From positions 23,800-87,799 of the forward strand of contig JALEHK010000022.1 of the NCBI GenBank assembly GCA_022770625.1: a stretch of 64,000 nucleotides of DNA. Direction: 5' to 3'. The position numbers and the translations under genes were made by a program. Positions 1 to 64,000 of the stretch are shown one piece after another (positions within the stretch are counted from its first letter, which is position 1; every line of letters starts with the position of its first letter). The notes beneath the pieces are model-generated. The model searched no databases and had not been told where the DNA came from. It was given only the letters and a program-made list of their open reading frames with translations. Source of the stretch: Oscillospiraceae bacterium (GTDB taxonomy: Bacteria > Bacillota > Clostridia > Oscillospirales > Ruminococcaceae).

Positions 1-2
1 AT

Positions 3-101
3 ACCGTCATGCAGGCGGCTGTCAACGGCGAGGATGTCGATGCAGTCGATCTCGAAGGCGGCTGCACCGGTTCCTGCTCTTCCTGCGCAGGCTGCCACTA
101 A
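3..101 (+). CDS. 3' end of a CDS that starts upstream of the window; Cys-rich C-terminus (...DLEGGCTGSCSSCAGCH)
   Basis: Frame 3 is open from the window edge to TAA 99-101. It uses the G/C-ending codons typical of the other genes here and is followed by an intrinsic terminator. 32 aa is too little to name the product. Confidence 0.4.
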   Translation, partial: TVMQAAVNGEDVDAVDLEGGCTGSCSSCAGCH

Positions 102-111
102 GCAAGGCTAA

Positions 112-150
112 AAAATCCCTCTTCCGTTTTTTCGGAGGAGGGATTTTTTC
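112..150 (+). terminator. Rho-independent terminator
   Basis: Stem AATCCCTCTTCCG (114-126) pairs with CGGAGGAGGGATT (133-145); a T-run follows. Confidence 0.75.
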
Positions 151-292
151 GTAAGAAACCGGAAAACCGGCGGCCGCGTTTACAAAAAAGAACTTTTCTT
201 TAGATCGTGAGTGTGTTATAATAAAAATCTGGTAGTCTGTCTATACGCGGACAGATGCTTTTGATGAATCATGAAAGTAACAGGGAGAGTCT

Positions 293-919
293 ATGCTTAC
301 ACTTAAACATACCTTTGTTATGAATATGGAAAACGCGATGCGCGGCGCGCGCAACCCGCTGAACAGCTGGGCGAGAATGGACAGCTATACCGATGAAAAG
401 GGCGTTTTCCATTTTGGAGAAAACGATCTTTCGCTTGCCAGACGGCTCTGCGCCGCCGGAAGCGACCACCGGAAGTTTATCCGCCAGATCTTCGTTTCGG
501 TCGATATTACCGCGCCGATCTACTGGTGGAAGGAGTACGACACCTATAAAGTCTCGACGGTCGCCAACTCCACCTCGACCATGCATAAGATCCATGCAAA
601 GCCCTTTTCCCTTGACGATTTCAGTACCGATCATATGGACGCCGAGACGCTGGACGAGATGAAAAGCCTGATCGCGTTCCTTGAAAAACTCCGGCTCAAA
701 TATATGGAGAATAAAGAAAAGCAGTACTGGTACGATATGATCCAGCTTCTTCCCTCCTCCTATAACCAGATGCGCACCTGTACGCTCAACTATGAGACGC
801 TCCGGAATATCCACCATTCCCGCCATAATCATAAGCTGGCTGAATGGCATACTTTCTGCGACTGGATCGAATCCCTTCCGTACGCCTCTGACCTGATCCT
901 GACTTCGGAGGAAAGATAA
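293..919 (+). CDS. ThyX-fold (flavin-dependent thymidylate synthase-like) protein, divergent
   Basis: 208-aa ORF with RBS GGGAGAG upstream. By eye it is collinear with ThyX (segment GSDHRKFIRQIFVSVDITAPIYWWKEYDTYKVSTVANSTSTMH), but the canonical RHR...S.R motif residues are not evident. Its stop overlaps the next start (TAATG). Confidence 0.55.
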   Translation: MLTLKHTFVMNMENAMRGARNPLNSWARMDSYTDEKGVFHFGENDLSLARRLCAAGSDHRKFIRQIFVSVDITAPIYWWKEYDTYKVSTVANSTSTMHKIHAKPFSLDDFSTDHMDAETLDEMKSLIAFLEKLRLKYMENKEKQYWYDMIQLLPSSYNQMRTCTLNYETLRNIHHSRHNHKLAEWHTFCDWIESLPYASDLILTSEER

Positions 920-1608
920 TGGGAAAGCTGATCGTTATCGACGGATTGGACGGAAGCGGAAAGTCTACCCAGAGCGAGCGGATTGCCGAGACGCTTCGGA
1001 AGATGGGCCGGAAGGTAAAGCTCATCTCCTTCCCGGATTATGAGGAGCCGTCTTCGGCACTGGTTCGGATGTATCTGGCAGGGGAGTTTTCTGACGACCC
1101 GAACGATGTAAACGCCTACGCCGCCGGGAGTTTTTATGCGGTCGATCGGTATGCCTCCTTCAAAAAGTTCTGGGAAAAGGACTACGAAGAGGGAACGCTG
1201 ATCCTTGCGACCCGGTACGCGACCTCCAATGCGATCCATCAGATGGTCAAGCTTCCCCGGGAAAACTGGCCGGAGTATCTTTCCTGGATCGAGGATTTTG
1301 AATATAAAAAGCTGGGGCTTCCGGTTCCGGACGAGGTGATTTTCCTGGACATGGAACGCACGGTTGCCGACCGGCTTCTTCTCGCCCGTTATCACGGAGA
1401 CGAGACGAAAAAGGATATTCATGAGAAAAACGCGGCCTACCTTGCTCAGTGTCAGAAAACGGCGCGCTTTGCGGCGGCGGCCTGGAACTGGAAGGTCATC
1501 CTATGCGACGACGGGGAAAATCCCCGCCCGGTCGAGGACGTGACCGGTGACATCATGGACGCGATTTTGGCCGTGGCCGGTCAAGAGGCTTTTACCAAAG
1601 AAAAATAA
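919..1608 (+). CDS. thymidylate-kinase-family P-loop kinase (dTMP kinase-like)
   Basis: N-terminal GKLIVIDGLDGSGKSTQ P-loop typical of Tmk. The DRY-like segment reads ATRYATSNAIHQ. Translationally coupled to the upstream ThyX-like gene. Confidence 0.7.
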   Translation: MGKLIVIDGLDGSGKSTQSERIAETLRKMGRKVKLISFPDYEEPSSALVRMYLAGEFSDDPNDVNAYAAGSFYAVDRYASFKKFWEKDYEEGTLILATRYATSNAIHQMVKLPRENWPEYLSWIEDFEYKKLGLPVPDEVIFLDMERTVADRLLLARYHGDETKKDIHEKNAAYLAQCQKTARFAAAAWNWKVILCDDGENPRPVEDVTGDIMDAILAVAGQEAFTKEK

Positions 1609-1623
1609 GTACGAGGAAAGGGA

Positions 1624-2247
1624 TTGAAGGGAATGCGGTATACGGATATCCGGGAGATCAAGAAAAAGCTGAGAAGCGAATTTAAGGCCGTCCGCCGCGG
1701 GTTTTCCGCCGATGAAAAGGCGGAACGGGACGCACGGATCCTGGAACGGCTGACCTCTCTTCCGGAGTACCGGGAAGCAGAGCTTCTGCTGACCTATGTT
1801 TCGACGGCGATCGAGGTCGATACCCATATCCTGATCGAACAGGCGATTGCCGAAGGAAAGCGGGTCGCGGTTCCCTGGTGTGTTCCGGGAAAGGTGGACA
1901 TGAAGTTTTTTCTGATCGGCGGGATGAAGGATCTGGAGCCGGGCGCTTTCGGCGTACTGGAACCGGTGCCGGAGCGCCAACAGGAGCTTTACGGCGCCGT
2001 GAGCGAAGAGGATATCGAAAAATCCCTCTGCGTTCTGCCGGGATTGGGGTTTGACCTTTCCGGAAACCGTCTGGGTTATGGGAAGGGCTATTATGACCGC
2101 TTCCTTTCCGGCTATACAGGGAAAACGGCGGGCGTCTGCTATACGGGGTGTCTGAAAACCCTTCTTCCCCACGGACGGTACGACCGCATGATCGATATAC
2201 TCGTGACCGAAAAGTTTGTCAAGCGCTTTTCGGCTTCTTCCCGGTAA
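1624..2247 (+). CDS. 5-formyltetrahydrofolate cyclo-ligase (MTHFS family)
   Basis: Motifs LLLTYVS..EVDT and GLGFDLSGNRLGYGKGYYDRFL are characteristic of 5-FCL. The start is either TTG 1624 or ATG 1633. Confidence 0.85.
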   Translation: MKGMRYTDIREIKKKLRSEFKAVRRGFSADEKAERDARILERLTSLPEYREAELLLTYVSTAIEVDTHILIEQAIAEGKRVAVPWCVPGKVDMKFFLIGGMKDLEPGAFGVLEPVPERQQELYGAVSEEDIEKSLCVLPGLGFDLSGNRLGYGKGYYDRFLSGYTGKTAGVCYTGCLKTLLPHGRYDRMIDILVTEKFVKRFSASSR

Positions 2248-2262
2248 AGGAGTGATTGGAGA

Positions 2263-3651
2263 GTGACTGGAATGGATGAGAAAAATCTGACCCCGATCGA
2301 AGGGGAAAACAGGGAAGAACCGGCGGATACCGGAAAAACGATCGCGTTTGATACCGATACGCAAAGTCTTTCCGCGTCGGATGAGAAAGATCCGCTTGCG
2401 GACTGGGAGGAAGAGACGGTTGCCGTTTCTCTTCCGGGAGATGAGCCGGTCGGAGAGAATCCGGACGACATCAGCGCAGAAGCCGAGGAAGGATATGATG
2501 TTTCCGGCAATGAAATGCAGGTTCAGCCGGAATCTACAGAAAACTTTGACGCAATGCCCGCTGTCCGCCGGAAAAATCCCTTTAAGCGGGTTCCGCGCCG
2601 GGTCTATCACCGCGGGCGGCTCCGGTCGCTTGTGTATGTTGTAGCGACGGTATGTGTCTGCGTGTTTGCGTCGGTCATGTTTCTTCGGGTCTTTAACGAC
2701 GTACTCGCCTTTGTCACCGACAACAAAGCCATCACCATTTCGATCGACGCGGATGATTCGGCGCAGGACGTCGCAAAAAAGATGAAGGATGCCGGGCTGA
2801 TCAAATACGACTGGCTCTTTTCCTATGTCGCGAAATTCGAGGGAAAAACCGGTCCCTATGAAGCGGGAGAGCATACCCTGAACGACAACATGAACTATAT
2901 GCAGCTTTTAAGCTCGATCGCCCGCCAGAAGGTGGAACGCCAGACGGTCGATATCACCTTCATCGAAGGAATGGATGTAGATGAGATGGCGGCGCTTCTG
3001 GACGAAAAGGGCGTGTGCGATGCCGATTCCTTTAAGCAGGCGGCCAAGTCCAACTCGACCTACGGCTTTGATTTTGAAAGCGGAATGAGCCGGAGCAGCG
3101 ACATCTACTATCCGTTGGAAGGGTATCTTTTCCCCGATACTTATCAGTTTTATACCAATTCGGAACCGGCTGACGTCATCTATAAGATGCTCCAGAATTT
3201 CCAGAACAAGATCGATTCGGTCGACAGCCTGATGAAGGAGTCGGGGCTGACGCTGCACCAGACGGTCACGCTCGCGTCGATCATTCAGGCGGAGGCCAGC
3301 GGCGATCCGGAGAATATGAAGTTGGTTTCCTCGGTTTACTGGAATCGCTTAAACGATACCGATACCTATCCGATGCTTCAGTCCGATCCGACGAGGGATT
3401 ACGCTAACTCGGTCATCCTGATGGCCGGAAAGAGCGGGGAAAATAAGCGCAAGGCAGCGCTTTACAACACCTATGAGTGCAACGGACTTCCGGCAGGGCC
3501 GATTTGCAGCCCCGGCATGGACGCGATTATGGCGGCCATGCAGCCGGAATCGACCGCATACTATTATTTTTGCAGCAATATCAAGACCGGCGAATTTTAC
3601 TATGCCGGCACCCTTCAGGAACACGAGGAGAACGTGGATCACATCAGCTGA
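2263..3651 (+). CDS. mltG: endolytic murein transglycosylase MltG (YceG-like)
   Basis: Acidic N-terminal region, one TM helix, then YceG motifs FPDTYQF, ASIIQAEA, VYWNRL, LQSDPT and YNTY..GLPAGPICSPG. RBS AAGGAG lies 7 nt before the GTG start. Confidence 0.9.
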   Translation: MTGMDEKNLTPIEGENREEPADTGKTIAFDTDTQSLSASDEKDPLADWEEETVAVSLPGDEPVGENPDDISAEAEEGYDVSGNEMQVQPESTENFDAMPAVRRKNPFKRVPRRVYHRGRLRSLVYVVATVCVCVFASVMFLRVFNDVLAFVTDNKAITISIDADDSAQDVAKKMKDAGLIKYDWLFSYVAKFEGKTGPYEAGEHTLNDNMNYMQLLSSIARQKVERQTVDITFIEGMDVDEMAALLDEKGVCDADSFKQAAKSNSTYGFDFESGMSRSSDIYYPLEGYLFPDTYQFYTNSEPADVIYKMLQNFQNKIDSVDSLMKESGLTLHQTVTLASIIQAEASGDPENMKLVSSVYWNRLNDTDTYPMLQSDPTRDYANSVILMAGKSGENKRKAALYNTYECNGLPAGPICSPGMDAIMAAMQPESTAYYYFCSNIKTGEFYYAGTLQEHEENVDHIS

Positions 3652-3669
3652 TAAGGAGTGGACAGGAGT

Positions 3670-4902
3670 TTGATCAAGACAAAATATCCGGAGGTGCTTG
3701 CTCCGGTCGGAGATTTCGAGCGTCTGGAAACGGCGCTGCTCTATGGGGCGGACGCGGTTTATCTGGGAAGCACGGAATACGGGATGCGCAGCGGATCGGC
3801 AAACTTTGACATCGAAAGCCTCCGCCGGGCAGTCGATATGGCACATGAAAAGGGCGTCAGAGTCTACCTGACCTGCAATGTCCTTCCCCGAAACGAAGAG
3901 ATCGACCGGATGGAGGATTTTCTTCGCGCCGCCGCCGGAACGGGCGTGGACGCGTTTATCGTGACCGATCTCGGGGTTTTGTCCCTCTGCAAAAAAGCGG
4001 CGCCCGAGGTGGAAATCCATATCTCGACCCAGAACGGCGTTGTCAACTGGCTGGCGGCTTCCGAACTGTACCGGATGGGCGCCAAAAGAGTCGTTCTGGC
4101 GCGTGAGCTTTCACTGGACGAGATCCGGGTCATCCGGCAGAAAACGCCGCCGGAGCTTGAACTGGAAGTATTTGTTCACGGCGCGATGTGTATGTCGTTT
4201 TCGGGAAGATGCGTCCTTTCCAACTATATGACCGGGCGGGATGCCAATCGCGGGCAGTGTGCACAGCCCTGCCGCTGGAACTACGCACTGGTCGAAGAAA
4301 AGCGCCCGGGACAGTATTTCCCCGTTTTTGAGGATGAGAGCGGAACCTATATCTTAAACGCGAAGGATCTGTGTATGCTTTCGTATATCGACAAACTCGT
4401 TGAGGCGGGGGTGACCTCCCTTAAGATCGAAGGACGTGCAAAATCCTCTTACTATGTCGGCGTGGTGACCAACGCCTACCGGTGCGCGGTCGATGATTAT
4501 CTGGCGCACCCGAAGGACTGGACACTTCCCGCGTGGCTGGACGAAGAGGTCAGAAAGGTCTCTCACCGGGACTATTCGACCGGATTCTATTTCGGCCGCC
4601 CCGAGCAGGGTCAGCGGTATGAAGGCGCAGGCTATATCCGAAACTGCGATATTGTTGCGTTGGTTGACGGAGAAGAAAACGGACGGATCCTCTGCACCCA
4701 GAAAAATAAGTTCCAGGAAGGAGATACTCTTGAACTTCTGGAACCGGGAAAGGCACCGGTTTCATTTGTTGTTTCCGGTATGAAAAACGGAGAGGGCGAA
4801 TCGATTACCGATACCCGTCATCCGGCCATGGCTTTTTCCTTCCCTTCTGAGCTTCTCCCGACCGTACCGGTCAGAGGAAGCATCATCCGTAAAAATGTCT
4901 GA
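3670..4902 (+). CDS. peptidase U32 family protein
   Basis: N-terminus ..YPEVLAPVGDFERLETALLYGADAVYLG and the central CMSFSGRC..CAQPCRW region are typical of U32. I prefer TTG 3670 (11 nt after AAGGAG) over GTG 3658 from the ORF track. Confidence 0.85.
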   Translation: MIKTKYPEVLAPVGDFERLETALLYGADAVYLGSTEYGMRSGSANFDIESLRRAVDMAHEKGVRVYLTCNVLPRNEEIDRMEDFLRAAAGTGVDAFIVTDLGVLSLCKKAAPEVEIHISTQNGVVNWLAASELYRMGAKRVVLARELSLDEIRVIRQKTPPELELEVFVHGAMCMSFSGRCVLSNYMTGRDANRGQCAQPCRWNYALVEEKRPGQYFPVFEDESGTYILNAKDLCMLSYIDKLVEAGVTSLKIEGRAKSSYYVGVVTNAYRCAVDDYLAHPKDWTLPAWLDEEVRKVSHRDYSTGFYFGRPEQGQRYEGAGYIRNCDIVALVDGEENGRILCTQKNKFQEGDTLELLEPGKAPVSFVVSGMKNGEGESITDTRHPAMAFSFPSELLPTVPVRGSIIRKNV

Positions 4903-4930
4903 GCCGGTTTGCTGAAAAGGAGAAAAACAA

Positions 4931-5629
4931 ATGGCAAAAGAAAAAAAGGCTGAACAGGCCGTGGGCGTACAGCTGCACAACAGCCCGCGGGAGCTTTCCC
5001 TCTCGCTTTTAAAAACCCTCTGCATCTGCAACGTGATCTGCGTGGTCATCGTCTTTTCGATGAGCGCGATCATGGGGAAGGGCGTCTGGGGCATCCTGGT
5101 GACTGAACTGATCTGCCTCATCATTACCGGCGCGACCCTTTACGCACAGAGCTGGTCGATGGGCGATAAGGACGCCAACTATATCCAGTTCGGAAGAATG
5201 GTCTACGATCCGGTCAAGCCGGTTAAGATCGGCCTTCTGGCAATCGCGCCGGGGCTTGTTTCGGACATCCTTCTGATCGTATCCAAGATCAGCGGGGCGT
5301 TTGATTCTCTCTGGATCTACCGACTGATGAACGCGCCGCTCTGGCCGTTGATTAACCTGATCCATCCGTATAGCATCTTTCCTCAGGCTGCGACCGAGGA
5401 AACGGTTATCATGCAGGGCACTCAGTATGAAGAGGTCATTGCCGCGTCGGACGCAACACCCGGCTGCGGATGGGGCAAGCTGATTCTGATGATCCTTCTT
5501 CCGATCATTTATATGCTGTTCATCTATGCGGGATATGAACTGGGACGCCGCCGCATCTCGATCGGCAGCAAACTCGTGTATGAAAACGAGGATGATAAAA
5601 AAGGGAAAAGACGTTTCTTTTCCAAATAA
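4931..5629 (+). CDS. hypothetical multi-pass membrane protein
   Basis: 232-aa ORF with RBS AAGGAG and several hydrophobic helices. No recognisable family. The 252-aa minus-strand ORF over it looks like a mirror ORF. Confidence 0.6.
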   Translation: MAKEKKAEQAVGVQLHNSPRELSLSLLKTLCICNVICVVIVFSMSAIMGKGVWGILVTELICLIITGATLYAQSWSMGDKDANYIQFGRMVYDPVKPVKIGLLAIAPGLVSDILLIVSKISGAFDSLWIYRLMNAPLWPLINLIHPYSIFPQAATEETVIMQGTQYEEVIAASDATPGCGWGKLILMILLPIIYMLFIYAGYELGRRRISIGSKLVYENEDDKKGKRRFFSK

Positions 5630-5694
5630 GGTCTGACCGGCGGGGTTCATTTTTCCTTTCCGCCCGCATATTCCTTTTACGAGGGGGCGGGAGA

Positions 5695-6438
5695 ATGGAG
5701 CAGAAAACATCTCGTAGGAAAACTGCCGGTAAACAGGAAAGCTTCCGGTCACTGGCGGCGGTATCATTGATACTGCTGATGGTGACCGGCCTTATTTTCG
5801 GGGCGTCTGTTCTCAGAAGAAGAGCGGCGGGCGTTTTAACGAATGCAAAGGTGTCCGTTTCTCCCCGCGTGGCGGTCGTGATCGATCCGGGACACGGCGG
5901 GTTTGACGGCGGCGCAGTCGGTATCGATGGCTCGGTCGAAAAGGAGATCAATCTTTCGCTGTCGCTGACCCTTCGGGATTTTCTGACGGTGATGGGATAT
6001 GCGCCGAAAATGACGCGGGAAACGGATATTTCTCTGGACGGGAATACGGACGCTCCGCTTCGTCAGCGGAAGCGGGAGGATCTTCGCGCCCGGCTTTCGG
6101 TCATGGAAGAGGCGACAGACGGAAAGGTACTGATGATTCACCAGAACCAGTTCACCGATCCCCGCTACAGCGGCGCGCAGATGTTTTACGGAAAATCGCC
6201 CGGCTCGGAAGAACTGGCCGGGGCGCTCCGCCGCCGGATCCGCGAGACGATTCAGCCGGAGAATGAACGGGAATGTAAGCCGTCGGAAGGAAACGTCTGG
6301 CTTTTGGAACAATGTACCCACCCGATCGTACTGGTCGAGTGTGGATTTTTATCCAATCCGGAGGAATGCGCGCGCCTGTCGGATGCGGCATATCAGCGGC
6401 AGCTTGCGTTTGTAATCGCCTGCTCGCTCGGAAAGTAA
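5695..6438 (+). CDS. cwlD: N-acetylmuramoyl-L-alanine amidase, CwlD-type (germination-specific)
   Basis: Signal anchor, then VVIDPGHGGFDGGAVG..EKEINLSLSL...VLVECGFLSNPEE, the amidase_3/CwlD signature. Confidence 0.85.
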   Translation: MEQKTSRRKTAGKQESFRSLAAVSLILLMVTGLIFGASVLRRRAAGVLTNAKVSVSPRVAVVIDPGHGGFDGGAVGIDGSVEKEINLSLSLTLRDFLTVMGYAPKMTRETDISLDGNTDAPLRQRKREDLRARLSVMEEATDGKVLMIHQNQFTDPRYSGAQMFYGKSPGSEELAGALRRRIRETIQPENERECKPSEGNVWLLEQCTHPIVLVECGFLSNPEECARLSDAAYQRQLAFVIACSLGK

Positions 6439-6460
6439 AACGTAAAAGGGAGGAAGGGCT

Positions 6461-7840
6461 ATGCCCAAGCCAAAGGAAGTTTATATCTGTTCCGAATGCG
6501 GGCATGAATCCGTAAAGTGGATGGGAAAGTGTCCGATCTGCGGGGCATGGAACAGTTTTTCACAGGTCACGCCGCTCGGAAGCAGCGCCGCGCCCTTCAG
6601 CCGGAGCAAGGCGGGTACCGCGCGCCCGGCGGTGGTCTCCTCGATCCGTGAGGACATCTCCGGCGGGGACGCGATTCGCTATACGACCGGGCTCTCCGAA
6701 CTGGACCGGGTGCTCGGCGGCGGTCTGGTCAAAGGCTCACTCGTCCTTCTGGGCGGCGATCCGGGCATCGGAAAATCAACCCTCCTTCTTCAGGTCTCTC
6801 AGGCGTTTGCCGAAAAGATGAAGGTGCTCTATGTTTCGGGCGAGGAGTCTCCCGGCCAGATCCATCTCCGTGCCCGGCGGCTCGGGGTCGATGCTGAAAA
6901 TTTGTTTATCCTTTCCAGCGGGGATCTGGATACGGTCATCGCGACAATCGGTCAGGAAAAGCCGCAGATCGTCGTGATCGATTCGATCCAGACGATGGTG
7001 CTTCCGGCGGTCGGCTCGTCGGCGGGAAGCGTTGTTCAGGTCAGGGAATGTACGGCGGCGCTTCTTGGCGTTGCCAAGGAAAACGACATTCCGATTATCC
7101 TTGTCGGTCATGTGACCAAAGAGGGAAATCTTGCCGGACCGCGGATGCTGGAGCATATGGTGGACGCGGTTTTCCAGTTTGAAGGGGAGCAGAACCATGC
7201 CTACCGGCTGCTCCGTGCGATCAAAAACCGCTACGGCGCGACCAATGAGATCGCAGTTTTCGAGATGAAGGAGCGGGGACTGTCTCAGGTCGTCAATCCG
7301 TCTGCCGTGCTTTTATCGGAGCGTCCGGAAGGGGTCTCCGGCTCCTGCGTAGTCTGCGTTTTGGAAGGAAGCCGGCCGATCCTTGCCGAGGTGCAGGCGC
7401 TCGTCACCAAATCCGGATTTGCCGCGCCCAGAAGAATGGCGACCGGTTTTGACCATAACCGAATGAGCCTTCTTTTGGCGGTTCTGGAAAAGAGAGCGGG
7501 ATATACCTTTTCGGCATTGGACGCCTACGTGAATGTTGTCGGCGGGCTGTTTCTTGATGAACCGGCTTCAGATCTCCCGATCGCACTGGCACTGGTGTCC
7601 GGCCTTCGGGACAAGCCGATCCCGGCGGGACTTCTGGCGATCGGGGAGATCGGTCTGGGCGGAGAGGTGCGAAGCGTCATCCGTCTGGAGGATCGGATCC
7701 GGGAGGCACAGCGGCTCGGCTTTACCAAATGTCTGGTTCCGGCGGCCTCGCTGAAAGGAATGGATCTTTCTTCCTATACGATTAAAATCGTCGGCGTGCG
7801 GGATGTGATCGAAGCGCTCCGCTCGTTAAATGGAAACTGA
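6461..7840 (+). CDS. radA: DNA repair protein RadA/Sms
   Basis: N-terminal zinc ribbon CSECGHESVKWMGKCPICGAW, Walker A GGDPGIGKST, the KNRYG motif and a Lon-like C-terminal domain. Confidence 0.95.
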   Translation: MPKPKEVYICSECGHESVKWMGKCPICGAWNSFSQVTPLGSSAAPFSRSKAGTARPAVVSSIREDISGGDAIRYTTGLSELDRVLGGGLVKGSLVLLGGDPGIGKSTLLLQVSQAFAEKMKVLYVSGEESPGQIHLRARRLGVDAENLFILSSGDLDTVIATIGQEKPQIVVIDSIQTMVLPAVGSSAGSVVQVRECTAALLGVAKENDIPIILVGHVTKEGNLAGPRMLEHMVDAVFQFEGEQNHAYRLLRAIKNRYGATNEIAVFEMKERGLSQVVNPSAVLLSERPEGVSGSCVVCVLEGSRPILAEVQALVTKSGFAAPRRMATGFDHNRMSLLLAVLEKRAGYTFSALDAYVNVVGGLFLDEPASDLPIALALVSGLRDKPIPAGLLAIGEIGLGGEVRSVIRLEDRIREAQRLGFTKCLVPAASLKGMDLSSYTIKIVGVRDVIEALRSLNGN

Positions 7841-7850
7841 ACATAGCATA

Positions 7851-7897
7851 GCGCCGCTTTCCATCCGCCATTTTGACGGAAGAAAGTGGCGTTTTTT
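7851..7897 (+). terminator. Rho-independent terminator after radA
   Basis: Imperfect stem CGCCGCTTTCCATCCG / CGGAAGAAAGTGGCG, followed by TTTTTTATT. Confidence 0.65.
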
Positions 7898-7911
7898 ATT
7901 GCATTTGGAAA

Positions 7912-7940
7912 TTGACAAAAATCTCCCGATTTCATATAAT
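7912..7940 (+). promoter_or_regulatory. sigma-70 type promoter (TTGACA, 17-bp spacer, TATAAT)
   Basis: TTGACA at 7912-7917 and TATAAT at 7935-7940, a perfect consensus pair about 40 nt upstream of the Nif3-like gene. Confidence 0.75.
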
Positions 7941-7980
7941 CAATTTGTATATGCCTATCAAATACTAAGGAGGAATTTTT

Positions 7981-8808
7981 GTGACCATTCAGCAAGTGAT
8001 CGATCGGATCAAAGTCTACCATCCCTCTCTCGGCGAGCGGGAAAGTACGACTCGTGATACGGTTAAGTTCGGCGATACCGGGGTGGAGTGCACCGGCATC
8101 GCGACCGCTATCTACCCCTCTCCCGATATCATCCGCAAAGCGGCTGAGGCCGGCTGCAACCTTCTTATTGTCCATGAACCGTCTTTTTACGCGGATATGG
8201 ATCCGCTCGAACCACTGGAAGGCAACAAGGTCTTTCAGGCCAAAACCGAGCTTCTGAAACAGAGCGGTATGGTTATTTTCCGCGATCATGACCGGATCCA
8301 TGCTCATCTCCCCGACGGGATCTTTTCCGGCGTGATCGAGGAATTGGGCTGGACGCCCTACCTGAAAACCGATTTCATGAAGCCGATCGACCTTTCCGGA
8401 GCGTTCGTCGCTGAAGTGGAGCTTCCTTCGGTTCCGGTCAGCGAAATCGCCGCCCTCTGGAAGGAAAAACTCCACCTTAAATCCCTGCGCATCATCGGCA
8501 ATAAAGACACCGTTGTCAGGAAAGCCGCGCTCGGCGCTCATCTTTTCCCCGGTTCGGGTAAGGTCATTCAGGCCGTCGAGGAAAACGACATCGACCTTCT
8601 GATCCCGCTCGAAATGATCGACTGGGAAGTTCCCGAGTACTTTAAGGACGCCGGACAGCTTGGCTTCAATAAAGCCTGCCTCCAGCCCGGACATTTCAAC
8701 GGCGAAGAACTTGGCATGAAATACGCGGTTCATTGGCTGAAAGAACTGGTCGAAGGAACGATCCCGGTTATATACTGCTGCAATGAGGATATGTACGATC
8801 TTATTTGA
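7981..8808 (+). CDS. Nif3-like dinuclear metal centre family protein
   Basis: GTG start after AGGAGGAA. Contains NLLIVHEPSFY and a C-terminal PGHFNGEELGM, resembling the NIF3 His/Glu metal-ligand segments. Confidence 0.65.
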   Translation: MTIQQVIDRIKVYHPSLGERESTTRDTVKFGDTGVECTGIATAIYPSPDIIRKAAEAGCNLLIVHEPSFYADMDPLEPLEGNKVFQAKTELLKQSGMVIFRDHDRIHAHLPDGIFSGVIEELGWTPYLKTDFMKPIDLSGAFVAEVELPSVPVSEIAALWKEKLHLKSLRIIGNKDTVVRKAALGAHLFPGSGKVIQAVEENDIDLLIPLEMIDWEVPEYFKDAGQLGFNKACLQPGHFNGEELGMKYAVHWLKELVEGTIPVIYCCNEDMYDLI

Positions 8809-9074
8809 TGTAGCACTTTTGATACGGTCACTTTTTATTTTTGGACAATATTTTGGGTCGCCTAACGGCGACAACGAAAACTGGAACGTTTGATAAGCCG
8901 TGAAAAAGCGTGCGTATCGGGTTCCCGTGCAAGCAAAGGACTCTGTCCTTTTGAAACCTGCAAGCCCTTTTTTGAAGGGCTTGATCCCAAAATCTATATC
9001 TTCTTGAGTTTTACAGCATTCCTTATATTTTTTCGACATCTTTTGTCGGTTTTCGCATATTTTTTCGTTATTGA

Positions 9075-9103
9075 TTGCAATAGTTCCCCGGCTTTGCTAT
9101 AAT
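9075..9103 (+). promoter_or_regulatory. sigma-70 type promoter (TTGCAA, 17-bp spacer, TATAAT)
   Basis: TTGCAA at 9075-9080 and TATAAT at 9098-9103, upstream of the SGNH hydrolase gene. Confidence 0.65.
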
Positions 9104-9149
9104 GGCTGTAGTATGCGTCAGAAAATCATGCGGAAAGGATGAGCGGAAC

Positions 9150-10286
9150 ATGGGAAAATGGGTCACGTTTTTTGCGGCTGCCCCGCGCGAAGCACGTGCA
9201 GGCACCGATCCAGCGGTCGGAAGAACAGCAAGACTGAAGGTAACCGTCAATCTTACGGGGGACAGTCTGCGTCTGCGGGTCGGAAATCTGTTCGGGGATA
9301 AACCTTCCCGTATCTCGTCGATCACCGTTTGGAACGGACGCAGTCAGGCGGACGTTACTTTCGGTGGACAGCCCTCCGTTCGGCTCGCCCCCGGAAGCAG
9401 CCTGCAAAGCGACGTCTTTTTCCTTCCGGTCAAGGCCGGAGATACGATCACCTTTCTGATGGCGATTCCGGAGAACGTTCCGGCGCCAATGTCCGCCAGC
9501 GGCGTATGGCAGGTCGAATATTCTCCCAAAGGAGATTTTACGATGCAGCCGGACTTTTCCCCGGTTTCGATCCCGCAGCAAGGCCCGTTCCCTCTGGGAC
9601 AGCCGCTTCCGCTGCTGATGGATATCGAGCTTCTGACTGAAGAGAAAGCGGTGGGAGCGACCGCCTGCTTCGGCGATTCGATCACCGAAATGCGCTACTG
9701 GTTTGATCCGTTGATGGAAAAAACATATGAAAAGCCCGGCCAGGCGGTTTTGAACCTCGGGATCAGCGGAAACCGTCTGCTCCTTCCGACCGGCGGGACA
9801 ATCGCCGATATGGCAGGTCAGCTTTTCGGTGAATCGGGTCTGAAACGGATGCCGTGGGATCTGCTTGAAAAAGACGGGATCGATACGGTGATTCTGGCAC
9901 TCGGTATCAACGACGTCAGCCAGCCGGGGAGCGGAGAGGTCTGCCCACCGGTATCCGAGCGCTGCACGCTTGAGGCGTTTGCCGCCGGTGTCAGCCGGGT
10001 CACGCTGACCCTGCATGAAAAAGGGATCCGGGTCATCCCCGCGACCATTACCCCTTTCGGCGGAATGCCGGGATGCTGTAAAGAAACGCTGACCCTGCGC
10101 CGGGAGATCAACGCATGGCTGTCCCGCCGCGCGGCAGCGGGAGAGTTCGACGGACTGATCGACTTTGCTTCGGCAGTTGCCGATCCGGAAGATCCCGACC
10201 GGATGCGCCCGGAATATGATTCGGGCGACCATCTTCATCCCAACCCTGAGGGCGGAAAAAGAATGGCGGCTGCGATCAGGCTTTAA
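9150..10286 (+). CDS. SGNH/GDSL-family hydrolase
   Basis: Blocks CFGDSITE, LGISGN, LALGINDV and SGDHLHPN match the SGNH catalytic blocks. I prefer ATG 9150 (after AAAGGA) over the upstream 9102 start of the ORF track. Confidence 0.8.
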   Translation: MGKWVTFFAAAPREARAGTDPAVGRTARLKVTVNLTGDSLRLRVGNLFGDKPSRISSITVWNGRSQADVTFGGQPSVRLAPGSSLQSDVFFLPVKAGDTITFLMAIPENVPAPMSASGVWQVEYSPKGDFTMQPDFSPVSIPQQGPFPLGQPLPLLMDIELLTEEKAVGATACFGDSITEMRYWFDPLMEKTYEKPGQAVLNLGISGNRLLLPTGGTIADMAGQLFGESGLKRMPWDLLEKDGIDTVILALGINDVSQPGSGEVCPPVSERCTLEAFAAGVSRVTLTLHEKGIRVIPATITPFGGMPGCCKETLTLRREINAWLSRRAAAGEFDGLIDFASAVADPEDPDRMRPEYDSGDHLHPNPEGGKRMAAAIRL

Positions 10287-10295
10287 ATATCCATC

Positions 10296-10339
10296 AAAAA
10301 ATGCTCTTCTTCCAAATTGCGGAAGGAGAGCATTTTTAC
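10296..10339 (+). terminator. Rho-independent terminator
   Basis: Stem ATGCTCTTCTTCC (10301-10313) pairs with GGAAGGAGAGCAT (10321-10333); TTTTT follows. Confidence 0.8.
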
Positions 10340-10351
10340 GTTTTGATTCCC

Positions 10352-10403
10352 TTGACAGAGAAAATGAAAGGCGTTATAATTGTTAAGGCACAAATGTTGC
10401 CTT
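10352..10403 (+). promoter_or_regulatory. consensus promoter followed by a palindromic candidate MarR operator
   Basis: TTGACA 10352-10357, 17-bp spacer, TATAAT 10375-10380. Immediately downstream is the inverted repeat AAGGCA-N7-TGCCTT (10385-10403). Confidence 0.65.
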
Positions 10404-10430
10404 CGCAACGTTTTGAAGAGGGGGAAATAG

Positions 10431-10901
10431 ATGATGTTGGATGGACTCATGAAATTCATCAACCGGACCGCCCGGTGCAGCAACTTCTTCCGGGCGCAGC
10501 AGCTGACCGACAGCGGCGTTTCGGGCGTTCAGTGCACCTACCTGATCCGGATCTGCCGCCAGCCCGGCATTTCACAGGATCAGCTGGCCGGCCAGCTCTA
10601 TAAGGATAAGAGCGTCGTCGCAAGACAGATCGCGACCTTGATGCAGCGGGGATATGTTCGGAGAGAACTGTCGCCGACCGACCGACGGGTCCAGCAACTG
10701 TACCCGACCGAGCAGACGCTTGAGCTTCTGCCCCGGATGCTGGAGGTCTTTTCCGAATGGGAAAAGATCCTGACGCAGGGCTTTACCGATGAAGAAAAGG
10801 AAACGGTTTATTCGCTTCTGTCCAGAATTTACGAAAACGCTGAAGCGGAGACTCAGCGGGAAGCTATGATCGCCCGGCAGAGAGAAGGGGATCGGTTATG
10901 A
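10431..10901 (+). CDS. MarR family transcriptional regulator
   Basis: A winged-helix segment GISQDQLAGQLYKDKSVVARQIATLMQRGYVRRELSPTDRR is typical of MarR. Its stop overlaps the next start (ATGA). Confidence 0.85.
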   Translation: MMLDGLMKFINRTARCSNFFRAQQLTDSGVSGVQCTYLIRICRQPGISQDQLAGQLYKDKSVVARQIATLMQRGYVRRELSPTDRRVQQLYPTEQTLELLPRMLEVFSEWEKILTQGFTDEEKETVYSLLSRIYENAEAETQREAMIARQREGDRL

Positions 10902-12667
10902 AGCGGCTGATGGAGTATATCCGTCCCTGTCTCTGGAGAATGGCGGGCGGCTTTTCGATCAAGTTTATGGGCTCGCTTCTGGATCTGATGATCCCGTGGA
11001 TGCTGTCCAAGATCATCGACGATGTCATCCCGACGGGAGAGGTTCGGATGATCCTTCTCTGGGGCGGGCTGATGACCCTCTGCGCGGGCGCGGTCTTTGC
11101 CTTTAACGTGATCCCGAACCGGATGGCGTCAAGCGTTGCAAGGGATATTACCGAAAAGCTGCGCGAGGATCTGTTTGTAAAGACCTCTTCCCTTTCCTGC
11201 GCACAGGTTGACCGGCTGACGGTTCCGTCACTGATCTCCCGCATTACCTCCGATACCTATAACGTCCACCGGATGCTGAATATGATGCAGCGTCTGGGGG
11301 TACGCGCGCCGATCCTTCTTCTGGGCGGGCTCATCGTTACGATGGCGATGGAGCCGAGATTGGGCGCGGTTTTATTGGCGCTGATGCCGCTGATGGGACT
11401 GACCATCTGGATCATCTCCAAAAAAGGCATCCCGATGTACACCAAGACCCAGCAGAAGGTCGACCGGATGGTGCAGACGGTTCGGGAAAATATCGTCGGT
11501 GTCCGGATCATCAAGGCATTGTCCAAGGGAGATTTTGAGCGGAAACGGTTTGATACCGTCAACCGGGAGCTTTCCGATCAGGAAACAACGGCGGGGGTTA
11601 CGATGGCGGCCACCAATCCGCTGATGAACCTGTTTCTCAACTGCGGTCTGGTTCTCGTCATTTTGCTGGGTGCCTATCTGGTCAATAACGGTACAACCAA
11701 AATCGGTCAGATTATTGCGTTTCAAAGCTATTTTACGATCATTTTGACGGCGGTTATCTCGCTTTCGCGTATGTTTGTCATCCTCTCCAAGGGAAGCGCT
11801 TCCGCCGATCGGATCGCAGAGGTGCTCGATCTTCCGCAGGATCTCATTCCTTCGCTTGAAGGCGAAAAACGGGAGCAGGCGGCGAGTGAGGATGAATATG
11901 TTGCCTTTGATCACGTTTCTTTCTCCTATCTCGGACAGAAGGACAACCTTTCGGACATCAGCTTTACGCTGAAAAAAGGAGAAACACTCGGTATTATCGG
12001 TTCGACCGGCTCGGGGAAATCGACCATCGTAAACCTCCTGATGCGGCTGTATGACGCCGATCGGGGTCAGATCCGGATTCAGGGGGTTGATGTAAAAAAT
12101 ATTCCCGATGAAAAGCTTCACCGTATGTTCGGCGTCGTTTTCCAGTCGGACGTTCTTTTTGCGGATACGATCCGTGAAAATATCGACTTCGGTCGGCGGC
12201 TGACGATGGAGGAAATCGACGACGCCGCTAAAAACGCACAGGCACAGGAGTTTATCCTGACGCGTGAGGAAAAATATGAGGACGCGCTCTCGATCCGGGG
12301 AAGCAACCTCTCGGGCGGTCAGCGCCAGCGGCTTTTAATCGCGCGGGCGCTCGCCGGTCAGCCGGATATTCTGGTACTGGACGATTCCTCTTCGGCGCTC
12401 GACTATAAGACCGACGCTTCGATGCGTCAGGCGATCCGCGAAAGCCTTTCGGACACGACCTCGATCATCATCGCTCAGCGGGTCAGCTCGATCATGCAGG
12501 CGGATCATATCCTTGTCCTTGAAAACGGGCGGGAGATCGGCTGCGGGACTCATGAAGAGCTTCTGAAAAACTGCCCGGTTTATCAGGAAATCGCCGCGAC
12601 TCAGCTTGGCGGACGGGATGCTTCCGGCCTTGCTGATACCGTAAACGAAGAGGAGGCGAAGGTATGA
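10898..12667 (+). CDS. ABC exporter, fused permease/ATPase (heterodimer half 1)
   Basis: Six-TM N-terminal domain, Walker A GSTGSGKST, signature LSGGQRQR, Walker B ILVLDD. Confidence 0.9.
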   Translation: MKRLMEYIRPCLWRMAGGFSIKFMGSLLDLMIPWMLSKIIDDVIPTGEVRMILLWGGLMTLCAGAVFAFNVIPNRMASSVARDITEKLREDLFVKTSSLSCAQVDRLTVPSLISRITSDTYNVHRMLNMMQRLGVRAPILLLGGLIVTMAMEPRLGAVLLALMPLMGLTIWIISKKGIPMYTKTQQKVDRMVQTVRENIVGVRIIKALSKGDFERKRFDTVNRELSDQETTAGVTMAATNPLMNLFLNCGLVLVILLGAYLVNNGTTKIGQIIAFQSYFTIILTAVISLSRMFVILSKGSASADRIAEVLDLPQDLIPSLEGEKREQAASEDEYVAFDHVSFSYLGQKDNLSDISFTLKKGETLGIIGSTGSGKSTIVNLLMRLYDADRGQIRIQGVDVKNIPDEKLHRMFGVVFQSDVLFADTIRENIDFGRRLTMEEIDDAAKNAQAQEFILTREEKYEDALSIRGSNLSGGQRQRLLIARALAGQPDILVLDDSSSALDYKTDASMRQAIRESLSDTTSIIIAQRVSSIMQADHILVLENGREIGCGTHEELLKNCPVYQEIAATQLGGRDASGLADTVNEEEAKV

Positions 12668-14478
12668 ACCGCAATATGTTCTCGGGCAGAGACAAGACCG
12701 CCGGCCTTCAGAAGGGAGTTGCCCAAAAGACCCGGATGAAAACCCCCGAGATCCTAAAGCGTCTCTGGAAATATCTCTATCGCTCGGGCGGAATGCTTAT
12801 AGCGGCGCTTTTGATGACTTTCGCGAGCAACATTCTCTCACTGACCGGCCCGTCGCTCGCCGGAAACGCGGTCAATGCCATCAAAGGGAAAGGAAACGTT
12901 GATTTTCCGACCGTTTTCCGGATGTGCCGGCTGATGCTCATCTTTTACCTTCTCTCTTCGGCTTTTGAATGGCTCTTGTCCACCATCCTCATCAAACTCA
13001 GTCAGAAGTGCGTCTTTCAGATGCGGAAGGATGTTTTCGACCATCTCGAGACCCTTCCCGTCCGGTTTTTTGACCATCATCAGACGGGCGACATCATCTC
13101 TCACATCTCCTACGACATCGATACCGTCAATACCTCCCTCTCCAGCGACCTTGTGCAGGTCTGCTCGAGTATCATTACCGTTGTCGGTTCACTGGTCATG
13201 ATGCTCCGGATCAACCCGCCGCTGGTCTTGGTCTTTGCGGTCACGGTTCCGATCTCGGTGCTTTTTACCAAGCACCTTTCCAAAAAGGTCCGTCCGCTCT
13301 TTTCCGCCCGAAGCGCGAAGATGGGTGAACTGAACGGCTATACCGAAGAGACCATTTCCGGTCATAAAACGATCAAGTCCTATCATCAGGAAGAGACGAT
13401 GAACGGCCGCTTCCGGAAAAAGAATACCGACAGCTGCGACGCATACTATCAGGCGGATTATGCTTCCGCCGGAATGGGGCCTTCGGTCAACTTTATCAAC
13501 AACCTCTCTCTGGCGCTGATCTCGGTTTTCGGCGCGATGCTGTATCTGTACGGCGGACGGTTTGCACTGACCCTCGGCGCACTTTCCTCCTTCGTCCTCT
13601 ATTCCAGAAAATTCTCCGGCCCGATCAACGAGATCGCCAACGTTATCAGTGAGCTTCAGTCGGCTCTTGCGGCGGCGGAACGGGTCTTTATCCTGCTCGA
13701 TGAGCCGTCGGAAGAAGCGGATGCGCCGGGCGCAAAAGAGATCCGGGTCAGCGAAGGCCGGGTCGATATGGATCATATCCGTTTCGGCTATCTTCCCGAA
13801 AAGGAGATCATCCATGACTTGACACTCCGAGCCAATGGCGGAAGCCTGACGGCAATCGTCGGGCCGACCGGCGCCGGAAAGACTACGCTGACCAATCTCC
13901 TGATGCGTTTTTACGATCCTCAGGGCGGGACGATCTCGGTCGATGGACAGGAGATTCGCTCGGTCACGAGAAAGAGCCTGCGCCTTTCCTACGCGATGGT
14001 TTTGCAGGAAACATGGCTCTTTACCGGAACGATCCGGGAAAATATCGCCTACGGAAATCCGAACGCGACCTTTGAACAGGTCGAAAAGGCGGCCAAGGCG
14101 GCGCATATCCACGAGTTTATCATGAGCCTTCCCGATGGCTACGATACCGTCCTGACCGAAGAAGGGATCAACGTCTCTCAGGGACAGCGCCAGCTGCTGA
14201 CGATCGCGCGGGCGATGCTTCTGGACGCACAGATGCTGATTCTGGACGAAGCGACCAGCAACGTCGATACCCGTACCGAAATGCAGATCCAGTCGGCGAT
14301 GCGGGAACTGATGGACGGGAAGACCTGCTTTGTGATTGCCCACCGTCTCTCAACGATCCAGAACGCCGACAACATCCTCGTTGTCCGGGATGGTGACATC
14401 GTGGAGCAGGGGACCCACGATCAGCTGCTCGCACGGAACGGCTTCTACGCGAAGCTCTTTTATTCTCAGTTCTCGTAA
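12664..14478 (+). CDS. ABC exporter, fused permease/ATPase (heterodimer half 2)
   Basis: TM domain followed by GPTGAGKTT, VSQGQRQL and LILDEATS. A 4-nt ATGA overlap couples it to the preceding gene. Confidence 0.9.
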   Translation: MNRNMFSGRDKTAGLQKGVAQKTRMKTPEILKRLWKYLYRSGGMLIAALLMTFASNILSLTGPSLAGNAVNAIKGKGNVDFPTVFRMCRLMLIFYLLSSAFEWLLSTILIKLSQKCVFQMRKDVFDHLETLPVRFFDHHQTGDIISHISYDIDTVNTSLSSDLVQVCSSIITVVGSLVMMLRINPPLVLVFAVTVPISVLFTKHLSKKVRPLFSARSAKMGELNGYTEETISGHKTIKSYHQEETMNGRFRKKNTDSCDAYYQADYASAGMGPSVNFINNLSLALISVFGAMLYLYGGRFALTLGALSSFVLYSRKFSGPINEIANVISELQSALAAAERVFILLDEPSEEADAPGAKEIRVSEGRVDMDHIRFGYLPEKEIIHDLTLRANGGSLTAIVGPTGAGKTTLTNLLMRFYDPQGGTISVDGQEIRSVTRKSLRLSYAMVLQETWLFTGTIRENIAYGNPNATFEQVEKAAKAAHIHEFIMSLPDGYDTVLTEEGINVSQGQRQLLTIARAMLLDAQMLILDEATSNVDTRTEMQIQSAMRELMDGKTCFVIAHRLSTIQNADNILVVRDGDIVEQGTHDQLLARNGFYAKLFYSQFS

Positions 14479-14502
14479 TGTTCCCGCAATATTGACCGTT
14501 AT

Positions 14503-14555
14503 AAAAACCGCCCTGCCTTATTTGCTTACGAACAGATAAGGCAGGGCGGTTTTCC
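14503..14555. terminator. bidirectional Rho-independent terminator
   Basis: 13-bp stem CCGCCCTGCCTTA (14508-14520) / TAAGGCAGGGCGG (14537-14549), flanked by an A-run and a T-run. It lies between convergent genes. Confidence 0.85.
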
Positions 14556-14560
14556 TTTTC

Positions 14561-15901
14561 TTATATTTTTTCTGGTTCAGGTTCGACGGCAAAGAGCCGT
14601 CCTTCTTTCCTGGTGGTAAAAAACAGCCAGATAATTTCAACAAGAGATGCCAGGCGCATCAGCACAATGATGCCGTTGAATTTAAAGACCGCCGAAATAT
14701 CCGCGCCGAGGAACCGGTAGAGCTGAACACCGAAGTAAGGAACGACGGCGTTTGAAAGGGTAATGACAAGGGTGTACAGACTGATAATTAGGCTTCGGTT
14801 CTCATGCGGTACGGAAGCCAGCATCATCTGTATCAGACAGAGGTTAAAGCTGCATTCAAGCGCGCTCGGAATAATTGCCATCAGAATAAAAGCAAAGGGT
14901 CTCGCTTCGTCCGAAAAGACCGGCGACAGCGCAAACAGGGCGCAGAGCGTACCCAGCAGGTACCCCACCTCCACGATAATCATCGTAAAGTAAACCGACC
15001 GCTTTTCGATCAGCCGGGAGAAAAATCCGATGGCTGCCATCTGTGCGATCGAGTTAACGGCGTTGGTGATTGAGAGATGGGCCTCGTTCATATAGGCGTA
15101 CTGGGTCTGTTCGATATACCACATACTCCAGTCTATCTGCCAGCTGACATAAAAGAGAACGCCGGTCAGAAAAAATCTCCGGAAATATTTTCCGGAAAAC
15201 GCGGCTTTTACACTTTTTACGATCAGAGCGGGGGAAAACCGGGCTTCGGTTTTCGGACGTGCCACACAGGAAATCTTACGGATAATCAAAAACTGCAACA
15301 GGATAAAACAGCCGCAGATGTAGTAAAAGATACGAAGAACCATGACCTTTTCCGCTTCGGTATGCTGCGCCGCCATCGCAAATCCGCACAGAAGCGGGGT
15401 CAGAATCCCGATAAAAAACATGACCCGGCTTCGGAAGGTAAAGACCGGATTCCGGTTTTCCGAAGGGGTTACGTCTCCGAAAAAGTTCTGCCACTGGGCG
15501 TTATAGAGAACGCATCCGGCGACCGTCATTCCGAGAAAGACAAAGAAAAGGCTGAGCTTCAGCCCGCCCATGATCGGAACGCTCGCGTAAAAGAAATACA
15601 TGATTCCGACGATCAGAAGGCAGATGGAGGGAACGGTGCGGCTTTTCGGCATCCGGTCGCTCAGCATCCCGCAGGGAAGAAGCAGGATCAGCGCTAAAAG
15701 ATTGGGGATCATCTGCACCAGTCCAATCTGGGTGTCGCTTGCGCCCATCCTGGTTGCGTACAGACAGTTCCCGAAATTGTTGACCGACTGGGAAAACTGG
15801 TAAAGAATCCCTTCGATCCCGAAAAGCAGAAGCGTTTTGTGCTGAGGGAGCGCGGCGGTTGCCGACAGTCCGCGCAGACGTGCTTTCCAATCAATTTTCA
15901 T
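14561..15901 (-). CDS. MFS transporter
   Basis: 446-aa ORF with about 12 hydrophobic helices and RBS AAGGGG 9 nt upstream. The overlapping plus-strand ORFs are low-complexity. Confidence 0.8.
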   Translation of the reverse strand: MKIDWKARLRGLSATAALPQHKTLLLFGIEGILYQFSQSVNNFGNCLYATRMGASDTQIGLVQMIPNLLALILLLPCGMLSDRMPKSRTVPSICLLIVGIMYFFYASVPIMGGLKLSLFFVFLGMTVAGCVLYNAQWQNFFGDVTPSENRNPVFTFRSRVMFFIGILTPLLCGFAMAAQHTEAEKVMVLRIFYYICGCFILLQFLIIRKISCVARPKTEARFSPALIVKSVKAAFSGKYFRRFFLTGVLFYVSWQIDWSMWYIEQTQYAYMNEAHLSITNAVNSIAQMAAIGFFSRLIEKRSVYFTMIIVEVGYLLGTLCALFALSPVFSDEARPFAFILMAIIPSALECSFNLCLIQMMLASVPHENRSLIISLYTLVITLSNAVVPYFGVQLYRFLGADISAVFKFNGIIVLMRLASLVEIIWLFFTTRKEGRLFAVEPEPEKI

Positions 15902-16084
15902 GGATATATCCCCTTTTGGTTTATCTCAATCGCATTATATCGGTTCTGTAAAAAAAAGCAAGGGCTTTTCAAAAATAGTTTCTCTTTCCTTACCCTTTTG
16001 GCGGAATGTCTAAAGAACTTGCTTTTTGTCCGTACAGATTGACGGAAGGAATGCGTTTTGGCCTGATTTTGCACCAAATAGCGC

Positions 16085-16114
16085 TTGACAAAACAGAGCC
16101 GGAAGGATTATAAT
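16085..16114 (+). promoter_or_regulatory. promoter of the alaS leader (TTGACA ... TATAAT)
   Basis: TTGACA at 16085-16090 and TATAAT at 16109-16114, with an 18-bp spacer. Confidence 0.7.
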
Positions 16115-16120
16115 ATACTT

Positions 16121-16400
16121 GTAAAAATATCTGACCGGCAAAGAACAGAACCAGCGGTTCTTTCTTCCTCAGAGAGTAGGCTGTTCGCCCGATCAACGGT
16201 GTCCTTCTGAAAGGCCTATGGAAAGAGAGTGCTGCGCGCCGTCTGGGAGCTCCGCCTAATCCGCGGCGTCTCTTCCGCGTTAAGGAAGAAAAAGCGGAAG
16301 GAAAAACGTGTTTTCGTATCTTTTCCTTCAACCAGGGTGGTACCACGGAAACGACAGGATTTCGTCCCTTTTGTTAAGGGGATGGAGTCCTTTTTTATTT
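16121..16400 (+). promoter_or_regulatory. T-box riboswitch leader (presumably tRNA-Ala responsive) with terminator
   Basis: Conserved T-box sequence AACCAGGGTGGTACCACGG at about 16330-16348 and an AGAGAGT element in the upstream stem region. A terminator hairpin at 16357-16390 with T-run 16391-16397 sits directly before alaS. I did not identify the specifier codon. Confidence 0.75.
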
Positions 16401-16447
16401 ACGGCCGGGTCGGATATATCTGTATACAAGGAAAGGAAGTTGTTCCC

Positions 16448-19090
16448 ATGCAGTGGACAAGCTTAAACGACCTGCGCGAGAAATACCTCTCGTTTTTTGA
16501 GAGCAAAGGACATACTCGTATGCCCAGCGCGCCCCTGATCCCTCCGAAAGATGACACCAGCCTCCTGCTCATCAACTCCGGTATGGCACCGTTAAAAAAA
16601 TTCTTCCTCGGTCAGGCGACCCCGCCCAATACCCGCGTCACCACCTGCCAGAAATGTGTCCGTACTGAGGACATCGAGCATATCGGCAAGACCGCCCGTC
16701 ACGGCACCTATTTCGAGATGCTCGGAAACTTCTCGTTCGGCGATTACTTCAAGCATGAAGCGACCGCATGGGCTTGGGAATTTATCACCAAAGTGCTCGA
16801 CCTCCCGGTTGATAAGCTCTGGGTCACGATCTATCAGGACGATGACGAAGCGTTCGACATCTGGACGAAGGAAGTCGGCGTCGATCCCGCCCATATCGTC
16901 CGCCTCGGTAAAGAGGATAACTTCTGGGAGCACGGTTCCGGCCCCTGCGGCCCCTGCTCCGAGATCTACTTCGACCGCGGAGAAGCGCGCGGCTGCGGCA
17001 AGCCTACCTGCGGCCCCGGCTGCGACTGCGACCGTTATGTTGAGTTCTGGAACCTTGTTTTCTCCCAGTTCGATTCCGACGGCGAAGGCCATTATGAACG
17101 GATGAAGAAGCCCAACATCGATACCGGTATGGGTCTGGAAAGAATCGCCTGCATTATGCAGGACGTTGACAACCTCTTTGAGGTCGATACCGTCCAGAAC
17201 ATCATGAAGAAGATTTCTGAGATCGCCGGCGTTCATTACGGCGATAATGAAAAGACCGACGTTTCTCTCCGCGTTATCACCGACCATATCCGCTCCTGCA
17301 CCTTCATGCTGGCGGACGGCGTTACCCCGTCCAATGAAGGCCGCGGCTATGTTCTCCGCCGTCTGCTCCGTCGCGCTGCCCGTCACGGCAAGCTTTTGGG
17401 CATCGACGTTCCGTTCCTTTATAAGGTTGTCGATACCGTTGCGCACGAGAACCTCTCGGCATATCCTGAGCTGACTGAAAAGGCAGACTATATCAAGAAA
17501 GTCATCCACAACGAAGAGGAAGCGTTTGACAAGACGATCGGCAAGGGCCTTGATCTGCTGCATCAGCTGATGAACAAGGTCTCCGAAGAGAACGGCACCG
17601 TTCTTTCGGGCGAGGACGTTTTCCGTTTGTACGATACCTACGGATTCCCGGTTGACCTGACCGAGGACATCGTTTCCGAAAAGGGCTTCACCGTCGATGT
17701 CAAGGGCTTTGAAGCTTATATGAAGGAACAGAAAAACCGCTCCCGCGCGAACTTCCTGGCAAAGGGCGGCTCTTCCTGGGACAGTGAACAGCTTGACCTT
17801 CCGAAGGTCGAGACCCGTTTTGTCGGTTACGAAGTCAAGAGCTGCAAGGCTAAAGTCGAAGGACTTCTGACTGGCGGCCAGCCTTCTGAGATTGCGACCG
17901 AGGGCGAAGAGGTTCTGATTGTTCTGAACGAGACTCCTTTCTACACCGAATCGGGCGGTCAGGTTTCTGATACCGGTCTGGTCAAGGGTGAGAAGGGTTC
18001 TGTTCTCGTTACCGCGATGAAGAAGATGCCGACCGGACAAATTGTTCATATCGGCGTTGTTAAAGAAGGCACCATCGAGCTGGGCGAAGAGGTTTCGGCT
18101 GTCGTTGATCTGGAGAGAAGACTCTCGATCATGCGCAACCATACCGCCGCTCATCTGCTTCAGGCCGCTCTGCGCAAAGTACTGGGCGATCATGTCCATC
18201 AGGCCGGTCAGCTGGTCGATGAGAATATCGTCCGTTTCGACTTTACCCATTTTGAAGCGATGACTCCTGTCGAACTGAAAGCAGTCGAGACGCTGATCAA
18301 CCATAAGATCATGGAGTGCATCCCCGTTGAAAACTACGAAGAGGATCTCGAGACCGCCCGTAAGGCTGGCGCGATGGCTCTCTTCTCCGAGAAATACGGA
18401 AACACCGTCCGTGTCGTTAAGATCGGCGATTACTCGATGGAGCTCTGCGGCGGCACCCACGTCAAGAGCACCGGTGAGCTGGGTCTGTTCCGGATCGTTT
18501 CCGAGGCTTCGGTCGCTGCCGGCGTCAGAAGAATCGAAGCGGTCACTGGCTTTAACTTCCTTGCGATGGATGACGGCCTGAAAGAGACCCTGTCCGAAGC
18601 GGCTGCCGCTGTTAAGACGACGCCCGCTGAGCTGCCCCATAAGCTGGAGCAGGTTGTTACCGAGCTGAAGGACAGCGCCCGTGAAATCGCCATGCTCAAC
18701 GGCCGTCTCGCTGAGGGACAGCTGGAGCAGATGCGCAAGGATGCAAGAAGAGTAAGCGGCGTCGCTGTATTCAATGTTGCGATTCCCGGCACTCCGGTTG
18801 AACGGATCCGCATGATGGGCGATAAGCTCAAAGATATGTTCCCCTGCTCCTGCGCACTCTTCTGCGGCGGAAGCAAGGAAAAACCGATGTTCGTCTGCGT
18901 TGCCGGCCCCGATGCCGTCAAGAAGGGCGTTCATGCCGGTAAGATCATCAAAGAGGTCTGCGCTGTGACCGGCGGTAAGGGTGGCGGACGCCCCGATACC
19001 GCACAGGGCGGCGTTGGCGATCCCTTTAAGGTCGATGAAGCGATGGCGATCCTTGACGATCTGATTGCTTCTCAGGCTAAAGAAGACTGA
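16448..19090 (+). CDS. alaS: alanine--tRNA ligase
   Basis: MQWTSLNDLREKYLSFFESKGH..., FEMLGNFSFGDYFK, an HxxxH editing-domain motif (HTAAHLL) and a C-terminal DHHA1-like region. Start ATG 16448 follows GGAAAGGAAG; the ORF-track extension upstream is the T-box leader. Confidence 0.97.
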   Translation: MQWTSLNDLREKYLSFFESKGHTRMPSAPLIPPKDDTSLLLINSGMAPLKKFFLGQATPPNTRVTTCQKCVRTEDIEHIGKTARHGTYFEMLGNFSFGDYFKHEATAWAWEFITKVLDLPVDKLWVTIYQDDDEAFDIWTKEVGVDPAHIVRLGKEDNFWEHGSGPCGPCSEIYFDRGEARGCGKPTCGPGCDCDRYVEFWNLVFSQFDSDGEGHYERMKKPNIDTGMGLERIACIMQDVDNLFEVDTVQNIMKKISEIAGVHYGDNEKTDVSLRVITDHIRSCTFMLADGVTPSNEGRGYVLRRLLRRAARHGKLLGIDVPFLYKVVDTVAHENLSAYPELTEKADYIKKVIHNEEEAFDKTIGKGLDLLHQLMNKVSEENGTVLSGEDVFRLYDTYGFPVDLTEDIVSEKGFTVDVKGFEAYMKEQKNRSRANFLAKGGSSWDSEQLDLPKVETRFVGYEVKSCKAKVEGLLTGGQPSEIATEGEEVLIVLNETPFYTESGGQVSDTGLVKGEKGSVLVTAMKKMPTGQIVHIGVVKEGTIELGEEVSAVVDLERRLSIMRNHTAAHLLQAALRKVLGDHVHQAGQLVDENIVRFDFTHFEAMTPVELKAVETLINHKIMECIPVENYEEDLETARKAGAMALFSEKYGNTVRVVKIGDYSMELCGGTHVKSTGELGLFRIVSEASVAAGVRRIEAVTGFNFLAMDDGLKETLSEAAAAVKTTPAELPHKLEQVVTELKDSAREIAMLNGRLAEGQLEQMRKDARRVSGVAVFNVAIPGTPVERIRMMGDKLKDMFPCSCALFCGGSKEKPMFVCVAGPDAVKKGVHAGKIIKEVCAVTGGKGGGRPDTAQGGVGDPFKVDEAMAILDDLIASQAKED

Positions 19091-19172
19091 TTGTGCATGA
19101 CTGTACCGAAGGAAGAAGCGCCCTGCTTTTTCCTCCGGCACAGGAATGATTGAATGAAAGGAGGAAATCCGT

Positions 19173-19514
19173 ATGGCAGACTGCCTATTCTGTAAGATTA
19201 TTGCGGGCGAGATCCCGTCGAAGAAGGTCTATGAGGACGATCTCTGCTATGCTTTTTACGATATTGACCCGCAGGCTCCGACCCATTTTTTGGTCGTTCC
19301 CAAGACCCATATCGCCGGCCCTCACGCCGTAAACGATGAAAATGGTGCGGTCGTCGGTCATATCTATGCGGTTATCGCCAAACTGGCGGCTGAACTGGGA
19401 CTGGAAAACGGTTACCGTGTCGTTGCCAATGACGGTGCGGACGGCGGACAGACGGTCGGACATCTTCATTTCCATGTTCTTGCCGGGCGTTCGCTGGCTT
19501 GGCCTCCCGGTTAA
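19173..19514 (+). CDS. HIT family (histidine triad) nucleotide-binding protein
   Basis: CLFCKII..., a C-terminal GQTVGHLHFHVL histidine triad, and RBS AAAGGAGG. Confidence 0.9.
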   Translation: MADCLFCKIIAGEIPSKKVYEDDLCYAFYDIDPQAPTHFLVVPKTHIAGPHAVNDENGAVVGHIYAVIAKLAAELGLENGYRVVANDGADGGQTVGHLHFHVLAGRSLAWPPG

Positions 19515-19719
19515 TGAGCAGATGGAACATCTGCTCATGAACTACGAGTTTTCTACAAGAAAACTCTCGGGTGCGAGATGTACCGAATGTTTTTTTCAGA
19601 AAACTCTCAGACGTGAGATATATTCGCGGATTCCCCGGTTAAAATCAGATGAAACATCTGCTTAGTAACCACTACAAAATCCTGTCCATCGATTTTTCCA
19701 ATAAAAAGGATGGTTCCAT

Positions 19720-20256
19720 ATGAAAACCTATACGCTGCACGTTTCCGGTCTGACCCGTGAACTGCCGATTTGCCCGGTCAGCGATACACTGGATATCGCG
19801 GCCTTTATCATGCTGGGCGATGTAGAGCTGACCCGTGCGACCGCGCGGGATCTTCTCGCCAAATGCCCGGACTTTGACGTTCTGCTGACGGCGGAATGTA
19901 AGGGCATTCCGCTGGCCTATGAGATGTCCGCCATGTCGGGCAAGCCCCATGTCGTGGCAAGAAAAGAGGTCAAGGTCTATACCCAAAACCCGATCATCGT
20001 CACCGATAACTCGATCACCACTCAGCACGCTCAGCAGCTTGTTCTGGGCGATCTGGACGCGGAAAAGCTCCGCGGCAAACGGGTCATGATCGTTGATGAC
20101 GTTATCTCGACCGGCGGAAGCCTTGAAGCGCTTGCAAAGCTCGTTGAGAAAGCAGGCGGCATCCCGGCCGGAAAGGCAGCTGTCCTTGCGGAAGGCGACG
20201 CGGCCAAGAGAGACGATATTCTCTTCCTTGAAGAACTGCCGCTGTTCTTCCACTAA
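19720..20256 (+). CDS. phosphoribosyltransferase (adenine/xanthine PRT-like)
   Basis: PRPP-binding loop RVMIVDDVISTGGSL, 178 aa, RBS AAAGGA. Confidence 0.8.
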   Translation: MKTYTLHVSGLTRELPICPVSDTLDIAAFIMLGDVELTRATARDLLAKCPDFDVLLTAECKGIPLAYEMSAMSGKPHVVARKEVKVYTQNPIIVTDNSITTQHAQQLVLGDLDAEKLRGKRVMIVDDVISTGGSLEALAKLVEKAGGIPAGKAAVLAEGDAAKRDDILFLEELPLFFH

Positions 20257-20275
20257 TCTTTTTAAGCAGATAACG

Positions 20276-20313
20276 AAAACCCCCGCTGTGTAAAATCACA
20301 GCGGGGGTTTTCT
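20276..20313. terminator. bidirectional Rho-independent terminator
   Basis: AAAACCCCCGCTGTG / CACAGCGGGGGTTTT perfect stem between convergent genes. Confidence 0.9.
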
Positions 20314-20346
20314 CAATCGTATCGAGGAGAGAAGTTTGTCAGAAAA

Positions 20347-21951
20347 TCAGTTCTGGAGTGCCAGCCATGCGTCCAGCTGTGCCTGCTTTTCGGCAACGAT
20401 ATCGTCGATACCGGCCGCTTTCATCGCGGCATTCATTTCCGCAATCGAGCTTTCGGGATCAGAGAAGCCGAACTCGATGGCTTTCTGATACTGGTTGTAA
20501 ACGTTGGTGACAGCGGTAAACTGGGTTGCGACCGGAGCGGTATCAAAGGTAAAGCCGGAAGCCTTGGAGACAATCGCGCCGTCGTTGAACGCTTCATACT
20601 GCTGCCAGAGGTCGGCGGGGTTGCCTTCCTGAACATAGGCTTTGAACTCGGCAGGAGAGAGCCACTGCATCGCATGGCTAAAGTCGGAGTTGTCGTCCTT
20701 TACAACAAGCCCTTCGTCGTTGAGGGTGTAATCGACGCCTTCTTCGCCCCACATAAAGAGGTTGTTCCATTCGGGCGACTGATACATAAAGTTGAGGTAC
20801 TGCATAGCCGCAACAGGATCAACCGTCGTGTATCCAATCGTCCAGCAGAATCCGCCGATCTGGGTCGAGCCGGTGAAGTCAGGGCCGCCCTGAATGCAGA
20901 TCAGATCCTCGTCATTGGCCGTAACAATATCGGGCTTTCCAGAGGTAAAGAAGGAGTTGATGGTACCGGCCTGGAAAGCAGCCTGATCGGAGGTCGTATC
21001 GGTAACCGCGTCGGGGCTGATGCAGCCGTACTGGTTGAGATCGTACATCATCTTGACGAAGTTTAAGTACTCTTCTGTCTCGAAGTAGTTAACAACCTCG
21101 GTGTTCTGTCCATAGTCGGTCAGGACGCCGAAAACGTTGCCGCCGAGCTGGTCGATCGAAGTCCAGTTAATGGAAGCGGATGCGCTGGGCTGATATGCGG
21201 TGACCGAAGGCTCAGCATCATGCAGCGCTTTGATGATCGTAACGATATCGTCCTGGCTGTCAACCTTCCAGATGTTGGTGTCATAGTCGGGAGTCAGATC
21301 CATAAATGCTTCCGCTTTTTCAAGCGTCTGGCGGCGGGCAAGAATCGAGTTGCGGCCCTGTGCAAGGTCATGCTGGGTCGAGGTGCCGTAAAGGACACCG
21401 CCGATCCGGGATGTATTCAGGTTATCCCAGCCCATCGTATCAATGATGTCTTTGCCGTAGGTTTCGATCAGCTGGTTGCCGTTTCCGTCATCCATCTCAA
21501 GATCCATCAGGTAATCGTTCTGGACAGCGTTGGAAAGGCCGAGGCCGAGCGAGTACATAATATCAATCTGTTCGCCGCCCGAGAAAGCAAGGGTCAGCGC
21601 CTGACTTCTGGAAGCGAAATCGGTGACATTCAGTTCAACGTCGATGTTCAGCGCCGGAATGGTCAGTTCGTTCATCTTATCCTGAATACGGGAGATGCCT
21701 TCGGTCGCGCCGACCCAGGTAAAATAGCTGACGACCAGATGCTCGGTCTCGGTGCGGTTGACAATCGCTTCCGCTGCGGGATCCGCAGAATTCTCTGCCG
21801 GGCTTTCTTCGGAGGAACCAGAAGATTCTGCTGCGGAAGAAGCCTTATCTTCGGAGGATGCGGACGAGGAAGCGCCGCTGTTTCCGCAGGAAACGAGTGC
21901 GGCCGAAGCGAGCATACCGGCAGCGAGCGCTGCAAAAATACGTTTTTTCAT
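20347..21951 (-). CDS. extracellular solute-binding lipoprotein (large family-1 ABC SBP), no cognate permease nearby
   Basis: Lipobox MKKRIFAALAAGMLASAALVSCG, a Ser-rich linker, and a roughly 500-aa SBP-like body. RBS AAGGAG. Confidence 0.8.
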   Translation of the reverse strand: MKKRIFAALAAGMLASAALVSCGNSGASSSASSEDKASSAAESSGSSEESPAENSADPAAEAIVNRTETEHLVVSYFTWVGATEGISRIQDKMNELTIPALNIDVELNVTDFASRSQALTLAFSGGEQIDIMYSLGLGLSNAVQNDYLMDLEMDDGNGNQLIETYGKDIIDTMGWDNLNTSRIGGVLYGTSTQHDLAQGRNSILARRQTLEKAEAFMDLTPDYDTNIWKVDSQDDIVTIIKALHDAEPSVTAYQPSASASINWTSIDQLGGNVFGVLTDYGQNTEVVNYFETEEYLNFVKMMYDLNQYGCISPDAVTDTTSDQAAFQAGTINSFFTSGKPDIVTANDEDLICIQGGPDFTGSTQIGGFCWTIGYTTVDPVAAMQYLNFMYQSPEWNNLFMWGEEGVDYTLNDEGLVVKDDNSDFSHAMQWLSPAEFKAYVQEGNPADLWQQYEAFNDGAIVSKASGFTFDTAPVATQFTAVTNVYNQYQKAIEFGFSDPESSIAEMNAAMKAAGIDDIVAEKQAQLDAWLALQN

Positions 21952-21978
21952 GAATGTGTTCTCCTTCTTATGTAAACG

Positions 21979-22956
21979 TTATTTGGACATCTTTTCCCAG
22001 AAAGCGACGGCTTCCGAAAGCCATCCTTCCGCAGGTGTTCCTTCGGCAACGCCGAGCCCGTGACCGCCCTTTTCGTAGAGGTGGAGCTGATTCGGGACAC
22101 CGGCCGCCGTCAGCTTTTCCGCCATTTCGATCGCCGCCGTATAGTTGACCAGCGGATCGTCCTTGCAGTGCCAGATATAGGAAGCAGGATAAGAAGCGGT
22201 GATGTTGTCGAGCGTGTTGACGGCGCGCACCTTTTCAGGCGTCACGTCCGGCCCGATCATCGTTTCGAGGAAACGGTTTCTCTGTCCGTTTTCGGGCATC
22301 ACGACCTTGCTTGCGCCGTAGCAGACAAACAATGCGGCCGGTTTCGGAAGGCCGAAATGAGCATATCCGAGATTCTCGGTGCCCCAACTTGCCGTCAGGC
22401 TTCCGCCCGCCGAAAAGCCCGCGACCGCATAGTTCTCCGTCGAAACTTTACATTCATCCGCGTGCGCAAAAACAAACCGGAGCGCCGCCGAGAGGTCTTC
22501 CTGAGGTTTCGGGAAGAGAGGGGATTCGTTGACGCGGTAGCTTAAAACGAAAGCGTTGTAGCCCATCTGATTGAGCCGCATAGCCGTCGGATATCCTTCG
22601 AGGAAGGAGCAGACGGTTGCAAATCCGCCGCCCGCGATAACCATGACAAAGGGCGCACCGGGTTTTCCGGGCATATAGACCAGCTTGGTGTTTTCCTTGT
22701 CGGGGTCTTTGGCTTTCTCTTCGTCTGTCCAGATATCAAAGGCGACCTGTACGCCGCTGTTGATGATTCCGCGCAGGTATTCTAGGCCTTCGATCACGAC
22801 CGGGCTATGCATCGTAAAGCCTTCCGGGTCAAGTCCGGGATTGACCGGGTCATCCTTGGGGTCGATGTTGGTGAACATAATAAAAGGGGCGATCTCCTTG
22901 AATTCGGGGATCTGACGGACTTCCCGAAGGGTCGTTTCCGAGGTGATCGTAGACAT
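21979..22956 (-). CDS. alpha/beta hydrolase (esterase)
   Basis: GFSAGG nucleophile elbow, VIAGGGF oxyanion region, and a C-terminal GGHGLG. I prefer the start at 22956 (GGGAGGA upstream) over the 23016 start of the ORF track. Confidence 0.75.
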   Translation of the reverse strand: MSTITSETTLREVRQIPEFKEIAPFIMFTNIDPKDDPVNPGLDPEGFTMHSPVVIEGLEYLRGIINSGVQVAFDIWTDEEKAKDPDKENTKLVYMPGKPGAPFVMVIAGGGFATVCSFLEGYPTAMRLNQMGYNAFVLSYRVNESPLFPKPQEDLSAALRFVFAHADECKVSTENYAVAGFSAGGSLTASWGTENLGYAHFGLPKPAALFVCYGASKVVMPENGQRNRFLETMIGPDVTPEKVRAVNTLDNITASYPASYIWHCKDDPLVNYTAAIEMAEKLTAAGVPNQLHLYEKGGHGLGVAEGTPAEGWLSEAVAFWEKMSK

Positions 22957-23181
22957 TTGCTTCATCCTCCCTTGTAATGGTAAGTTACTTAAAAAGCAGA
23001 ATTTTCTTTTATTCATATTATATTTACAGCTGGTTTATATGTCAATTTCTCAGAGCTGGTTTCGCAGAATAAGACAAAAAGTGCGCAGAAAAGGAAAATA
23101 TGAGCTGTTTTTTATTTGACTGATTGAACAAAATACACTTGGCAATGTTGACTATTCGACTTAATAAGTTATCTGGCCGTT

Positions 23182-23217
23182 AAAAAACTCCCGCCCTGCA
23201 TCAAACAGAGCGGGAGC
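23182..23217 (-). terminator. Rho-independent terminator of the M20 gene
   Basis: On the minus strand: stem CTCCCGC / GCGGGAG followed by TTTTTT (plus-strand A-run 23182-23187). Confidence 0.7.
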
Positions 23218-23230
23218 CAAACGGCTTGAT

Positions 23231-24691
23231 TTATTTCTTACCGAACGAAGCAATCGAACGGGGCTTGACGCCTTTGGGGATCGGGGGAATGTATTTTCCT
23301 CCGTCGGGAGCGAGCCGGTCTTTCAGTTCCGCTTTGGCGGCCTCAATCGTTTCGGGACTGCCATAAAGATCGATCGCCGTTGCGGCCATGATCCGCGCCG
23401 CGTACAGTTCGCCTTTGTGCGCGGTCGAGGATTTGCCCTGCGCAACGATCTGCCAGCTGTGGCCGGGGGAATCGGCGGCGATTGTCTGGACATTGGCCTG
23501 AACGACCGGGCAGACACAGCTGACGTCTCCGACGTCGGTCGAACCGGCGTGAACGGCGTCGCTGGGCGCATAGGGAATCGGCTTTAAGAAGAGCGCGGTC
23601 GAATCATCATAACCGGCGGCGTACTTGGCACCCTTGACACGCCCGACCGCTTCCTTGCAGCGGGAGAGAAAGTCTTTGTGAGAAGGACAGGTCTTGCGGA
23701 TCTCTTCGGCAAAGTCCAGTTCCTCTTCGGTGTACTCCGGCATCGGAATCGTTTCGATATTCTTCCACATGACCTCTTCGAGAACGTTGTTGGGAGTCAG
23801 TCCGGAGCAGGCTTTGATAAATTCCTCTTCGACCTGCGTTCCGGTCATCAGCGCCGCGCCCTTGGCAATGTCCGATACCCGCTCATGCAGTTCACGAACC
23901 TCGCTGTTTTTGGGACTGCGGATCAGATAGAGCACCTCCGCTTCCGACTGAACGACATTGGGAGAAGCGCCGCCCGAATTGGTGATCGCGTAGTGGATCC
24001 GCGCTTCCGGGATCATATGCTCTCTTAAAAACTGTACGCCGACATTCATCAGCTCCAGCCCGTCGAGCGCACTTCGCCCGAGATGCGGGCAGGCAGCCGC
24101 GTGGGCGCTGACCCCTTTGAAGCGGTACAGAACCTGGCAGTTCGCGAGCGAGGAAGCGTTGTTGATGGCGGTCGCGTCGCCCGGATGCCAGGAGATCGCG
24201 CAGTCCAGCTCGTCGAATACCCCGTCCCGCGCCATAAACGCCTTTCCGGAACCGCCCTCTTCTCCGGGGCAGCCGTAATAGATGACCGTTCCGGGAAGAC
24301 CGTTTTCCGAAAGATATTCCTTATATGCAGCAGCGGCGGCGATGCTTCCGACGCCTAAGAGATTGTGTCCGCAGCCATGTCCGCATCCGCCTTCGGTGAT
24401 CGGAGAAGGAGTCGCGATACCGGCTTTTTGAGAAAGACCGGAAAGAGCGTCGAATTCGCCGAGAAAACCGATGACCGGCTTTCCTTCTCCCCAGCGTCCG
24501 CTGAAGGCGGTCGGGATCCCGGCCAGTCCGCGGGTGACCGTAAAGCCCAGCTTTTCAAGCAGCGCGGTCTGTACCTTTTCGGCGGTAAATTCGGTGAACG
24601 CGAGTTCCGGCGCGTCCCAGATGGCATCGCTCGCCGCGTAAAAATCGTCCGAGTGCTCTTCGATCCAGCGAAGACTTTCCTCTTTTTTCAT
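23231..24691 (-). CDS. M20 family amidohydrolase (AbgB / aminobenzoyl-glutamate utilisation B-like)
   Basis: MKKEESLRWIEEHSDDFYAASDAIWDAPELAFTEF..., metal-ligand segments GCGHGCGHNLLG and ISWHPGD. Start 24691 follows GGAGGGAG. Confidence 0.85.
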   Translation of the reverse strand: MKKEESLRWIEEHSDDFYAASDAIWDAPELAFTEFTAEKVQTALLEKLGFTVTRGLAGIPTAFSGRWGEGKPVIGFLGEFDALSGLSQKAGIATPSPITEGGCGHGCGHNLLGVGSIAAAAAYKEYLSENGLPGTVIYYGCPGEEGGSGKAFMARDGVFDELDCAISWHPGDATAINNASSLANCQVLYRFKGVSAHAAACPHLGRSALDGLELMNVGVQFLREHMIPEARIHYAITNSGGASPNVVQSEAEVLYLIRSPKNSEVRELHERVSDIAKGAALMTGTQVEEEFIKACSGLTPNNVLEEVMWKNIETIPMPEYTEEELDFAEEIRKTCPSHKDFLSRCKEAVGRVKGAKYAAGYDDSTALFLKPIPYAPSDAVHAGSTDVGDVSCVCPVVQANVQTIAADSPGHSWQIVAQGKSSTAHKGELYAARIMAATAIDLYGSPETIEAAKAELKDRLAPDGGKYIPPIPKGVKPRSIASFGKK

Positions 24692-24826
24692 ATCAATGTC
24701 TCCCTCCGTTTTTTCTTTATCTTTATTGTAATGGGGGAAAAAGAATTTTACAATCCACATTTTGTACTATTTTCCCACGCAAAATGATCAAATCCGTACT
24801 TGTTGTATAAAAATGCAGCAAGGGGG

Positions 24827-24855
24827 TTGACATCACTAATGGAAAGTGTTATCAT
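24827..24855 (+). promoter_or_regulatory. promoter with extended -10 (TTGACA, 17-bp spacer, TGtTATCAT)
   Basis: TTGACA at 24827-24832, TATCAT at 24850-24855, preceded by TG at 24847-24848. Confidence 0.6.
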
Positions 24856-24915
24856 ATAGAACATAAACATATCCGATGAATATGTTGAAAACAAATCTGA
24901 AGGAGGCGAAACCAG

Positions 24916-25017
24916 ATGCCTGTTTACCATTATGAAAAAGCTCTTCTGAATCGAATGTGTTGTCAGTGTACGACGGGGATCCGAAAATCGCCGCCTGTTT
25001 TGCCGCGCCTGCACTGA
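24916..25017 (+). CDS. candidate 33-aa small ORF (MPVYHYEKALLNRMCCQCTTGIRKSPPVLPRLH); may instead be part of a structured sRNA
   Basis: ATG lies 9 nt after GAAGGAGG. The unit has its own promoter and terminator. Third-codon positions are less G/C-biased than in neighbouring genes, so coding status is doubtful. Confidence 0.2.
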   Translation: MPVYHYEKALLNRMCCQCTTGIRKSPPVLPRLH

Positions 25018-25091
25018 TTAGACACTTGAGCGGCAAAATGATCTTTCCGGCCGGTAAATCCGTGCCGAGGGACAAAAGGAATTGTGATTTT

Positions 25092-25123
25092 CGGAAGCCT
25101 GTGAAAATGGGCTTCCTTTTTTG
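25092..25123 (+). terminator. Rho-independent terminator of the orphan unit
   Basis: GGAAGCC (25093-25099) pairs with GGCTTCC (25110-25116); TTTTTT follows. Confidence 0.7.
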
Positions 25124-25351
25124 TTGTTAAAAACGGAGAGAAAATAAGAATAACTGAAAAGAAAAACTTGCGTAATTTGGAAACCAACTTCCCACCCGAA
25201 AGTTTCAACAAATTACACAAGCCACATCCGGAAACTTCTGTGAAAACGATCGTTCAATCCTAAGAAATTGAACGAATCTTGAAAAAATAGCGCAGATGCG
25301 CCGATCATTTTGTTTTATCCTCCAATAAATTGCTCTGCTAGCCATTTTATA

Positions 25352-25380
25352 TTGACATTCTGTTTCTAAAGCGCTATAAT
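25352..25380 (+). promoter_or_regulatory. consensus sigma-70 promoter of the C26/peptide-transport operon
   Basis: TTGACA at 25352-25357, exact 17-bp spacer, TATAAT at 25375-25380. Confidence 0.8.
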
Positions 25381-25386
25381 GCATAT

Positions 25387-25645
25387 AACGCAAGAAGATC
25401 AGAAAAAGACTTCATAAACGAAAGTCAAAGAATCGATTATGAAAGTCTGATTCGTAAATCTTTCTTACTGTGTACAAACAACCAACAATTGTACGCTTGG
25501 AAAATACAGTTGCCGCAAGGGTGGGGCAGAGAACGACCGTCGGGTTTTCCGAGGTTTCTCTGCCTCTTTTGTTTAGAAAAAAGCACCGTAGACCATACGG
25601 AAAGGTTTTGGGGGATATATTCTGGTAAGGAAAGAGGAATCCGAT
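25387..25645 (+). promoter_or_regulatory. unclassified 5' leader of roughly 260 nt with an intrinsic terminator (attenuator or riboswitch candidate)
   Basis: Stems GTACAA..TTGTAC. Terminator GGCAGAGAA (25525-25533) / TTCTCTGCC (25556-25564) with TCTTTTGTTT. A T-box-like AAGGGTGG overlaps the 5' arm of the terminator. The first gene starts about 70 nt further on. Confidence 0.55.
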
Positions 25646-26314
25646 ATGAAAACAGGGCTTCATCCAAAAGTTTTAATTGTAACCGAAGACGGGTTTGATC
25701 CGACGTTCGGAAGCGCTAATCTCGTGCTCAGCAGAGCGTACAGCGACGCAGTTTCTTCCGCCGGCGGCATTCCGATCACGGCGATGGACATCAGAACCTG
25801 CTCCGAATATCTGGAATTTGCGGACGCGCTTTTACTCACCGGCGGTGGAAATATACATCCTTCACGGTATAAAGGTCTGGTCAGCGATATGTCCGATCTT
25901 CAGGGCTTCTCCAATACCCGCGACGATATGGACTTCACCCTCGCTGATCTTTTTGTCAAGGCGGGGAAACCGGTTCTCGGAGTCGGAAGAGGCGCGATGG
26001 TTTTAAACGCTCTCCTCGGCGGCAACGTCAATAAACACCTTCCTGAACTTTCCGCTCATGCTTCCGATCCGCTGACCGGCGGGCTGAAAGAAATCCTTGG
26101 CGAACGCGTTTCCTTTAAGCGGGTATACGGCTGGGGAATTAAGACTCTTGCTGAATCCCTTTCAGCAGAAGCCGTTTCGGAAGAGGGCGTGATCGACGGG
26201 TTCTCCCATCAAACGCTTCCCGTAAAAGGCGTTGTCTGGCATCCCGAACGGGAACTGGACGGAAATCCGATCGACCTTCGGCTCTACCGTTGGCTGGTCA
26301 ACAGTGTGAAGTGA
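25646..26314 (+). CDS. peptidase C26 / class-I GATase-like protein, type A copy 1 (nucleophile Cys replaced by Gly)
   Basis: GKPVLGVGRGAMVLNALLGG aligns with the canonical GKPvLGICRGmQ; Gly codon GGA at 25985-25987 occupies the Cys position. VVWHPE (His-Glu) is retained. Confidence 0.8.
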   Translation: MKTGLHPKVLIVTEDGFDPTFGSANLVLSRAYSDAVSSAGGIPITAMDIRTCSEYLEFADALLLTGGGNIHPSRYKGLVSDMSDLQGFSNTRDDMDFTLADLFVKAGKPVLGVGRGAMVLNALLGGNVNKHLPELSAHASDPLTGGLKEILGERVSFKRVYGWGIKTLAESLSAEAVSEEGVIDGFSHQTLPVKGVVWHPERELDGNPIDLRLYRWLVNSVK

Positions 26315-26330
26315 AAGGGAGGGCGCGTAT

Positions 26331-27035
26331 ATGAAACCGATCATTGCATTAAACGGCGGTTCGGCACTCGACCGTCAGTTCCATTCCAAGGCTACCGTCG
26401 CCAATAAAACCTATTCGGCAGCTGTTGCGGCGGCGGGTGGCGTTCCCATTCTGGTGACCGACCCCGATTCGATCAAAAGCTACGCGGAGATCGCGGACGG
26501 CCTGATCCTGACGGGAAGCCTTTTCTTCAACCCCGATCCCGAACGGCGAAGCGAGGTTTCCAAGGCGGAAAGCGGTGAGCGGCCGGTGTATGACGCGGCG
26601 CTGTTGGACGCTTTTGTCAAAGCCGGAAAACCGGTTTTCGGTATTTGTCTCGGCCTTCAGTGTATCAACCTCTATTTCGGCGGAACGCTTGCGGACGGAT
26701 TTAAATTCAAAGACGGTGTGGAGCATATGATGTGCGCCCACAATTGTCTGGCCGGTGAAGATTCGGTCGTCGGAAAGATCTTCGGAAGCGAGTTCATGAT
26801 TAACTCCCGTCACAACCGAAAGATCGATACGCTGGCGCCGGGACTGAAAGCGGTCGCGTTTTCACCCGATGGCGTAATCGAAGAGGTACAGCATGAATCG
26901 CTTCCGGTCTGGGCGGTCGAATGGCATCCCGAACGGATGCGCGGCGACCACCGCGAACCGCCGGAAGGCCCGGATACAACGCCGCTCTTCCAGTGGTTCT
27001 GCGGCGTCTGCAAAGAAATGAGCGGGAAAGAGTAA
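26331..27035 (+). CDS. peptidase C26 / class-I GATase-like hydrolase, type B copy 1 (catalytic Cys present)
   Basis: GKPVFGICLGLQCINLYFGG (Cys codon 26646-26648), INSRH and VEWHPE. It starts 16 nt after A1. Confidence 0.8.
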   Translation: MKPIIALNGGSALDRQFHSKATVANKTYSAAVAAAGGVPILVTDPDSIKSYAEIADGLILTGSLFFNPDPERRSEVSKAESGERPVYDAALLDAFVKAGKPVFGICLGLQCINLYFGGTLADGFKFKDGVEHMMCAHNCLAGEDSVVGKIFGSEFMINSRHNRKIDTLAPGLKAVAFSPDGVIEEVQHESLPVWAVEWHPERMRGDHREPPEGPDTTPLFQWFCGVCKEMSGKE

Positions 27036-27104
27036 GAAAGCATAGCTCAATAACCTCCGGGAAAAAAAGAGAGAAAGAATCCCGGATTCAACGAGGGGGC
27101 TTTT

Positions 27105-27773
27105 ATGATGAAACCAAGAATCCTGATTGCGGCGGAGGACAGTTTTGATCCGAACACCGGAAACGGAAACATCGTCCTTTGCAAAGAGTACAGCGACGCG
27201 GTTTATCACGCCGGCGGGACGCCGCTTGTGGCGCTCGACATCCGGACGGCGAAGGAATACGCCGATGTGACCGACGCCCTTCTCCTGATCGGCGGGCCGG
27301 TCATCCATCCCGCCAAATACGGTTCGGTCGTCCGGGATTTTTCCTATCTCGGCGGCTTCTCCGGAACCCGCGACAATATGGATTTTGCTCTCGCAAAGCT
27401 CTTCCTCGCACAGGGAAAGCCGATCCTAGGAATTGGGCGGGGCGCGATGGTCGTCAACGTCCTGACCGGCGGAACGGTTAATGAATCGATCGGAGAAAAG
27501 GGTGCGGAGACGGAAGATACCCTTTCGGGACAGATGGAAAAGCTCCTTGGAAAAACGATCACCTTTAAGCGCAGCTACGGCTGGGGAATCGGACGTCTCG
27601 GTGAAGGAATGCAGCCGGAAGCGGTCGCTCCGGACGGAACGGTCGATGCCATCGTACATAAAGAGAAGCCGGTGTGGGGCGTTGTATGGCACCCCGAACA
27701 TCCGGACGATGGCGCTGCTCCCGATAACCGGCTGTACGAGATGTTTGTTTCGGCAGCCGCATCGGCAGACTGA
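27105..27773 (+). CDS. peptidase C26 / class-I GATase-like protein, type A copy 2 (nucleophile Cys replaced by Gly)
   Basis: GKPILGIGRGAMVVNVLTGG with Gly codon 27435-27437 at the nucleophile position. VVWHPE is retained. Same length as A1 (222 aa) and collinear with it. Confidence 0.8.
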   Translation: MMKPRILIAAEDSFDPNTGNGNIVLCKEYSDAVYHAGGTPLVALDIRTAKEYADVTDALLLIGGPVIHPAKYGSVVRDFSYLGGFSGTRDNMDFALAKLFLAQGKPILGIGRGAMVVNVLTGGTVNESIGEKGAETEDTLSGQMEKLLGKTITFKRSYGWGIGRLGEGMQPEAVAPDGTVDAIVHKEKPVWGVVWHPEHPDDGAAPDNRLYEMFVSAAASAD

Positions 27774-27792
27774 ACGGGAGGGGAAAACAGGA

Positions 27793-28497
27793 ATGAAACC
27801 GATCATTGCGATAAACGGCGCTTCGGCGTTTGACCGTCAGTTTTTCACCAAAGGGAAGGTTGCTTTTAAGGCTTACCCGCAGGCAGTCGCCGCGGCAGGC
27901 GGCGTTCCGCTGATGGTTCCCTCGATCCATTCGGTCGATGAGTACGCATGGCTCGCGGACGGCCTGCTCCTGACCGGAAGCCTTTCGTTTGCTCCGGCTC
28001 CCGCCTATACGCCGCTCGTCAATAAAATGGAGGAAAAAGAACGGCCCATCTTCGATTCGGCTCTGGTTCTCGCCTTTGCAAAGGCCAAAAAACCGATCAT
28101 GGGCGTCTGTCTCGGTCTTCAGTGTATCAACCTTACCTTCGGCGGAACACTGAAAAACCACTTCAAACTGGAAGATGGCGTCGAACATATGCTGACCGCG
28201 CACCCTTGTATCGCCGGTACGGAATCGATCGCGGGGAAGCTGTTCGGAAAAGAATTTATCATCAATTCCCGCCATGAACGAAGGATCGATACCTTGGCTC
28301 CGGGACTTGAAGCGACCGCGTGGTCGCCCGACGGAGTCATCGAAGAGATCAAACACGAGTCGCTTCCGATCTGGGCGTTTGAATGGCACCCCGAACGGAT
28401 GCGGGGAGATGACCGGGATCCGCCGGAAGGCCCGGATACAACGCCGCTCTTTGAGTGGTTTGTGAATACCTGCGCAGCCGTCAGAGACGCTGAGTAA
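27793..28497 (+). CDS. peptidase C26 / class-I GATase-like hydrolase, type B copy 2 (catalytic Cys present)
   Basis: KKPIMGVCLGLQCINLTFGG (Cys codon 28108-28110), INSRH and FEWHPE. 234 aa, gap-free collinear with B1. Start ATG 27793 follows GGGAGGGG; the ORF-track extension to 27481 overlaps A2. Confidence 0.8.
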   Translation: MKPIIAINGASAFDRQFFTKGKVAFKAYPQAVAAAGGVPLMVPSIHSVDEYAWLADGLLLTGSLSFAPAPAYTPLVNKMEEKERPIFDSALVLAFAKAKKPIMGVCLGLQCINLTFGGTLKNHFKLEDGVEHMLTAHPCIAGTESIAGKLFGKEFIINSRHERRIDTLAPGLEATAWSPDGVIEEIKHESLPIWAFEWHPERMRGDDRDPPEGPDTTPLFEWFVNTCAAVRDAE

Positions 28498-28532
28498 GTA
28501 CAGAGAAGTCTTTGCGTAAAGGAGGCTCATTG

Positions 28533-29516
28533 ATGGAACTGGAAGAAAGAAAGGTTCTGCTTGAGACCAGAGAACTGAAAAAATACTTTTACAATAAAAG
28601 CGGACTGAAAGTCAAGAGCGTTGTAAAAGCGGTCGATAATGTTGATCTGACCATCCATGAAGGAGAAACTGTAGGGCTTGTCGGAGAATCCGGATGCGGA
28701 AAATCCACCTTCGGACGGGCGATCCTGCGGCTTCAGGAACCGACCGACGGACAGATCTTCTATCGGGGCAAGCAGATCCAGCGGCTTCCGTTTAAGGAGA
28801 TGCGCCCTTATCGGAAAGAGATGCAGGTCATCTTTCAGGACCCGGCGGCCTCTTTGAATCCCCGCAAAACGATCATGCAGTCGATCCGGATCCCGCTGGA
28901 AGTCAACCACATCGGCACCAAAGCCGAACAGCAGGAGCGGGCGGAAGCGATGCTCAGCTATGTAGAACTCAACCCGAGCAACTGGTACAAATTCCCGCAT
29001 GAGATGTCCGGCGGCCAGAAACAGCGCGCGATGATCGCACGGGCGCTGATCACCCACCCGTCTTTTATCGTGGGTGACGAACCGGTTTCGGCTCTGGACG
29101 TTTCGATTCAGGCGCAGGTCTTAAACCTGATGAAGAAGATCCAGCAGGAGGAACAGCTTTCCTACCTCTTTATCTCCCATGACCTTTCGGTCGTCCGCTT
29201 TCTCTGCGATAAGGTCGCGGTCATGTACCTTGGAAAGATTATCGAGATCGGCACCAAAAAGGAGATTTTCGATACTCCCCTTCATCCTTACACAAAGGCG
29301 CTGATGAGTGCGATCCCGATTCCCGATGTTCATGTACATACCAAGCGGATCGTCCTGGAAGGGGATGTACCAAGCCCGATGAATCCTCCTTCCGGATGCC
29401 GGTTCAGAACCCGCTGTCCGTATGCAAACGCCCACTGCGCCGAGGTTGAACCGACGCTTGACCTCATCAGCGGCGAGCATAAGGTCGCCTGTACAAGGCT
29501 TTCGGAAATCGGATAA
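28533..29516 (+). CDS. oligopeptide/dipeptide ABC transporter ATPase (OppF/DppF-like)
   Basis: [24 protein letters not shown], and a C-terminal Cys motif [15 protein letters not shown]...HKVAC. RBS AAAGGAGG. Confidence 0.9.
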
Positions 29517-29635
29517 AAAGGAAAATGCGCTTAAACGCCGGACAATCGGTTCGGCTGAAAATAGGAGAGAACTTATCGATCACTGAAGGATTTTTCCTCA
29601 GTCGTCCATTTATCTAAAGAAAGAAGCGATTGAAA

Positions 29636-31318
29636 ATGAAGGCAGTTCAGTTCACGTCCATTCTCTCCACCCTTGCAATCGTCATGGCCATGCTCGCCGG
29701 ATGCGGCGGCAGCACCTCTTCCGCTTCCTCTGCTGCAAGCGGAAGTCCTTCTGAAGGGACTTCGGGAAGTTCCTCTGAAAGCTCTTCCGAATCGGCGGAC
29801 GGCGAGACTGCGGCTTCTTCCGACAGCATCGTGACCGTCGCCTACACCACCGCGTGGGATTCGCTCATGCCCTATAACTCCTCTTCCGGTTCGATGTACA
29901 CGATGGAGGTCGTCGATAAAATCTACGACCGTCTGGCCTACGCCGAGATCGGCGCAAGCGCTTTCCAGCCCAGAGCGGCTTCTTCGTGGGAATCGGCGGA
30001 CGACAATATGTCGATCATTTTCCACCTCGATGAAAACGCGACATGGTCGGACGGCGAACCGGTTACGGCGGCCGACTGGATCTACACCTTTACCCTCATC
30101 AGCGATCCGAACTTTACCGGAACTTCCCGCGGCCCGATGAAAAATATTGCCGGTACCGATGACACCGGCACAGCGGTCGAAGGCGAGGAACTCGGCGTGG
30201 AAGCGCTGGATGACTACACCTTAAAAATCCACCTCAAGGTTGCTTCTTCTCCCGAAGACTGGCTGCTCGCCAACAACCGCGCGACCGTTGTTCTTCCGGA
30301 ACACTGCCTGAAAGACATCCCGCTGGACAGCATCCTGACCGACGAGTTCTGGACGAATCCCGTCGGAAGCGGCCCACTTCAATTCGAGAGTGAAGTTATT
30401 GGTTCCGAACTGGTGCTTGCTTCCCGGCCGGAATATCAACTCGGCGCACCCGGCTTCGGCAAGATGGTCTGTACCGTCATGGATTCCTCCAACACGATGA
30501 ATGCGATTATCGCCGGCGATATTGATATGGTCTGCCTCGGAAACTCCGTTTCGACCAGCAACGTCGAACTGGCTGAGTCCTCCGGCCTGACCGTTAAGCA
30601 GAACGACCTTCCGACTTCCTTTACCGAGATGATCATCAACAACACCAACATCACCGACGCAAAACTTCGTCAGGCGCTCTGGTACGCGCTCGATATCGAT
30701 ACGATCACCTCCCTCATGACCGACGGCTACGGCATCCCCGCCTATACCTACATCATGCCCGGAAGCGAATACGAAAACACCGACTCCGCCGCTCATTACG
30801 ATCCCGATTACGCCCGTCAGCTGCTTGAAGAATCCAGCTACAACGGCGAAACCTATACGATCGCCTGCGGCTCCTCCCGTGAAGCGCTCGTATCGCTGAT
30901 CCAGCAGTATTTTGACGATATCGGCTTCAATATGGAGATCGCTCTGGTTGACGTCGCGACGATGTTCGCCGGATGCCAGGACGGCACCTACGACTTCGGT
31001 GTTTCCGGCCATACCGCGACCGCAAGCCCCGTCTGGTTCGATAACGCGACCAGTTTTCACATCATCGGCGGCACCTCTTATTTCCAGGTCACCGATCCGA
31101 CCTACACCGAGATGTTCGAGAAGATCAACTCGCTCTTTGACGAGACCGAAAAGATCGAGGCCACTAAGGAATATCAGGCGTATATCGCCGAACAGACCCC
31201 CTTTATTCCGCTCTGGTTCCAGGCAGGTCTTTATATCGAAAGCGATACCGTTTCCGGCGTTGATTACGGCGCCGCCGGTATGTGCAACGATAACGTCTGG
31301 GATTGGGTCAAGGAATAA
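29636..31318 (+). CDS. peptide ABC transporter substrate-binding lipoprotein, family 5 (copy 1)
   Basis: Lipobox LAGCGGS, a Ser-rich linker, and a family-5 SBP body of about 500 aa. Confidence 0.9.
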   Translation: MKAVQFTSILSTLAIVMAMLAGCGGSTSSASSAASGSPSEGTSGSSSESSSESADGETAASSDSIVTVAYTTAWDSLMPYNSSSGSMYTMEVVDKIYDRLAYAEIGASAFQPRAASSWESADDNMSIIFHLDENATWSDGEPVTAADWIYTFTLISDPNFTGTSRGPMKNIAGTDDTGTAVEGEELGVEALDDYTLKIHLKVASSPEDWLLANNRATVVLPEHCLKDIPLDSILTDEFWTNPVGSGPLQFESEVIGSELVLASRPEYQLGAPGFGKMVCTVMDSSNTMNAIIAGDIDMVCLGNSVSTSNVELAESSGLTVKQNDLPTSFTEMIINNTNITDAKLRQALWYALDIDTITSLMTDGYGIPAYTYIMPGSEYENTDSAAHYDPDYARQLLEESSYNGETYTIACGSSREALVSLIQQYFDDIGFNMEIALVDVATMFAGCQDGTYDFGVSGHTATASPVWFDNATSFHIIGGTSYFQVTDPTYTEMFEKINSLFDETEKIEATKEYQAYIAEQTPFIPLWFQAGLYIESDTVSGVDYGAAGMCNDNVWDWVKE

Positions 31319-31482
31319 CCGCTTTCCTAATTGAAAAAGACCGGAGTGGGAAACTCTCTCCACTCCGGAATATGCAGAGATTCTCCGCAGGAGGGGGATA
31401 TTTGCACCTACTGCCGTTCGGGTATCAGAAGGACTGAGCTTTGAAGAACGGCAGAATACCATAAAGAAAGAAGCGCTTAAAA

Positions 31483-33165
31483 ATGAAGGCAGTCAAAATC
31501 ACATCCGTACTTTCCACGATCGTTATCCTCGCGTCGATGATGGCAAGCTGCGGCGGTTCCGGAAGCACCGCCTCCACCTCTTCCGAAAGCTCCGTTTCCG
31601 GTGAATCGTCTGCTGCATCCTCTTCCGCTGAAAGCAGCGCGGAAGCAGCAACCGGTTCTTCCGACAGCGTTGTAACCGTTGCTTACACCACCGCGTGGGA
31701 TTCTCTAATGCCTTATAACTCTTCCTCCGGTTCGATGTACAACCTTGAGGTGCTGGGCAATATCTACGACCGTCTGGCCTACAGCAAGCTCAACGGCGAT
31801 GAATTTACTCCCAGAGGCGCTTCTTCCTGGGAATCGGCCGACGACAATCAGGCAATCGTTTTCCACCTCGATGAAAACGCGACCTGGTCGGATGGCGAAC
31901 CGGTCACCGCTTCTGACTGGGTTTATACCCTGAAGCTGGTCAGCGATCCCTCCTTTACCGGTACCTCCAGAAGCTGCGCCAAGACCATCGCCGGGACCGA
32001 TGACAACGGCGTAGCGATCGATGGCGAGACCTTCGGCGCCGAAGCGGTCGATGATTATACCTTAAAACTCACCCTGAAGACCGCCGCAACTCCCGAGGAC
32101 TGGCTGCTGGCAAATAACCGCAACTTCTTCGTCCTCCCCGAGCATTGCCTGACCGATTACACCGCCGCCGACGTTATCAACGCCGACTTCTGGACGGCTC
32201 CGGTCGGAAGCGGCCCGCTTAAATTTGAGAGCGAGGTCATCGGTTCCGAGTTGGTTCTCGATGCCCGTCCTGAGTATCAGCTCGGCGCTCCCGGCTTTGG
32301 TAAGATGGTCTGCACCGTCATGGATTCTTCCAACACGATGAACGCGATCATCGCCGGCGATATCGATCTGGTCTGCATCGGCAACCGTGTCTTGACCAGC
32401 AACATCGAGCTTGCTGAAGCTTCCGGTCTGGAGGTCAAGCAGTTCGATCAGGCGACCCAGTTCAACGAGCTGTTGATCAACAACTCCAACATCACCGATT
32501 ACCGGATTCGCGAAGCGCTCTGGTACGCGCTGGATAAGGACACCATCACTTCGGTCATGACCGACGGCTACGGCGTACCGGTCGATACCTACATCGTCCC
32601 CGGCAACCAGTTTGAAAACACCGACATCGATATGCCTTACGATCCCGAGAAGGCGAAAGAGCTGCTTGCTGAGGCGGGCTACAACGGCGAGACCTATACG
32701 ATGGCGTGCGGTTCCTCCCGTGAGCCGCTGGCTTCTCTCTTACAGCAGTATTACGATGCGATCGGCTTCAACATGGACATCGCGTTGGTTGACGTCGCAA
32801 CCATGTTCTCCGGCTTGAAGGACGGTACCTATGACATCGGCGTTTCCGGTCACTCGGCGACCGCAAGCCCCGTCTGGTTCTGCAACGCGACCAGTTTCCA
32901 GGTGCTCGCCGGTGAAGGGAGCTCCAGCTACGCGGTAACCGATCCGAAGTTTGGAGAGTATTTTGACCAGATCAACTCGATCTTTACGACCGAGGAACGC
33001 CTTCCGGTCGTCAAAGAGTTCCAGGCTTATATCGCCGAGCAGGTTCCCTTTATCCCGCTCTGGTACACCGCTGACCACTACATCGAATCCACCACCGTTT
33101 CCGGTGTCGATTACGGCGGATCCTGGATGTGCAATGATAACGTCTGGGATTGGGTCAAAGAGTAA
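31483..33165 (+). CDS. peptide ABC transporter substrate-binding lipoprotein, family 5 (copy 2, paralogue of 29636-31318)
   Basis: Lipobox MASCGGSGS. 560 aa, collinear with copy 1 and sharing long identical blocks (VVTVAYTTAWDSLMPYNSSSGSMY, RPEYQLGAPGFGKMVCTVMDSSNTMNAIIAGDID). Confidence 0.9.
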   Translation: MKAVKITSVLSTIVILASMMASCGGSGSTASTSSESSVSGESSAASSSAESSAEAATGSSDSVVTVAYTTAWDSLMPYNSSSGSMYNLEVLGNIYDRLAYSKLNGDEFTPRGASSWESADDNQAIVFHLDENATWSDGEPVTASDWVYTLKLVSDPSFTGTSRSCAKTIAGTDDNGVAIDGETFGAEAVDDYTLKLTLKTAATPEDWLLANNRNFFVLPEHCLTDYTAADVINADFWTAPVGSGPLKFESEVIGSELVLDARPEYQLGAPGFGKMVCTVMDSSNTMNAIIAGDIDLVCIGNRVLTSNIELAEASGLEVKQFDQATQFNELLINNSNITDYRIREALWYALDKDTITSVMTDGYGVPVDTYIVPGNQFENTDIDMPYDPEKAKELLAEAGYNGETYTMACGSSREPLASLLQQYYDAIGFNMDIALVDVATMFSGLKDGTYDIGVSGHSATASPVWFCNATSFQVLAGEGSSSYAVTDPKFGEYFDQINSIFTTEERLPVVKEFQAYIAEQVPFIPLWYTADHYIESTTVSGVDYGGSWMCNDNVWDWVKE

Positions 33166-33319
33166 AGATAAACCCTCAGCTTCTCTTCCGGCAGGTTCAT
33201 TCCTGCCGGAGCTGCCCCGGAAATCGGGGCAATATGCCTTTTATTTTCCGCATGAGGAAGGTAGCGGCAACAGTACACTTCGCGGTTTTATGAAGCGCCG
33301 CTGAAAGGGATGGTTAAAG

Positions 33320-34273
33320 ATGCTTAAATACTTGGGTAAGCGAATCCTGACTGCAATTCCGATCTTTTTCGGGATCACGGTTATCATCTATGTGATGCTG
33401 AATATGGCGCCCGGAAGCGCTCTGGATATGCTCGCTTCGAGTGAAATTTCCGTTGACAGCGCCGCTTACGATCAGCTCAAAGCCCAGCTCGGCCTTGATA
33501 AACCGGTCTGGATGCGTTATCTGCTCTGGCTCAAAGACCTGTTCCAGCTGAACTTCGGTACCTCCTACCGTACCAGTCAGGACGTATGGACGATGGTCTC
33601 CCAGAGAATCGGCCCCTCAATCCTCCTTTCGGGCACCGGCGTTATCCTCGCGATCCTCCTCGCGCTCCCGATCGGCATCATGGCTGCCTATAAGCCCTAC
33701 TCCAAATGGGACAGCGTATCTTCCTTCTTTGCCCTGATCGGCTCGACCCTTCCCGGCTTCCTGCTGAGCCTTCTGCTCATCTACGTTTTCTCGATCAAAT
33801 TAAAGCTCCTCCCGACCTCCGGTATGCATTCTTCGGGCGATACGAGCTTTATCGACCTTTTCCGACACCTGCTCTTACCGGCGCTGATTATCTGCATCGG
33901 CTCGATGGGCAACCTCATCAAACAGACCCGAAGCGCATGTCTGGAAGTCCTTCATGAGGATTTCGTAAAGACCGCCCGCTCCAAGGGCATCAAGGAACAG
34001 GCCGTTGTCCTTAAGCACGTTTTCAGAAACGCCCTGATCCCGGTTTCAACGACCATTCTTCTTCAGATCCCCCACATCATCGGCGGTACAACGATCGTTG
34101 AGCAGATCTTCGGCTGGCCGGGACTCGGCTCTCTGATGATCAGCTCGATCAATAACCGCGACTATCCGGTTGTCATGTGCGTAGCCGTTATCATCGCGAT
34201 CACCGTCCTCGTGACCAATATCCTGATCGATATCGTCTACGGCTTCCTTGACCCGCGCGTCAGCTATGACTGA
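33320..34273 (+). CDS. peptide ABC transporter permease (OppB/DppB-like)
   Basis: 317 aa, N-terminus MLKYLGKRILTAIP, and the EAA-loop region DFVKTARSKGIKE. Confidence 0.9.
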   Translation: MLKYLGKRILTAIPIFFGITVIIYVMLNMAPGSALDMLASSEISVDSAAYDQLKAQLGLDKPVWMRYLLWLKDLFQLNFGTSYRTSQDVWTMVSQRIGPSILLSGTGVILAILLALPIGIMAAYKPYSKWDSVSSFFALIGSTLPGFLLSLLLIYVFSIKLKLLPTSGMHSSGDTSFIDLFRHLLLPALIICIGSMGNLIKQTRSACLEVLHEDFVKTARSKGIKEQAVVLKHVFRNALIPVSTTILLQIPHIIGGTTIVEQIFGWPGLGSLMISSINNRDYPVVMCVAVIIAITVLVTNILIDIVYGFLDPRVSYD

Positions 34274-34301
34274 TTCTGATTCTGAAAGAAGGGAAATTCT
34301 T

Positions 34302-35189
34302 ATGGAAATGACAGCGAAATCCGTATCCGCGCCCAAAAAGAAAGAAAGTCAGGCGCTGAAAAGCTTCCGCAAAAATAAAAGAGCCATGTTCGGCGCGATC
34401 TTTATCATCATCGAAACGCTGCTCGTGATTCTGCTCCCGATCATCCTTCATACTGATCCCAATACATCCGACCTACTCTCCGGAAAATATGCATCTCCTT
34501 CGGCGGCTCACTGGCTGGGCACCGACTCGATTGGACGCGACCTCTTCGCCCGTCTGCTTTCGGGCGGCAAGGTATCGCTGTTGGTCGGCTTGAGTTCTCC
34601 TCTGATCAGCGTTGCGATCGGTCTTCCGCTCGGCCTTCTCGCCGGCTACTACCGCGGTGTGATCGAAACGATCGTCATGCGTCTGGCGGACATCTTCATG
34701 TCCTTCCCGAGCATGATCCTGATCCTCTGCCTGGTCGCGGTCGTCGGCCCGTCGATCACCACCATCATCGTCGTTATCGGCGTCATGGGCTGGACCCAGA
34801 TTGCAAAGCTCGTCTACGGAAACGTTGTTTCCATCCGCAGCAAGGAATACATCGAATCGGCGCGCGCGGCCGGATGCAGCGACGCCTATATCATCTTCCG
34901 TGAGATCCTTCCCAACGCCATCAGCCCGGTATGGGTTCTGCTTTCCTTCCGCGTCGGCGGCGCGATCATGACCGAATCCGGTCTGTCCTTCCTCGGCGTC
35001 GGTATTCAGGCTCCGCAGGCTTCTTGGGGCAATATCATCAACGCTGCGACCGACCTTTCCGTTTTAATGCTCCGTCCGTGGGTATGGATGCCGGCAGGTG
35101 TGCTGATCGTTATGACGGTCGTTTCCTTTAACTTTATCGGTGAAGGTATCCGCGACGCTCTTGACCCCAAAATGAAACGTGTAGACTGA
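34302..35189 (+). CDS. peptide ABC transporter permease (OppC/DppC-like)
   Basis: HWLGTDSIGRDLFARL motif and EYIESARAAGCSD EAA loop. I prefer the start at 34302 (after AGAAGGGA). Confidence 0.9.
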   Translation: MEMTAKSVSAPKKKESQALKSFRKNKRAMFGAIFIIIETLLVILLPIILHTDPNTSDLLSGKYASPSAAHWLGTDSIGRDLFARLLSGGKVSLLVGLSSPLISVAIGLPLGLLAGYYRGVIETIVMRLADIFMSFPSMILILCLVAVVGPSITTIIVVIGVMGWTQIAKLVYGNVVSIRSKEYIESARAAGCSDAYIIFREILPNAISPVWVLLSFRVGGAIMTESGLSFLGVGIQAPQASWGNIINAATDLSVLMLRPWVWMPAGVLIVMTVVSFNFIGEGIRDALDPKMKRVD

Positions 35190-35219
35190 TTCATGGAAAA
35201 ATCCAAGGAGGAACCGAAC

Positions 35220-36188
35220 ATGGCAGAAAACCTGCTTGAAGTAAAAGACCTTGAGGTTGATTTCCGGGTCGGTGACGGAAAGGTTGTCACCGCCATCAAA
35301 GACGTTAACTTCTCCCTGATTAAAGGACATACCCTCGGCATCGTCGGCGAGTCCGGCTGCGGCAAATCGGTCACGGCCAACACCATCATGAAGCTCCTTC
35401 CCAAAGAGTCCGGCATCATCGCCGGCGGACAGATCCTCTTTGACGGAAAGGACATCGTTCCGATGAGCGATGAGGAGATGCGAAATATCCGCGGCAAACA
35501 TATCGGCATGATTTTTCAGGAACCGATGACCTCATTAAACCCCGTTTACCGGATCGAGACGCAGATGACCGAAATGCTTTTGGCGCACGAAAAGCTGACT
35601 AAAAAAGAAGCGCATGAGCGTTGTCTGGAAATGCTCAAGGCGGTCGGCATCCCCGAACCGGAACGCCGCCTTCGGGAGTATCCCCACCAGCTTTCCGGCG
35701 GTATGCGCCAGAGAATTATGATCGCGATGGTTTTGTCGGTCAAGCCCGAGCTGATTATTGCCGATGAGCCGACGACCGCTCTGGACGTTACGATTCAGGC
35801 GCAGATCATGGAGCTGATGGGCAAGCTCAAAGAAGAGATGGGAACCTCGATCATCCTGATTACCCACGATATGGGCGTTATCGCCGACATCGCCGATGAC
35901 GTCATGGTTATGTACGGCGGAAACGTTGTCGAACAGGCGCCGGTAGCCGACATCTTTGAGCATCCCCTCCATCCCTATACTCAGGGGCTTCTCGCCTCGA
36001 TTCCGCGTATGGATATGGACGTTGAGACGCTCGCCGCGATCGAAGGAACCGTTCCGTCGCTTGCGGAAATGCCGACCGGCTGTCATTTCTCGACCCGCTG
36101 CCCCTACTGCACCGAAAAGTGCCGCAGTGAAAACCCCGCGATGGTCGATCAGGGCGGTCATAAAGTTGCCTGCTGGAAATATGAATAA
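35220..36188 (+). CDS. oligopeptide/dipeptide ABC transporter ATPase (OppD/DppD-like)
   Basis: [28 protein letters not shown], and a C-terminal GCHFSTRCPYCTEKC...HKVAC. Start 35220 follows AAGGAGGAA. Confidence 0.9.
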   Translation: MAENLLEVKDLEVDFRVGDGKVVTAIKDVNFSLIKGHTLGIVGESGCGKSVTANTIMKLLPKESGIIAGGQILFDGKDIVPMSDEEMRNIRGKHIGMIFQEPMTSLNPVYRIETQMTEMLLAHEKLTKKEAHERCLEMLKAVGIPEPERRLREYPHQLSGGMRQRIMIAMVLSVKPELIIADEPTTALDVTIQAQIMELMGKLKEEMGTSIILITHDMGVIADIADDVMVMYGGNVVEQAPVADIFEHPLHPYTQGLLASIPRMDMDVETLAAIEGTVPSLAEMPTGCHFSTRCPYCTEKCRSENPAMVDQGGHKVACWKYE

Positions 36189-36191
36189 AAT

Positions 36192-36240
36192 GAAAAGCCC
36201 GATGGCGGACAGGATCTGCCCCGGGCTTTTCATTTCTTTC
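36192..36240 (+). terminator. terminator-like hairpin between the transporter genes and the dipeptidase gene
   Basis: Perfect 10-bp stem GAAAAGCCCG (36192-36201) / CGGGCTTTTC (36222-36231) with a 20-nt loop and a T-rich tail. It may be partial, allowing read-through. Confidence 0.55.
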
Positions 36241-36290
36241 AAACAGGCGTATAATAAAGACAGATAAACATCCGGAAAGGAAGGACTTTT

Positions 36291-37286
36291 ATGAGTAAAG
36301 CGATCCCCTATATCGATATGCACTGCGACACCCTGATGCACGGCGTCGGAAAAAAAGCGGAGGACATCTTCTCGATGCCCGATGCGATGGTCGATCTGGA
36401 ACGCCTTTCAAAAGCGGGCGTCTATGCCCAGTTTTTCGCCGTCTTTTTCCCGCCGAAGGAAGGAATGGAGAAGTCCCTCGGGATCACCGATGACGACGCA
36501 TATTTTTCCGCCGCACATACCCTTCTGAAGAACACGATTTCCCGCCACGGCGACCTTCTCGCTTTCGCTGGAAACGCCGTGGACGCCGAGAAAAACCATG
36601 CGCAGGGAAAGGTTTCCGCCTTCCTGACGATGGAGGACGGCCGCGCGGTTCAGGGAAGCTTTGACCGTCTGCGCTATTTTTACAATCAGGGCGTGCGGCT
36701 GATCTCGCTGACCTGGAACTTTGAAAACTGCTTCGGCGCGCCCAACTCGAAGGATCCCGCCATGATGAATAAAGGGCTGACCGCCTTCGGTAAGGAAGCG
36801 GTCGGAGCAATGAATGAGATGGGAATCATCGTCGACGTCTCCCACCTTTCGGACGGCGGCTTCTGGGACGTTGTCAACCTGACCCGTAAGCCCTTTGTCG
36901 CTTCTCATTCCAACTGTCGCGCGCTGACGCCCCATACCCGGAACCTGACTGATGAGATGATCCGCGCACTCGCGGAAAAAGGCGGAGTAGCGGGTCTTAA
37001 TTTTGCACCCGAATTCCTTTGGACAGAAGCCGACGCAGCCGCAGGCAGCAAAATCAGCCGGATCGAGCGGATGTGCGCCCACCTGTCTCATCTGATTGAC
37101 GTTGGCGGTGAAGACTGCGCGGCAATCGGAACCGACTTTGACGGCATCAGCGGCGAGCTGGAGGTCGGAACGCCGACTGAGATGGGAAAACTGTTCGAGG
37201 CGCTGAGTCGTCACGGATTTTCGGATCGCCTGATTGAGAAAATCGCATATCAGAATACCCTGCGCGTCATTCGGGAAACGATGTAA
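36291..37286 (+). CDS. membrane-dipeptidase family (M19, renal-dipeptidase-like) dipeptidase
   Basis: N-terminal IDMHCDTL, and LISLTWNFEN, IVDVSHLSD, ASHSNCRAL and IGTDFDG segments typical of M19. Confidence 0.85.
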   Translation: MSKAIPYIDMHCDTLMHGVGKKAEDIFSMPDAMVDLERLSKAGVYAQFFAVFFPPKEGMEKSLGITDDDAYFSAAHTLLKNTISRHGDLLAFAGNAVDAEKNHAQGKVSAFLTMEDGRAVQGSFDRLRYFYNQGVRLISLTWNFENCFGAPNSKDPAMMNKGLTAFGKEAVGAMNEMGIIVDVSHLSDGGFWDVVNLTRKPFVASHSNCRALTPHTRNLTDEMIRALAEKGGVAGLNFAPEFLWTEADAAAGSKISRIERMCAHLSHLIDVGGEDCAAIGTDFDGISGELEVGTPTEMGKLFEALSRHGFSDRLIEKIAYQNTLRVIRETM

Positions 37287-37296
37287 CAAAACGGCA

Positions 37297-37344
37297 CAAA
37301 AAATCCTCTGTCCTCGTACAAAAGACGAGAACAGGGGATTTTTG
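37297..37344. terminator. bidirectional terminator between convergent genes
   Basis: AATCCTCTGTCCTCGT / ACGAGAACAGGGGATT stem, flanked by an A-run and a T-run. Confidence 0.75.
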
Positions 37345-37353
37345 CATGGCTTT

Positions 37354-38007
37354 TTAATATTTAACGATCCAGTTTTCTCCGGTGATTCCGGCGAACGCGC
37401 CGTTTTCCAGAAGTTCCTTGCAGTCCTCATGCGCCAAAAGCCACTTGTTGTTGGCGGTCAGACGGCTGTCCTCATGCTCCTTGGTAAGTGCCGTGTTGGT
37501 TCCCTTGGGCAGGCAGACCAGGCATTTAAAGCCTTTGTCGCTCACCTGGCAGGGGCAGTAGTGAAGGGTCGTGCCGTAGACTTCGATCGCTTCGCCGGGA
37601 TTTAAGACAAATGCCTTGACCTTATCTGCATCCAGCTTCCCGTCCTCCAGATCGAAGAGCGTCGCCAGTAAAAGAACCAGCGGTTCGCCGACCGCGAGGT
37701 TGATCTCGCTGCCCTGATGCCATTCGAGGGCGTTCATCTGAGAGTTATACCCCCAGCAGCAGCCCGCCTGAGAAGGCATCTCGCCGTAGAGAACGCGGGA
37801 GACTTCAGCGGCCGAAGGACAGGCTTCGAGCGAAGGGATCGACGGCTCATAGGCGCTCTTCCCGGCTTCCGGCATCGGAAGCGCCGCGACTGCCTCTCCG
37901 AGATCGGAAAGATCCATTTTCACGACCCGTCCGTAGGCCTTGAATTCGGGATCGTTTACCGAATAAAAGGAAAGACCGGGATTTTTTTCTTTCAGTGCTT
38001 CAAACAT
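37354..38007 (-). CDS. hypothetical protein, cupin/ureidoglycolate-lyase-like fold (possibly DUF4867)
   Basis: 217 aa from ATG 38007 (GCAGGAGG 9 nt upstream). The family assignment is from memory only. Confidence 0.5.
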   Translation of the reverse strand: MFEALKEKNPGLSFYSVNDPEFKAYGRVVKMDLSDLGEAVAALPMPEAGKSAYEPSIPSLEACPSAAEVSRVLYGEMPSQAGCCWGYNSQMNALEWHQGSEINLAVGEPLVLLLATLFDLEDGKLDADKVKAFVLNPGEAIEVYGTTLHYCPCQVSDKGFKCLVCLPKGTNTALTKEHEDSRLTANNKWLLAHEDCKELLENGAFAGITGENWIVKY

Positions 38008-38171
38008 AGGTGATAACCTCCTGCTGATAATCCGTTTTCCGTGCTCCTGCACGGTCTACCCCTATTATACTCCCGTATCCGCTGAATTGCAAGAAAAGAG
38101 TTTATTGATCGAGTGGAACACGGAAGAAACGCTTTCTGATCATAAAGGAATTGCCGTCCGTCTGGTTTATT

Positions 38172-38206
38172 AAAAAAATACCCCCGTATGTTTGACCATA
38201 CGGGGG
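38172..38206 (-). terminator. Rho-independent terminator of the oadB/oadG-like operon
   Basis: CCCCCGTATG / CATACGGGGG stem; on the minus strand a T-run follows (plus-strand A-run 38172-38178). Confidence 0.85.
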
Positions 38207-38220
38207 ATTGCTGTACCGCT

Positions 38221-38346
38221 TTATTTCTTATTGCCCGCTTTGTTGAGAACCGTAATCACGATAGCGATGATCGCCATTACGATGAAAACGCCGAGCATAC
38301 CCTTCCCCAGAACGGAAAGGCTTTGTGCAAACAGAGAAACGTTCAT
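38221..38346 (-). CDS. OadG-like small membrane subunit (41 aa), not in the ORF track
   Basis: MNVSLFAQSLSVLGKGMLGVFIVMAIIAIVITVLNKAGNKK: a single TM helix and RBS AAAGGAG 8 nt upstream. It starts 24 nt downstream of oadB. Resembles the decarboxylase gamma/OadG family. Confidence 0.6.
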   Translation of the reverse strand: MNVSLFAQSLSVLGKGMLGVFIVMAIIAIVITVLNKAGNKK

Positions 38347-38370
38347 GAATGGATCTCCTTTCTGTTACCG

Positions 38371-39489
38371 TTAGCGTGCGATGAGGTTGAGGATCATGCC
38401 GCCCGCGATGACACTTGCAATCTGACCGCCGACATTGACGCCCGCCGCCTGCATCAGCAGGTAGTTCGCGTTGTCCTCTTTGATGGCCATCTTGCTGATA
38501 ACACGGCTGCTCATCGGGAAGGCCGAGATGCCGCAGGCACCGATCATCGGGTTGACCTTCTTGCCTTCGGGAAGGAAGATGTTGAGGATCTTGGCGAAGA
38601 GAACGCCTCCGAAGGTGTCAAAGACAAAGGCCAGAAGTCCGAGTGCGAGGATAAGGAGCGTCTGGGGATTGAGGAACTGCTCTGCCTGCATCTGACATGC
38701 GACCGTAAGACCGAGGAAAATCGTGATGAGGTTTGCGAGAACGTTTTGCGCCGTCTGGGAGAGAGAGTCGAGTACGCCGCATTCCCGCAGAAGGTTGCCG
38801 AACATCAGGAATCCGACCAGTGCGACCGATCTGGGAACGATCAGACCCGCGATCAGCGTAACGATGACCGGGAAGAGGATCCGGGTCGTCTTGGAAACGT
38901 TGGAAGCGGAATACTTCATGTGGATCGTCCGCTCTTTCTTGGTGGTGATGGCCTTGATGACCGGGGGCTGAATGATCGGAACGAGCGCCATGTAGCTGTA
39001 CGCCGCGACAAGGATCGCGCCGGTGTACTGGCTGTCAAAATACTGGCTGACAAAGATCGCGGTCGGACCGTCAGCAGCGCCGATGACGCCGATCGAAGCC
39101 GCGTCCTGGATGCTGAACCCGAAAAGACATGCGAGACTCATGACCGCGAAAACGCCGAGCTGCGCCGCCGCACCGAAGATCAGAAGATACGGGCTTTGAA
39201 GCAGCGGCCCGAAGTCGATCATCGCACCGATGCCGATAAAGAGCAGCAGCGGGAAAAGCTCGTTCGCGATACCCGCGTCATACAAAACGTTTAAGACGCC
39301 GACCTCGCTTCCCTGTGTAATTGCGCCGGAGGAGGGGAGGTTGACGAGAATCGCACCGAACCCCATCGGAAGAAGAAGTCCCGGCTCCATATCCTTCTTG
39401 ATCGCAAGATAGATCAGGATGCCGCCGACAATCCACATGATGACCTGCTTATAGTTGAGAAGCAGGAAATTTCCGAAGATTTCTTCCAT
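38371..39489 (-). CDS. sodium ion-translocating decarboxylase, beta subunit (OadB/GcdB/MmdB family)
   Basis: 372-aa polytopic protein with ...LYLAIKKDMEPGLLLPMGFGAILVNLP... and ...GAADGPTAIF... segments characteristic of the family. I prefer ATG 39489. Confidence 0.9.
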   Translation of the reverse strand: MEEIFGNFLLLNYKQVIMWIVGGILIYLAIKKDMEPGLLLPMGFGAILVNLPSSGAITQGSEVGVLNVLYDAGIANELFPLLLFIGIGAMIDFGPLLQSPYLLIFGAAAQLGVFAVMSLACLFGFSIQDAASIGVIGAADGPTAIFVSQYFDSQYTGAILVAAYSYMALVPIIQPPVIKAITTKKERTIHMKYSASNVSKTTRILFPVIVTLIAGLIVPRSVALVGFLMFGNLLRECGVLDSLSQTAQNVLANLITIFLGLTVACQMQAEQFLNPQTLLILALGLLAFVFDTFGGVLFAKILNIFLPEGKKVNPMIGACGISAFPMSSRVISKMAIKEDNANYLLMQAAGVNVGGQIASVIAGGMILNLIAR

Positions 39490-39739
39490 GAATAAAATCA
39501 TCCTTTCTTTTGGAGAGGGTCTTTTGGCATAAAAAAAGACTTTTCCGCGCCCTAAAACGCAGAAAAGTCTTGCATTCACAAGCGGCTGCGGGAAATCGTC
39601 CGCTTACCGGTGCGATTTCCGTCCTGACGCATACCGCCAGTCTTTATGTTCTTCCGAAAACAAAAGACCTGCTACTCCCTTTTCAATGCACTCATTATAG
39701 CACAGCCTCGCAGAAAAAGTAAAGAGAAAAAAACGATCC

Positions 39740-40318
39740 GTGGGAAAATTTTTGCCTGTCCTCCGGGAAATATGCTATACTGAAAAAACAGCAATTTTTT
39801 TCTCCATAGGCAACATTTTGATCTGCTCATCTGTAGACTGCGCGGCGGCCGAGCGGGCGCTCAAGGTATACGGCGACCAGATCCTCCGGCTCTGCTACTC
39901 CTACCTGCACAATATGGATGATGCCGAAGAGATGCTTCAGGAAACGCTGATCAAACGGATGACCGCCGCGCCTTCCTTCTGCGAACCGGAGCATGAAAAG
40001 GCATGGCTTTTCCGTGTCGCCGCCAACCTCTGCAAGAATAAGCTGGACTACGAGAGCCGCCGGAGAGGGGAGAATATCGACCAACTGAGCGAGACCCTTT
40101 CAGATGAAGGAAGGGAAGACCTTTCGTTTGTATGGGACGCGGTCAAAAGCCTTCCGCCCGGAATAAGAGAGGTCGTTCATCTCTATTACCACGAAGGCTT
40201 CCCGACCGCACAGATTGCGCGTATCCTTGGAAAGAACGAATCCTCCGTCCGCTCCGCCCTACGCAAGGGACGGTTAAAACTCCAGAATATCCTGAAGGAG
40301 GCGTATGACTTTGACTAA
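39740..40318 (+). CDS. RNA polymerase sigma factor, sigma-70/ECF family
   Basis: Region 2 (DAEEMLQETLIKRM..., AWLFRVAANLCKNKL) and region 4 (REVVHLYYHEGFPTAQIARILGKNESSVRSALRKGRLKL). The true start is uncertain (GTG 39740 or TTG 39818). Confidence 0.8.
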   Translation: MGKFLPVLREICYTEKTAIFFSIGNILICSSVDCAAAERALKVYGDQILRLCYSYLHNMDDAEEMLQETLIKRMTAAPSFCEPEHEKAWLFRVAANLCKNKLDYESRRRGENIDQLSETLSDEGREDLSFVWDAVKSLPPGIREVVHLYYHEGFPTAQIARILGKNESSVRSALRKGRLKLQNILKEAYDFD

Positions 40319-40973
40319 ATACGATGAGATTATGGATCATATCCATGTCACCGAAGAAATGTCCGAGCGGATTACCGCGAACCTGCGCCGCACGTCGGTC
40401 GCCCCGGTCAGACAGACCCCTCCCTCCCGGAAATGGATTCGGAAGATCGTATCGGCGGCCGCTTGTCTGATGGTTCTGATTGCTGGCGCGGCGGTTCTCC
40501 CCTCGATCCTTAAGCCCGCCGACAACATCGGCGTCGATCCGGGCTTAAGCATCGGCGCCTCCCAACCCGGTTCGTCAGACCTGACCCAAGCTGTACCTGA
40601 CATCGAGACGTGCACCTCCCTCTCCGAGCTTTCGGAAACGGTCGGCTTTGCCGTCAAGGAACCCTCCCTTCCTTTTACGCCGGAACAAACCGAGTATACT
40701 TCCTACTGGCATGATCTGGCGCAGATCGAATATACCGCCGGCGGAAAGACCGCGCTCTACCGGATGAGCCTCGGAACGGAGGACAACAGCGGCGATTATA
40801 ACGCCTACGAAGAAACCGTCTCGATGGACGCGGACGGCCTTTCGCTTACCCTCAAAGGAGACGAAAGCGGCTATACCCTCGGCGTCTGGACGGATGGAAG
40901 CTACAGCTACTCTCTTTCCCTTTCGGAAGCGCTTTCCGAAGCGGATTGGCTGACCCTGATAAACGGAAAATAA
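40305..40973 (+). CDS. putative anti-sigma factor (single-pass membrane protein with an extracytoplasmic domain)
   Basis: Overlaps the sigma gene by 14 nt. RBS GAAGGAGG, cytoplasmic N-terminus, TM helix AAACLMVLIAGAAVLP, and an external domain of about 150 aa. Confidence 0.55.
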   Translation: MTLTKYDEIMDHIHVTEEMSERITANLRRTSVAPVRQTPPSRKWIRKIVSAAACLMVLIAGAAVLPSILKPADNIGVDPGLSIGASQPGSSDLTQAVPDIETCTSLSELSETVGFAVKEPSLPFTPEQTEYTSYWHDLAQIEYTAGGKTALYRMSLGTEDNSGDYNAYEETVSMDADGLSLTLKGDESGYTLGVWTDGSYSYSLSLSEALSEADWLTLINGK

Positions 40974-40991
40974 CGGATTTCTCCTTAAAAA

Positions 40992-41036
40992 GAGCACATT
41001 CATGCGGGTTTTATCCCAAAATGAATGTGCTTTTTA
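40992..41036 (+). terminator. Rho-independent terminator
   Basis: GCACATTCAT (40994-41003) / ATGAATGTGC (41021-41030), followed by TTTTT. Confidence 0.85.
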
Positions 41037-41148
41037 TCTTTTTGTCCGGCAGAGCATTTCTTAAAATTTGATTTGTGAAAAAATCGTTACATTTTTTAAA
41101 TTTCGTTGCCCATTATCCCCACTTTATGGTACAATATTCACATAACAT

Positions 41149-41457
41149 GTGATCGCCAATCAGGGCTATTCCGAACTGGTGATGGACGCGGCACGAAAAG
41201 CGGGCGCGGGCGGCGGAACCGTCATCCACGCCAAAGGAACCGGCCTTGAACGGGCGGAGCAGTTTTTAGGCGTGTCGATCGCATCGGAAAAAGAGATGCT
41301 TTTTATCGTCGTCAAGACCGAGCTGAAAAACGACGTCATGCGTTCGGTTATGAAGGACGCGGGACTTGAAAGCAAGGCCAAAAGCATCCTCTTCTCTCTT
41401 CCCGTCACCGATACGGCGGGACTCCGGCTTTCGGAAGCGCTGGAGGAAGAAAAATAA
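41149..41457 (+). CDS. P-II-like (nitrogen regulatory protein P-II family fold) small protein, short N-terminus
   Basis: (M)IANQGYSELVMDAARKAGAGGGTVIHAKGTG...EKEMLFIVV... resembles P-II-like proteins of Firmicutes. GTG start with no visible RBS, and an in-frame TAA two codons upstream. Confidence 0.55.
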   Translation: MIANQGYSELVMDAARKAGAGGGTVIHAKGTGLERAEQFLGVSIASEKEMLFIVVKTELKNDVMRSVMKDAGLESKAKSILFSLPVTDTAGLRLSEALEEEK

Positions 41458-41467
41458 TCGTTCCGGG

Positions 41468-41511
41468 GGCCGGACTTTCCTTTTTGTGAGGAAGGCCCGG
41501 CTTTTTCTTTT
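41468..41511 (+). terminator. Rho-independent terminator
   Basis: GCCGGACTTTCC / GGAAGGCCCGGC imperfect stem with TTTTTCTTTT. Confidence 0.6.
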
Positions 41512-41631
41512 CATAATCTGTAAACCGGTGCCGAATCATGCACCAAACCCCGCGCGGATGTCCTTTGATGCTGGACAAACCCCTGCACATCCTGTATAAT
41601 AAAAAGAAAAGACGGCGAAAGGGGCGGAAGC

Positions 41632-42414
41632 ATGGAAACGGGAGAGAAATTCAAAAAAGCGGTGATCGGCGGCTTTGATAAGACCGACGTTATGAATTAC
41701 TTTGAAAAGACACAGAAAAAGCACCGGGAAGAGATCCAGGCGCTGAAAAACGAATTGAACCGGCAGGGCGGCCGGATCCAGTCGCTTCAGGATCAGTGCG
41801 GCGAGCAGTCGGAGACAATCTCCGATCTGAAGGTGCAGCTTTCGGCGGCGGAAGAAAACGGAGAAGCGCTTTCTTTGAGCAATTCCGCCCTTCAGAAGAA
41901 AAACGAAGCCCTTCAGCGGGAACTTTCCGCTCAGAAGGCGGTTGGCACCGAACTCCAGATGAAGAAGAATGTCCTCGAGGAAAACCTCCGGCAGGAAACG
42001 GCGAAAAATGCCGAACTGAAGGCGGAACTGGATGATCTGACCGCGCGCTTTGCCGAGCGGACAGGGATCGAGATCGGGGAACTGCTGATCGAAGCCAAAG
42101 TCAACGCCAGAAAGATCATCGAAAAGGCAAAAGCCGACGCTGAGCAGATCCGTACCGAGATCGGCGGGGAATGTGGAGAGGCGGAAAAGCGCTTCTCGGG
42201 TCTCAACGATCAGCTTGGAAGCGTCGAGGAGCATTTTCGTGCCGTTTCGGAGGAAACGATCGCCGGTCTGGAAGCGGTTCGGAAGGAGCTTTCCGAGGTT
42301 CAGATTTCGATCGCGTTCCGTTCGGACGAGATGGAAAAGAAAACTAAGGCGTTAAACGCCGACCAGTCGATGATCCCGGAGCCGGAAAACTTTTTCAAAA
42401 AGGAAAACGGCTGA
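41632..42414 (+). CDS. DivIVA-domain coiled-coil protein
   Basis: N-terminal FKKAVIGGFDKTDVMNYF matches the DivIVA F..x..GY.x.EVD.FL signature. The rest is heptad-rich and Glu/Lys/Ala/Leu-rich. Confidence 0.7.
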   Translation: METGEKFKKAVIGGFDKTDVMNYFEKTQKKHREEIQALKNELNRQGGRIQSLQDQCGEQSETISDLKVQLSAAEENGEALSLSNSALQKKNEALQRELSAQKAVGTELQMKKNVLEENLRQETAKNAELKAELDDLTARFAERTGIEIGELLIEAKVNARKIIEKAKADAEQIRTEIGGECGEAEKRFSGLNDQLGSVEEHFRAVSEETIAGLEAVRKELSEVQISIAFRSDEMEKKTKALNADQSMIPEPENFFKKENG

Positions 42415-42495
42415 CGGATTCGTGATAAGGGCGGAGTGGAAGACTCTGCCCGTTTTTGCGCTCGAAAAATTATCTTGAAAGGAGTCTGTACTCCC

Positions 42496-43854
42496 TTGAA
42501 ACGATCTCTTTTTAAAGACCGCGATTTTTATAAAACGCTGGTTACGCTGATGCTGCCGATGGTGGCGCAGAACCTGATTACCCTCGCGGCGCAGATGATG
42601 GACTCGCTGATGCTCGGAAAGATCGGCCAGACCGAGCTTTCCGCCTCGTCGCTCGCCAACCAGCCCTTTTTTATCTTTAACCTTCTGATCTTTGGCATGG
42701 CCTCCGGCTCGAGCGTCTTAAACGCCCAGTTCTGGGGCAAGCGGGACACCCGTTCGATCAAGATCGTCATTTCGATCTGCTTAAAAGTAGCGTTGACTGT
42801 CAGTATCCTTCTGGGCGCGGCGGTCATGATCTTCCCCGAAACGGTCATGCGGATCTACACCAACGACCCCGAGATCATCGCGGCCGGTATCGAGTACCTG
42901 CGGATTATCGGCTGGTGCTATATCTTTTTCGGCCTTTCCAACACCCTTCTGACGACCATTCGAAGCGTCGGCATCGTCCGGATTGCGGTCATCGATTCGA
43001 TCTTCTCGCTGGTCTGCAACATCAGCCTTAACTATATCCCGATCTTCGGCCACCTCGGCTTCCCGGCGATGGGTATCCGCGGCGCCGCGCTCGCGACCGT
43101 CATCACCCGTATCGGGGACGCCGCTATCGTCCTTTTCTACGTTCTGGTTCTCGATAAAAAGCTCCGCTTCCGGCCGCGCGATTTTCTTGATTTTGATATG
43201 AGATTGCTCAAAAACTATCTTAAAAACGGCCTTCCGGTCGCGTTTAACGAGGTTTTCTGGTCGGTCGGCGTTTCGATCCAGTCGATGGTGCTTGGGCGTC
43301 TCGGTTCTTCGGTCGTTTCCGCAAGCCAGATTGCTTCGATTGTCCAGCAGTTCTCGACCGTGCTGATTTTCGGCGTCGCCAACGCCGCCGCGATCATCAT
43401 CGGAAACGACATTGGAGCGGGACAGATGGACAGAGCCAAAGACCGCGTTTTCAAGTTTCGGATCATTGCGATTTTTCTCGGCCTTTTTGCGGCAGGACTA
43501 ATCCTTCTGCTTTCCGGCCCGGTCGTCAGTTTCTATAACGTGCCGGACGAGACAAAGACGCTCGCGATCGAGATGCTCCGGATTCTTTCGGTCATCGTCA
43601 TCTTTATCGCCCAGACCGGTATCGGCGTCGTCGGGCTTTTGCGCGGCGGCGGAGACCCGCGGTTTGCACTGTTTGTCGATCTGTTCGGACTCTGGGTCAT
43701 TGCGACTCCGGCGGCGCTGCTTTCGGCGTTTGTGTTCAAGGCCCCGGTCTTGGTCGTGTACGCCTGCACCCGTCTGGACGAACCGGTGAAGCTTCTGATG
43801 ATCCTCTGGCGGATGCGCAACAGCCACTGGATGAAAGACGTTACAGGCGAATGA
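42496..43854 (+). CDS. MATE family efflux transporter
   Basis: Twelve TM helices; N-terminus ..FYKTLVTLMLPMVAQNLITL..MDSLMLGKIG is typical of MATE. TTG 42496 follows AAAGGAG. Confidence 0.9.
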   Translation: MKRSLFKDRDFYKTLVTLMLPMVAQNLITLAAQMMDSLMLGKIGQTELSASSLANQPFFIFNLLIFGMASGSSVLNAQFWGKRDTRSIKIVISICLKVALTVSILLGAAVMIFPETVMRIYTNDPEIIAAGIEYLRIIGWCYIFFGLSNTLLTTIRSVGIVRIAVIDSIFSLVCNISLNYIPIFGHLGFPAMGIRGAALATVITRIGDAAIVLFYVLVLDKKLRFRPRDFLDFDMRLLKNYLKNGLPVAFNEVFWSVGVSIQSMVLGRLGSSVVSASQIASIVQQFSTVLIFGVANAAAIIIGNDIGAGQMDRAKDRVFKFRIIAIFLGLFAAGLILLLSGPVVSFYNVPDETKTLAIEMLRILSVIVIFIAQTGIGVVGLLRGGGDPRFALFVDLFGLWVIATPAALLSAFVFKAPVLVVYACTRLDEPVKLLMILWRMRNSHWMKDVTGE

Positions 43855-43897
43855 CGATTTTCCGAAAACGCATGTTTTAGAGCAGAAAGGAATGCTT

Positions 43898-44548
43898 ATG
43901 GACAGAAAAGAAAGGGCAATTGCGGCGGTTGAAGCGCTGAAAAAAGTATATCCGGATGCGCTCTGTTCGCTGAGCTATGAAAAGCCATATGAACTGCTGA
44001 TCTCGACGAGACTTTCGGCACAGTGCACCGATAAACGAGTCAATATTGTGACCCGTGAGCTGTACGCAAAATACCCGACCCTTCAGGCCATCGCCGACGC
44101 GCCGCTTGAAGAGATCGAAGAGATCATCCGCCCCTGCGGACTTTTCCATACCAAAGCCCGCGATATCAAAGGCCTTGCCGAAAAGCTGATCCGGGAGTAC
44201 GGCGGTGAGCTTCCCGATACGATGGAGGGGCTGACCTCGCTCCCCGGCGTCGGACGAAAGACCGCGAATCTCGTTCTCGGCGACGTTTTCGGAAAGCCCT
44301 GCATCGTAACCGATACCCACTGCATCCGTATCTGCGGGCGGCTGGGACTGTCGGAAGGAAAAGACCCCGTAAAAGTCGAACGTCAGCTCCGCGAGGTCAT
44401 TCCGCCTGATGAGGGCGGCGCTTTCTGCCACCGCCTTGTGATGTTCGGGCGGGACGTCTGTACCGCGAGAAAAGCGTGGTGTGAGAAATGTCCGATGGCG
44501 GATTTCTGCCCTTCCGCTTTCAAAACGGAGAAAAAAGCGGGGAAATGA
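43898..44548 (+). CDS. nth: endonuclease III
   Basis: HhH-GPD motif LPGVGRKTANLVL and a C-terminal Fe-S motif C-x6-C-x2-C-x5-C (CTARKAWCEKCPMADFC). Confidence 0.95.
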   Translation: MDRKERAIAAVEALKKVYPDALCSLSYEKPYELLISTRLSAQCTDKRVNIVTRELYAKYPTLQAIADAPLEEIEEIIRPCGLFHTKARDIKGLAEKLIREYGGELPDTMEGLTSLPGVGRKTANLVLGDVFGKPCIVTDTHCIRICGRLGLSEGKDPVKVERQLREVIPPDEGGAFCHRLVMFGRDVCTARKAWCEKCPMADFCPSAFKTEKKAGK

Positions 44549-44662
44549 CCCCGTTTGACCCCATCTTTTTACGAATTTCCCCTTGCACAACACAGTTTCG
44601 TCATGTATAATATTCTTGATACAGGTTTTATGCCTGCAACTACCTGAATTTGGAGGAAAAAA

Positions 44663-44989
44663 ATGAATTCTATCGCTTTGCTGACTGCTTCCGGAACCGA
44701 ATCCGCAAGCGCTCTTTCTCTGGTTGTTTCGATGCTCCCTCTGGTACTGGTCATCGTCATTATGTACTTCATGCTGATCCGCCCCCAGAAAAAGAAAGAA
44801 AAAGAAACCGCTAAAATGCGCAACAACCTTCAGGTCGGCGACGAGATCGTCACGGCTGGCGGCATTGTCGGCCGTGTCGTTTCTCTCAGAGAGGACACCC
44901 TTCTGATCGAGACCGGCTCCAACAACACCAAGATCCGGATCAAACGCTGGGCGATCCAGTCCTGCGAAACGATTCACGACGACGTCTGA
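44663..44989 (+). CDS. yajC: preprotein translocase subunit YajC
   Basis: MYFMLIRPQKKKEKE...LQVGDEIVTAGGIVGRVVSL signature; RBS GGAGGA. Confidence 0.9.
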   Translation: MNSIALLTASGTESASALSLVVSMLPLVLVIVIMYFMLIRPQKKKEKETAKMRNNLQVGDEIVTAGGIVGRVVSLREDTLLIETGSNNTKIRIKRWAIQSCETIHDDV

Positions 44990-45043
44990 TCCTGACCGGT
45001 TCCGCATATCCTGTACCACCTGAATATAAAGGGGAGTCGGGAT

Positions 45044-45538
45044 ATGAACAGGCGATCTTTTCTTCAGACAGTCCTTTTTCCGATCGGTCTGGCTCTGCTG
45101 TCGGGCGCGGCGGTTTTGTCGGGTACGATGCTTCTGACGGCTTTTTTGGCGGCAGAATGGAAAGCCGCCCCGGATAGCTGCCGGAAGCTCGTATATCTTC
45201 CTATTGCTTTGTCCGGATTGGCTGCCGGATGGACATCGGGACGGACATCGGGACGGACATCGGGACGGACATCGGGACGTTTGTCCGGGCGGATGCCGTC
45301 TGCGGATACGCTGCCGGATCGTTTGTCTCTTCCTGCGGTGGCTGCGGTCATGGCGGCGGCTTTTATCCTGATGGGTTTTTCCGCATCGGGATGGGCGGCG
45401 GACGCATGGCTGCGGGGGATTGCGGCGGCGCTTTCGGTTCTGATCGGAGGCTGTGCCGTCAAATCTGTCGGAAAAAGGCGAAAAATCAAGCCGGGAAAGG
45501 CTCATGTGCGGGTGCGCCCGCGCAGAAGGCCGTTATGA
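45044..45538 (+). CDS. hypothetical four-helix membrane protein with an internal GRTS repeat
   Basis: 164 aa, RBS AAAGGGGAG, hydrophobic helices, and a basic C-terminal tail. It sits between yajC and scfA. Confidence 0.6.
   Translation: MNRRSFLQTVLFPIGLALLSGAAVLSGTMLLTAFLAAEWKAAPDSCRKLVYLPIALSGLAAGWTSGRTSGRTSGRTSGRLSGRMPSADTLPDRLSLPAVAAVMAAAFILMGFSASGWAADAWLRGIAAALSVLIGGCAVKSVGKRRKIKPGKAHVRVRPRRRPL
45231..45278 (+). repeat. perfect 12-nt tandem repeat (GGACATCGGGAC x4) inside the membrane-protein CDS
   Basis: Four exact units at 45231-45278, flanked by degenerate copies. They encode (GRTS)n in frame. Confidence 0.9.
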
Positions 45539-45574
45539 GATATCCCAAATACATATGTAAAGGAGCGTTTCTCA

Positions 45575-45721
45575 ATGAAACACATTCAGTCTCTGAACAA
45601 GAGCAATCTGAAAGAGTCCGCTGCCAAGGGCGGATGCGGCGAGTGCCAGGCTTCCTGCCAGTCTGCTTGCAAGACTTCCTGCACCGTTGCGAACCAGAAG
45701 TGCGAGCACGAGGACAAATAA
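45575..45721 (+). CDS. scfA: SCIFF (six-cysteines-in-forty-five) radical-SAM-modified peptide precursor, not in the ORF track
   Basis: 48-aa ORF MKHIQSLNKSNLKESAAKGGCGECQASCQSACKTSCTVANQKCEHEDK. RBS AAAGGAG. The GGCGECQxSCQSACKTSC core is the SCIFF signature. Confidence 0.9.
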   Translation: MKHIQSLNKSNLKESAAKGGCGECQASCQSACKTSCTVANQKCEHEDK

Positions 45722-45748
45722 GTTCCTCTGATCCCGCTTTCGGGTGCA

Positions 45749-45778
45749 CCCCGCCCTTCGGCGGGGTTTTCGTTTGTT
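45749..45778 (+). terminator. intrinsic terminator/attenuator between scfA and scfB
   Basis: CCCCGCC-CTTC-GGCGGGG perfect hairpin (45749-45766), followed by TTTTCGTTTGTT. Confidence 0.7.
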
Positions 45779-45847
45779 ACCGGCGGCGCTTATGATAGGG
45801 CTGTCCGCCTTTGGAATATATGGAAAAAACAGGATGAAGGAGTTATT

Positions 45848-47293
45848 ATGATCCATAAATACAGTCTGAACGGCTACAATATCGTTTTGGACGTTCACAG
45901 CGGCGGCGTTTCGATCGTAGACGATGCGGCTTACCGTCTGCTCGATTTTATCACCCCTCCGATGAGTGAAAAATGTCCGCAGGAGATTCTCGATAAGTTG
46001 ACCGGCGAGTTCTCTTTAGAGCAGTTGAATGAAGCCTACGGCGAGCTTTATGAGATGTATAAAGACGGGATCCTCTTCTCGGAGGATGATTACGCGCAGT
46101 TTGCCGACCGGATGGTCTCTTCTCCGGTCAAGGCCATGTGCCTTCTGGTCGCACAGGACTGCCAGCTCCGTTGCAAATACTGCTTCGCATCGACCGGCGA
46201 CTACGGCGGACACCGCGCGATGATGAGCTTTGAGACGGCCAAAAAGGCGATCGACTTCCTGATCGAAAAATCCGGCAAGCGCCGCAACCTAAACCTTGAC
46301 TTCTTCGGCGGTGAACCGCTGATGAACTGGAAGGTGATTCAGGAGACGGTCGCTTATGCCCGTGAGCAGGAAAAGCTCCACGATAAGCATTTTCTCTTTA
46401 CCGTCACCACCAACGGCGTTCAGCTGACCGACGATAAGATCGAGTACATGAATAAAGAGATGCACAACGTTGTCCTTTCGCTCGACGGAAGAAAGGAAGT
46501 CAACGACTTCTTCCGCGTCCGCGCCGACGGAAGCGGCTCTTACGATTCGATCGTTCCCAAGTTCCAGAAGTTTGCCAAGGCAAGAGGGAACAAGGAATAC
46601 TATGTCCGCGGCACCTTCACCAACAAAAACCTCGATTTTGCGGATGATGTGTTCCATTATTACGATGACCTCGGCTTTGACCAGATCTCGATGGAGCCGG
46701 TCGTTACCGATCCGAGCGTTGATTATGCGCTGACCGAAAAGGATATTCCGGCCGTCAACGCCGAGTATGAGCGCCTTGCCAAGAAGATCATTGAATACCG
46801 TAAGGCGGGTAAATTCTTTAACTACTTCCATTTCATGATCGACCTCGATCAGGGCCCCTGCGCGATCAAACGGCTGCGCGGCTGCGGCTGCGGCAACGAG
46901 TATGTCGCAGTTTCGGCAGATGGCGACGTTTATCCCTGCCATCAGTTCGTCGGCAAGGATGAGTGGAAGATGGGAAGCGTCTATACCCCCGAGACCTTCG
47001 ACCTGAAGATGAAGGAGTATTTCGCGAAAGCCAACGTCTACGCAAAAGAAGGATGTAAGGACTGCTGGGCGAAGTTCTACTGCTCGGGCGGCTGCAACGC
47101 CAACAACCTTGAGTACGCGGGCGATGTCTTAAAGCCCTTCCCGCTCAGCTGCGAGTTTGAGAAAAAGCGTCTGGAATGCGCGATCATGATTAAGGCGGCG
47201 CTCGCTTCTCAGGGCATCGAAAGCGGCGAATCGGACTCCTCCTGCGGCGACTGCGGTGACGAGTGCGAGGACGGCGGGCATAAGGTCTGCTGA
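45848..47293 (+). CDS. scfB: SCIFF peptide maturase, radical SAM/SPASM (thioether-forming)
   Basis: CQLRCKYCF radical-SAM CxxxCxxC motif, a C-terminal SPASM Cys cluster (GCGCGNEY..CHQF..CKDCWAKFYCSGGC), and a position immediately after scfA. Confidence 0.9.
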   Translation: MIHKYSLNGYNIVLDVHSGGVSIVDDAAYRLLDFITPPMSEKCPQEILDKLTGEFSLEQLNEAYGELYEMYKDGILFSEDDYAQFADRMVSSPVKAMCLLVAQDCQLRCKYCFASTGDYGGHRAMMSFETAKKAIDFLIEKSGKRRNLNLDFFGGEPLMNWKVIQETVAYAREQEKLHDKHFLFTVTTNGVQLTDDKIEYMNKEMHNVVLSLDGRKEVNDFFRVRADGSGSYDSIVPKFQKFAKARGNKEYYVRGTFTNKNLDFADDVFHYYDDLGFDQISMEPVVTDPSVDYALTEKDIPAVNAEYERLAKKIIEYRKAGKFFNYFHFMIDLDQGPCAIKRLRGCGCGNEYVAVSADGDVYPCHQFVGKDEWKMGSVYTPETFDLKMKEYFAKANVYAKEGCKDCWAKFYCSGGCNANNLEYAGDVLKPFPLSCEFEKKRLECAIMIKAALASQGIESGESDSSCGDCGDECEDGGHKVC

Positions 47294-47319
47294 GAAAAAA
47301 TTTTCTTAAAAAGATGGAA

Positions 47320-47353
47320 AAAACACGCGGGAACTCATTCCTGCGTGTTTTTG
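47320..47353 (+). terminator. Rho-independent terminator after scfB
   Basis: ACACGCGGGA / TCCTGCGTGT stem followed by TTTTT. Confidence 0.7.
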
Positions 47354-47431
47354 CGTCCTTTTGAAAGGTCTTGACTCCAAAAAGACAGCTTTTGAGCCGG
47401 AAAACGCCCAAAAAGTTTTTGAAAAAGGGTG

Positions 47432-47460
47432 TTGACAATTCCCGAAAAACGGTGTATACT
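47432..47460 (+). promoter_or_regulatory. promoter upstream of rpoB (TTGACA, 17-bp spacer, TATACT)
   Basis: TTGACA at 47432-47437 and TATACT at 47455-47460. An AT-rich leader of about 230 nt follows. Confidence 0.65.
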
Positions 47461-47690
47461 TATAAAATGTATCAGAATGGATATGTGTACCTATGCACCG
47501 CAGAAAACGGTATTTTGGACACATTTTTTCATGTTATTTTGTGCAAATGACGAATTGACTTTTGAAAGATAATTTGTTTACTTTGCACAAGCTTTTCATA
47601 TGCGTGCTGCCTTGCCTCGATTTTTAAGGGAAGAAAACCGGGGTGGGGGTATTGTGCGCTTCAAGTCAGATGAATGGAGTGATCAAGCCT

Positions 47691-50600
47691 ATGGTGAATG
47701 TCAAGCCTGTACAGCTCGGAAAGACGGAACGCAAGAGCTTTGCGCACATCAACGAAGTGCTGGAAATGCCCAATCTGATCGAGGTACAGATTAAATCCTA
47801 CCAGTGGTTCCTGGATGAGGGCTTAAAAGAGGTATTCCGCGACATCGCAGCGATTACCGACTATACCGGAAACCTGGTGCTGGATTTTGTCGATTACCGT
47901 CTCGATGAGACCCCGAAATATTCCGTTACCGAATGCAAAGAGCGTGACGTAACCTACGCAGCCCCGATGCGGGTCAAGGCCAGACTGCTGAATAAAGAGA
48001 CCGGCGAGGTTAAGGAGCAGGAAATCTACATGGGCGATTTCCCTCTGATGACCGAGAGCGGCACCTTTATCATCAACGGCGCGGAACGTGTTATCGTTTC
48101 TCAGCTGGTTCGTTCTCCCGGCGTATACTATGATGATGCGTTCGACAAGACCGGCAAGAAGCTTTACAAAGCGACCGTTATCCCCAACCGCGGCGCGTGG
48201 CTGGAATATGAGACCGATTCCCAGGATGTTTTCTATGTCCGTATCGATAAAAACCGCAAGCTCCCGATCACTGTCTTTATCCGTGCGCTTCTCCGCGTCC
48301 GCGATGACGTGACCTATGAGCAGGTTCAGGAGGATTACCGCTGCGCACTGACCGATATGAAGGGCACGACCGCAGAAGTCCTCGACCTCTTCGGCGATCA
48401 GGAAACGATCGTCACCACCCTCAACACCAAGGATCTGACCGAGGCTAAAGAGCGCCCGGCCGGAATGTGCCCCGGCGACGACGCGCTGCTTGAAGTTTAC
48501 CGCAAGCTCCGTCCCGGTGAGCAGCCCTCCCTCGAGGCGGCTGTCAAGCACATGGTTCCGCTGCTGTTTGACGACCACCGCTATGATCTTTCCAAGGTCG
48601 GTCGCTATAAGTACAACAAGAAGCTGGCGCTGGCTCCTCGTATCATGGGTCACGTCCTTGCTCAGCCGGTCATTGACACCGCGACCGGCGAGATCCTCGC
48701 TGAAGAAGGCGAGAAGCTGACCCGCGCACGCGCGATCGAACTCGAGCGCAAGGGCGTTGACGCCGTTTACATCCAGACTGAGGATGAGTCGGTAATCAAG
48801 GTTATCTCCAACGGCATGGTCGAGATCAGCGATTTTATTCCCGATCTGGACAAGAAAGAAGCGGGCATCAACGAGAAAGTCCGCTATAAAGTCCTCCGCG
48901 AGCTGATGGATCAGACTGAGGATCCTGCTGAACTGAAGAAGCTCATCAAGGCCAACGTCAACCGCCTGATCCCCAAGCACATCATTAAGGACGATATTCT
49001 CGCGACCATCAACTATATGAACTGCCTGGCGCACGGCATGGGCACCGTCGATGATATCGACCACCTTGGCAACCGCCGTATCCGCCCGGTCGGCGAACTG
49101 CTCCAGAACCAGTTCCGCATCGGTCTGACCCGTATGGAAAGAGTCGTCCGCGAAAAGATGACGATGATGCAGCAGGATTCCGAGGGCATTACCCCCCAGA
49201 GCCTGGTCAACATCCGTCCGGTCAGCGCCGCGATCAAAGAGTTCTTCGGCTCTTCTCCGCTTTCTCAGTTCATGGATCAGAACAACCCCCTGGCTGAGCT
49301 GACCCATAAGCGCCGTCTTTCGGCACTGGGCCCCGGCGGTCTGTCCCGTGACCGCGCGTCCTTCGAAGTCCGTGACGTACATTACACCCATTACGGGCGG
49401 ATGTGCCCCATCGAGACCCCTGAAGGCCCGAACATCGGTCTGATCTCCTATCTCGCGACCTTCGCGCGGATCAACGACTACGGCTTTATCGAGGCTCCCT
49501 ACCGCAAGATTGATAAAGCGACCGGTGTTGTCACCAACGAGGTCGAATATATGACCGCCGACGTCGAGGATGAGGTTGTTGTCGCTCAGGCAAACACTCC
49601 CCTGACCGAGGACGGACATTTCGCCACCCCCCGTATCACCGCCCGTTTCCGCGAAGAGATCATGGAAATCGACGCCGAGCGCGCCGACTACATGGACGTT
49701 TCGCCGAAGATGGTCGTTTCGGTCGCAACCGCGATGATCCCCTTCCTGGAAAACGATGACGCGAACCGCGCACTGATGGGCGCGAACATGCAGCGTCAGG
49801 GCGTTCCGCTGCTCAAGACCGAGCAGCCGATCGTAGCGACCGGTATGGAATACAAGGCCGCTGTTGACTCGGGCGTCTGTGTCGTCGCAAAGGCGGACGG
49901 CGTTGTCGAAAGAGTCGATGCCAACGAAGTTCAGGTTCGTGAAAAAGACGGAAACCTGCGCAAATACGAAATCCTCAAGTTCAAACGCTCCAACCAGGGC
50001 ACCTGTGTCAACCAGCGTCCGATCGTCTCCAAGGGCGAAGAGATCAAGAAGGGACAGGTTGTCGCCGACGGCCCCGCGACCTGCAACGGCGAGATCTCGC
50101 TGGGCAAGAACGCGCTGATCGGCTTCATGACCTGGGAAGGCTACAATTACGAGGATGCGGTTCTGATCAACGAACGCCTTGTCCGCGATGACGTTTACAC
50201 CTCGATCCATATCGAAGAGTATGAGACGGAAGCGCGCGACACCAAACTGGGCGCAGAAGAGATCACCCGCGATATTCCCAACGTTTCTGAAGATTCCCTC
50301 AAAGACCTCGACGAGCGCGGCATCATCCGCATCGGCGCCGAAGTCCGGTCGGGCGATCTTCTGGTCGGTAAGGTTACGCCCAAGGGCGAGACCGAGCTGA
50401 CGGCCGAAGAAAGACTTCTCCGCGCAATCTTCGGCGAAAAGGCAAGAGAGGTCAGAGATACCTCGCTCCGTCTGCCGCACGGCGCTTACGGCACCATCGT
50501 CGATGTCAAGGTCTTTACCCGCGAGAACAGCGACGAGCTGACCGCCGGCGTCAATATGGTTGTCCGCTGCTATGTTGCCCAGAGAAGAAAGCTCTCGGTC

Positions 50601-51512
50601 GGCGACAAGATGGCAGGCCGCCACGGCAACAAGGGTGTCGTTTCCAGAATCCTTCCTCAGGAGGATATGCCCTTCCTCGAGGACGGCACGCCTCTGGATA
50701 TCGTCCTGAACCCCCTGGGCGTTCCTTCCCGTATGAACATCGGGCAGGTTCTGGAAGTCAACCTCGGCTATGCGGCGAGATCCCTCGGCTGGAAGGTCAT
50801 GACCCCCGTATTCGACGGCGCACACGAAGAAGACATCCGCGCGATGCAGCGTGAAGCGGGCATTCCCGAGGACGGAAAGCTCACTCTTTACGATGGACGC
50901 ACCGGCGAAAAATTTGATAACCGCGTAACGGTCGGTATCATGTACTACATGAAGCTGCACCATCTGGTTGACGATAAGATCCATGCCCGTTCGACCGGCC
51001 CCTACTCGCTCGTTACCCAGCAGCCTCTGGGCGGTAAAGCACAGTTCGGCGGCCAGCGTTTCGGTGAGATGGAGGTCTGGGCGCTGGAAGCATACGGCGC
51101 CGCCTATACCCTGCAGGAAATCCTTACGGTCAAATCGGACGACGTTGTCGGACGTGTCAAGACCTATGAGGCGATTGTCAAGGGCCACAACATTCCGCAG
51201 TCCGGCGTACCGGAATCCTTCAAGGTTCTGGTTAAGGAGCTGCAGAGCCTTTGCCTGGACATCAAGGTTCTGGATAAGCAGGGAGAAGAAATCGACCTCA
51301 AGCAGACCTTTGAGGATGACGAGGATATTTCCTTCCGCTCCGCAGAGGAGGATGACCGCTACAGTGACCCTGACGCTTTCTCGGTCAAAGAGGACGGCGA
51401 TATGGAAGGCTATACCACCGGCGATGCCGAGGATATGCTGGACAACAGCGAGCCTGAATTTGATCCCGATGAGGGCGACTCTTACAGCGATAACGACGAT
51501 CTGGATTTTTAA
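47691..51512 (+). CDS. rpoB: DNA-directed RNA polymerase subunit beta
   Basis: [33 protein letters not shown]... and canonical beta-subunit blocks throughout (e.g. [35 protein letters not shown]). The ATG 47691 start gives the usual N-terminus. Confidence 0.98.
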
Positions 51513-51530
51513 TGGAAGAGGGAGTTACGA

Positions 51531-54500
51531 GTGGAGTTTAATACGTTTGAAGCAATCAAAATCGGACTGGCTTCCCCCGAAAAGATTCTTGAATGGTCTT
51601 ACGGCGAGGTCACCAAGCCCGAAACCATCAACTACCGCACGCTTAAACCCGAACGGGACGGCCTGTTCTGTGAAAGAATCTTTGGGCCGACCAAGGACTG
51701 GGAATGCCACTGCGGAAAATATAAACGCCTTCGTTACAAAGGCAAGATCTGCGATAAGTGCGGTGTAGAGGTTACCCGTTCCAAGGTTCGCCGCGAACGG
51801 ATGGGTCACATCACACTGGCGGCTCCTGTTTCCCATATCTGGTATTTCAAGGGCATTCCTTCCCGTATGGGTCTGATCCTCGATATCTCGCCCCGGAGAC
51901 TGGAGGAAGTCCTCTACTTTGCCAAATATATCGTAACCGATCCCGGCAACACGCCCCTGACCAAGGGACAGCTGCTGGATGAAAAAGAGTATGCGTATCA
52001 GCGTGAGATCTATGAGGACGATTTTGAGGCCGGCATGGGCGCGGAAGCAATCAAAAAGCTTCTGCACGACCTCGACCTCGAGTCCCTCTCGGTTGAGCTG
52101 AAAGCACAGCTCAAAGACGCTTCCGGTCAGAAGAAGGTCAGAATCCTCAAGCGTCTGGAATGCGTTGAAGCATTCCGTCTTTCCGGACAGAAACCGGAAT
52201 GGATGATTATGGACGTTGTTCCGATCATCCCTCCGGATATCCGCCCGATGGTTCAGCTGGACGGCGGACGGTTCGCCTGCTCCGACCTGAATGACCTGTA
52301 CAGAAGAGTCATCAATCGCAACAACCGCTTAAAACGGCTGCTTGAGCTTCAGGCTCCCGATATCATCGTCCGCAACGAGAAGCGTATGCTTCAGGAAGCG
52401 GTCGATGCACTGATCGACAACGGCCGCCGCGGACGCCCCGTCACCGGCCCCAACAACCGTTCGCTCAAATCCCTTTCGGATATGCTCAAAGGTAAACAGG
52501 GTCGATTCAGACAGAACCTTCTTGGTAAGCGTGTTGACTATTCCGGCCGAAGCGTTATCGTCGTTGGACCTGACCTGAAGATGGATCAGTGCGGCGTTCC
52601 GAAGGAGATGGCGCTCGAGCTGTTCAAGCCGTTTGTCATGAAGCGGCTGGTCGAGACCGGCGCTGCCGCCAACATCAAGTCGGCTCGTAAGGCTGTTGAC
52701 CGCGCGAAACCCGAGGTCTGGGATGCACTGGAAGTCGTTATCAAAGACCATCCCGTCATGCTCAACCGTGCGCCTACCCTGCACCGTCTGGGCATCCAGG
52801 CGTTCGAACCGGTTCTGGTCGAGGGCAGAGCGCTCAAGCTCCATCCTCTGGCCTGTACCGCATACAACGCCGACTTCGACGGCGACCAGATGGCAATTCA
52901 CGTTCCGCTTTCCGCCGAAGCACAGGCGGAGGCGCGCTTCCTGATGCTGGCTGCGAACAACCTGTTAAAGCCCGCAGACGGCAAGCCGATCACCGTTCCT
53001 ACTCAGGATATGATCCTCGGTTCCTACTATCTGACGATGATCAAACCCGGCGACATGGGCGAAGGCAAGATCTTCCGCGATGTCAACGAGGTTCTGATGG
53101 CTTATCAGGACGGCATCATCACCCTTCAGGCCAAGATCAAGGTCAGAATGGTCAAGGGGCAGGACAGCCAGATCATCGAAACGACCTGCGGCCGTCTGAT
53201 CTTCAACGCTCCGATCCCTCAGGATCTGGGATTTGTGGACAGAAGCGATCCCGCCAACAAGTTCAAGCTTGAGATCGAGTTCAAGGTCGGCAAGAAGGAA
53301 TTGGGCAAGATCATCGACCGCTGCATCCGTGTACACGGAACCGCCCGCACCTGTGAGGTCCTCGACCAGATCAAGGCGCAGGGCTATAAATACTCGACCA
53401 AGGGCGCAATCACCGTTGCTGTCAGCGACGCGACCATCCCCGCTGAAAAGAAACAGCTCGTTTCCGAAGCGGAGCAGGCAGCCCTCAAGGTCAACCGCCA
53501 GTACGAGAGCGGTCTTCTCTCCGAGCAGGAAAGAAAAGACCGTGTTATCCGTATCTGGAACGATACCACCAACGCTGTTGCTGAAGCACAGACCGCGAGC
53601 ATGGATGAGTTCAACCCCATCTTCATGATGGCTGACTCGGGCGCGCGTGGTTCAAAAGCTCAGATCAGACAGCTCGCCGGTATGCGCGGCCTGATCGCGA
53701 ATACCGCCGGTGCGACCATCGAACTTCCTATCAAGGCCAACTACCGTGAAGGCCTTACCATTCTGGAATACTTCATCTCCTCCCGAGGCGCCCGTAAAGG
53801 TCTGGCCGATACCGCTCTTCGTACCGCCGACTCTGGTTATCTGACCAGACGTCTGGTTGACGTTTCGCAGGACGTTATCATCCGCCAGGAGGACTGCGGC
53901 ACCGACGACGGACTTGTCATCAGCGATATTCGCGAAGGCAAGGAAATGATCGAGACCCTTCAGGAACGTCTCCAGGGTCGTTATCTGGTCGATGATTTCG
54001 TCGATCCCGCGACCGGCGAAGTTCTCGTTTCCAACGACAAGATCATGGATGAAGAGGACGCCAAGAAGATTATTGCAACGGGCGCTACCTCGGTCAAGAT
54101 CCGCTCGATCCTGACCTGCCACTCGCCTCAGGGCATCTGCGCCAAGTGCTACGGCGCGAACCTTGCAAACGGCAAGGCAATCGCGGTCGGCGAAACGGTC
54201 GGCGTAATCGCCGCTCAGTCGATCGGCGAACCCGGTACCCAGCTGACGATGCGTACCTTCCATACCGGCGGTATTGCAAACGCAGAGGATATTACTCAGG
54301 GTCTTCCGAGGGTCGTCGAGCTGTTTGAGAGCCGCAAGCCCAAGAACAGCGCCATCATCTCCGAGATCGGCGGCAGCGTCCATTTCACCGAAGAAAAGCG
54401 CCAGACGGTCATCGTCGTTACCGGCGAAGAGGGCGAAAAGCGCTACAACATTCCTTACGGCTTCAAGATCAAGGTCTCCGAAGGCCAGGTTATCAACCTT

Positions 54501-55070
54501 GGCGATCCGCTGACCGAAGGTGCGGTCAACCCGCATGACATCCTCGCCGTCAAGGGCGAAAAGGCTGTTCAGGACTACCTGATCAGCGAGGTTCAGAAGA
54601 CCTACCGCTTGCAGGGCGTTGATACCAACGATAAGCACATCGAGGTTATCGTCCGCCAGATGATGAAGAAAGTCCGGATCAAGGATCCCGGATCCACCGA
54701 ACTGCTGACCGGCTCGATCATGGAGCGCGGCGACGTTTACCGTGAAAACCAGCGTCTCCAGGCGCGGATCGACGCGGGCGAAGCAGTTTCGCTCATCACC
54801 TATGAGCCTGTCCTGCTCGGTATCACTAAGGCTGCGCTTGCAACCGAGTCCTTCCTGTCGGCTGCGTCCTTCCAGGAGACCACCAAGGTTCTGACCGACG
54901 CCGCGATCAAGGGCAAGACCGACCATCTGATGGGTCTGAAAGAGAACGTTATTATCGGTAAGCTGATTCCTGCCGGCACCGGCATGAGATGCTATAACGA
55001 AGTCGAGGTCGTTCCGACCAAGGCTGAGGGAGAAGAAACCCCTGTACAGCCTGCGACTCCTGCCGACTAA
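51531..55070 (+). CDS. rpoC: DNA-directed RNA polymerase subunit beta'
   Basis: Zinc-finger [20 protein letters not shown], catalytic NADFDGDQM, and GTG start after AGAGGGAG. Confidence 0.98.
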
Positions 55071-55080
55071 CTTCGTATCA

Positions 55081-55113
55081 AAACCGTCTCCGGCTTTCCG
55101 GAGGCGGTTTTTG
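55081..55113 (+). terminator. Rho-independent terminator after rpoC
   Basis: AAACCGTCTCCGG / CCGGAGGCGGTTT stem followed by TTTTG. Confidence 0.85.
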
Positions 55114-55199
55114 TGCCGAAAATGTGCAAATAGGACAGTTTTGCGGAAAAATAACCGACAAACTTTTCTTGTCATTTTTGGCGGTTTTTCCGATTTTTC

Positions 55200-55228
55200 T
55201 TGACAGGGGAGTAAACCTGTGATAGAAT
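55200..55228 (+). promoter_or_regulatory. str-operon promoter (TTGACA, 17-bp spacer, TGaTAGAAT)
   Basis: TTGACA at 55200-55205 and TAGAAT at 55223-55228, with an extended -10 TG. Confidence 0.7.
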
Positions 55229-55281
55229 AAATAATTGTGTGGGGAATCATCCTCACCAATAAATATGTAAGGAGGTGCCAT

Positions 55282-55707
55282 ATGCCTACTTTTAACCAGC
55301 TCGTTAGAAAAAGCAGATCTTCCCTGGTTAAGAAGTCTACTGCGCCTGCTCTGAACCGTGGATACAACTCCATGACCAAAGAGGCGACTGACCAGACTTC
55401 CCCCCAGAAGAGAGGCGTCTGCACTGCAGTCAGAACTATGACCCCTAAAAAGCCTAACTCTGCACTGAGAAAAGTTGCCAGAGTTCGTCTGACCAACGGA
55501 ATGGAAGTATCAGCTTATATTCCCGGTGAAGGTCATAACCTGCAGGAACACTCTGTTGTTATGATCCGCGGCGGACGTGTCAAAGACCTTCCTGGTGTTC
55601 GTTACCACATTATCCGTGGTACTCTGGATACTCAGGGTGTCAACGGCAGAATGCAGTCCCGTTCCAAATACGGTGCAAAGCGTCCGAAAGCTGGTGCGAA
55701 GAAGTAA
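55282..55707 (+). CDS. rpsL: 30S ribosomal protein S12
   Basis: [10 protein letters not shown]...[16 protein letters not shown]...; RBS AAGGAGG. Confidence 0.98.
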
Positions 55708-55845
55708 TTCCGCGAGGCCGGATTAACGGCTGACCGAAGGCCCATATGGCACGATTCAACAGGGTTGATTCGGCCTTTGAGCGCTGACGGAGGAAATTTT
55801 ACTTTCGAGTACCGATGAATTCATTCTGTGAAGGAGGGAAGTAAA

Positions 55846-56316
55846 GTGCCTAGAAGAGGTCGAATTGCCAAACGTGATGTTCTGGCAGATCCTGTATACA
55901 ATTCTAAACTGGTCACCCGTCTGGTCAACAGCATCATGCTGGACGGCAAGAAGGGTGTCGCTCAGAAGATCGTCTACGGTGCATTTGATATCGTAGCCGA
56001 GAAGACCGGTAAAGATGCTCTCGATGCTTTTACCGAAGCACTCGAAAACATTATGCCCGTTCTGGAGGTTAAGTCCCGTCGTGTCGGCGGCGCTACCTAC
56101 CAGGTCCCGATGGAAGTCCGTCCCGAAAGAAGACAGACTCTGGGACTCAGATGGCTTACCGCTTATGCAAGAGCCCGTTCCGAGAAGACCATGAGAGAGC
56201 GCCTTGCCGGCGAGATCATGGACGCTCTGAACAACACCGGCGGAGCCTGCAAGAAACGTGATGATACCCATAAGATGGCAGAAGCCAACAAGGCTTTCGC
56301 TCATTTCAGATGGTAA
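55846..56316 (+). CDS. rpsG: 30S ribosomal protein S7
   Basis: (V->M)[27 protein letters not shown]..., GTG start after GAAGGAGGGAAG, and a C-terminal [14 protein letters not shown]. Confidence 0.98.
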
Positions 56317-56518
56317 TTGCTGCTTTTTAACGAAAGCCGCATAAATGTTTCCTCTCTTGGCAATACTGTCAAGCGGAAACGGAAAACGTTTTTTGATAAT
56401 ACGATCAGCGCGGCAGGGGGAACAGATGATCCCGCTGCCTCGACTGGAATATAGAGTAAGTTTGAAAGCGCAGCTTTCACTCGTATTTTGTGCCAACATA
56501 TTAAAAGGATGAATGATT

Positions 56519-58597
56519 ATGCCTAGAGACGTATCCCTTGAAATGACACGAAATATTGGTATCATGGCGCACATCGACGCAGGTAAAACCACCGTTACCG
56601 AACGTATTCTTTATTACACCGGTAAGATTCATAAGATGGGCGAAACCTACGAAGGTACCGGCACCATGGACTGGATGGCTCAGGAACAGGAAAGAGGTAT
56701 TACCATTACCTCCGCAGCTACTACCTGCTTCTGGAAAAAGCATCGTGTCAACATCATCGACACTCCCGGCCACGTTGACTTCACTGTTGAGGTTGAACGT
56801 TCTCTGCGTGTTCTTGACGGCTCTGTTACAGTTTTCTGTGCAAAGGGCGGCGTAGAACCCCAGTCCGAGACTGTCTGGCATCAGGCCGACAACTATCATG
56901 TCCCGCGCATGTGCTTCGTCAACAAGATGGACATCATGGGCGCAGACTTCTACAATGCTGTCGATATGATGCATGAGCGCCTGCACGCACCGGCGCATCC
57001 GATTCAGCTCCCCATCGGCGCTGAGTCCGATTTCGTAGGCCTCATCGACCTGCTCGAAATGAAGGCTTACTACTATAACGATAAGATCGGCGAGGATATC
57101 TCGATTGTTGATATCCCCGATGATATGAAGGATAAAGCAGAACAGTACAGAGGCGAAATGATCGAAGCCCTCGCTGAAAACGATGACGCGATCATGGAGA
57201 AATACCTCGAAGGCGAAGAGATCTCGATCGATGAGCTGAAAGCAGCCATCCGTAAAGAGACCATCGACAACACCTTCGTTCCGGTACTGTGCGGTTCCGC
57301 TCACTTCAATAAAGGTATGCAGAAACTGCTCGACGCAATCGTCGATTATATGCCTGCTCCTACCGACATTCCCTCGATCAAGGGTGTCGATCCCAACACC
57401 GGTGAAGAAGTCGAGCGTCATTCTTCCGACGACGAGCCTTTTTCGGCTCTCGCGTTCAAGATCGCGACCGACCCCTTTGTCGGCAAACTGTGCTACTTCC
57501 GCGTTTATTCCGGTAAGGTTGACGCAGGTACGACCGTTTACAACTCGGTCAAGCAGAAACCCGAAAGAATGGGTCGTATTCTTCAGATGCACGCTAACCA
57601 CCGTCAGGATATCGAGACCTGCTACGCAGGTGATATCGCAGGCGCAGTCGGCCTGAAGGTCACCACCACCGGTGATACCCTGTGCGATCCCAAGGCAGAA
57701 GTTGTCCTCGAGTCGATGGAGTTCCCGGAACCCGTTATCCGTGTTGCGATCGAACCCAAGACCAAAGCCGGTTCCGAAAAGATGGGCATCGCCCTCGCAA
57801 AGCTGGCTGAAGAGGATCCTACCTTCAAGACCTACACCGATGAAGAAACTGGTCAGACCATTATCGCCGGCATGGGCGAGCTGCACCTCGAGATCATCGT
57901 TGACCGTCTGCTCCGCGAATTCAAAGTCGAAGCAAACGTCGGCAAACCTCAGGTAGCTTACCGTGAAACCATCAAGGGCAACGCTGACGTTGACAACAAG
58001 TACGCCAGACAGTCCGGTGGTAAAGGCCAGTACGGTCACGTTAAGATTCGCGTTTCTCCCAACGAGCCCGGCAAGGGATACGAGTTCATCAACTCGGTCG
58101 TCGGCGGTTCTATTCCGAAGGAATACATCCCCGCAGTCGATGCCGGTATCCAGGGCGCTCTCCAGTCCGGCGTTCTCGCAGGTTATCCTGTTGTTGACGT
58201 CAAGGTTGAGCTGTATGACGGTTCTTACCACGAGGTCGACTCTTCTGAAATGGCATTTAAGATCGCCGGTTCTATGGCAATCAAGGAAGCCCTCAGAAAA
58301 GCAAACCCCGTTATCATGGAGCCTCTGATGAAGGTCGTTGTTGTAGTGCCTGAGCAGTACATGGGCGACGTCATCGGCGACCTGAACTCCCGCCGTGGTC
58401 AGATCCAGGGCATGGAGGCGAGAAACGGCGTAGAGGATATCAACGCGCTCGTTCCTCTGGCGGAAATGTTCGGCTACGCGACCGACCTTCGTTCCAAGAC
58501 GCAGGGTCGCGGCAACTACTCGATGGAACCCAGCCACTATGTTGAAGTTCCCAAGAGCATTGCTGAAAAGATCGTTGCTGAGAGAACTAAGAAATAA
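56519..58597 (+). CDS. fusA: elongation factor G
   Basis: [25 protein letters not shown]..., [12 protein letters not shown]. Confidence 0.98.
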
Positions 58598-58691
58598 ATT
58601 TACCGGATATTGCAAAAAATACTTGCAATATCCGAAAAATTCTGCTACTATTATGGTACAGATTCTTTAATCGATTAAGGAGGAATTTCCA

Positions 58692-59894
58692 ATGGCAAAG
58701 GCTCATTACGAAAGAACTAAGCCCCATGTCAACATCGGCACCATCGGCCACGTTGACCACGGCAAAACCACCCTGACCGCTGCTATCACCAAAGTTCTGG
58801 CTATGAAGGGCGACGCTCAGTACGAAGCTTATGATATGATCGATAAAGCTCCCGAAGAGAGAGCTCGTGGTATCACAATCAACACCGCTCACGTTGAGTA
58901 CGAGACCGACAAACGTCACTATGCTCACGTTGACTGCCCCGGCCATGCTGACTACGTTAAGAACATGATCACCGGTGCTGCTCAGATGGACGGCGCTATC
59001 CTCGTTGTTTCCGCAGCTGACGGTCCCATGCCCCAGACCCGTGAGCACATCCTGCTCGCTCGTCAGGTAGGCGTTCCCTACATTGTTGTTTTCATGAACA
59101 AAGTTGACCAGGTTGACGACGAAGAGCTGCTCGACCTCGTCGAGATGGAAATCCGTGAGCTCCTCAACGAGTACGACTTCCCCGGCGACGACGCTCCCAT
59201 CATCCGTGGCACCGCTCTGGGCGTTCTCGAATGCACCTCTACCGATATCAACGATCCCGCTTACAAATGCATCCTCGAACTCATGGACGCTGTTGACGAG
59301 TACATTCCTACTCCCGACCGTGCTGCTGACAAGCCCTTCCTGATGCCTGTTGAGGACGTTATGACCATCTCTGGTCGTGGTACCGTTGCTACCGGCCGTG
59401 TTGAGAGAGGCACCATTAAGGTTGGCGACGCTGTTGAGATCGTTGGCCTGAAAGAAGAAAAGGGCACTTCCACCATCACTGGTCTGGAAATGTTCCGCAA
59501 GACCCTGGACTACGCTGAGGCTGGCGACAACGTCGGTGCTCTGCTCCGTGGTATCCAGAGAAATGAGATCGAAAGAGGCCAGGTTATTGCTAAACCCGGT
59601 TCCGTTCATCCTCATACCAAATTCCACTGCCACGTTTACGTTCTGAAAAAAGAAGAGGGCGGACGTCATAAACCCTTCTTCACCAACTACAGACCTCAGT
59701 TCTACTTCCGTACGACTGACGTTACCGGCATCATCACCCTGCCCGAAGGCACCGACATGGCTATGCCCGGCGATAACCTCGACTTCGACGTCGAGCTGAT
59801 CACCCCCATCGCTATGGAAGAAGGCCTGCGCTTCGCTATCCGTGAAGGCGGCAGAACCGTTGGTTCCGGCGTTGTTTCCAGCATCCAGGCTTAA
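58692..59894 (+). CDS. tuf: elongation factor Tu
   Basis: [33 protein letters not shown]..., [12 protein letters not shown]; RBS AAGGAGG. Confidence 0.98.
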
Positions 59895-59927
59895 GTTTTA
59901 AGCTCGGCTGACTGATCAGACGTTTTT

Positions 59928-59966
59928 CGCCCCCGACCCTTAAAAAGGTTGGGGGCGTTTTATTTT
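59928..59966 (+). terminator. Rho-independent terminator after tuf
   Basis: CGCCCCCGACC / GGTTGGGGGCG stem followed by TTTTATTTTT. Confidence 0.85.
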
Positions 59967-59970
59967 TCTC

Positions 59971-59999
59971 TTGACAAAATGCGCGCTCCGGCGGACAAT
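59971..59999 (+). promoter_or_regulatory. promoter (TTGACA, 17-bp spacer, GACAAT)
   Basis: TTGACA at 59971-59976 and GACAAT at 59994-59999, upstream of the fifth C26 gene. Confidence 0.55.
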
Positions 60000-60030
60000 A
60001 AGAGTATTATGATAAAAGGAGTCTGTTCCC

Positions 60031-60750
60031 ATGAAACCTTTGATTGCGATTTCCTGTACAACCAACTGCGCGGGGCTTTCCGACCAGCCGGCGCGGATGA
60101 TCGAAAATCCGATTGCTTATTCCAATGCGATTGCGGCGGCGGGTGGCGTTCCGATCCTGACGCCAGAATGCTGCGTGGGCGAATATGCGGAGATGTGCGA
60201 CGCGCTTCTTCTTTCCGGCGGACACGATGTGGATCCGACCTGGTACGGGGAGGACGTTTTGAACGACACGGTTCATATCGACCTTTCGCGTGACGCTTAT
60301 GAGATCGAACTGACCAAGGCATTTCTGAGGAAAGGCAAGCCGATTCTTGCGATCTGCCGCGGATTTCAACTGCTCAACGTTCTTCTGGGCGGCGACCTTT
60401 ATCAGGACGTTTTGGCGCAGATGGGATTTGTACATATGAACCGCGATATCCGCCATCCGTTTTACGCGGAAGAGGGATCGGTGCTGGAGAGGCTTTACGG
60501 CGAGGTTTTTCGGGTCAATTCGACCCACCATCAGGCCATCCGCCGTCTCGGAAAGGGCTTGAAGGCAACCGGACATTCGGTCGAGGGGATCATTGAAAGC
60601 TATGAATCGGAGAATCCGTCTCAGCTGATCTGGGGGACGCAGTTCCATCCCGAGCGTCTGACCGGCGCACAGTGGGATGATCGCACCCCGGATTTTGGCA
60701 GCTATTTTTCGGCATTTATTGAAGCTGTCAGCCGGGCAAGCGGCGAATAA
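60031..60750 (+). CDS. gamma-glutamyl-gamma-aminobutyrate hydrolase family protein (peptidase C26, PuuD-like), canonical
   Basis: GKPILAICRGFQLLNVLLGGDLYQD, VNSTHHQAI and GTQFHPE: a complete Cys-His-Glu signature. Confidence 0.85.
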   Translation: MKPLIAISCTTNCAGLSDQPARMIENPIAYSNAIAAAGGVPILTPECCVGEYAEMCDALLLSGGHDVDPTWYGEDVLNDTVHIDLSRDAYEIELTKAFLRKGKPILAICRGFQLLNVLLGGDLYQDVLAQMGFVHMNRDIRHPFYAEEGSVLERLYGEVFRVNSTHHQAIRRLGKGLKATGHSVEGIIESYESENPSQLIWGTQFHPERLTGAQWDDRTPDFGSYFSAFIEAVSRASGE

Positions 60751-60908
60751 TCGAACGGATGAAAAGAGACCGGCAGGGTGAAAACCTTGCCGGTCTTAAA
60801 AATTAAACAATTATTTGCAATTTTCGGTCTTATTTTTGATTGACTAGAGAAGTACAGGTGTTCTATAATAGAATAAAAAGCGGAAATCAAATAGAAAGGG
60901 AGTTTTTT

Positions 60909-61778
60909 ATGTATTGCAATGAATTGGTATATCAAAAAGTGCTCGAGATGCGCCGGGGGTCGGCCTCGCAGGATGCACAGGGTAAAATTTACGGTAAGGA
61001 AGCATATATTCCTGTTCGCGATGGCCGTCAGGTTCGCGTGCTGAGCTATACTCCCGAAGGGAAAGATCAAGCCACGCTTCCCGTCTATTTTGATGTGCAC
61101 GGCGGCGGATTTATTATGGGTACGCCGGAAGGCGACGACGCTTTCTGCCAGCGGGTATGCGAGGAGCTTGGAATCCGGGTCATCGGGATCGATTATCGGC
61201 TCGCTCCCGAAAATCCCTGCCCGGCGGATAAAGAGGACGTTTATGATGTGATCGAGTATTGCCACGATCATCCGCAGAAGTACGGGATCGATCCCGAGAA
61301 AATGGCGGTCGGCGGACATTCGGCCGGTGCGAATATCTCGGCGGTCGTGGCCAAATGGGCGGTCAGATCGGGCGCGTTTTCGCTGCGCTGCCAGATCCTC
61401 GACTACCCGCCGATGGATGTCCAGACCAACCCTTACCAGAAGTTCTTTACCGAAGGGGCGATCCCGCCTTTTGTCGCCGATCTTTTCAATGACTGCTATA
61501 TCGATCACGCGCACGCGGGCGATCCTGATTGTTCGCCGGTCTATTGCAGCGAAGAGGACTTAAAAGGGCAGTGCCCGGCGGTCGTTCTGACCTGTGAGAT
61601 CGACTCGCTTCGGGATGAGGGCGAACAGTATGCGCTGATGCTGATGAAAGCGGGCGTGGAAGTGACCGCAAAACGGTTTCTGGGCGCGGCGCACGGCTTT
61701 ACGATGCATATGGGCGACCCGCTCGCGGACGCGGGACAGAAGATGATGATCGAAGGGCTTCGCCGCTATCTCAAATAA
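60909..61778 (+). CDS. alpha/beta hydrolase, hormone-sensitive-lipase-like esterase
   Basis: HGGGF oxyanion motif and GHSAGA nucleophile elbow. ATG 60909 follows AAAGGGAG. A TTGACT/TATAAT promoter pair lies at about 60841-60869. Confidence 0.8.
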   Translation: MYCNELVYQKVLEMRRGSASQDAQGKIYGKEAYIPVRDGRQVRVLSYTPEGKDQATLPVYFDVHGGGFIMGTPEGDDAFCQRVCEELGIRVIGIDYRLAPENPCPADKEDVYDVIEYCHDHPQKYGIDPEKMAVGGHSAGANISAVVAKWAVRSGAFSLRCQILDYPPMDVQTNPYQKFFTEGAIPPFVADLFNDCYIDHAHAGDPDCSPVYCSEEDLKGQCPAVVLTCEIDSLRDEGEQYALMLMKAGVEVTAKRFLGAAHGFTMHMGDPLADAGQKMMIEGLRRYLK

Positions 61779-61810
61779 GTATTCCAAAACAGAAAGGAAG
61801 AAAAATCTGT

Positions 61811-63805
61811 ATGAAATATCAGAAACTCTTTACCCCTTTTTCAATCGGTAACGTTCAGTTGAAAAACCGGTTTGCACTCGCGCCGATGGGACCGCTCGGT
61901 CTGGGCGATGCGAACGGCGGCTTTAACCAGCGTGGTATTGATTATTACACCGAACGCGCAAAGGGCGGCACCGGCCTGATTATCACCGGCGTTACCTTTG
62001 TTGACAACGAAGTAGAAGAGCACGGTATGCCCAACTGTCCTTCGCCGACCTTTGACTCGGTTCACTTTACTCGCACTGCACGGGAGATGACCGAACGGAT
62101 CCATGCTTATGGCTCCAAGGTCTTTCTTCAGATGTCCGCCGGTTTCGGACGTGTCACCATCCCGACCAACCTCGGCGAATATCCTCCGGTTGCGCCCTCT
62201 CCGATCCCTCACAGATGGCTGGATAAGATCTGCCGTGAACTGACGGTCGAAGAGATCCACAAGATCGTCAAGTCGTTCGGACTGGGCGCCTATAACGCCA
62301 AACGCGCAGGCTTTGACGGCGTGCAGATCCACGCGGTTCACGAAGGATACCTGCTCGACCAGTTCGCGATTTCGATGTTCAACCACCGCACCGATGAATA
62401 CGGCGGAAGCCTGGAGAACCGGCTGCGCTTTGCCAAAGAGGTCGTCGAAGAGATCAAGACAAGATGCGGGCAGGATTTTGTCGTTACCCTCCGTTTCTCG
62501 CCCAAGAGCATGATCAAGGACTGGAGAGTCGGCGCACTTCCCGGAGAAGAGTTCGAGGAGATGGGACGCGACCTTCCCGAAGGAATTGAAGCGGCGAAGC
62601 TGCTGGTCAAATACGGCTATGATGCGCTGGATGTCGACGTCGGTTCCTACGATGCATGGTGGTGGAGCCATCCCCCGATGTATCAGGAAAAGGGCCTTTA
62701 CCGCAAGTACGCGAAGCTGGTCAAAGACGCGGTCGATGTTCCCGTTATCCTCGCCGGACGGATGGACAATCCCGATATGGCACTTGAATCGCTTGAAAAC
62801 GGCGACTGCGATATTATCTCGCTCGGCCGTCCGCTTCTGGCTGATCCCGATTACGTCAACAAGCTCCGCTTCGGCGATCTCGCGGGCATCCGTCCCTGCA
62901 TCTCCTGTCAGGAAGGCTGCATGGGCAGAATTCAGAACTATTCGATGCTCAACTGTGCCGTCAACCCGCAGGCCTGCAAGGAAGGCCCCAACGCTTATCG
63001 TCCGATCTTCCGTTCCAAGAAGGTCTGCATCATCGGCGGCGGTGTTGCCGGATGTGAAGCGGCGCGCGTTCTCGCGATCCGCGGACATAAGCCGGTGCTG
63101 TTTGAAAAGACCGGCGTGATCGGCGGCAACCTGATTCCCGGCGGTGCTCCTTCTTTCAAAGAGGACGATATTGCGCTGGCAAAGTGGTACGAGCATCAGA
63201 TGGAAGTCCTCGGTGTTGAGGTGCATATGAACACCACCGTCACCAAAGAGATGGTTCTCTCGGGCGGATATGATACCGTAATTGTTGCGACTGGCTCGAC
63301 CCCGAAGGTCTTTAAGCTGGGCGATGACGAGAAAGTATATACCGCGGCGGACGTTCTGACCGGCGTTAAGGATCCCGGCGATACCACTGTTATCGTCGGC
63401 GGCGGTCTGGTCGGGCTTGAGCTTGCGCTCGACCTCGCGGAAAAAGGCAAGAAGGTCACCGTTGTGGAAGCGATGGATAAACTCCTCGCAGTCAACGGCC
63501 CGATCTGCTCGGCCAACAAGGAGATGCTTCTGGCGCTGATCCCCTTCAAGGGCATCGAGACCGTCTGCGGCGCACGGGTCAAGAGCTTCAAGGACGGAAA
63601 ACTCTCCTATGAGAAGGACGGAGAGGTTCACGAGATCCCGGCAGACAGCGCGATCCTCGCGGTCGGTTACAAGGAAGAAAACAGCCTCTATCAGGAGCTT
63701 CAGTTTGAGGTTCCGAGCATCTATCTTCTGGGCGACGCGAAGAACGTTTCCAACATCATGTACGCGATCTGGGATGCGTTTGAGGTGGCCAACCATATCG
63801 ACTGA
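61811..63805 (+). CDS. Old-Yellow-Enzyme-type FMN/FAD/[4Fe-4S] oxidoreductase (2-enoate reductase / 2,4-dienoyl-CoA reductase family)
   Basis: N-terminal OYE TIM-barrel (NRFALAPM, GTGLIITG, HAVHEGYLLDQF), Cys cluster CISCQEGCMGRIQNYSMLNCAVNP, then two Rossmann GxGxxG motifs (IIGGGVAG, VGGGLVG). Confidence 0.85.
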   Translation: MKYQKLFTPFSIGNVQLKNRFALAPMGPLGLGDANGGFNQRGIDYYTERAKGGTGLIITGVTFVDNEVEEHGMPNCPSPTFDSVHFTRTAREMTERIHAYGSKVFLQMSAGFGRVTIPTNLGEYPPVAPSPIPHRWLDKICRELTVEEIHKIVKSFGLGAYNAKRAGFDGVQIHAVHEGYLLDQFAISMFNHRTDEYGGSLENRLRFAKEVVEEIKTRCGQDFVVTLRFSPKSMIKDWRVGALPGEEFEEMGRDLPEGIEAAKLLVKYGYDALDVDVGSYDAWWWSHPPMYQEKGLYRKYAKLVKDAVDVPVILAGRMDNPDMALESLENGDCDIISLGRPLLADPDYVNKLRFGDLAGIRPCISCQEGCMGRIQNYSMLNCAVNPQACKEGPNAYRPIFRSKKVCIIGGGVAGCEAARVLAIRGHKPVLFEKTGVIGGNLIPGGAPSFKEDDIALAKWYEHQMEVLGVEVHMNTTVTKEMVLSGGYDTVIVATGSTPKVFKLGDDEKVYTAADVLTGVKDPGDTTVIVGGGLVGLELALDLAEKGKKVTVVEAMDKLLAVNGPICSANKEMLLALIPFKGIETVCGARVKSFKDGKLSYEKDGEVHEIPADSAILAVGYKEENSLYQELQFEVPSIYLLGDAKNVSNIMYAIWDAFEVANHID

Positions 63806-63872
63806 TAAGATGAAAAAGCTCCGTCTTTTTGCCTGAAAACAGCGGAAAATGCGGGGTAAAATTCTCTGATAA

Positions 63873-63926
63873 GCGCACCTGTGTCAAGGAAAAATACTTG
63901 ACACAGGTGCGCTTTCGTGTTACAAT
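63873..63926 (+). promoter_or_regulatory. 16-bp perfect hairpin (terminator-like) whose 3' arm carries the -35 of a TTGACA/TACAAT promoter
   Basis: GCGCACCTGTGTCAAG (63873-63888) pairs with CTTGACACAGGTGCGC (63897-63912). TTGACA at 63898-63903, 17-bp spacer, TACAAT at 63921-63926. Confidence 0.6.
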
Positions 63927-64000
63927 ATCAGATGTAAAGCAAAAAGGTTTACATCCAAGAAAAAAGGCGGGGTTTACGGAACGGAGGAAGAGCCGGTGGC

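Follow-up and report, generated by a model that had tools for sequence, protein, structure and literature searches.

The GisABCD-Ggt system of Staphylococcus aureus removes gamma-Glu from GSH and GSSG and serves nutrient sulfur supply (PMC10355420). CtaP (Lmo0135) is the binding protein of Ctp/OppDF, a GSH/GSSG importer in Listeria monocytogenes (bioRxiv 10.1101/2023.10.16.562582), and in Arabidopsis the cytosolic C26 enzyme GGP1, which carries a Cys-His-Glu triad, converts GSH to Glu and Cys-Gly (PMC9804317, PMC12958103). Cysteine codons are known to serve as regulatory sensors: in mycobacteria, polycysteine short ORFs work as Cys-responsive attenuators (bioRxiv 10.1101/834739), and in Rhodobacterales cysS is preceded by a Cys-codon upstream ORF called uORFC-8-2 (PMC8632094).

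We analysed a locus in a 64,000-nucleotide stretch of DNA (the window) from an Oscillospiraceae bacterium, a gut member of the Clostridia. With moderate confidence, we propose that this locus encodes the cysteine- or sulfur-limitation-responsive import and breakdown of Cys-containing gamma-glutamyl peptides, likely GSH, GSSG or compounds of the gamma-Glu-Cys type. As with GisABCD-Ggt, a peptide/nickel-family ABC importer is combined with a putative cytoplasmic enzyme for removing gamma-Glu, a likeness that holds only at the level of the operon: the S. aureus enzyme is a gamma-glutamyl transpeptidase (an Ntn hydrolase) rather than a pair of C26 proteins with the class I GATase fold, and gene order, number of binding proteins and regulation all differ. 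Listeria Ctp/OppDF likewise joins a family-5 lipoprotein binding protein to Opp-type permeases and D/F ATPases, whereas the ctp operon has neither dedicated ATPases nor C26 genes.

The activity of GGP1 is the one that we propose for the catalytic C26 protein of the window (called B), although GGP1 has been described as one polypeptide that lacks a dead partner, and it lies too far from B in sequence to turn up in the search of B against solved structures. PuuD, SpuA and Lin1909 share both fold and triad with B, whereas the characterized members act on gamma-glutamyl-amines and have neither a Cys-less paralogue nor an Opp-type importer alongside. A further parallel is the yeast DUG pathway (Dug2-Dug3 and Dug1), in which a cytosolic, GSH-degrading complex joins a GATase-type subunit to a non-equivalent partner and an M20 dipeptidase then cleaves Cys-Gly, much as A:B and the M20 protein are proposed to act here. 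Dug2 is a WD40-M20 protein. Dug3, however, belongs to the class II (Ntn) amidotransferases (PMC12653102), and since the DUG families have no relationship to the class I C26 fold, this resemblance is one of analogy, not homology.

A conserved operon with paired C26 genes

Eleven genes occupy one strand (25646-37286) behind a perfect sigma-70 promoter (P2, 25352-25380, +; TTGACA-17-TATAAT, 12/12 matches) that is kept in five loci. Their order is A1-B1-A2-B2, an OppF-like ATPase, two binding proteins (SBP1 and SBP2), two permeases, an OppD-like ATPase, a hairpin and an M19 dipeptidase. Every feature named in the original prediction (promoter, leader, eleven genes, hairpin, M19 gene and divergent M20 gene) was recovered at or near its proposed position. 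We set four starts later than the longest ORF would allow, namely those of the OppF-like gene (28533), SBP1 (29636), the second permease (34302) and the M20 gene (~24694). The conserved operon proper stops at the terminator 3′ of the OppD-like gene.

All four C26 genes match Pfam Peptidase_C26 with scores of 99-129 bits. A1 (25646-26314, +; 98.7 bits) and A2 (27105-27773, +; 52% identity to A1) are C26-fold proteins that lack the nucleophile Cys. B1 (26331-27035, +; 128.8 bits), a gamma-glutamyl hydrolase-type enzyme, has a complete Cys-His-Glu triad with both the GICLG and WHPE motifs, and B2 (27793-28497, +) is a second paralogue of this catalytic type. Specifically, A1 reads GVGRGAM where B reads GICLGLQ, and it retains WHPE. 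The same replacement of the nucleophile Cys by Gly (GIGRG versus GICLG) occurs in every A protein of every lineage, and the full triad is kept by B across lineages. Judged by these motifs, A is a predicted catalytically dead, Cys-less pseudoenzyme partner of B.

The A gene lies immediately 5′ of B in 13 lineages, mostly with a 4-nt gene overlap. When 1.84 billion representatives were searched with a profile, roughly 35 clusters of Cys-less A proteins emerged, including natural A-B fusions (P0191, P0192 and P0194), a B-A fusion (P0193) and fusions of a truncated A to B (P0195, P0197 and P0198). Because of this consistent adjacency and these natural fusions, A and B belong together. The solved relatives nearest to B are Lin1909, SpuA and PuuD (E values of 4e-26 to 4e-11), and B scores 46 bits against the NCBIfam PuuD model, for which the cutoff is 266.

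Cysteine-codon leaders precede the operon

Three elements upstream of P2 were missing from the original prediction. A promoter called P1 (24827-24855, +; TTGACA-17-TATCAT with an extended -10 TG, 11/12 matches) precedes a short Cys-rich ORF, MPVYHYEKALLNRMCCQCTTGIRKSPPVLPRLH (24916-25017, +; AGGAGG Shine-Dalgarno sequence 9 nt 5′), which is followed by an intrinsic terminator, T1 (25093-25122, +; a GGAAGCC...GGCTTCC stem and then T6; dG -15.9, z -4.4). The ORF includes the run MCCQC, with Cys codons at 24958-24969, and is a candidate cysteine-sensing leader peptide. Orthologous leaders read MCCCC in loci L001 and L077 and MCKMCRMC in L003, such that a Cys-run ORF followed by a terminator is common to all four; T1 itself is kept in L001, L003 and L077, and P1 in L001 and L003. 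At least four Cys residues within six positions are found in 13 of 6,844 short ORFs in 1.07 Mb, and five of these 13 are poly-Cys leaders. Ten nucleotides within the leader ORF (24980-24989) are complementary to 25086-25095, overlapping the 5′ arm of T1; this helix shares 3 nt with T1 and coexists with it in one fold, and a mutually exclusive anti-terminator is not demonstrable from this pairing.

A non-homologous poly-Cys leader, MDCCCCKTVCICMNTACFCMY (MDCCCC...), is present before the A-B-Opp operon of Lacrimispora indolis, where it sits behind the only strong promoter 5′ of that operon. The gene 3′ of this leader encodes a DUF2292 protein resembling OscA (sulfur starvation). L. indolis also has a second copy of the leader, located ahead of a radical SAM gene. 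As with the mycobacterial ORFs and uORFC-8-2, these are Cys-codon short ORFs placed before putative cysteine-supply genes, with ribosome pausing as the presumed sensor. The mycobacterial ORFs, however, are leaderless and exert their effect at translation, where they unmask a ribosome-binding site, whereas the Clostridial ORFs have Shine-Dalgarno sequences and intrinsic terminators located 3′. We found no literature description of such poly-Cys leaders in Clostridia. Alternatively, the products of these ORFs may be Cys-rich peptides with a function of their own.

Between the Cys leader and A1 lies a second leader of 265 nt (leader 2, 25381-25645, +), which matches no Rfam family. It includes a strong terminator-like hairpin, T2 (25523-25566, +; dG -30.6, z -3.4), that is retained in the consensus fold of five loci, and a conserved motif, GCCGCRANGRYGRGGCAGA (25512-25530), found only upstream of A genes of the window's lineage. 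Since P2, T2 and this motif intervene, Cys control of the operon in the window genome is indirect at best.

These regulatory features bear on a broader explanation, wherein the operon serves general carbon or nitrogen acquisition from gamma-glutamyl or isopeptide compounds (gamma-Glu dipeptides, poly-gamma-glutamate fragments or folylpolyglutamate) with no special link to cysteine, and the Cys-rich ORFs are incidental or otherwise employed. The C26 family does include folyl-gamma-glutamyl hydrolase and PuuD/SpuA-type enzymes, AbgB is among the relatives of the divergent M20D protein, no poly-Cys leader was found at the A-B-Opp loci L079 and L085, and P2 with leader 2 may carry a different sensor. 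Nevertheless, we regard this explanation as unlikely. Two unrelated poly-Cys leaders stand 5′ of orthologous operons, and sulfur-salvage neighbours are present at L080 and L084; for example, the L084 operon lies among genes for an SsuA-family binding protein, cystine-like binding proteins and nitrogenase-like proteins. The folate link through AbgB that had been left open earlier found no support. Folate and pteridine genes are absent from all contexts.

An Opp-type importer travels with the C26 pair

The transporter block begins with an OppF/DppF-like ATPase (28533-29516, +; ABC_tran and oligo_HPY domains) that scores 393 bits against the NCBIfam OppF model and 386 bits against DppF, both under cutoff. 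Two family-5 lipoproteins follow: SBP1 (29636-31318, +; SBP_bac_5, 200 bits; lipobox LAGC) and SBP2 (31483-33165, +; SBP_bac_5; lipobox MASC), which is 68% identical to SBP1. The OppB/DppB-like permease (33320-34273, +) carries BPD_transp_1 and BPD_transp_1_N domains, and the OppC/DppC-like permease (34302-35189, +), whose start was taken from 295-aa orthologues, carries BPD_transp_1 and OppC_N. The final gene of the conserved operon encodes an OppD-like ATPase (35193-36188, +; ABC_tran and oligo_HPY).

CtaP is the best solved relative of SBP1 and also the solved protein that best matches the binding-protein profile, at 148 bits compared with 128 for the next match; this resemblance is modest, and OppA/DppA-type proteins score almost equally. 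Against the GsiB equivalog model the binding proteins score 46 bits, where the cutoff is 594.

A comparison of gene neighbourhoods recovered the order A-B-F-SBP-permease-permease-D or SBP-A-B-F-permease-permease-D in eight loci (the window, L001, L003, L078, L079, L080, L084 and L085), and in all related loci the OppF-like ATPase comes first among the transporter genes. Thus, the C26 pairs and the F-first, D-last family-5 importer travel together, and the lack of conserved co-localization that had been named as grounds for rejecting their association was not observed. The proposal that two binding proteins match two A-B modules fared less well: in L001 two binding proteins accompany a single A-B pair, and L003 carries a single binding protein with a single pair, indicating that the two duplications are independent.

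It is conceivable, though quite improbable, that the transporter is an ordinary oligo- or dipeptide importer scavenging Cys-containing alpha-peptides, while A and B act on an endogenous gamma-glutamyl compound. Five lineages (L007, L008, L081, L082 and L083) do have A-B genes without an adjoining transporter, and the ATPases and permeases resemble generic Opp/Dpp components. This separation of roles does not fit the tightly conserved gene order, wherein at least eight lineages have A-B before or within the transporter block, with orthologous binding proteins (42-79% identity). Judging from this arrangement, we assign the importer to the A-B module.

Dipeptidase genes beside the operon

The M19 dipeptidase gene (36291-37286, +; Pfam M19, 296 bits) had been viewed as a member of the operon, downstream of a hairpin that might terminate only partially. 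The hairpin instead looks like a complete, strong intrinsic terminator (36188-36235, +; dG -32.9, z -3.9) that includes a T-tract, and a promoter-like site (36227-36255, +; TTTTCA-17-TATAAT, 10/12 matches) comes after it. Furthermore, no M19 gene was found 3′ of OppD in L001, L003, L079, L080, L084 or L085. M19 is therefore not a core component but an adjoining, lineage-specific gene, and is probably a separate transcription unit.

The conserved accessory peptidase is predicted to be the divergent M20D amidohydrolase/dipeptidase-like protein (23231-~24694, -; NCBIfam TIGR01891, 253 bits, above cutoff). L001/L002 and L003/L004 keep its divergent placement beside A-B, with 81-87% identity. The original prediction was right to place a divergent M20 gene here, but the best solved relatives of the protein are HmrA and PM20D2, an Xaa-Arg dipeptidase (E ~1e-37), with the AbgB structure well behind (E 2e-12). 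A dipeptidase-like gene of changing family (divergent M20D, another M20 or Amidohydro_1) flanks the operon in several lineages, and M20D is a candidate for splitting the dipeptide that would remain once gamma-Glu is removed.

The position of M19 is relevant to muropeptide recycling, wherein L-Ala-gamma-D-Glu-mDAP would be imported, A:B would cut the gamma-D-Glu-mDAP bond and M19 would split L-Ala-D-Glu. Bacterial M19 enzymes such as Sco3058 do prefer L-Xaa-D-Xaa dipeptides, the gene adjoins the operon in the window, and the family-5 binding proteins include MppA, which scores 87 bits against the binding-protein profile. We nonetheless consider this scheme improbable, even more so than alpha-peptide scavenging: M19 is behind a terminator and missing from all related loci, MppA ranks far below CtaP, there are no cell-wall recycling genes close by, and the scheme does not account for the Cys leaders or the sulfur neighbours.

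A model for cysteine acquisition

Poly-Cys leaders in two unrelated lineages, neighbours of the sulfur-starvation type and the relationship to CtaP favour the glutathione-like option among the substrates listed in the original prediction. Regulation and neighbourhood thus make glutathione or peptides of the gamma-Glu-Cys type likelier substrates than folate, poly-gamma-glutamate or muropeptides. In this model, scarcity of Cys-tRNA would cause a ribosome to pause at the Cys-codon run of the leader, allowing transcription to continue past the leader terminator into the operon. Both lipoproteins would then hand the peptide to the Opp/Dpp-type translocator, in which the F- and D-type ATPases join the two permeases. 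Once in the cytoplasm, the peptide would lose its gamma-glutamyl residue to a heteromeric C26 enzyme, with B providing the Cys-His-Glu triad and Cys-less A acting as an obligate non-catalytic partner.

It is very unlikely that A:B instead serves a biosynthetic enzyme as its glutamine amidotransferase or glutaminase module, a case raised in the original prediction, since the 64-bit match of B to Pfam GATase and its weak matches to TrpG, PabA and GuaA models are set against C26 scores about twice as high, a partner that is a dead paralogue rather than a synthase, and the failure to find a synthase partner in any of 13 A-B contexts. Following hydrolysis of the gamma-glutamyl bond, as our proposal would have it, the leftover dipeptide (for example, Cys-Gly) may be cut by a neighbouring metallodipeptidase, either the conserved divergent M20D or, in the window genome only, the adjoining M19. 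If this model is correct, the locus would most likely represent a previously undescribed route by which anaerobes harvest cysteine from glutathione-like peptides.

Architecture and conservation of the operon

The window, part of a gut Oscillospiraceae MAG (Candidatus Faecivivens sp.), carries eleven plus-strand genes in a row, spanning 25646 to 37286, whose products are identical to MCI6022899-909. An ORF map and domain scans give the order A1-B1-A2-B2 (four C26-fold proteins), an OppF/DppF-like ATPase (F), two SBP_bac_5 proteins with lipoboxes (SBP1 and SBP2), two BPD_transp_1 permeases, an OppD-like ATPase (D) and a Peptidase_M19 protein, much as the original prediction described it apart from slight corrections to some start codons. 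The same scans place a divergent M20D amidohydrolase (TIGR01891) on the minus strand upstream of the operon.

The transporter has the composition of an Opp/Dpp (PepT-type) importer, with family-5 binding proteins, two BPD_transp_1 permeases (carrying OppC_N or BPD_transp_1_N) and two oligo_HPY ATPases, arranged as F-A-A-B-C-D rather than in the canonical A-B-C-D-F order. The binding proteins score under the curated NCBIfam equivalog cutoffs of OppA, DppA, GsiB, NikA and Opp4A; the best equivalog score is that of Opp4A (170-176 bits against a cutoff of 650), and the GsiB model gives 46-47 bits against a cutoff of 594.

A block of the form A-B-F-SBP-permease-permease-D recurs in six related loci from other genomes (L001, L003, L078, L084, L085 and L080, the last from Lacrimispora indolis), and locus L079 carries the variant SBP-A-B-F-permease-permease-D. 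Thus, the expectation that the C26 pairs travel with this importer holds on neighbourhood comparison, as does the unusual placement of F first and D last, which is kept in every related locus. Orthology extends to the binding proteins of these loci, which share 42-79% identity and many invariant positions; this gene order is therefore ancestral to the module. The number of binding proteins (one or two) and the number of A-B pairs (one or two) vary independently of each other, and this does not fit the proposal that two binding proteins provide two specificities matched to two A-B modules.

In five lineages A-B stands without an adjacent transporter. One such pair, in the rumen MAG RUG010 (L007), has its own leader of about 420 nt, where a promoter close to consensus and a strong terminator were seen (region 9551-9808) but neither a poly-Cys ORF nor an Rfam match was found; a Cys/Met PLP enzyme is encoded nearby. 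The A-B-Opp-M20 genes of L085 are preceded by a distinct short leader (9283-9370), where a consensus-like promoter is followed within about 50 nt by a hairpin and T-run.

Downstream of M20 on its strand, the window encodes a DUF3502-containing protein and a BD-FAE/alpha-beta hydrolase (20347-23016, minus strand). L001 shares this synteny and L003 lacks it, so that it probably reflects relatedness rather than function. At the other end, a convergent DUF4867 gene (37354-38052, minus strand) directly follows M19, and after it comes an ORF of 368 aa that matches no Pfam family (38188-39294, plus strand).

A catalytic C26 protein paired with a Cys-less paralogue

All four C26-fold proteins match Pfam PF07722 (MEROPS C26) well above its cutoff of 20.5 bits (A1, 98.7; B1, 128.8; A2, 103.5; B2, 120.5). 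Alignment of the four reveals a complete catalytic triad in B1 and B2, composed of the nucleophile elbow GIC(L)G and the H-x-E element WHPE, and the Cys-His-Glu triad is described as completely conserved in C26 (PMC12958103). In A1 and A2 the nucleophile position is occupied by Gly within G-[IV]-G-R-G. Every A-type relative shares this substitution, even at identities as low as 35%, and in two of them (L079 and L080) the His-Glu pair is degenerate as well.

In 13 lineages B is immediately preceded by an A gene, and the two genes usually overlap by 4 nt; locus L086 encodes a more distant B-like protein (39% identity) that has no A partner. An exhaustive HMMER search with an A profile against 1.84 billion representatives recovered about 35 Cys-less A clusters. 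Among its best matches are natural fusion proteins in the orders A-B (P0191, P0192 and P0194), B-A (P0193) and truncated-A-B (P0195, P0197 and P0198), and some of the fusions P0191-P0198 retain only the N-terminal ~130 residues of A. Fusions in both orders and with partial A are classically taken to mean that two proteins act as a single physical unit, in which B would here be catalytic and A non-catalytic. Scans with the A profile of genome contigs and of JGI metagenome contigs yielded only two and one true A relatives, respectively, the remaining matches being rejected as generic C26 proteins at about 30% identity.

AlphaFold2, run without an alignment on the A-B fusion P0191, returned a mean pLDDT of 30, and a two-domain MAFFT alignment placed all single-domain proteins on the B domain. 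The pair is at present annotated merely as 'gamma-glutamyl-gamma-aminobutyrate hydrolase family', and no description of a pseudoenzyme:enzyme C26 pair or of its fusion forms was found in the literature searched.

Dipeptidase-like neighbours of varying family

The M19 gene (36291-37286), a clear member of its family (296.5 bits), had been counted as part of the operon, which is not borne out. Between it and the OppD-like gene lie a strong terminator, formed by a hairpin of 48 nt and a T-tract (dG -32.9, z -3.9), and after that a promoter-like site, TTTTCA-17-TATAAT, and M19 is absent from every one of the related loci. These signals suggest that M19 is an adjacent gene that is probably transcribed separately from the A-B-Opp genes.

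Which family takes the neighbouring dipeptidase position depends on the lineage. The divergent M20D gene adjoins A-B in the window, L001 and L003, and its closest solved relatives are the dipeptidases HmrA and PM20D2, which are much nearer than AbgB; AbgB-like with a folate link, its earlier description, was therefore rejected as the best account of it. In L080 the position is held by an Amidohydro_1 gene resembling 'Xaa-Pro dipeptidase'. Downstream of A-B-Opp in L085 lies a non-orthologous M20 gene, whose candidacy as an orthologue of the window M20 was dismissed (BLASTP E 0.01). This variety fits a pathway that would need a dipeptidase step with no particular family required for it.

Two putative regulatory units precede the operon

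The conserved 0.9-kb intergenic region between M20 and A1 contains two tandem units. In unit 1, promoter P1 (24827-24855, plus strand) is followed by a 33-codon ORF (24916-25017, plus strand) with a good Shine-Dalgarno sequence and the peptide motif M-C-C-Q-C, and then by terminator T1 (25093-25122, plus strand; z -4.4). Among the orthologous leaders, those of L001 and L077 encode MCCCC and that of the divergent L003 encodes MCKMCRMC. In L. indolis, the sole strong promoter upstream of the A-B-Opp operon (a 12/12 match) drives a sequence-unrelated 39-codon ORF, MKNTMVSTRNNHSASFEKMDCCCCKTVCICMNTACFCMY (containing MDCCCC), followed by a terminator at 8695-8725 of L080. Judged by its sequence, this poly-Cys leader is an independent case. 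At least four Cys residues within six positions occur in only 13 of 6844 short ORFs in the 1.07 Mb examined, and five of these 13 are the leaders described here.

A near-identical second copy of the L. indolis leader, MKKTMVTARTNHFSNIEKMDCCCCKTVCMYMNTAYFCMY (20146-20265 of AZUI01000001), lies ahead of a further DUF2292/OscA-like gene and a radical SAM gene. This placement would fit a small Cys-responsive regulon or, alternatively, a Cys-rich peptide with a role of its own.

The window and L080 leaders show two features expected of a ribosome-mediated (leader-peptide) transcription attenuator: regulatory codons clustered in a short ORF that has a ribosome-binding site, and an intrinsic terminator downstream. 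Cys-responsive attenuation by polycysteine short ORFs is established in mycobacteria (bioRxiv 10.1101/834739), and for cysS of Rhodobacterales a uORF with Cys codons plus a terminator has been proposed (PMC8632094). No description of poly-Cys leader attenuators in Clostridia was found in the literature searched. Folding of the window, L001, L003, L077 and L080 leaders revealed no clean, mutually exclusive anti-terminator, the alternative pairings not being clearly exclusive of the terminator.

Unit 2 comprises promoter P2 (25352-25380, plus strand), a 12/12 match to the sigma-70 consensus, and the 265-nt leader 2 (25381-25645, plus strand), which contains a strong terminator-like hairpin, T2 (25523-25566, plus strand). 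An invariant motif, GCCGCRANGRYGRGGCAGA, at 25512-25530 abuts or overlaps the 5′ arm of T2 and is kept in five loci of the lineage; none was found outside the lineage among all loci searched. Leader 2 has no convincing uORF. Rfam 15 gave no riboswitch, T-box or leader family in the window leaders even at E<=1, and no leader match at the gathering threshold in seven related loci. This conserved motif may represent an undescribed cis-regulatory element. Pairing of the P1 read-through region with T2 was dropped as an idea when a search by eye gave only weak, non-conserved matches.

Because a clean anti-terminator was not found and the conserved motif of unit 2 matches no Rfam family, the link between the operon and cysteine is a well-supported inference rather than a demonstrated mechanism.

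Sulfur-related genes near the operon

In L. indolis the leader is followed by a DUF2292 gene whose product resembles OscA, a sulfur starvation protein, in NCBIfam, though at a score below the model's cutoff (E 3e-8); the literature on DUF2292/YezD yielded nothing useful. A cystine-like SBP_bac_3 transporter lies downstream of the L. indolis operon. In L084, the operon sits among genes for an SsuA-family binding protein, a cystine-like binding protein and a nitrogenase-like pair.

A long same-strand cluster surrounds the A-B-Opp operon of L084 (3535-6300 and 14210-17555). It includes two Oxidored_nitro genes, amino-acid ABC components, an Fe-ADH, a HisC-like aminotransferase and the SsuA-family binding protein, and looks like an organosulfur salvage island.

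Probable substrate

When a profile of nine orthologous binding proteins was compared with solved proteins, the Listeria monocytogenes binding protein CtaP (Lmo0135) ranked first at 148 bits, the next match reaching 128. Generic peptide binders scored 110-128 bits, YliB/GsiB 83 bits, and HbpA proteins, which we take to be the glutathione-binding GbpA, 115-119 bits. CtaP is the binding protein of a Listeria importer with high affinity for GSH/GSSG (bioRxiv 10.1101/2023.10.16.562582). Within the C26 family, the plant enzyme GGP1 hydrolyses GSH to Glu and Cys-Gly (PMC9804317, PMC12958103). The closest precedent at the level of an operon is GisABCD-Ggt of Staphylococcus aureus, in which an ABC importer and a cytoplasmic gamma-glutamyl-cleaving enzyme serve sulfur nutrition (PMC10355420).

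Taken together, the binding-protein profile, GGP1, the GisABCD-Ggt precedent, the regulation and the neighbourhood point, with about even confidence on our part, to a system that takes up glutathione-type, Cys-containing gamma-glutamyl peptides and degrades them in the cytosol when cysteine is limiting. Folate, poly-gamma-glutamate and muropeptides are possible substrates, although neither regulation nor context lends these readings support.

Implications

The general principle, an importer joined to cytosolic gamma-glutamyl cleavage as a means of obtaining sulfur, has been described before. What would be new is a combined reading, which as a single claim we regard as tentative and somewhat doubtful. 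Strictly anaerobic Clostridia would degrade glutathione with a cytosolic enzyme not described before, in which a catalytic C26 subunit and its Cys-less pseudoenzyme paralogue are joined as an obligate heteromer or as a fusion. This enzyme would be coupled to a dedicated CtaP-like Opp importer and controlled by polycysteine leader-peptide attenuators, forming a Firmicutes 'Cys ribulon' analogous to the mycobacterial one. One carrier, L. indolis, has a 6.38-Mb genome sequence and is presumably a cultured species, and so these predictions are directly testable.

In the gut, much-used stores of organic sulfur matter because many anaerobes there depend on reduced sulfur; glutathione and related gamma-glutamyl peptides are major ones, and the known routes of breakdown are Ggt and ChaC in bacteria and DUG in fungi. 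If the combined reading is correct, a two-subunit C26-based enzyme with its own importer would be an additional route, and a conserved pseudoenzyme-enzyme pair would gain an assigned function. Cysteine sensing by ribosome pausing would likewise extend from Actinobacteria and alpha-proteobacteria to Clostridia, and the operon could hint at the missing step by which Gram-positive bacteria without Ggt free cysteine from the glutathione they import.

What the first reader, a model, noticed from the sequence alone, without database searches (positions are those of the whole stretch)
25646..28497. A-B-A-B array of peptidase-C26/GATase-like genes in which both A copies have lost the nucleophile cysteine
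Four consecutive genes form two copies of a two-gene module, A1-B1-A2-B2. Seen in sequence: A1 and A2 are both 222 aa, and B1 and B2 are both 234 aa and align without gaps. Within a module the genes are 16 and 19 nt apart; the modules are 69 nt apart. In the nucleophile-elbow segment that reads GICRG or GICLG in C26/class-I GATases, the B proteins read FGICLGLQ and MGVCLGLQ (Cys codons 26646-26648 and 28108-28110). The A proteins read LGVGRGAM and LGIGRGAM (Gly codons 25985-25987 and 27435-27437). All four keep the WHPE His-Glu segment. The A proteins also replace the NS.HH substrate segment with YGWGI. The two A copies differ from each other at many positions, and so do the two B copies, so the duplication of the module looks old and both versions have been kept. 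Inference: each pair may form a heteromer of an inactive, pseudoenzyme-like A subunit and a catalytic B subunit. I do not know of a described C26 hydrolase with a dedicated Cys-less partner encoded in this way.
Basis: partly seen in the sequence, partly recalled or inferred. Interest (0 to 1): 0.75.

Follow-up and report, generated by a model that had tools for sequence, protein, structure and literature searches.

The report
Dead-partner/active-enzyme C26 hydrolase gene pairs
Four neighbouring genes in a gut Oscillospiraceae bacterium are two copies of a widespread but apparently undescribed two-gene unit, in which a cysteine hydrolase of the gamma-glutamyl hydrolase (C26) family is always encoded next to, or fused with, a sister protein that has lost the catalytic cysteine and most likely serves as its non-catalytic partner subunit.

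Summary
A1 (25646-26314), B1 (26331-27035), A2 (27105-27773) and B2 (27793-28497) are all Pfam Peptidase_C26. Both B proteins have the Cys-His-Glu triad. Both A proteins have Gly at the nucleophile.

The heteromer interpretation is strongly supported by comparative evidence.
- Cys-less "A-type" proteins form one clade and B-type proteins form another.
- In 31 of 32 informative metagenome loci, an A-type gene has a Cys-bearing C26 gene directly next to it or fused to it. All six further related loci examined show the same.
- The two genes often overlap by 1-8 nt.
- At least 18 clusters of natural A-B fusion proteins exist, and there are also B-A fusions.
- A-A and B-B divergences correlate (r=0.79).
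- A is under purifying selection, but its His is lost in about a third of lineages, against 0 of 225 Cys-bearing relatives.
- An AlphaFold2 model of a natural fusion is compact (pLDDT 86, pTM 0.88).

The pair often sits inside Opp-type peptide importer operons, as it does here.

Untested: physical binding, the substrate, and what A contributes.

I found no description of this pairing in the searchable literature. NCBI names all four proteins identically. I rate it a new variant of a known enzyme kind, of moderate to high interest.

The parts
25646..26314 (+). A1: Cys-less C26 paralogue (222 aa), predicted non-catalytic partner subunit. The nucleophile position is Gly114 (codon 25985-25987). 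WHPE is kept.
   Evidence: ORF. Pfam PF07722 at 98.7 bits. Gly aligned to the ICRG Cys of 3fij and 7d4r. Codon checked. Identical to NCBI MCI6022899.1.
26331..27035 (+). B1: C26 / class-I GATase-like cysteine hydrolase (234 aa) with an intact Cys106-His-Glu triad (Cys codon 26646-26648) and the B-type tail HPERMRGD..PPEGPD.
   Evidence: ORF. PF07722 at 128.8 bits and PF00117 at 64.1 bits. PDB sequence matches to 3fij, 7d4r and 6vtv. Codon checked.
27105..27773 (+). A2: second Cys-less C26 paralogue (222 aa), Gly codon 27435-27437, 52% identical to A1.
   Evidence: NCBI MCI6022901.1.
27793..28497 (+). B2: second catalytic-type C26 hydrolase (234 aa), Cys codon 28108-28110, 65% identical to B1 with no gaps.
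   Evidence: NCBI MCI6022902.1.
25352..25380 (+). Consensus sigma-70-type promoter (TTGACA, 17 nt, TATAAT) upstream of A1. It is conserved in the related loci L001 and L003.
   Evidence: Promoter scan gives 12 of 12 matches. Alignment.
25521..25575 (+). Conserved hairpin plus U-run in the roughly 265-nt leader of A1. Candidate transcription attenuator, sensor unknown.
   Evidence: Conserved in the window, L001 and L003 with one compensatory G-C to A-U change. The scan found a short hairpin with a T-run at 25551-25566 inside it. No Rfam family matches.
28512..29516 (+). OppF-type ABC ATPase directly downstream of B2.
   Evidence: Pfam ABC_tran plus oligo_HPY. The same gene follows B in L001, L003, L011, L019 and L052.
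29630..33165 (+). Two tandem family-5 solute-binding lipoproteins (29630-31318 and 31483-33165) of the peptide/opine/nickel type.
   Evidence: Pfam SBP_bac_5 at 200 and 207 bits. The best NCBIfam match is Opp4A-like but far below cutoff.
33320..36188 (+). Two permeases (33320-34273 and 34248-35189) and an OppD-type ATPase (35193-36188) that complete the importer.
   Evidence: ORFs. Assigned by matching order and length to the Pfam-annotated genes of L001 and L003. Not scanned directly here.
36291..37286 (+). M19 membrane-type dipeptidase downstream of the importer.
   Evidence: Pfam Peptidase_M19 at 296.5 bits. Absent at this position in L001 and L003.
23231..24760 (-). Divergently transcribed M20-family amidohydrolase. 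It holds the same position in L001 and L003.
   Evidence: Pfam M20 and M20_dimer. NCBIfam TIGR01891 amidohydrolase at 253 bits against a cutoff of 153.75. Contexts.

Best explanation
Each A-B gene pair most likely encodes one heteromeric hydrolase, a pseudo-homodimer of two ancient paralogues.

B carries the Cys-His-Glu triad. It is predicted to cleave a gamma-glutamyl-type amide or isopeptide bond through a thioester intermediate, as PuuD and SpuA do.

A keeps the fold, the nucleophile-elbow geometry (KP-x-L-G-I-G-R-G) and the surface that packs against B, but it has lost the nucleophile. It is therefore a pseudoenzyme that stabilises B, positions it, or helps it bind substrate.

In this organism (Candidatus Faecivivens / Oscillospiraceae) the pair has been duplicated as a unit into two diverged modules. 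These lead an Opp-type ABC importer operon that has two binding proteins. The hydrolases therefore probably process imported peptide-like amides in the cytoplasm. The neighbouring M20 and M19 peptidases would finish the breakdown.

Shown by tool results: family membership, loss of Cys, conserved adjacency, overlapping genes, fusions, co-divergence and purifying selection.

Inferred: physical complex formation of the unfused proteins, catalytic inactivity of A, the substrate class, and the role of A.
For: Family and catalytic residues.

Clades. All 53 Cys-less sequences fall in one neighbour-joining clade of 56. 32 of 33 B-type sequences (Cys plus the HPERMRGD tail) fall in another clade of 36.

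Adjacency, from a metagenome scan with the pattern KP[IV][LFM]GIGRG. Of 32 informative loci:
- 27 have A followed directly by a Cys-bearing C26 gene;
- 1 has the order B then A;
- 3 are single fused ORFs;
- 1 is solo.

The pair also occurs in Lacrimispora indolis, an uncultured Clostridiales genome, Ca. Copromonas, a Treponema MAG and others. Start and stop overlaps of 1-8 nt in these relatives suggest translational coupling.

Fusions. At least 18 clusters of full-length A-B fusions (467-518 aa) were found, from Negativicutes, Bacillota and Oscillospiraceae MAGs and from a 2.9-Mb contig. B-A order fusions also exist: P0015 and P0068.

Co-divergence. Pearson r = 0.79 over 26 pairs. Both A2 and B2 branch outside the group formed by module 1, L001 and L003, so the module was duplicated as a unit.

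Selection. pN is 0.19-0.34 against pS 0.66-0.73 for A. dN of A is about 1.4-1.8 times that of B in the orthologue comparisons. Mean A-A identity is 38.5%, against 48% for B-B.

Relaxed triad. His is kept in 21 of 33 Gly-type proteins, against 225 of 225 Cys-type. In L. indolis, WHPE has become WNPL.

Structure. The AlphaFold2 model of natural fusion P0013, built on a 19-sequence fusion alignment, has pLDDT 86 and pTM 0.88. I would not expect a pTM this high from two roughly 230-residue domains without a confident mutual arrangement. The linker (residues 233-235) has pLDDT below 50.

Controls. Cys-retaining close relatives are unpaired: P0261 and P0246, and P0037 inside the A clade.

Operon link. 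The pair lies inside or at the head of Opp-type operons in the window, L001, L003, L011, L019 and L052.
Against: - No direct interaction evidence exists for the unfused window proteins.
- The structure tool returns no PAE or coordinates. The interface itself could not be inspected or compared with C26 homodimer interfaces.
- The model is of a fusion homologue, not of A1:B1.
- In the window's own subclade the A proteins keep WHPE strictly and have a new conserved Y-G-W-G-I motif. A residual or different activity there cannot be excluded.
- Adjacency and fusion would also fit two enzymes acting in sequence rather than in a complex.
- Many metagenome loci come from the same few species, so the 31 of 32 count overstates the number of independent lineages.
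- The substrate assignment rests only on family resemblance and operon context. All NCBIfam equivalog scores are far below cutoff.
Confidence: 0.7

Rival explanations
1. A and B are separate proteins acting in the same pathway without forming a complex. For example, A could be a cytoplasmic ligand-binding or sequestering protein, or an enzyme with different chemistry that uses its retained His-Glu on the product or substrate of B.
For: The window subclade of A keeps WHPE and has a new conserved YGWGI motif plus many invariant pocket-region residues. Operon neighbours and even fusions are also common for consecutive pathway enzymes. Arg after the nucleophile position is invariant in A, 33 of 33, which hints at a retained ligand site.
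Against: His is lost in about a third of A lineages and Glu in several, so no His/Glu-dependent chemistry can be general to the clade. Some fusions keep only the N-terminal half of A: P0017, P0019 and P0020. That fits a structural role better than an enzymatic one. The compact fusion model with pTM 0.88 and the correlated divergence favour direct contact.
Confidence: 0.17
2. A is still a hydrolase that uses another nucleophile or a water activated by His-Glu. Each module would then encode two active enzymes.
For: WHPE is kept in A1 and A2. The elbow geometry (G-x-G-R-G) and the oxyanion-region GG are kept.
Against: No Cys, Ser or Thr is conserved anywhere in the A clade. Gly, Asn or Asp occupies the nucleophile position in all members. 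The His is replaced in about a third of them. It is established knowledge of class-I GATases and C26 enzymes that catalysis goes through a Cys thioester; the PDB entry 7d50 title (SpuA 'with glutamyl-thioester') illustrates this.
Confidence: 0.06
3. A is a decaying, functionless duplicate (a pseudogene in the making) that merely sits next to the working gene.
For: The catalytic Cys is lost, and A evolves faster than B.
Against: The reading frames are intact, and pN is far below pS. The clade has dozens of 50%-identity clusters across Clostridia, Negativicutes and Treponema. Ribosome-binding sites are retained. A has been fused repeatedly to B. Many motifs are invariant.
Confidence: 0.02

Closest known systems
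PuuD / SpuA / Lin1909-type bacterial C26 gamma-glutamyl-amide hydrolases (PDB 6vtv, 7d4r/7d50/7d53, 3fij)
   Same: Same Pfam family, PF07722. Same fold: Foldseek target-normalised TM 0.80-0.83 for the fusion homologue model. The B proteins have the same Cys-His-Glu triad at the same positions.
   Different: The known enzymes are encoded by a single gene. Here a dedicated Cys-less paralogue is always co-encoded or fused. B-type proteins carry an extra invariant C-terminal motif (HPERMRGD..P.EGPD) and NSRHN in place of NS.HHQ. NCBIfam equivalog scores are far below cutoff, for example PuuD at 28-46 bits against 266, so these are not orthologues of PuuD. No PDB chain covers both halves of a fusion (query-normalised TM no higher than 0.44).
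Human / plant gamma-glutamyl hydrolase and plant gamma-glutamyl peptidase GGP1 (C26)
   Same: Same peptidase family, with chemistry on gamma-glutamyl isopeptide bonds. GGP1 cleaves glutathione to Glu and Cys-Gly (PMC12958103 abstract). The window locus also carries an M19 dipeptidase and an M20 amidohydrolase that could process such products.
   Different: These enzymes did not appear among sequence or fold matches here. No pseudoenzyme partner is mentioned in the abstracts I saw. Substrate identity for the window proteins is untested.
Viral pseudo-glutamine-amidotransferases (gammaherpesvirus vGAT) that recruit a cellular active GAT
   Same: The concept is the same: an enzyme-dead GATase homologue cooperates with an active GATase (PMC7605207 abstract).
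   Different: Those are unrelated FGARAT-type proteins of eukaryotic viruses that act on host signalling proteins. They are not C26 members, not bacterial, and not an operon-encoded paralogue pair.
Bacterial enzyme / dead-paralogue pairs such as HisG-HisZ, and the M20 paralogue pair AbgA-AbgB (from my own knowledge, not tested here)
   Same: The architecture is alike: a paralogue is co-encoded and serves as a partner subunit.
   Different: The folds and chemistry differ. These are cited only as analogy.

Membership tests
Peptidase C26 (Pfam PF07722; PuuD-like class-I GATase-fold hydrolases) | Significant match to the family profile over most of its length | tested here: met
   All four proteins score 98.7-128.8 bits against a cutoff of 20.5 and cover profile positions from about 1-23 to 219 of 219.
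Peptidase C26 (Pfam PF07722; PuuD-like class-I GATase-fold hydrolases) | Catalytic Cys at the nucleophile elbow, plus the His-Glu pair | tested here: met
   For B1 and B2 only: GICLG and GVCLG, plus WHPE, aligned to the ICRG and WHPE of 3fij and 7d4r.
Peptidase C26, as an active enzyme (applied to A1 and A2) | Catalytic Cys at the nucleophile elbow | tested here: not met
   A1 and A2 have Gly at that position, as does the whole A clade (G, N or D). A1 and A2 are homologues by fold and sequence but should not be filed as active C26 peptidases.
Peptidase C26 (fold) | Class-I glutamine-amidotransferase alpha/beta fold | tested here: met
   Tested on a homologue, not on the window proteins. The AlphaFold2 model of natural fusion P0013 matches SpuA, Lin1909 and PuuD with target-normalised TM 0.80-0.83.
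PuuD (gamma-glutamyl-GABA hydrolase) equivalog NF008471, and Cj1417-type NF045546 | Score at or above the curated equivalog cutoff | tested here: not met
   28-46 bits against 266 for NF008471, and 39-59 bits against 250 for NF045546. The NCBI name 'gamma-glutamyl-gamma-aminobutyrate hydrolase family protein' is a family label, not a function.
Pseudoenzyme (non-catalytic paralogue kept by selection) | Loss of an essential catalytic residue together with evidence of purifying selection | tested here: met
   Cys is replaced by Gly across a near-monophyletic clade. pN is far below pS. His is relaxed, 21 of 33 against 225 of 225. Lack of activity itself was not measured.
Obligate heteromeric enzyme (A:B complex) | Conserved gene adjacency, gene fusion (Rosetta stone) and co-evolution of the two partners | tested here: met
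   31 of 32 informative loci are adjacent or fused. Fusions occur in both orders. r = 0.79. The fusion model has pTM 0.88.
Obligate heteromeric enzyme (A:B complex) | Physical association of the two polypeptides, and dependence of activity on both | not testable with these tools
   This needs a multimer prediction with PAE/ipTM, co-purification and enzyme assays.
Gamma-glutamyl bond hydrolase (function) | Hydrolysis of a gamma-glutamyl amide or peptide | not testable with these tools
   There is only family resemblance and Opp/M20/M19 context.

The most novel reading that the evidence does not exclude
The A subunit is more than a scaffold. The A:B pair would be an obligate heterodimer in which the Cys-less subunit keeps a ligand pocket (invariant Arg after the lost nucleophile, and often His-Glu). 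That pocket would serve as a substrate-recognition or allosteric site for the single catalytic centre in B. This would make a previously unrecognised class of pseudoenzyme-dependent cysteine hydrolases, common in gut Clostridia.

The two diverged modules of this window would then be specialised for two different imported substrates, matching the two tandem binding proteins. The whole operon would be switched by an unknown leader RNA or attenuator.
Probability: 0.3. Interest if true: 0.75.

Novelty: new variant of a known kind. Interest (0 to 1): 0.6.

Why it matters
C26 / PuuD-like hydrolases are treated as single-gene enzymes. Annotation pipelines give the Cys-less and the Cys-bearing proteins the same name, so half of these genes are probably mis-described as enzymes.

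Recognising a conserved pseudoenzyme-enzyme pair has several uses:
- It gives a clean bacterial model for how a dead paralogue is retained as a subunit. Here one ancient duplication was followed by loss of the nucleophile, then relaxation of His, and several independent fusions.
- It warns experimenters that B may need A for expression or activity.
- It marks a widespread gut-Firmicutes locus for catabolism of imported peptide-like amides whose substrate is unknown.
- It corrects functional inference for dozens of protein clusters.

The conserved leader terminator also offers a route to the inducing ligand.

Tried and rejected
- The first genome-contig scan, with A1 alone, found nothing. The rescan with an alignment gave only two loci.
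- A single-sequence AlphaFold2 run of fusion P0013 was useless (pLDDT 30) and cost one of the two jobs.
- A block-diagonal alignment of fusions plus single A and B proteins failed, because MAFFT stacked all single proteins on the B half.
- Rfam found nothing in the window or in the leader.
- Literature searches for a C26 pseudoenzyme, PF07722, PuuD homodimers or the SpuA structure paper gave nothing on such a pairing. The only conceptual precedent found was viral pseudo-GATs.
- I considered a complementation idea: A keeps the Arg after the nucleophile while B loses it. I set it aside as a general rule, because many paired B proteins (the P0204 group) keep GICRG.
- I considered a glutathione-type pathway (C26, M19 Cys-Gly dipeptidase, M20, GsiB-like binding protein). 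I kept it only as speculation. The GsiB match is 46-47 bits against a cutoff of 594, and M19 and M20 are not conserved next to the pair in other lineages.
- dN/dS values are not reliable as ratios, because dS is saturated. Only pN far below pS is used.
- My first tree script mis-indexed the nucleophile column. It was redone with motif-based typing.


Full report
**1. The observation**

The four ORFs are exactly as described. A1 is 25646-26314 (222 aa), B1 is 26331-27035 (234 aa) and A2 is 27105-27773 (222 aa). B2 is 27793-28497 (234 aa), read from an internal ATG of a longer mechanical ORF. All are on the + strand. The spacers are 16, 69 and 19 nt, and each gene has its own Shine-Dalgarno-like run.

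All four proteins pass the Pfam Peptidase_C26 threshold comfortably. The B proteins also pass the class-I GATase model, which the A proteins match only weakly.

The quoted codons are correct: GGA and GGG (Gly) in VLGVGRGA and ILGIGRGA, and TGT (Cys) in VFGICLGL and IMGVCLGL. HMMER alignments to the solved C26 structures Lin1909 (3fij), SpuA (7d4r) and PuuD (6vtv) put the A-protein Gly on the ICRG nucleophile Cys.

All four proteins keep WHPE. A has KR[VS]YGWGI where B has INSRH[NE].

A1 and A2 are 52% identical. B1 and B2 are 65% identical with no gaps. A versus B is about 35%. Synonymous sites between the modules are near saturation.

The window comes from a Candidatus Faecivivens / Oscillospiraceae MAG. 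The four proteins are the consecutive NCBI entries MCI6022899.1 to MCI6022902.1, and all four are named 'gamma-glutamyl-gamma-aminobutyrate hydrolase family protein'.

**2. The A type is a clade, not an accident**

A profile of six A-type sequences was searched against 1.84 billion cluster representatives. It found 36 hits below 1e-30. About 35 of the best 150 representatives have G[IVL]GRG at the elbow, two have Asn and one has Asp.

In a 31-sequence A-type alignment, the motif K-P-x-x-G-I-(G/N/D)-R-G...N...G-G is invariant or nearly so. No Cys, Ser or Thr is conserved anywhere.

| Type | n | His kept | Glu kept |
|---|---|---|---|
| Cys-bearing | 225 | 225 | 224 |
| Gly-type | 33 | 21 | 26 |

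In Lacrimispora indolis the A partner reads WNPL instead of WHPE, so the whole triad is gone.

A neighbour-joining tree puts all 53 Cys-less sequences in one clade of 56. It puts 32 of 33 B-type sequences (Cys plus the tail HPERMRGD) in another clade of 36. The tree is distance-based with a rough bootstrap only.

The simplest reading is one old duplication, with the nucleophile lost once in the A lineage.

**3. A and B travel together**

Close relatives of the window carry a single A-B module in the same neighbourhood. That neighbourhood is a divergent M20 amidohydrolase, then A, B, an OppF-type ATPase, one or two family-5 binding proteins, two permeases and an OppD-type ATPase. The A and B genes overlap by 4 nt (L001 and L003).

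The pair also occurs without any transporter, again with overlapping genes:
- an uncultured Clostridiales genome (L009);
- Ca. Copromonas faecavium (L010, a more distant A that still has NSFHHQ);
- a very common gut species (L013).

Lacrimispora indolis has A-B followed by the Opp genes. L052 has binding protein, A, B, then OppF and the rest. A Treponema MAG (L053) and L054 have the pair too, the latter with Asn at the nucleophile and a shortened A.

A metagenome scan with the A-specific peptide KP[IV][LFM]GIGRG returned 34 loci. Of the 32 where the contig extends beyond A:

| Arrangement | Loci |
|---|---|
| A followed directly by a Cys-bearing C26 gene | 27 (three are A-B-B' triples) |
| Order B then A | 1 |
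| Single fused ORF | 3 |
| Solo (L050, a canonical-looking protein at 28% identity, probably an independent loss) | 1 |

Several of these loci are the same species sampled repeatedly, so there are perhaps a dozen independent lineages.

The reverse test also holds. Five of five B-type proteins looked up have a Cys-less partner. The nearest Cys-bearing relatives with canonical motifs are solo. These are P0261/P0246 (36-39% identical to B1), and P0037, which groups with the A clade.

**4. Fusions, co-divergence, selection and structure**

Natural A-B fusion proteins of 467-518 aa form at least 18 clusters at 90% identity. They come from Negativicutes, Bacillota and Oscillospiraceae MAGs and from a 2.9-Mb contig. 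In them, GIGRG is invariant in the first half, and GICLG and HPERxRG (HPERMRGD in most) in the second.

B-A order fusions also exist (P0015, P0068). So do fusions that keep only the N-terminal half of A (P0017, P0019, P0020).

Over 26 pairs, A-A and B-B identities correlate (Pearson 0.79). A diverges faster, with mean identity 38.5% against 48%.

Both A2 and B2 branch outside the group formed by module 1, L001 and L003. The module was therefore duplicated, or acquired, as a unit before those lineages split.

A is under purifying selection: pN is 0.19-0.34 against pS 0.66-0.73. dS is saturated, so ratios are not quoted as estimates.

An AlphaFold2 model of fusion P0013, built from the 19-sequence fusion alignment, has mean pLDDT 86 and pTM 0.88. 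Only the linker and two loops are below 50. I would not expect a whole-chain pTM this high from two domains of about 230 residues unless their mutual arrangement is confidently predicted. The tool gives no PAE or coordinates, so the interface could not be inspected.

Foldseek against the PDB matches each half to SpuA, Lin1909 and PuuD (target-normalised TM 0.80-0.83). No solved chain covers both halves.

**5. Mechanism proposed**

B is the catalytic subunit, a Cys-His-Glu hydrolase of gamma-glutamyl-type amide bonds acting through a thioester. This mechanism is family knowledge, illustrated by the PDB entry title of 7d50.

A is a non-catalytic paralogue that packs against B as a pseudo-homodimer. 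It is needed for stability, positioning or substrate binding.

In this window two diverged modules head an Opp-type importer operon that has two binding proteins. An M20 amidohydrolase lies upstream and an M19 dipeptidase downstream. This fits cytoplasmic breakdown of imported peptide-like amides.

Neighbours in other lineages vary but are rich in amide hydrolases and Opp components: Amidohydro_1, 2 and 3, M20, S9 and a cyclase/formamidase-like protein.

The substrate is unknown. All NCBIfam equivalog scores are far below cutoff.

**6. Rivals**

- Independent pathway partners without a complex: about 0.17.
- A as an active enzyme with another nucleophile: about 0.06.
- A as a decaying relic: about 0.02.

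Evidence for and against each is given in the rival explanations section of this report. The main residual doubt is that the window's own A subclade keeps WHPE and has a new conserved YGWGI motif. A subclade-specific activity or ligand site therefore remains possible.

**7. Comparison with what is known, and novelty**

The proteins belong to the C26 / PuuD-like family by sequence and fold. A1 and A2 fail the family's catalytic definition. None of the four reaches any equivalog cutoff.

My searches of the held literature found no description of a C26 hydrolase with a dedicated Cys-less partner. The nearest concept is the viral pseudo-GAT that recruits a cellular GAT (PMC7605207), together with dead-paralogue partner pairs such as HisZ-HisG, which I cite from my own knowledge. 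The literature check covers only the held library, so an existing description elsewhere cannot be excluded.

I rate this as a new variant of a known kind.

**8. Verdict**

Interest is 0.6. The finding is a solid and testable pseudoenzyme-enzyme system that is widespread in gut anaerobes and uniformly mis-annotated. Its chemistry, however, is probably ordinary, and its substrate is unknown.

Noticed in passing
window 25352-25645 (leader of A1); also L001 about 9760-10000 and L003 about 5000-5241: A perfect TTGACA-17-TATAAT promoter is followed about 140 nt later by a conserved hairpin plus U-run (about 25521-25575). The hairpin shows one compensatory change in L003. No Rfam family matches. This is a candidate attenuator or unknown riboswitch-like leader controlling the C26-Opp operon.
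   Followed up: partly
window 24917-25018 (+): A small Cys-rich ORF of 33 aa (MPVYHYEKALLNRMCCQCTTGIRKSPPVLPRLH) lies in the long M20-A1 intergenic region. It has a GGAGG ribosome-binding site, a promoter-like site at 24827-24855 and a strong terminator-like hairpin at 25093-25116 followed by a T-run. Function unknown.
   Followed up: no
window 29630-31318 and 31483-33165: There are two tandem paralogous family-5 solute-binding lipoproteins, matching the two A-B modules in number. L001 has two binding proteins but one module, and L003 has one of each, so the correspondence is not strict.
   Followed up: partly
L023, L025, L026 (about 2983-5306): These loci carry three C26 genes in a row: one Cys-less A followed by two Cys-bearing B-type genes (A-B-B'). 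This is a different way of expanding the module from the window's A-B-A-B.
   Followed up: partly
P0017, P0019, P0020 (fusion proteins): These fusions keep only the N-terminal half of A (up to just past GIGRG) in front of a complete B domain. This suggests that this half of A carries the part that matters.
   Followed up: no
L055 4001-4714 (P0037); L015/L016 8001-8705 (P0261): The close relatives that keep the Cys are unpaired, including one that groups with the A clade. This fits the rule that solo genes are catalytic and the Cys-less type occurs paired.
   Followed up: yes
L050 1537-2319: This soil-metagenome C26 protein has GIGRG but otherwise canonical motifs (TGGQDVDP, NSSHHQ, WHPE), and no partner lies within the 3.3-kb contig. 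It may be an independent loss of the nucleophile.
   Followed up: partly
window 25646-28497; NCBI MCI6022899.1-MCI6022902.1: The public annotation gives all four proteins the same enzyme name, so the Cys-less proteins are annotated as hydrolases.
   Followed up: yes
window 36291-37286 and 23231-24760: An M19 dipeptidase and an M20 amidohydrolase flank the C26-Opp operon. This resembles the enzyme set for glutathione-type breakdown: a gamma-glutamyl cut followed by a dipeptidase step. It is only a lead, because these genes are not conserved next to the pair in other lineages.
   Followed up: partly
window 27035-27104: The 69-nt spacer between the two modules contains a short inverted repeat (CCGGGA...TCCCGG) with no U-run. 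It might be an mRNA processing or stability element between the modules.
   Followed up: no
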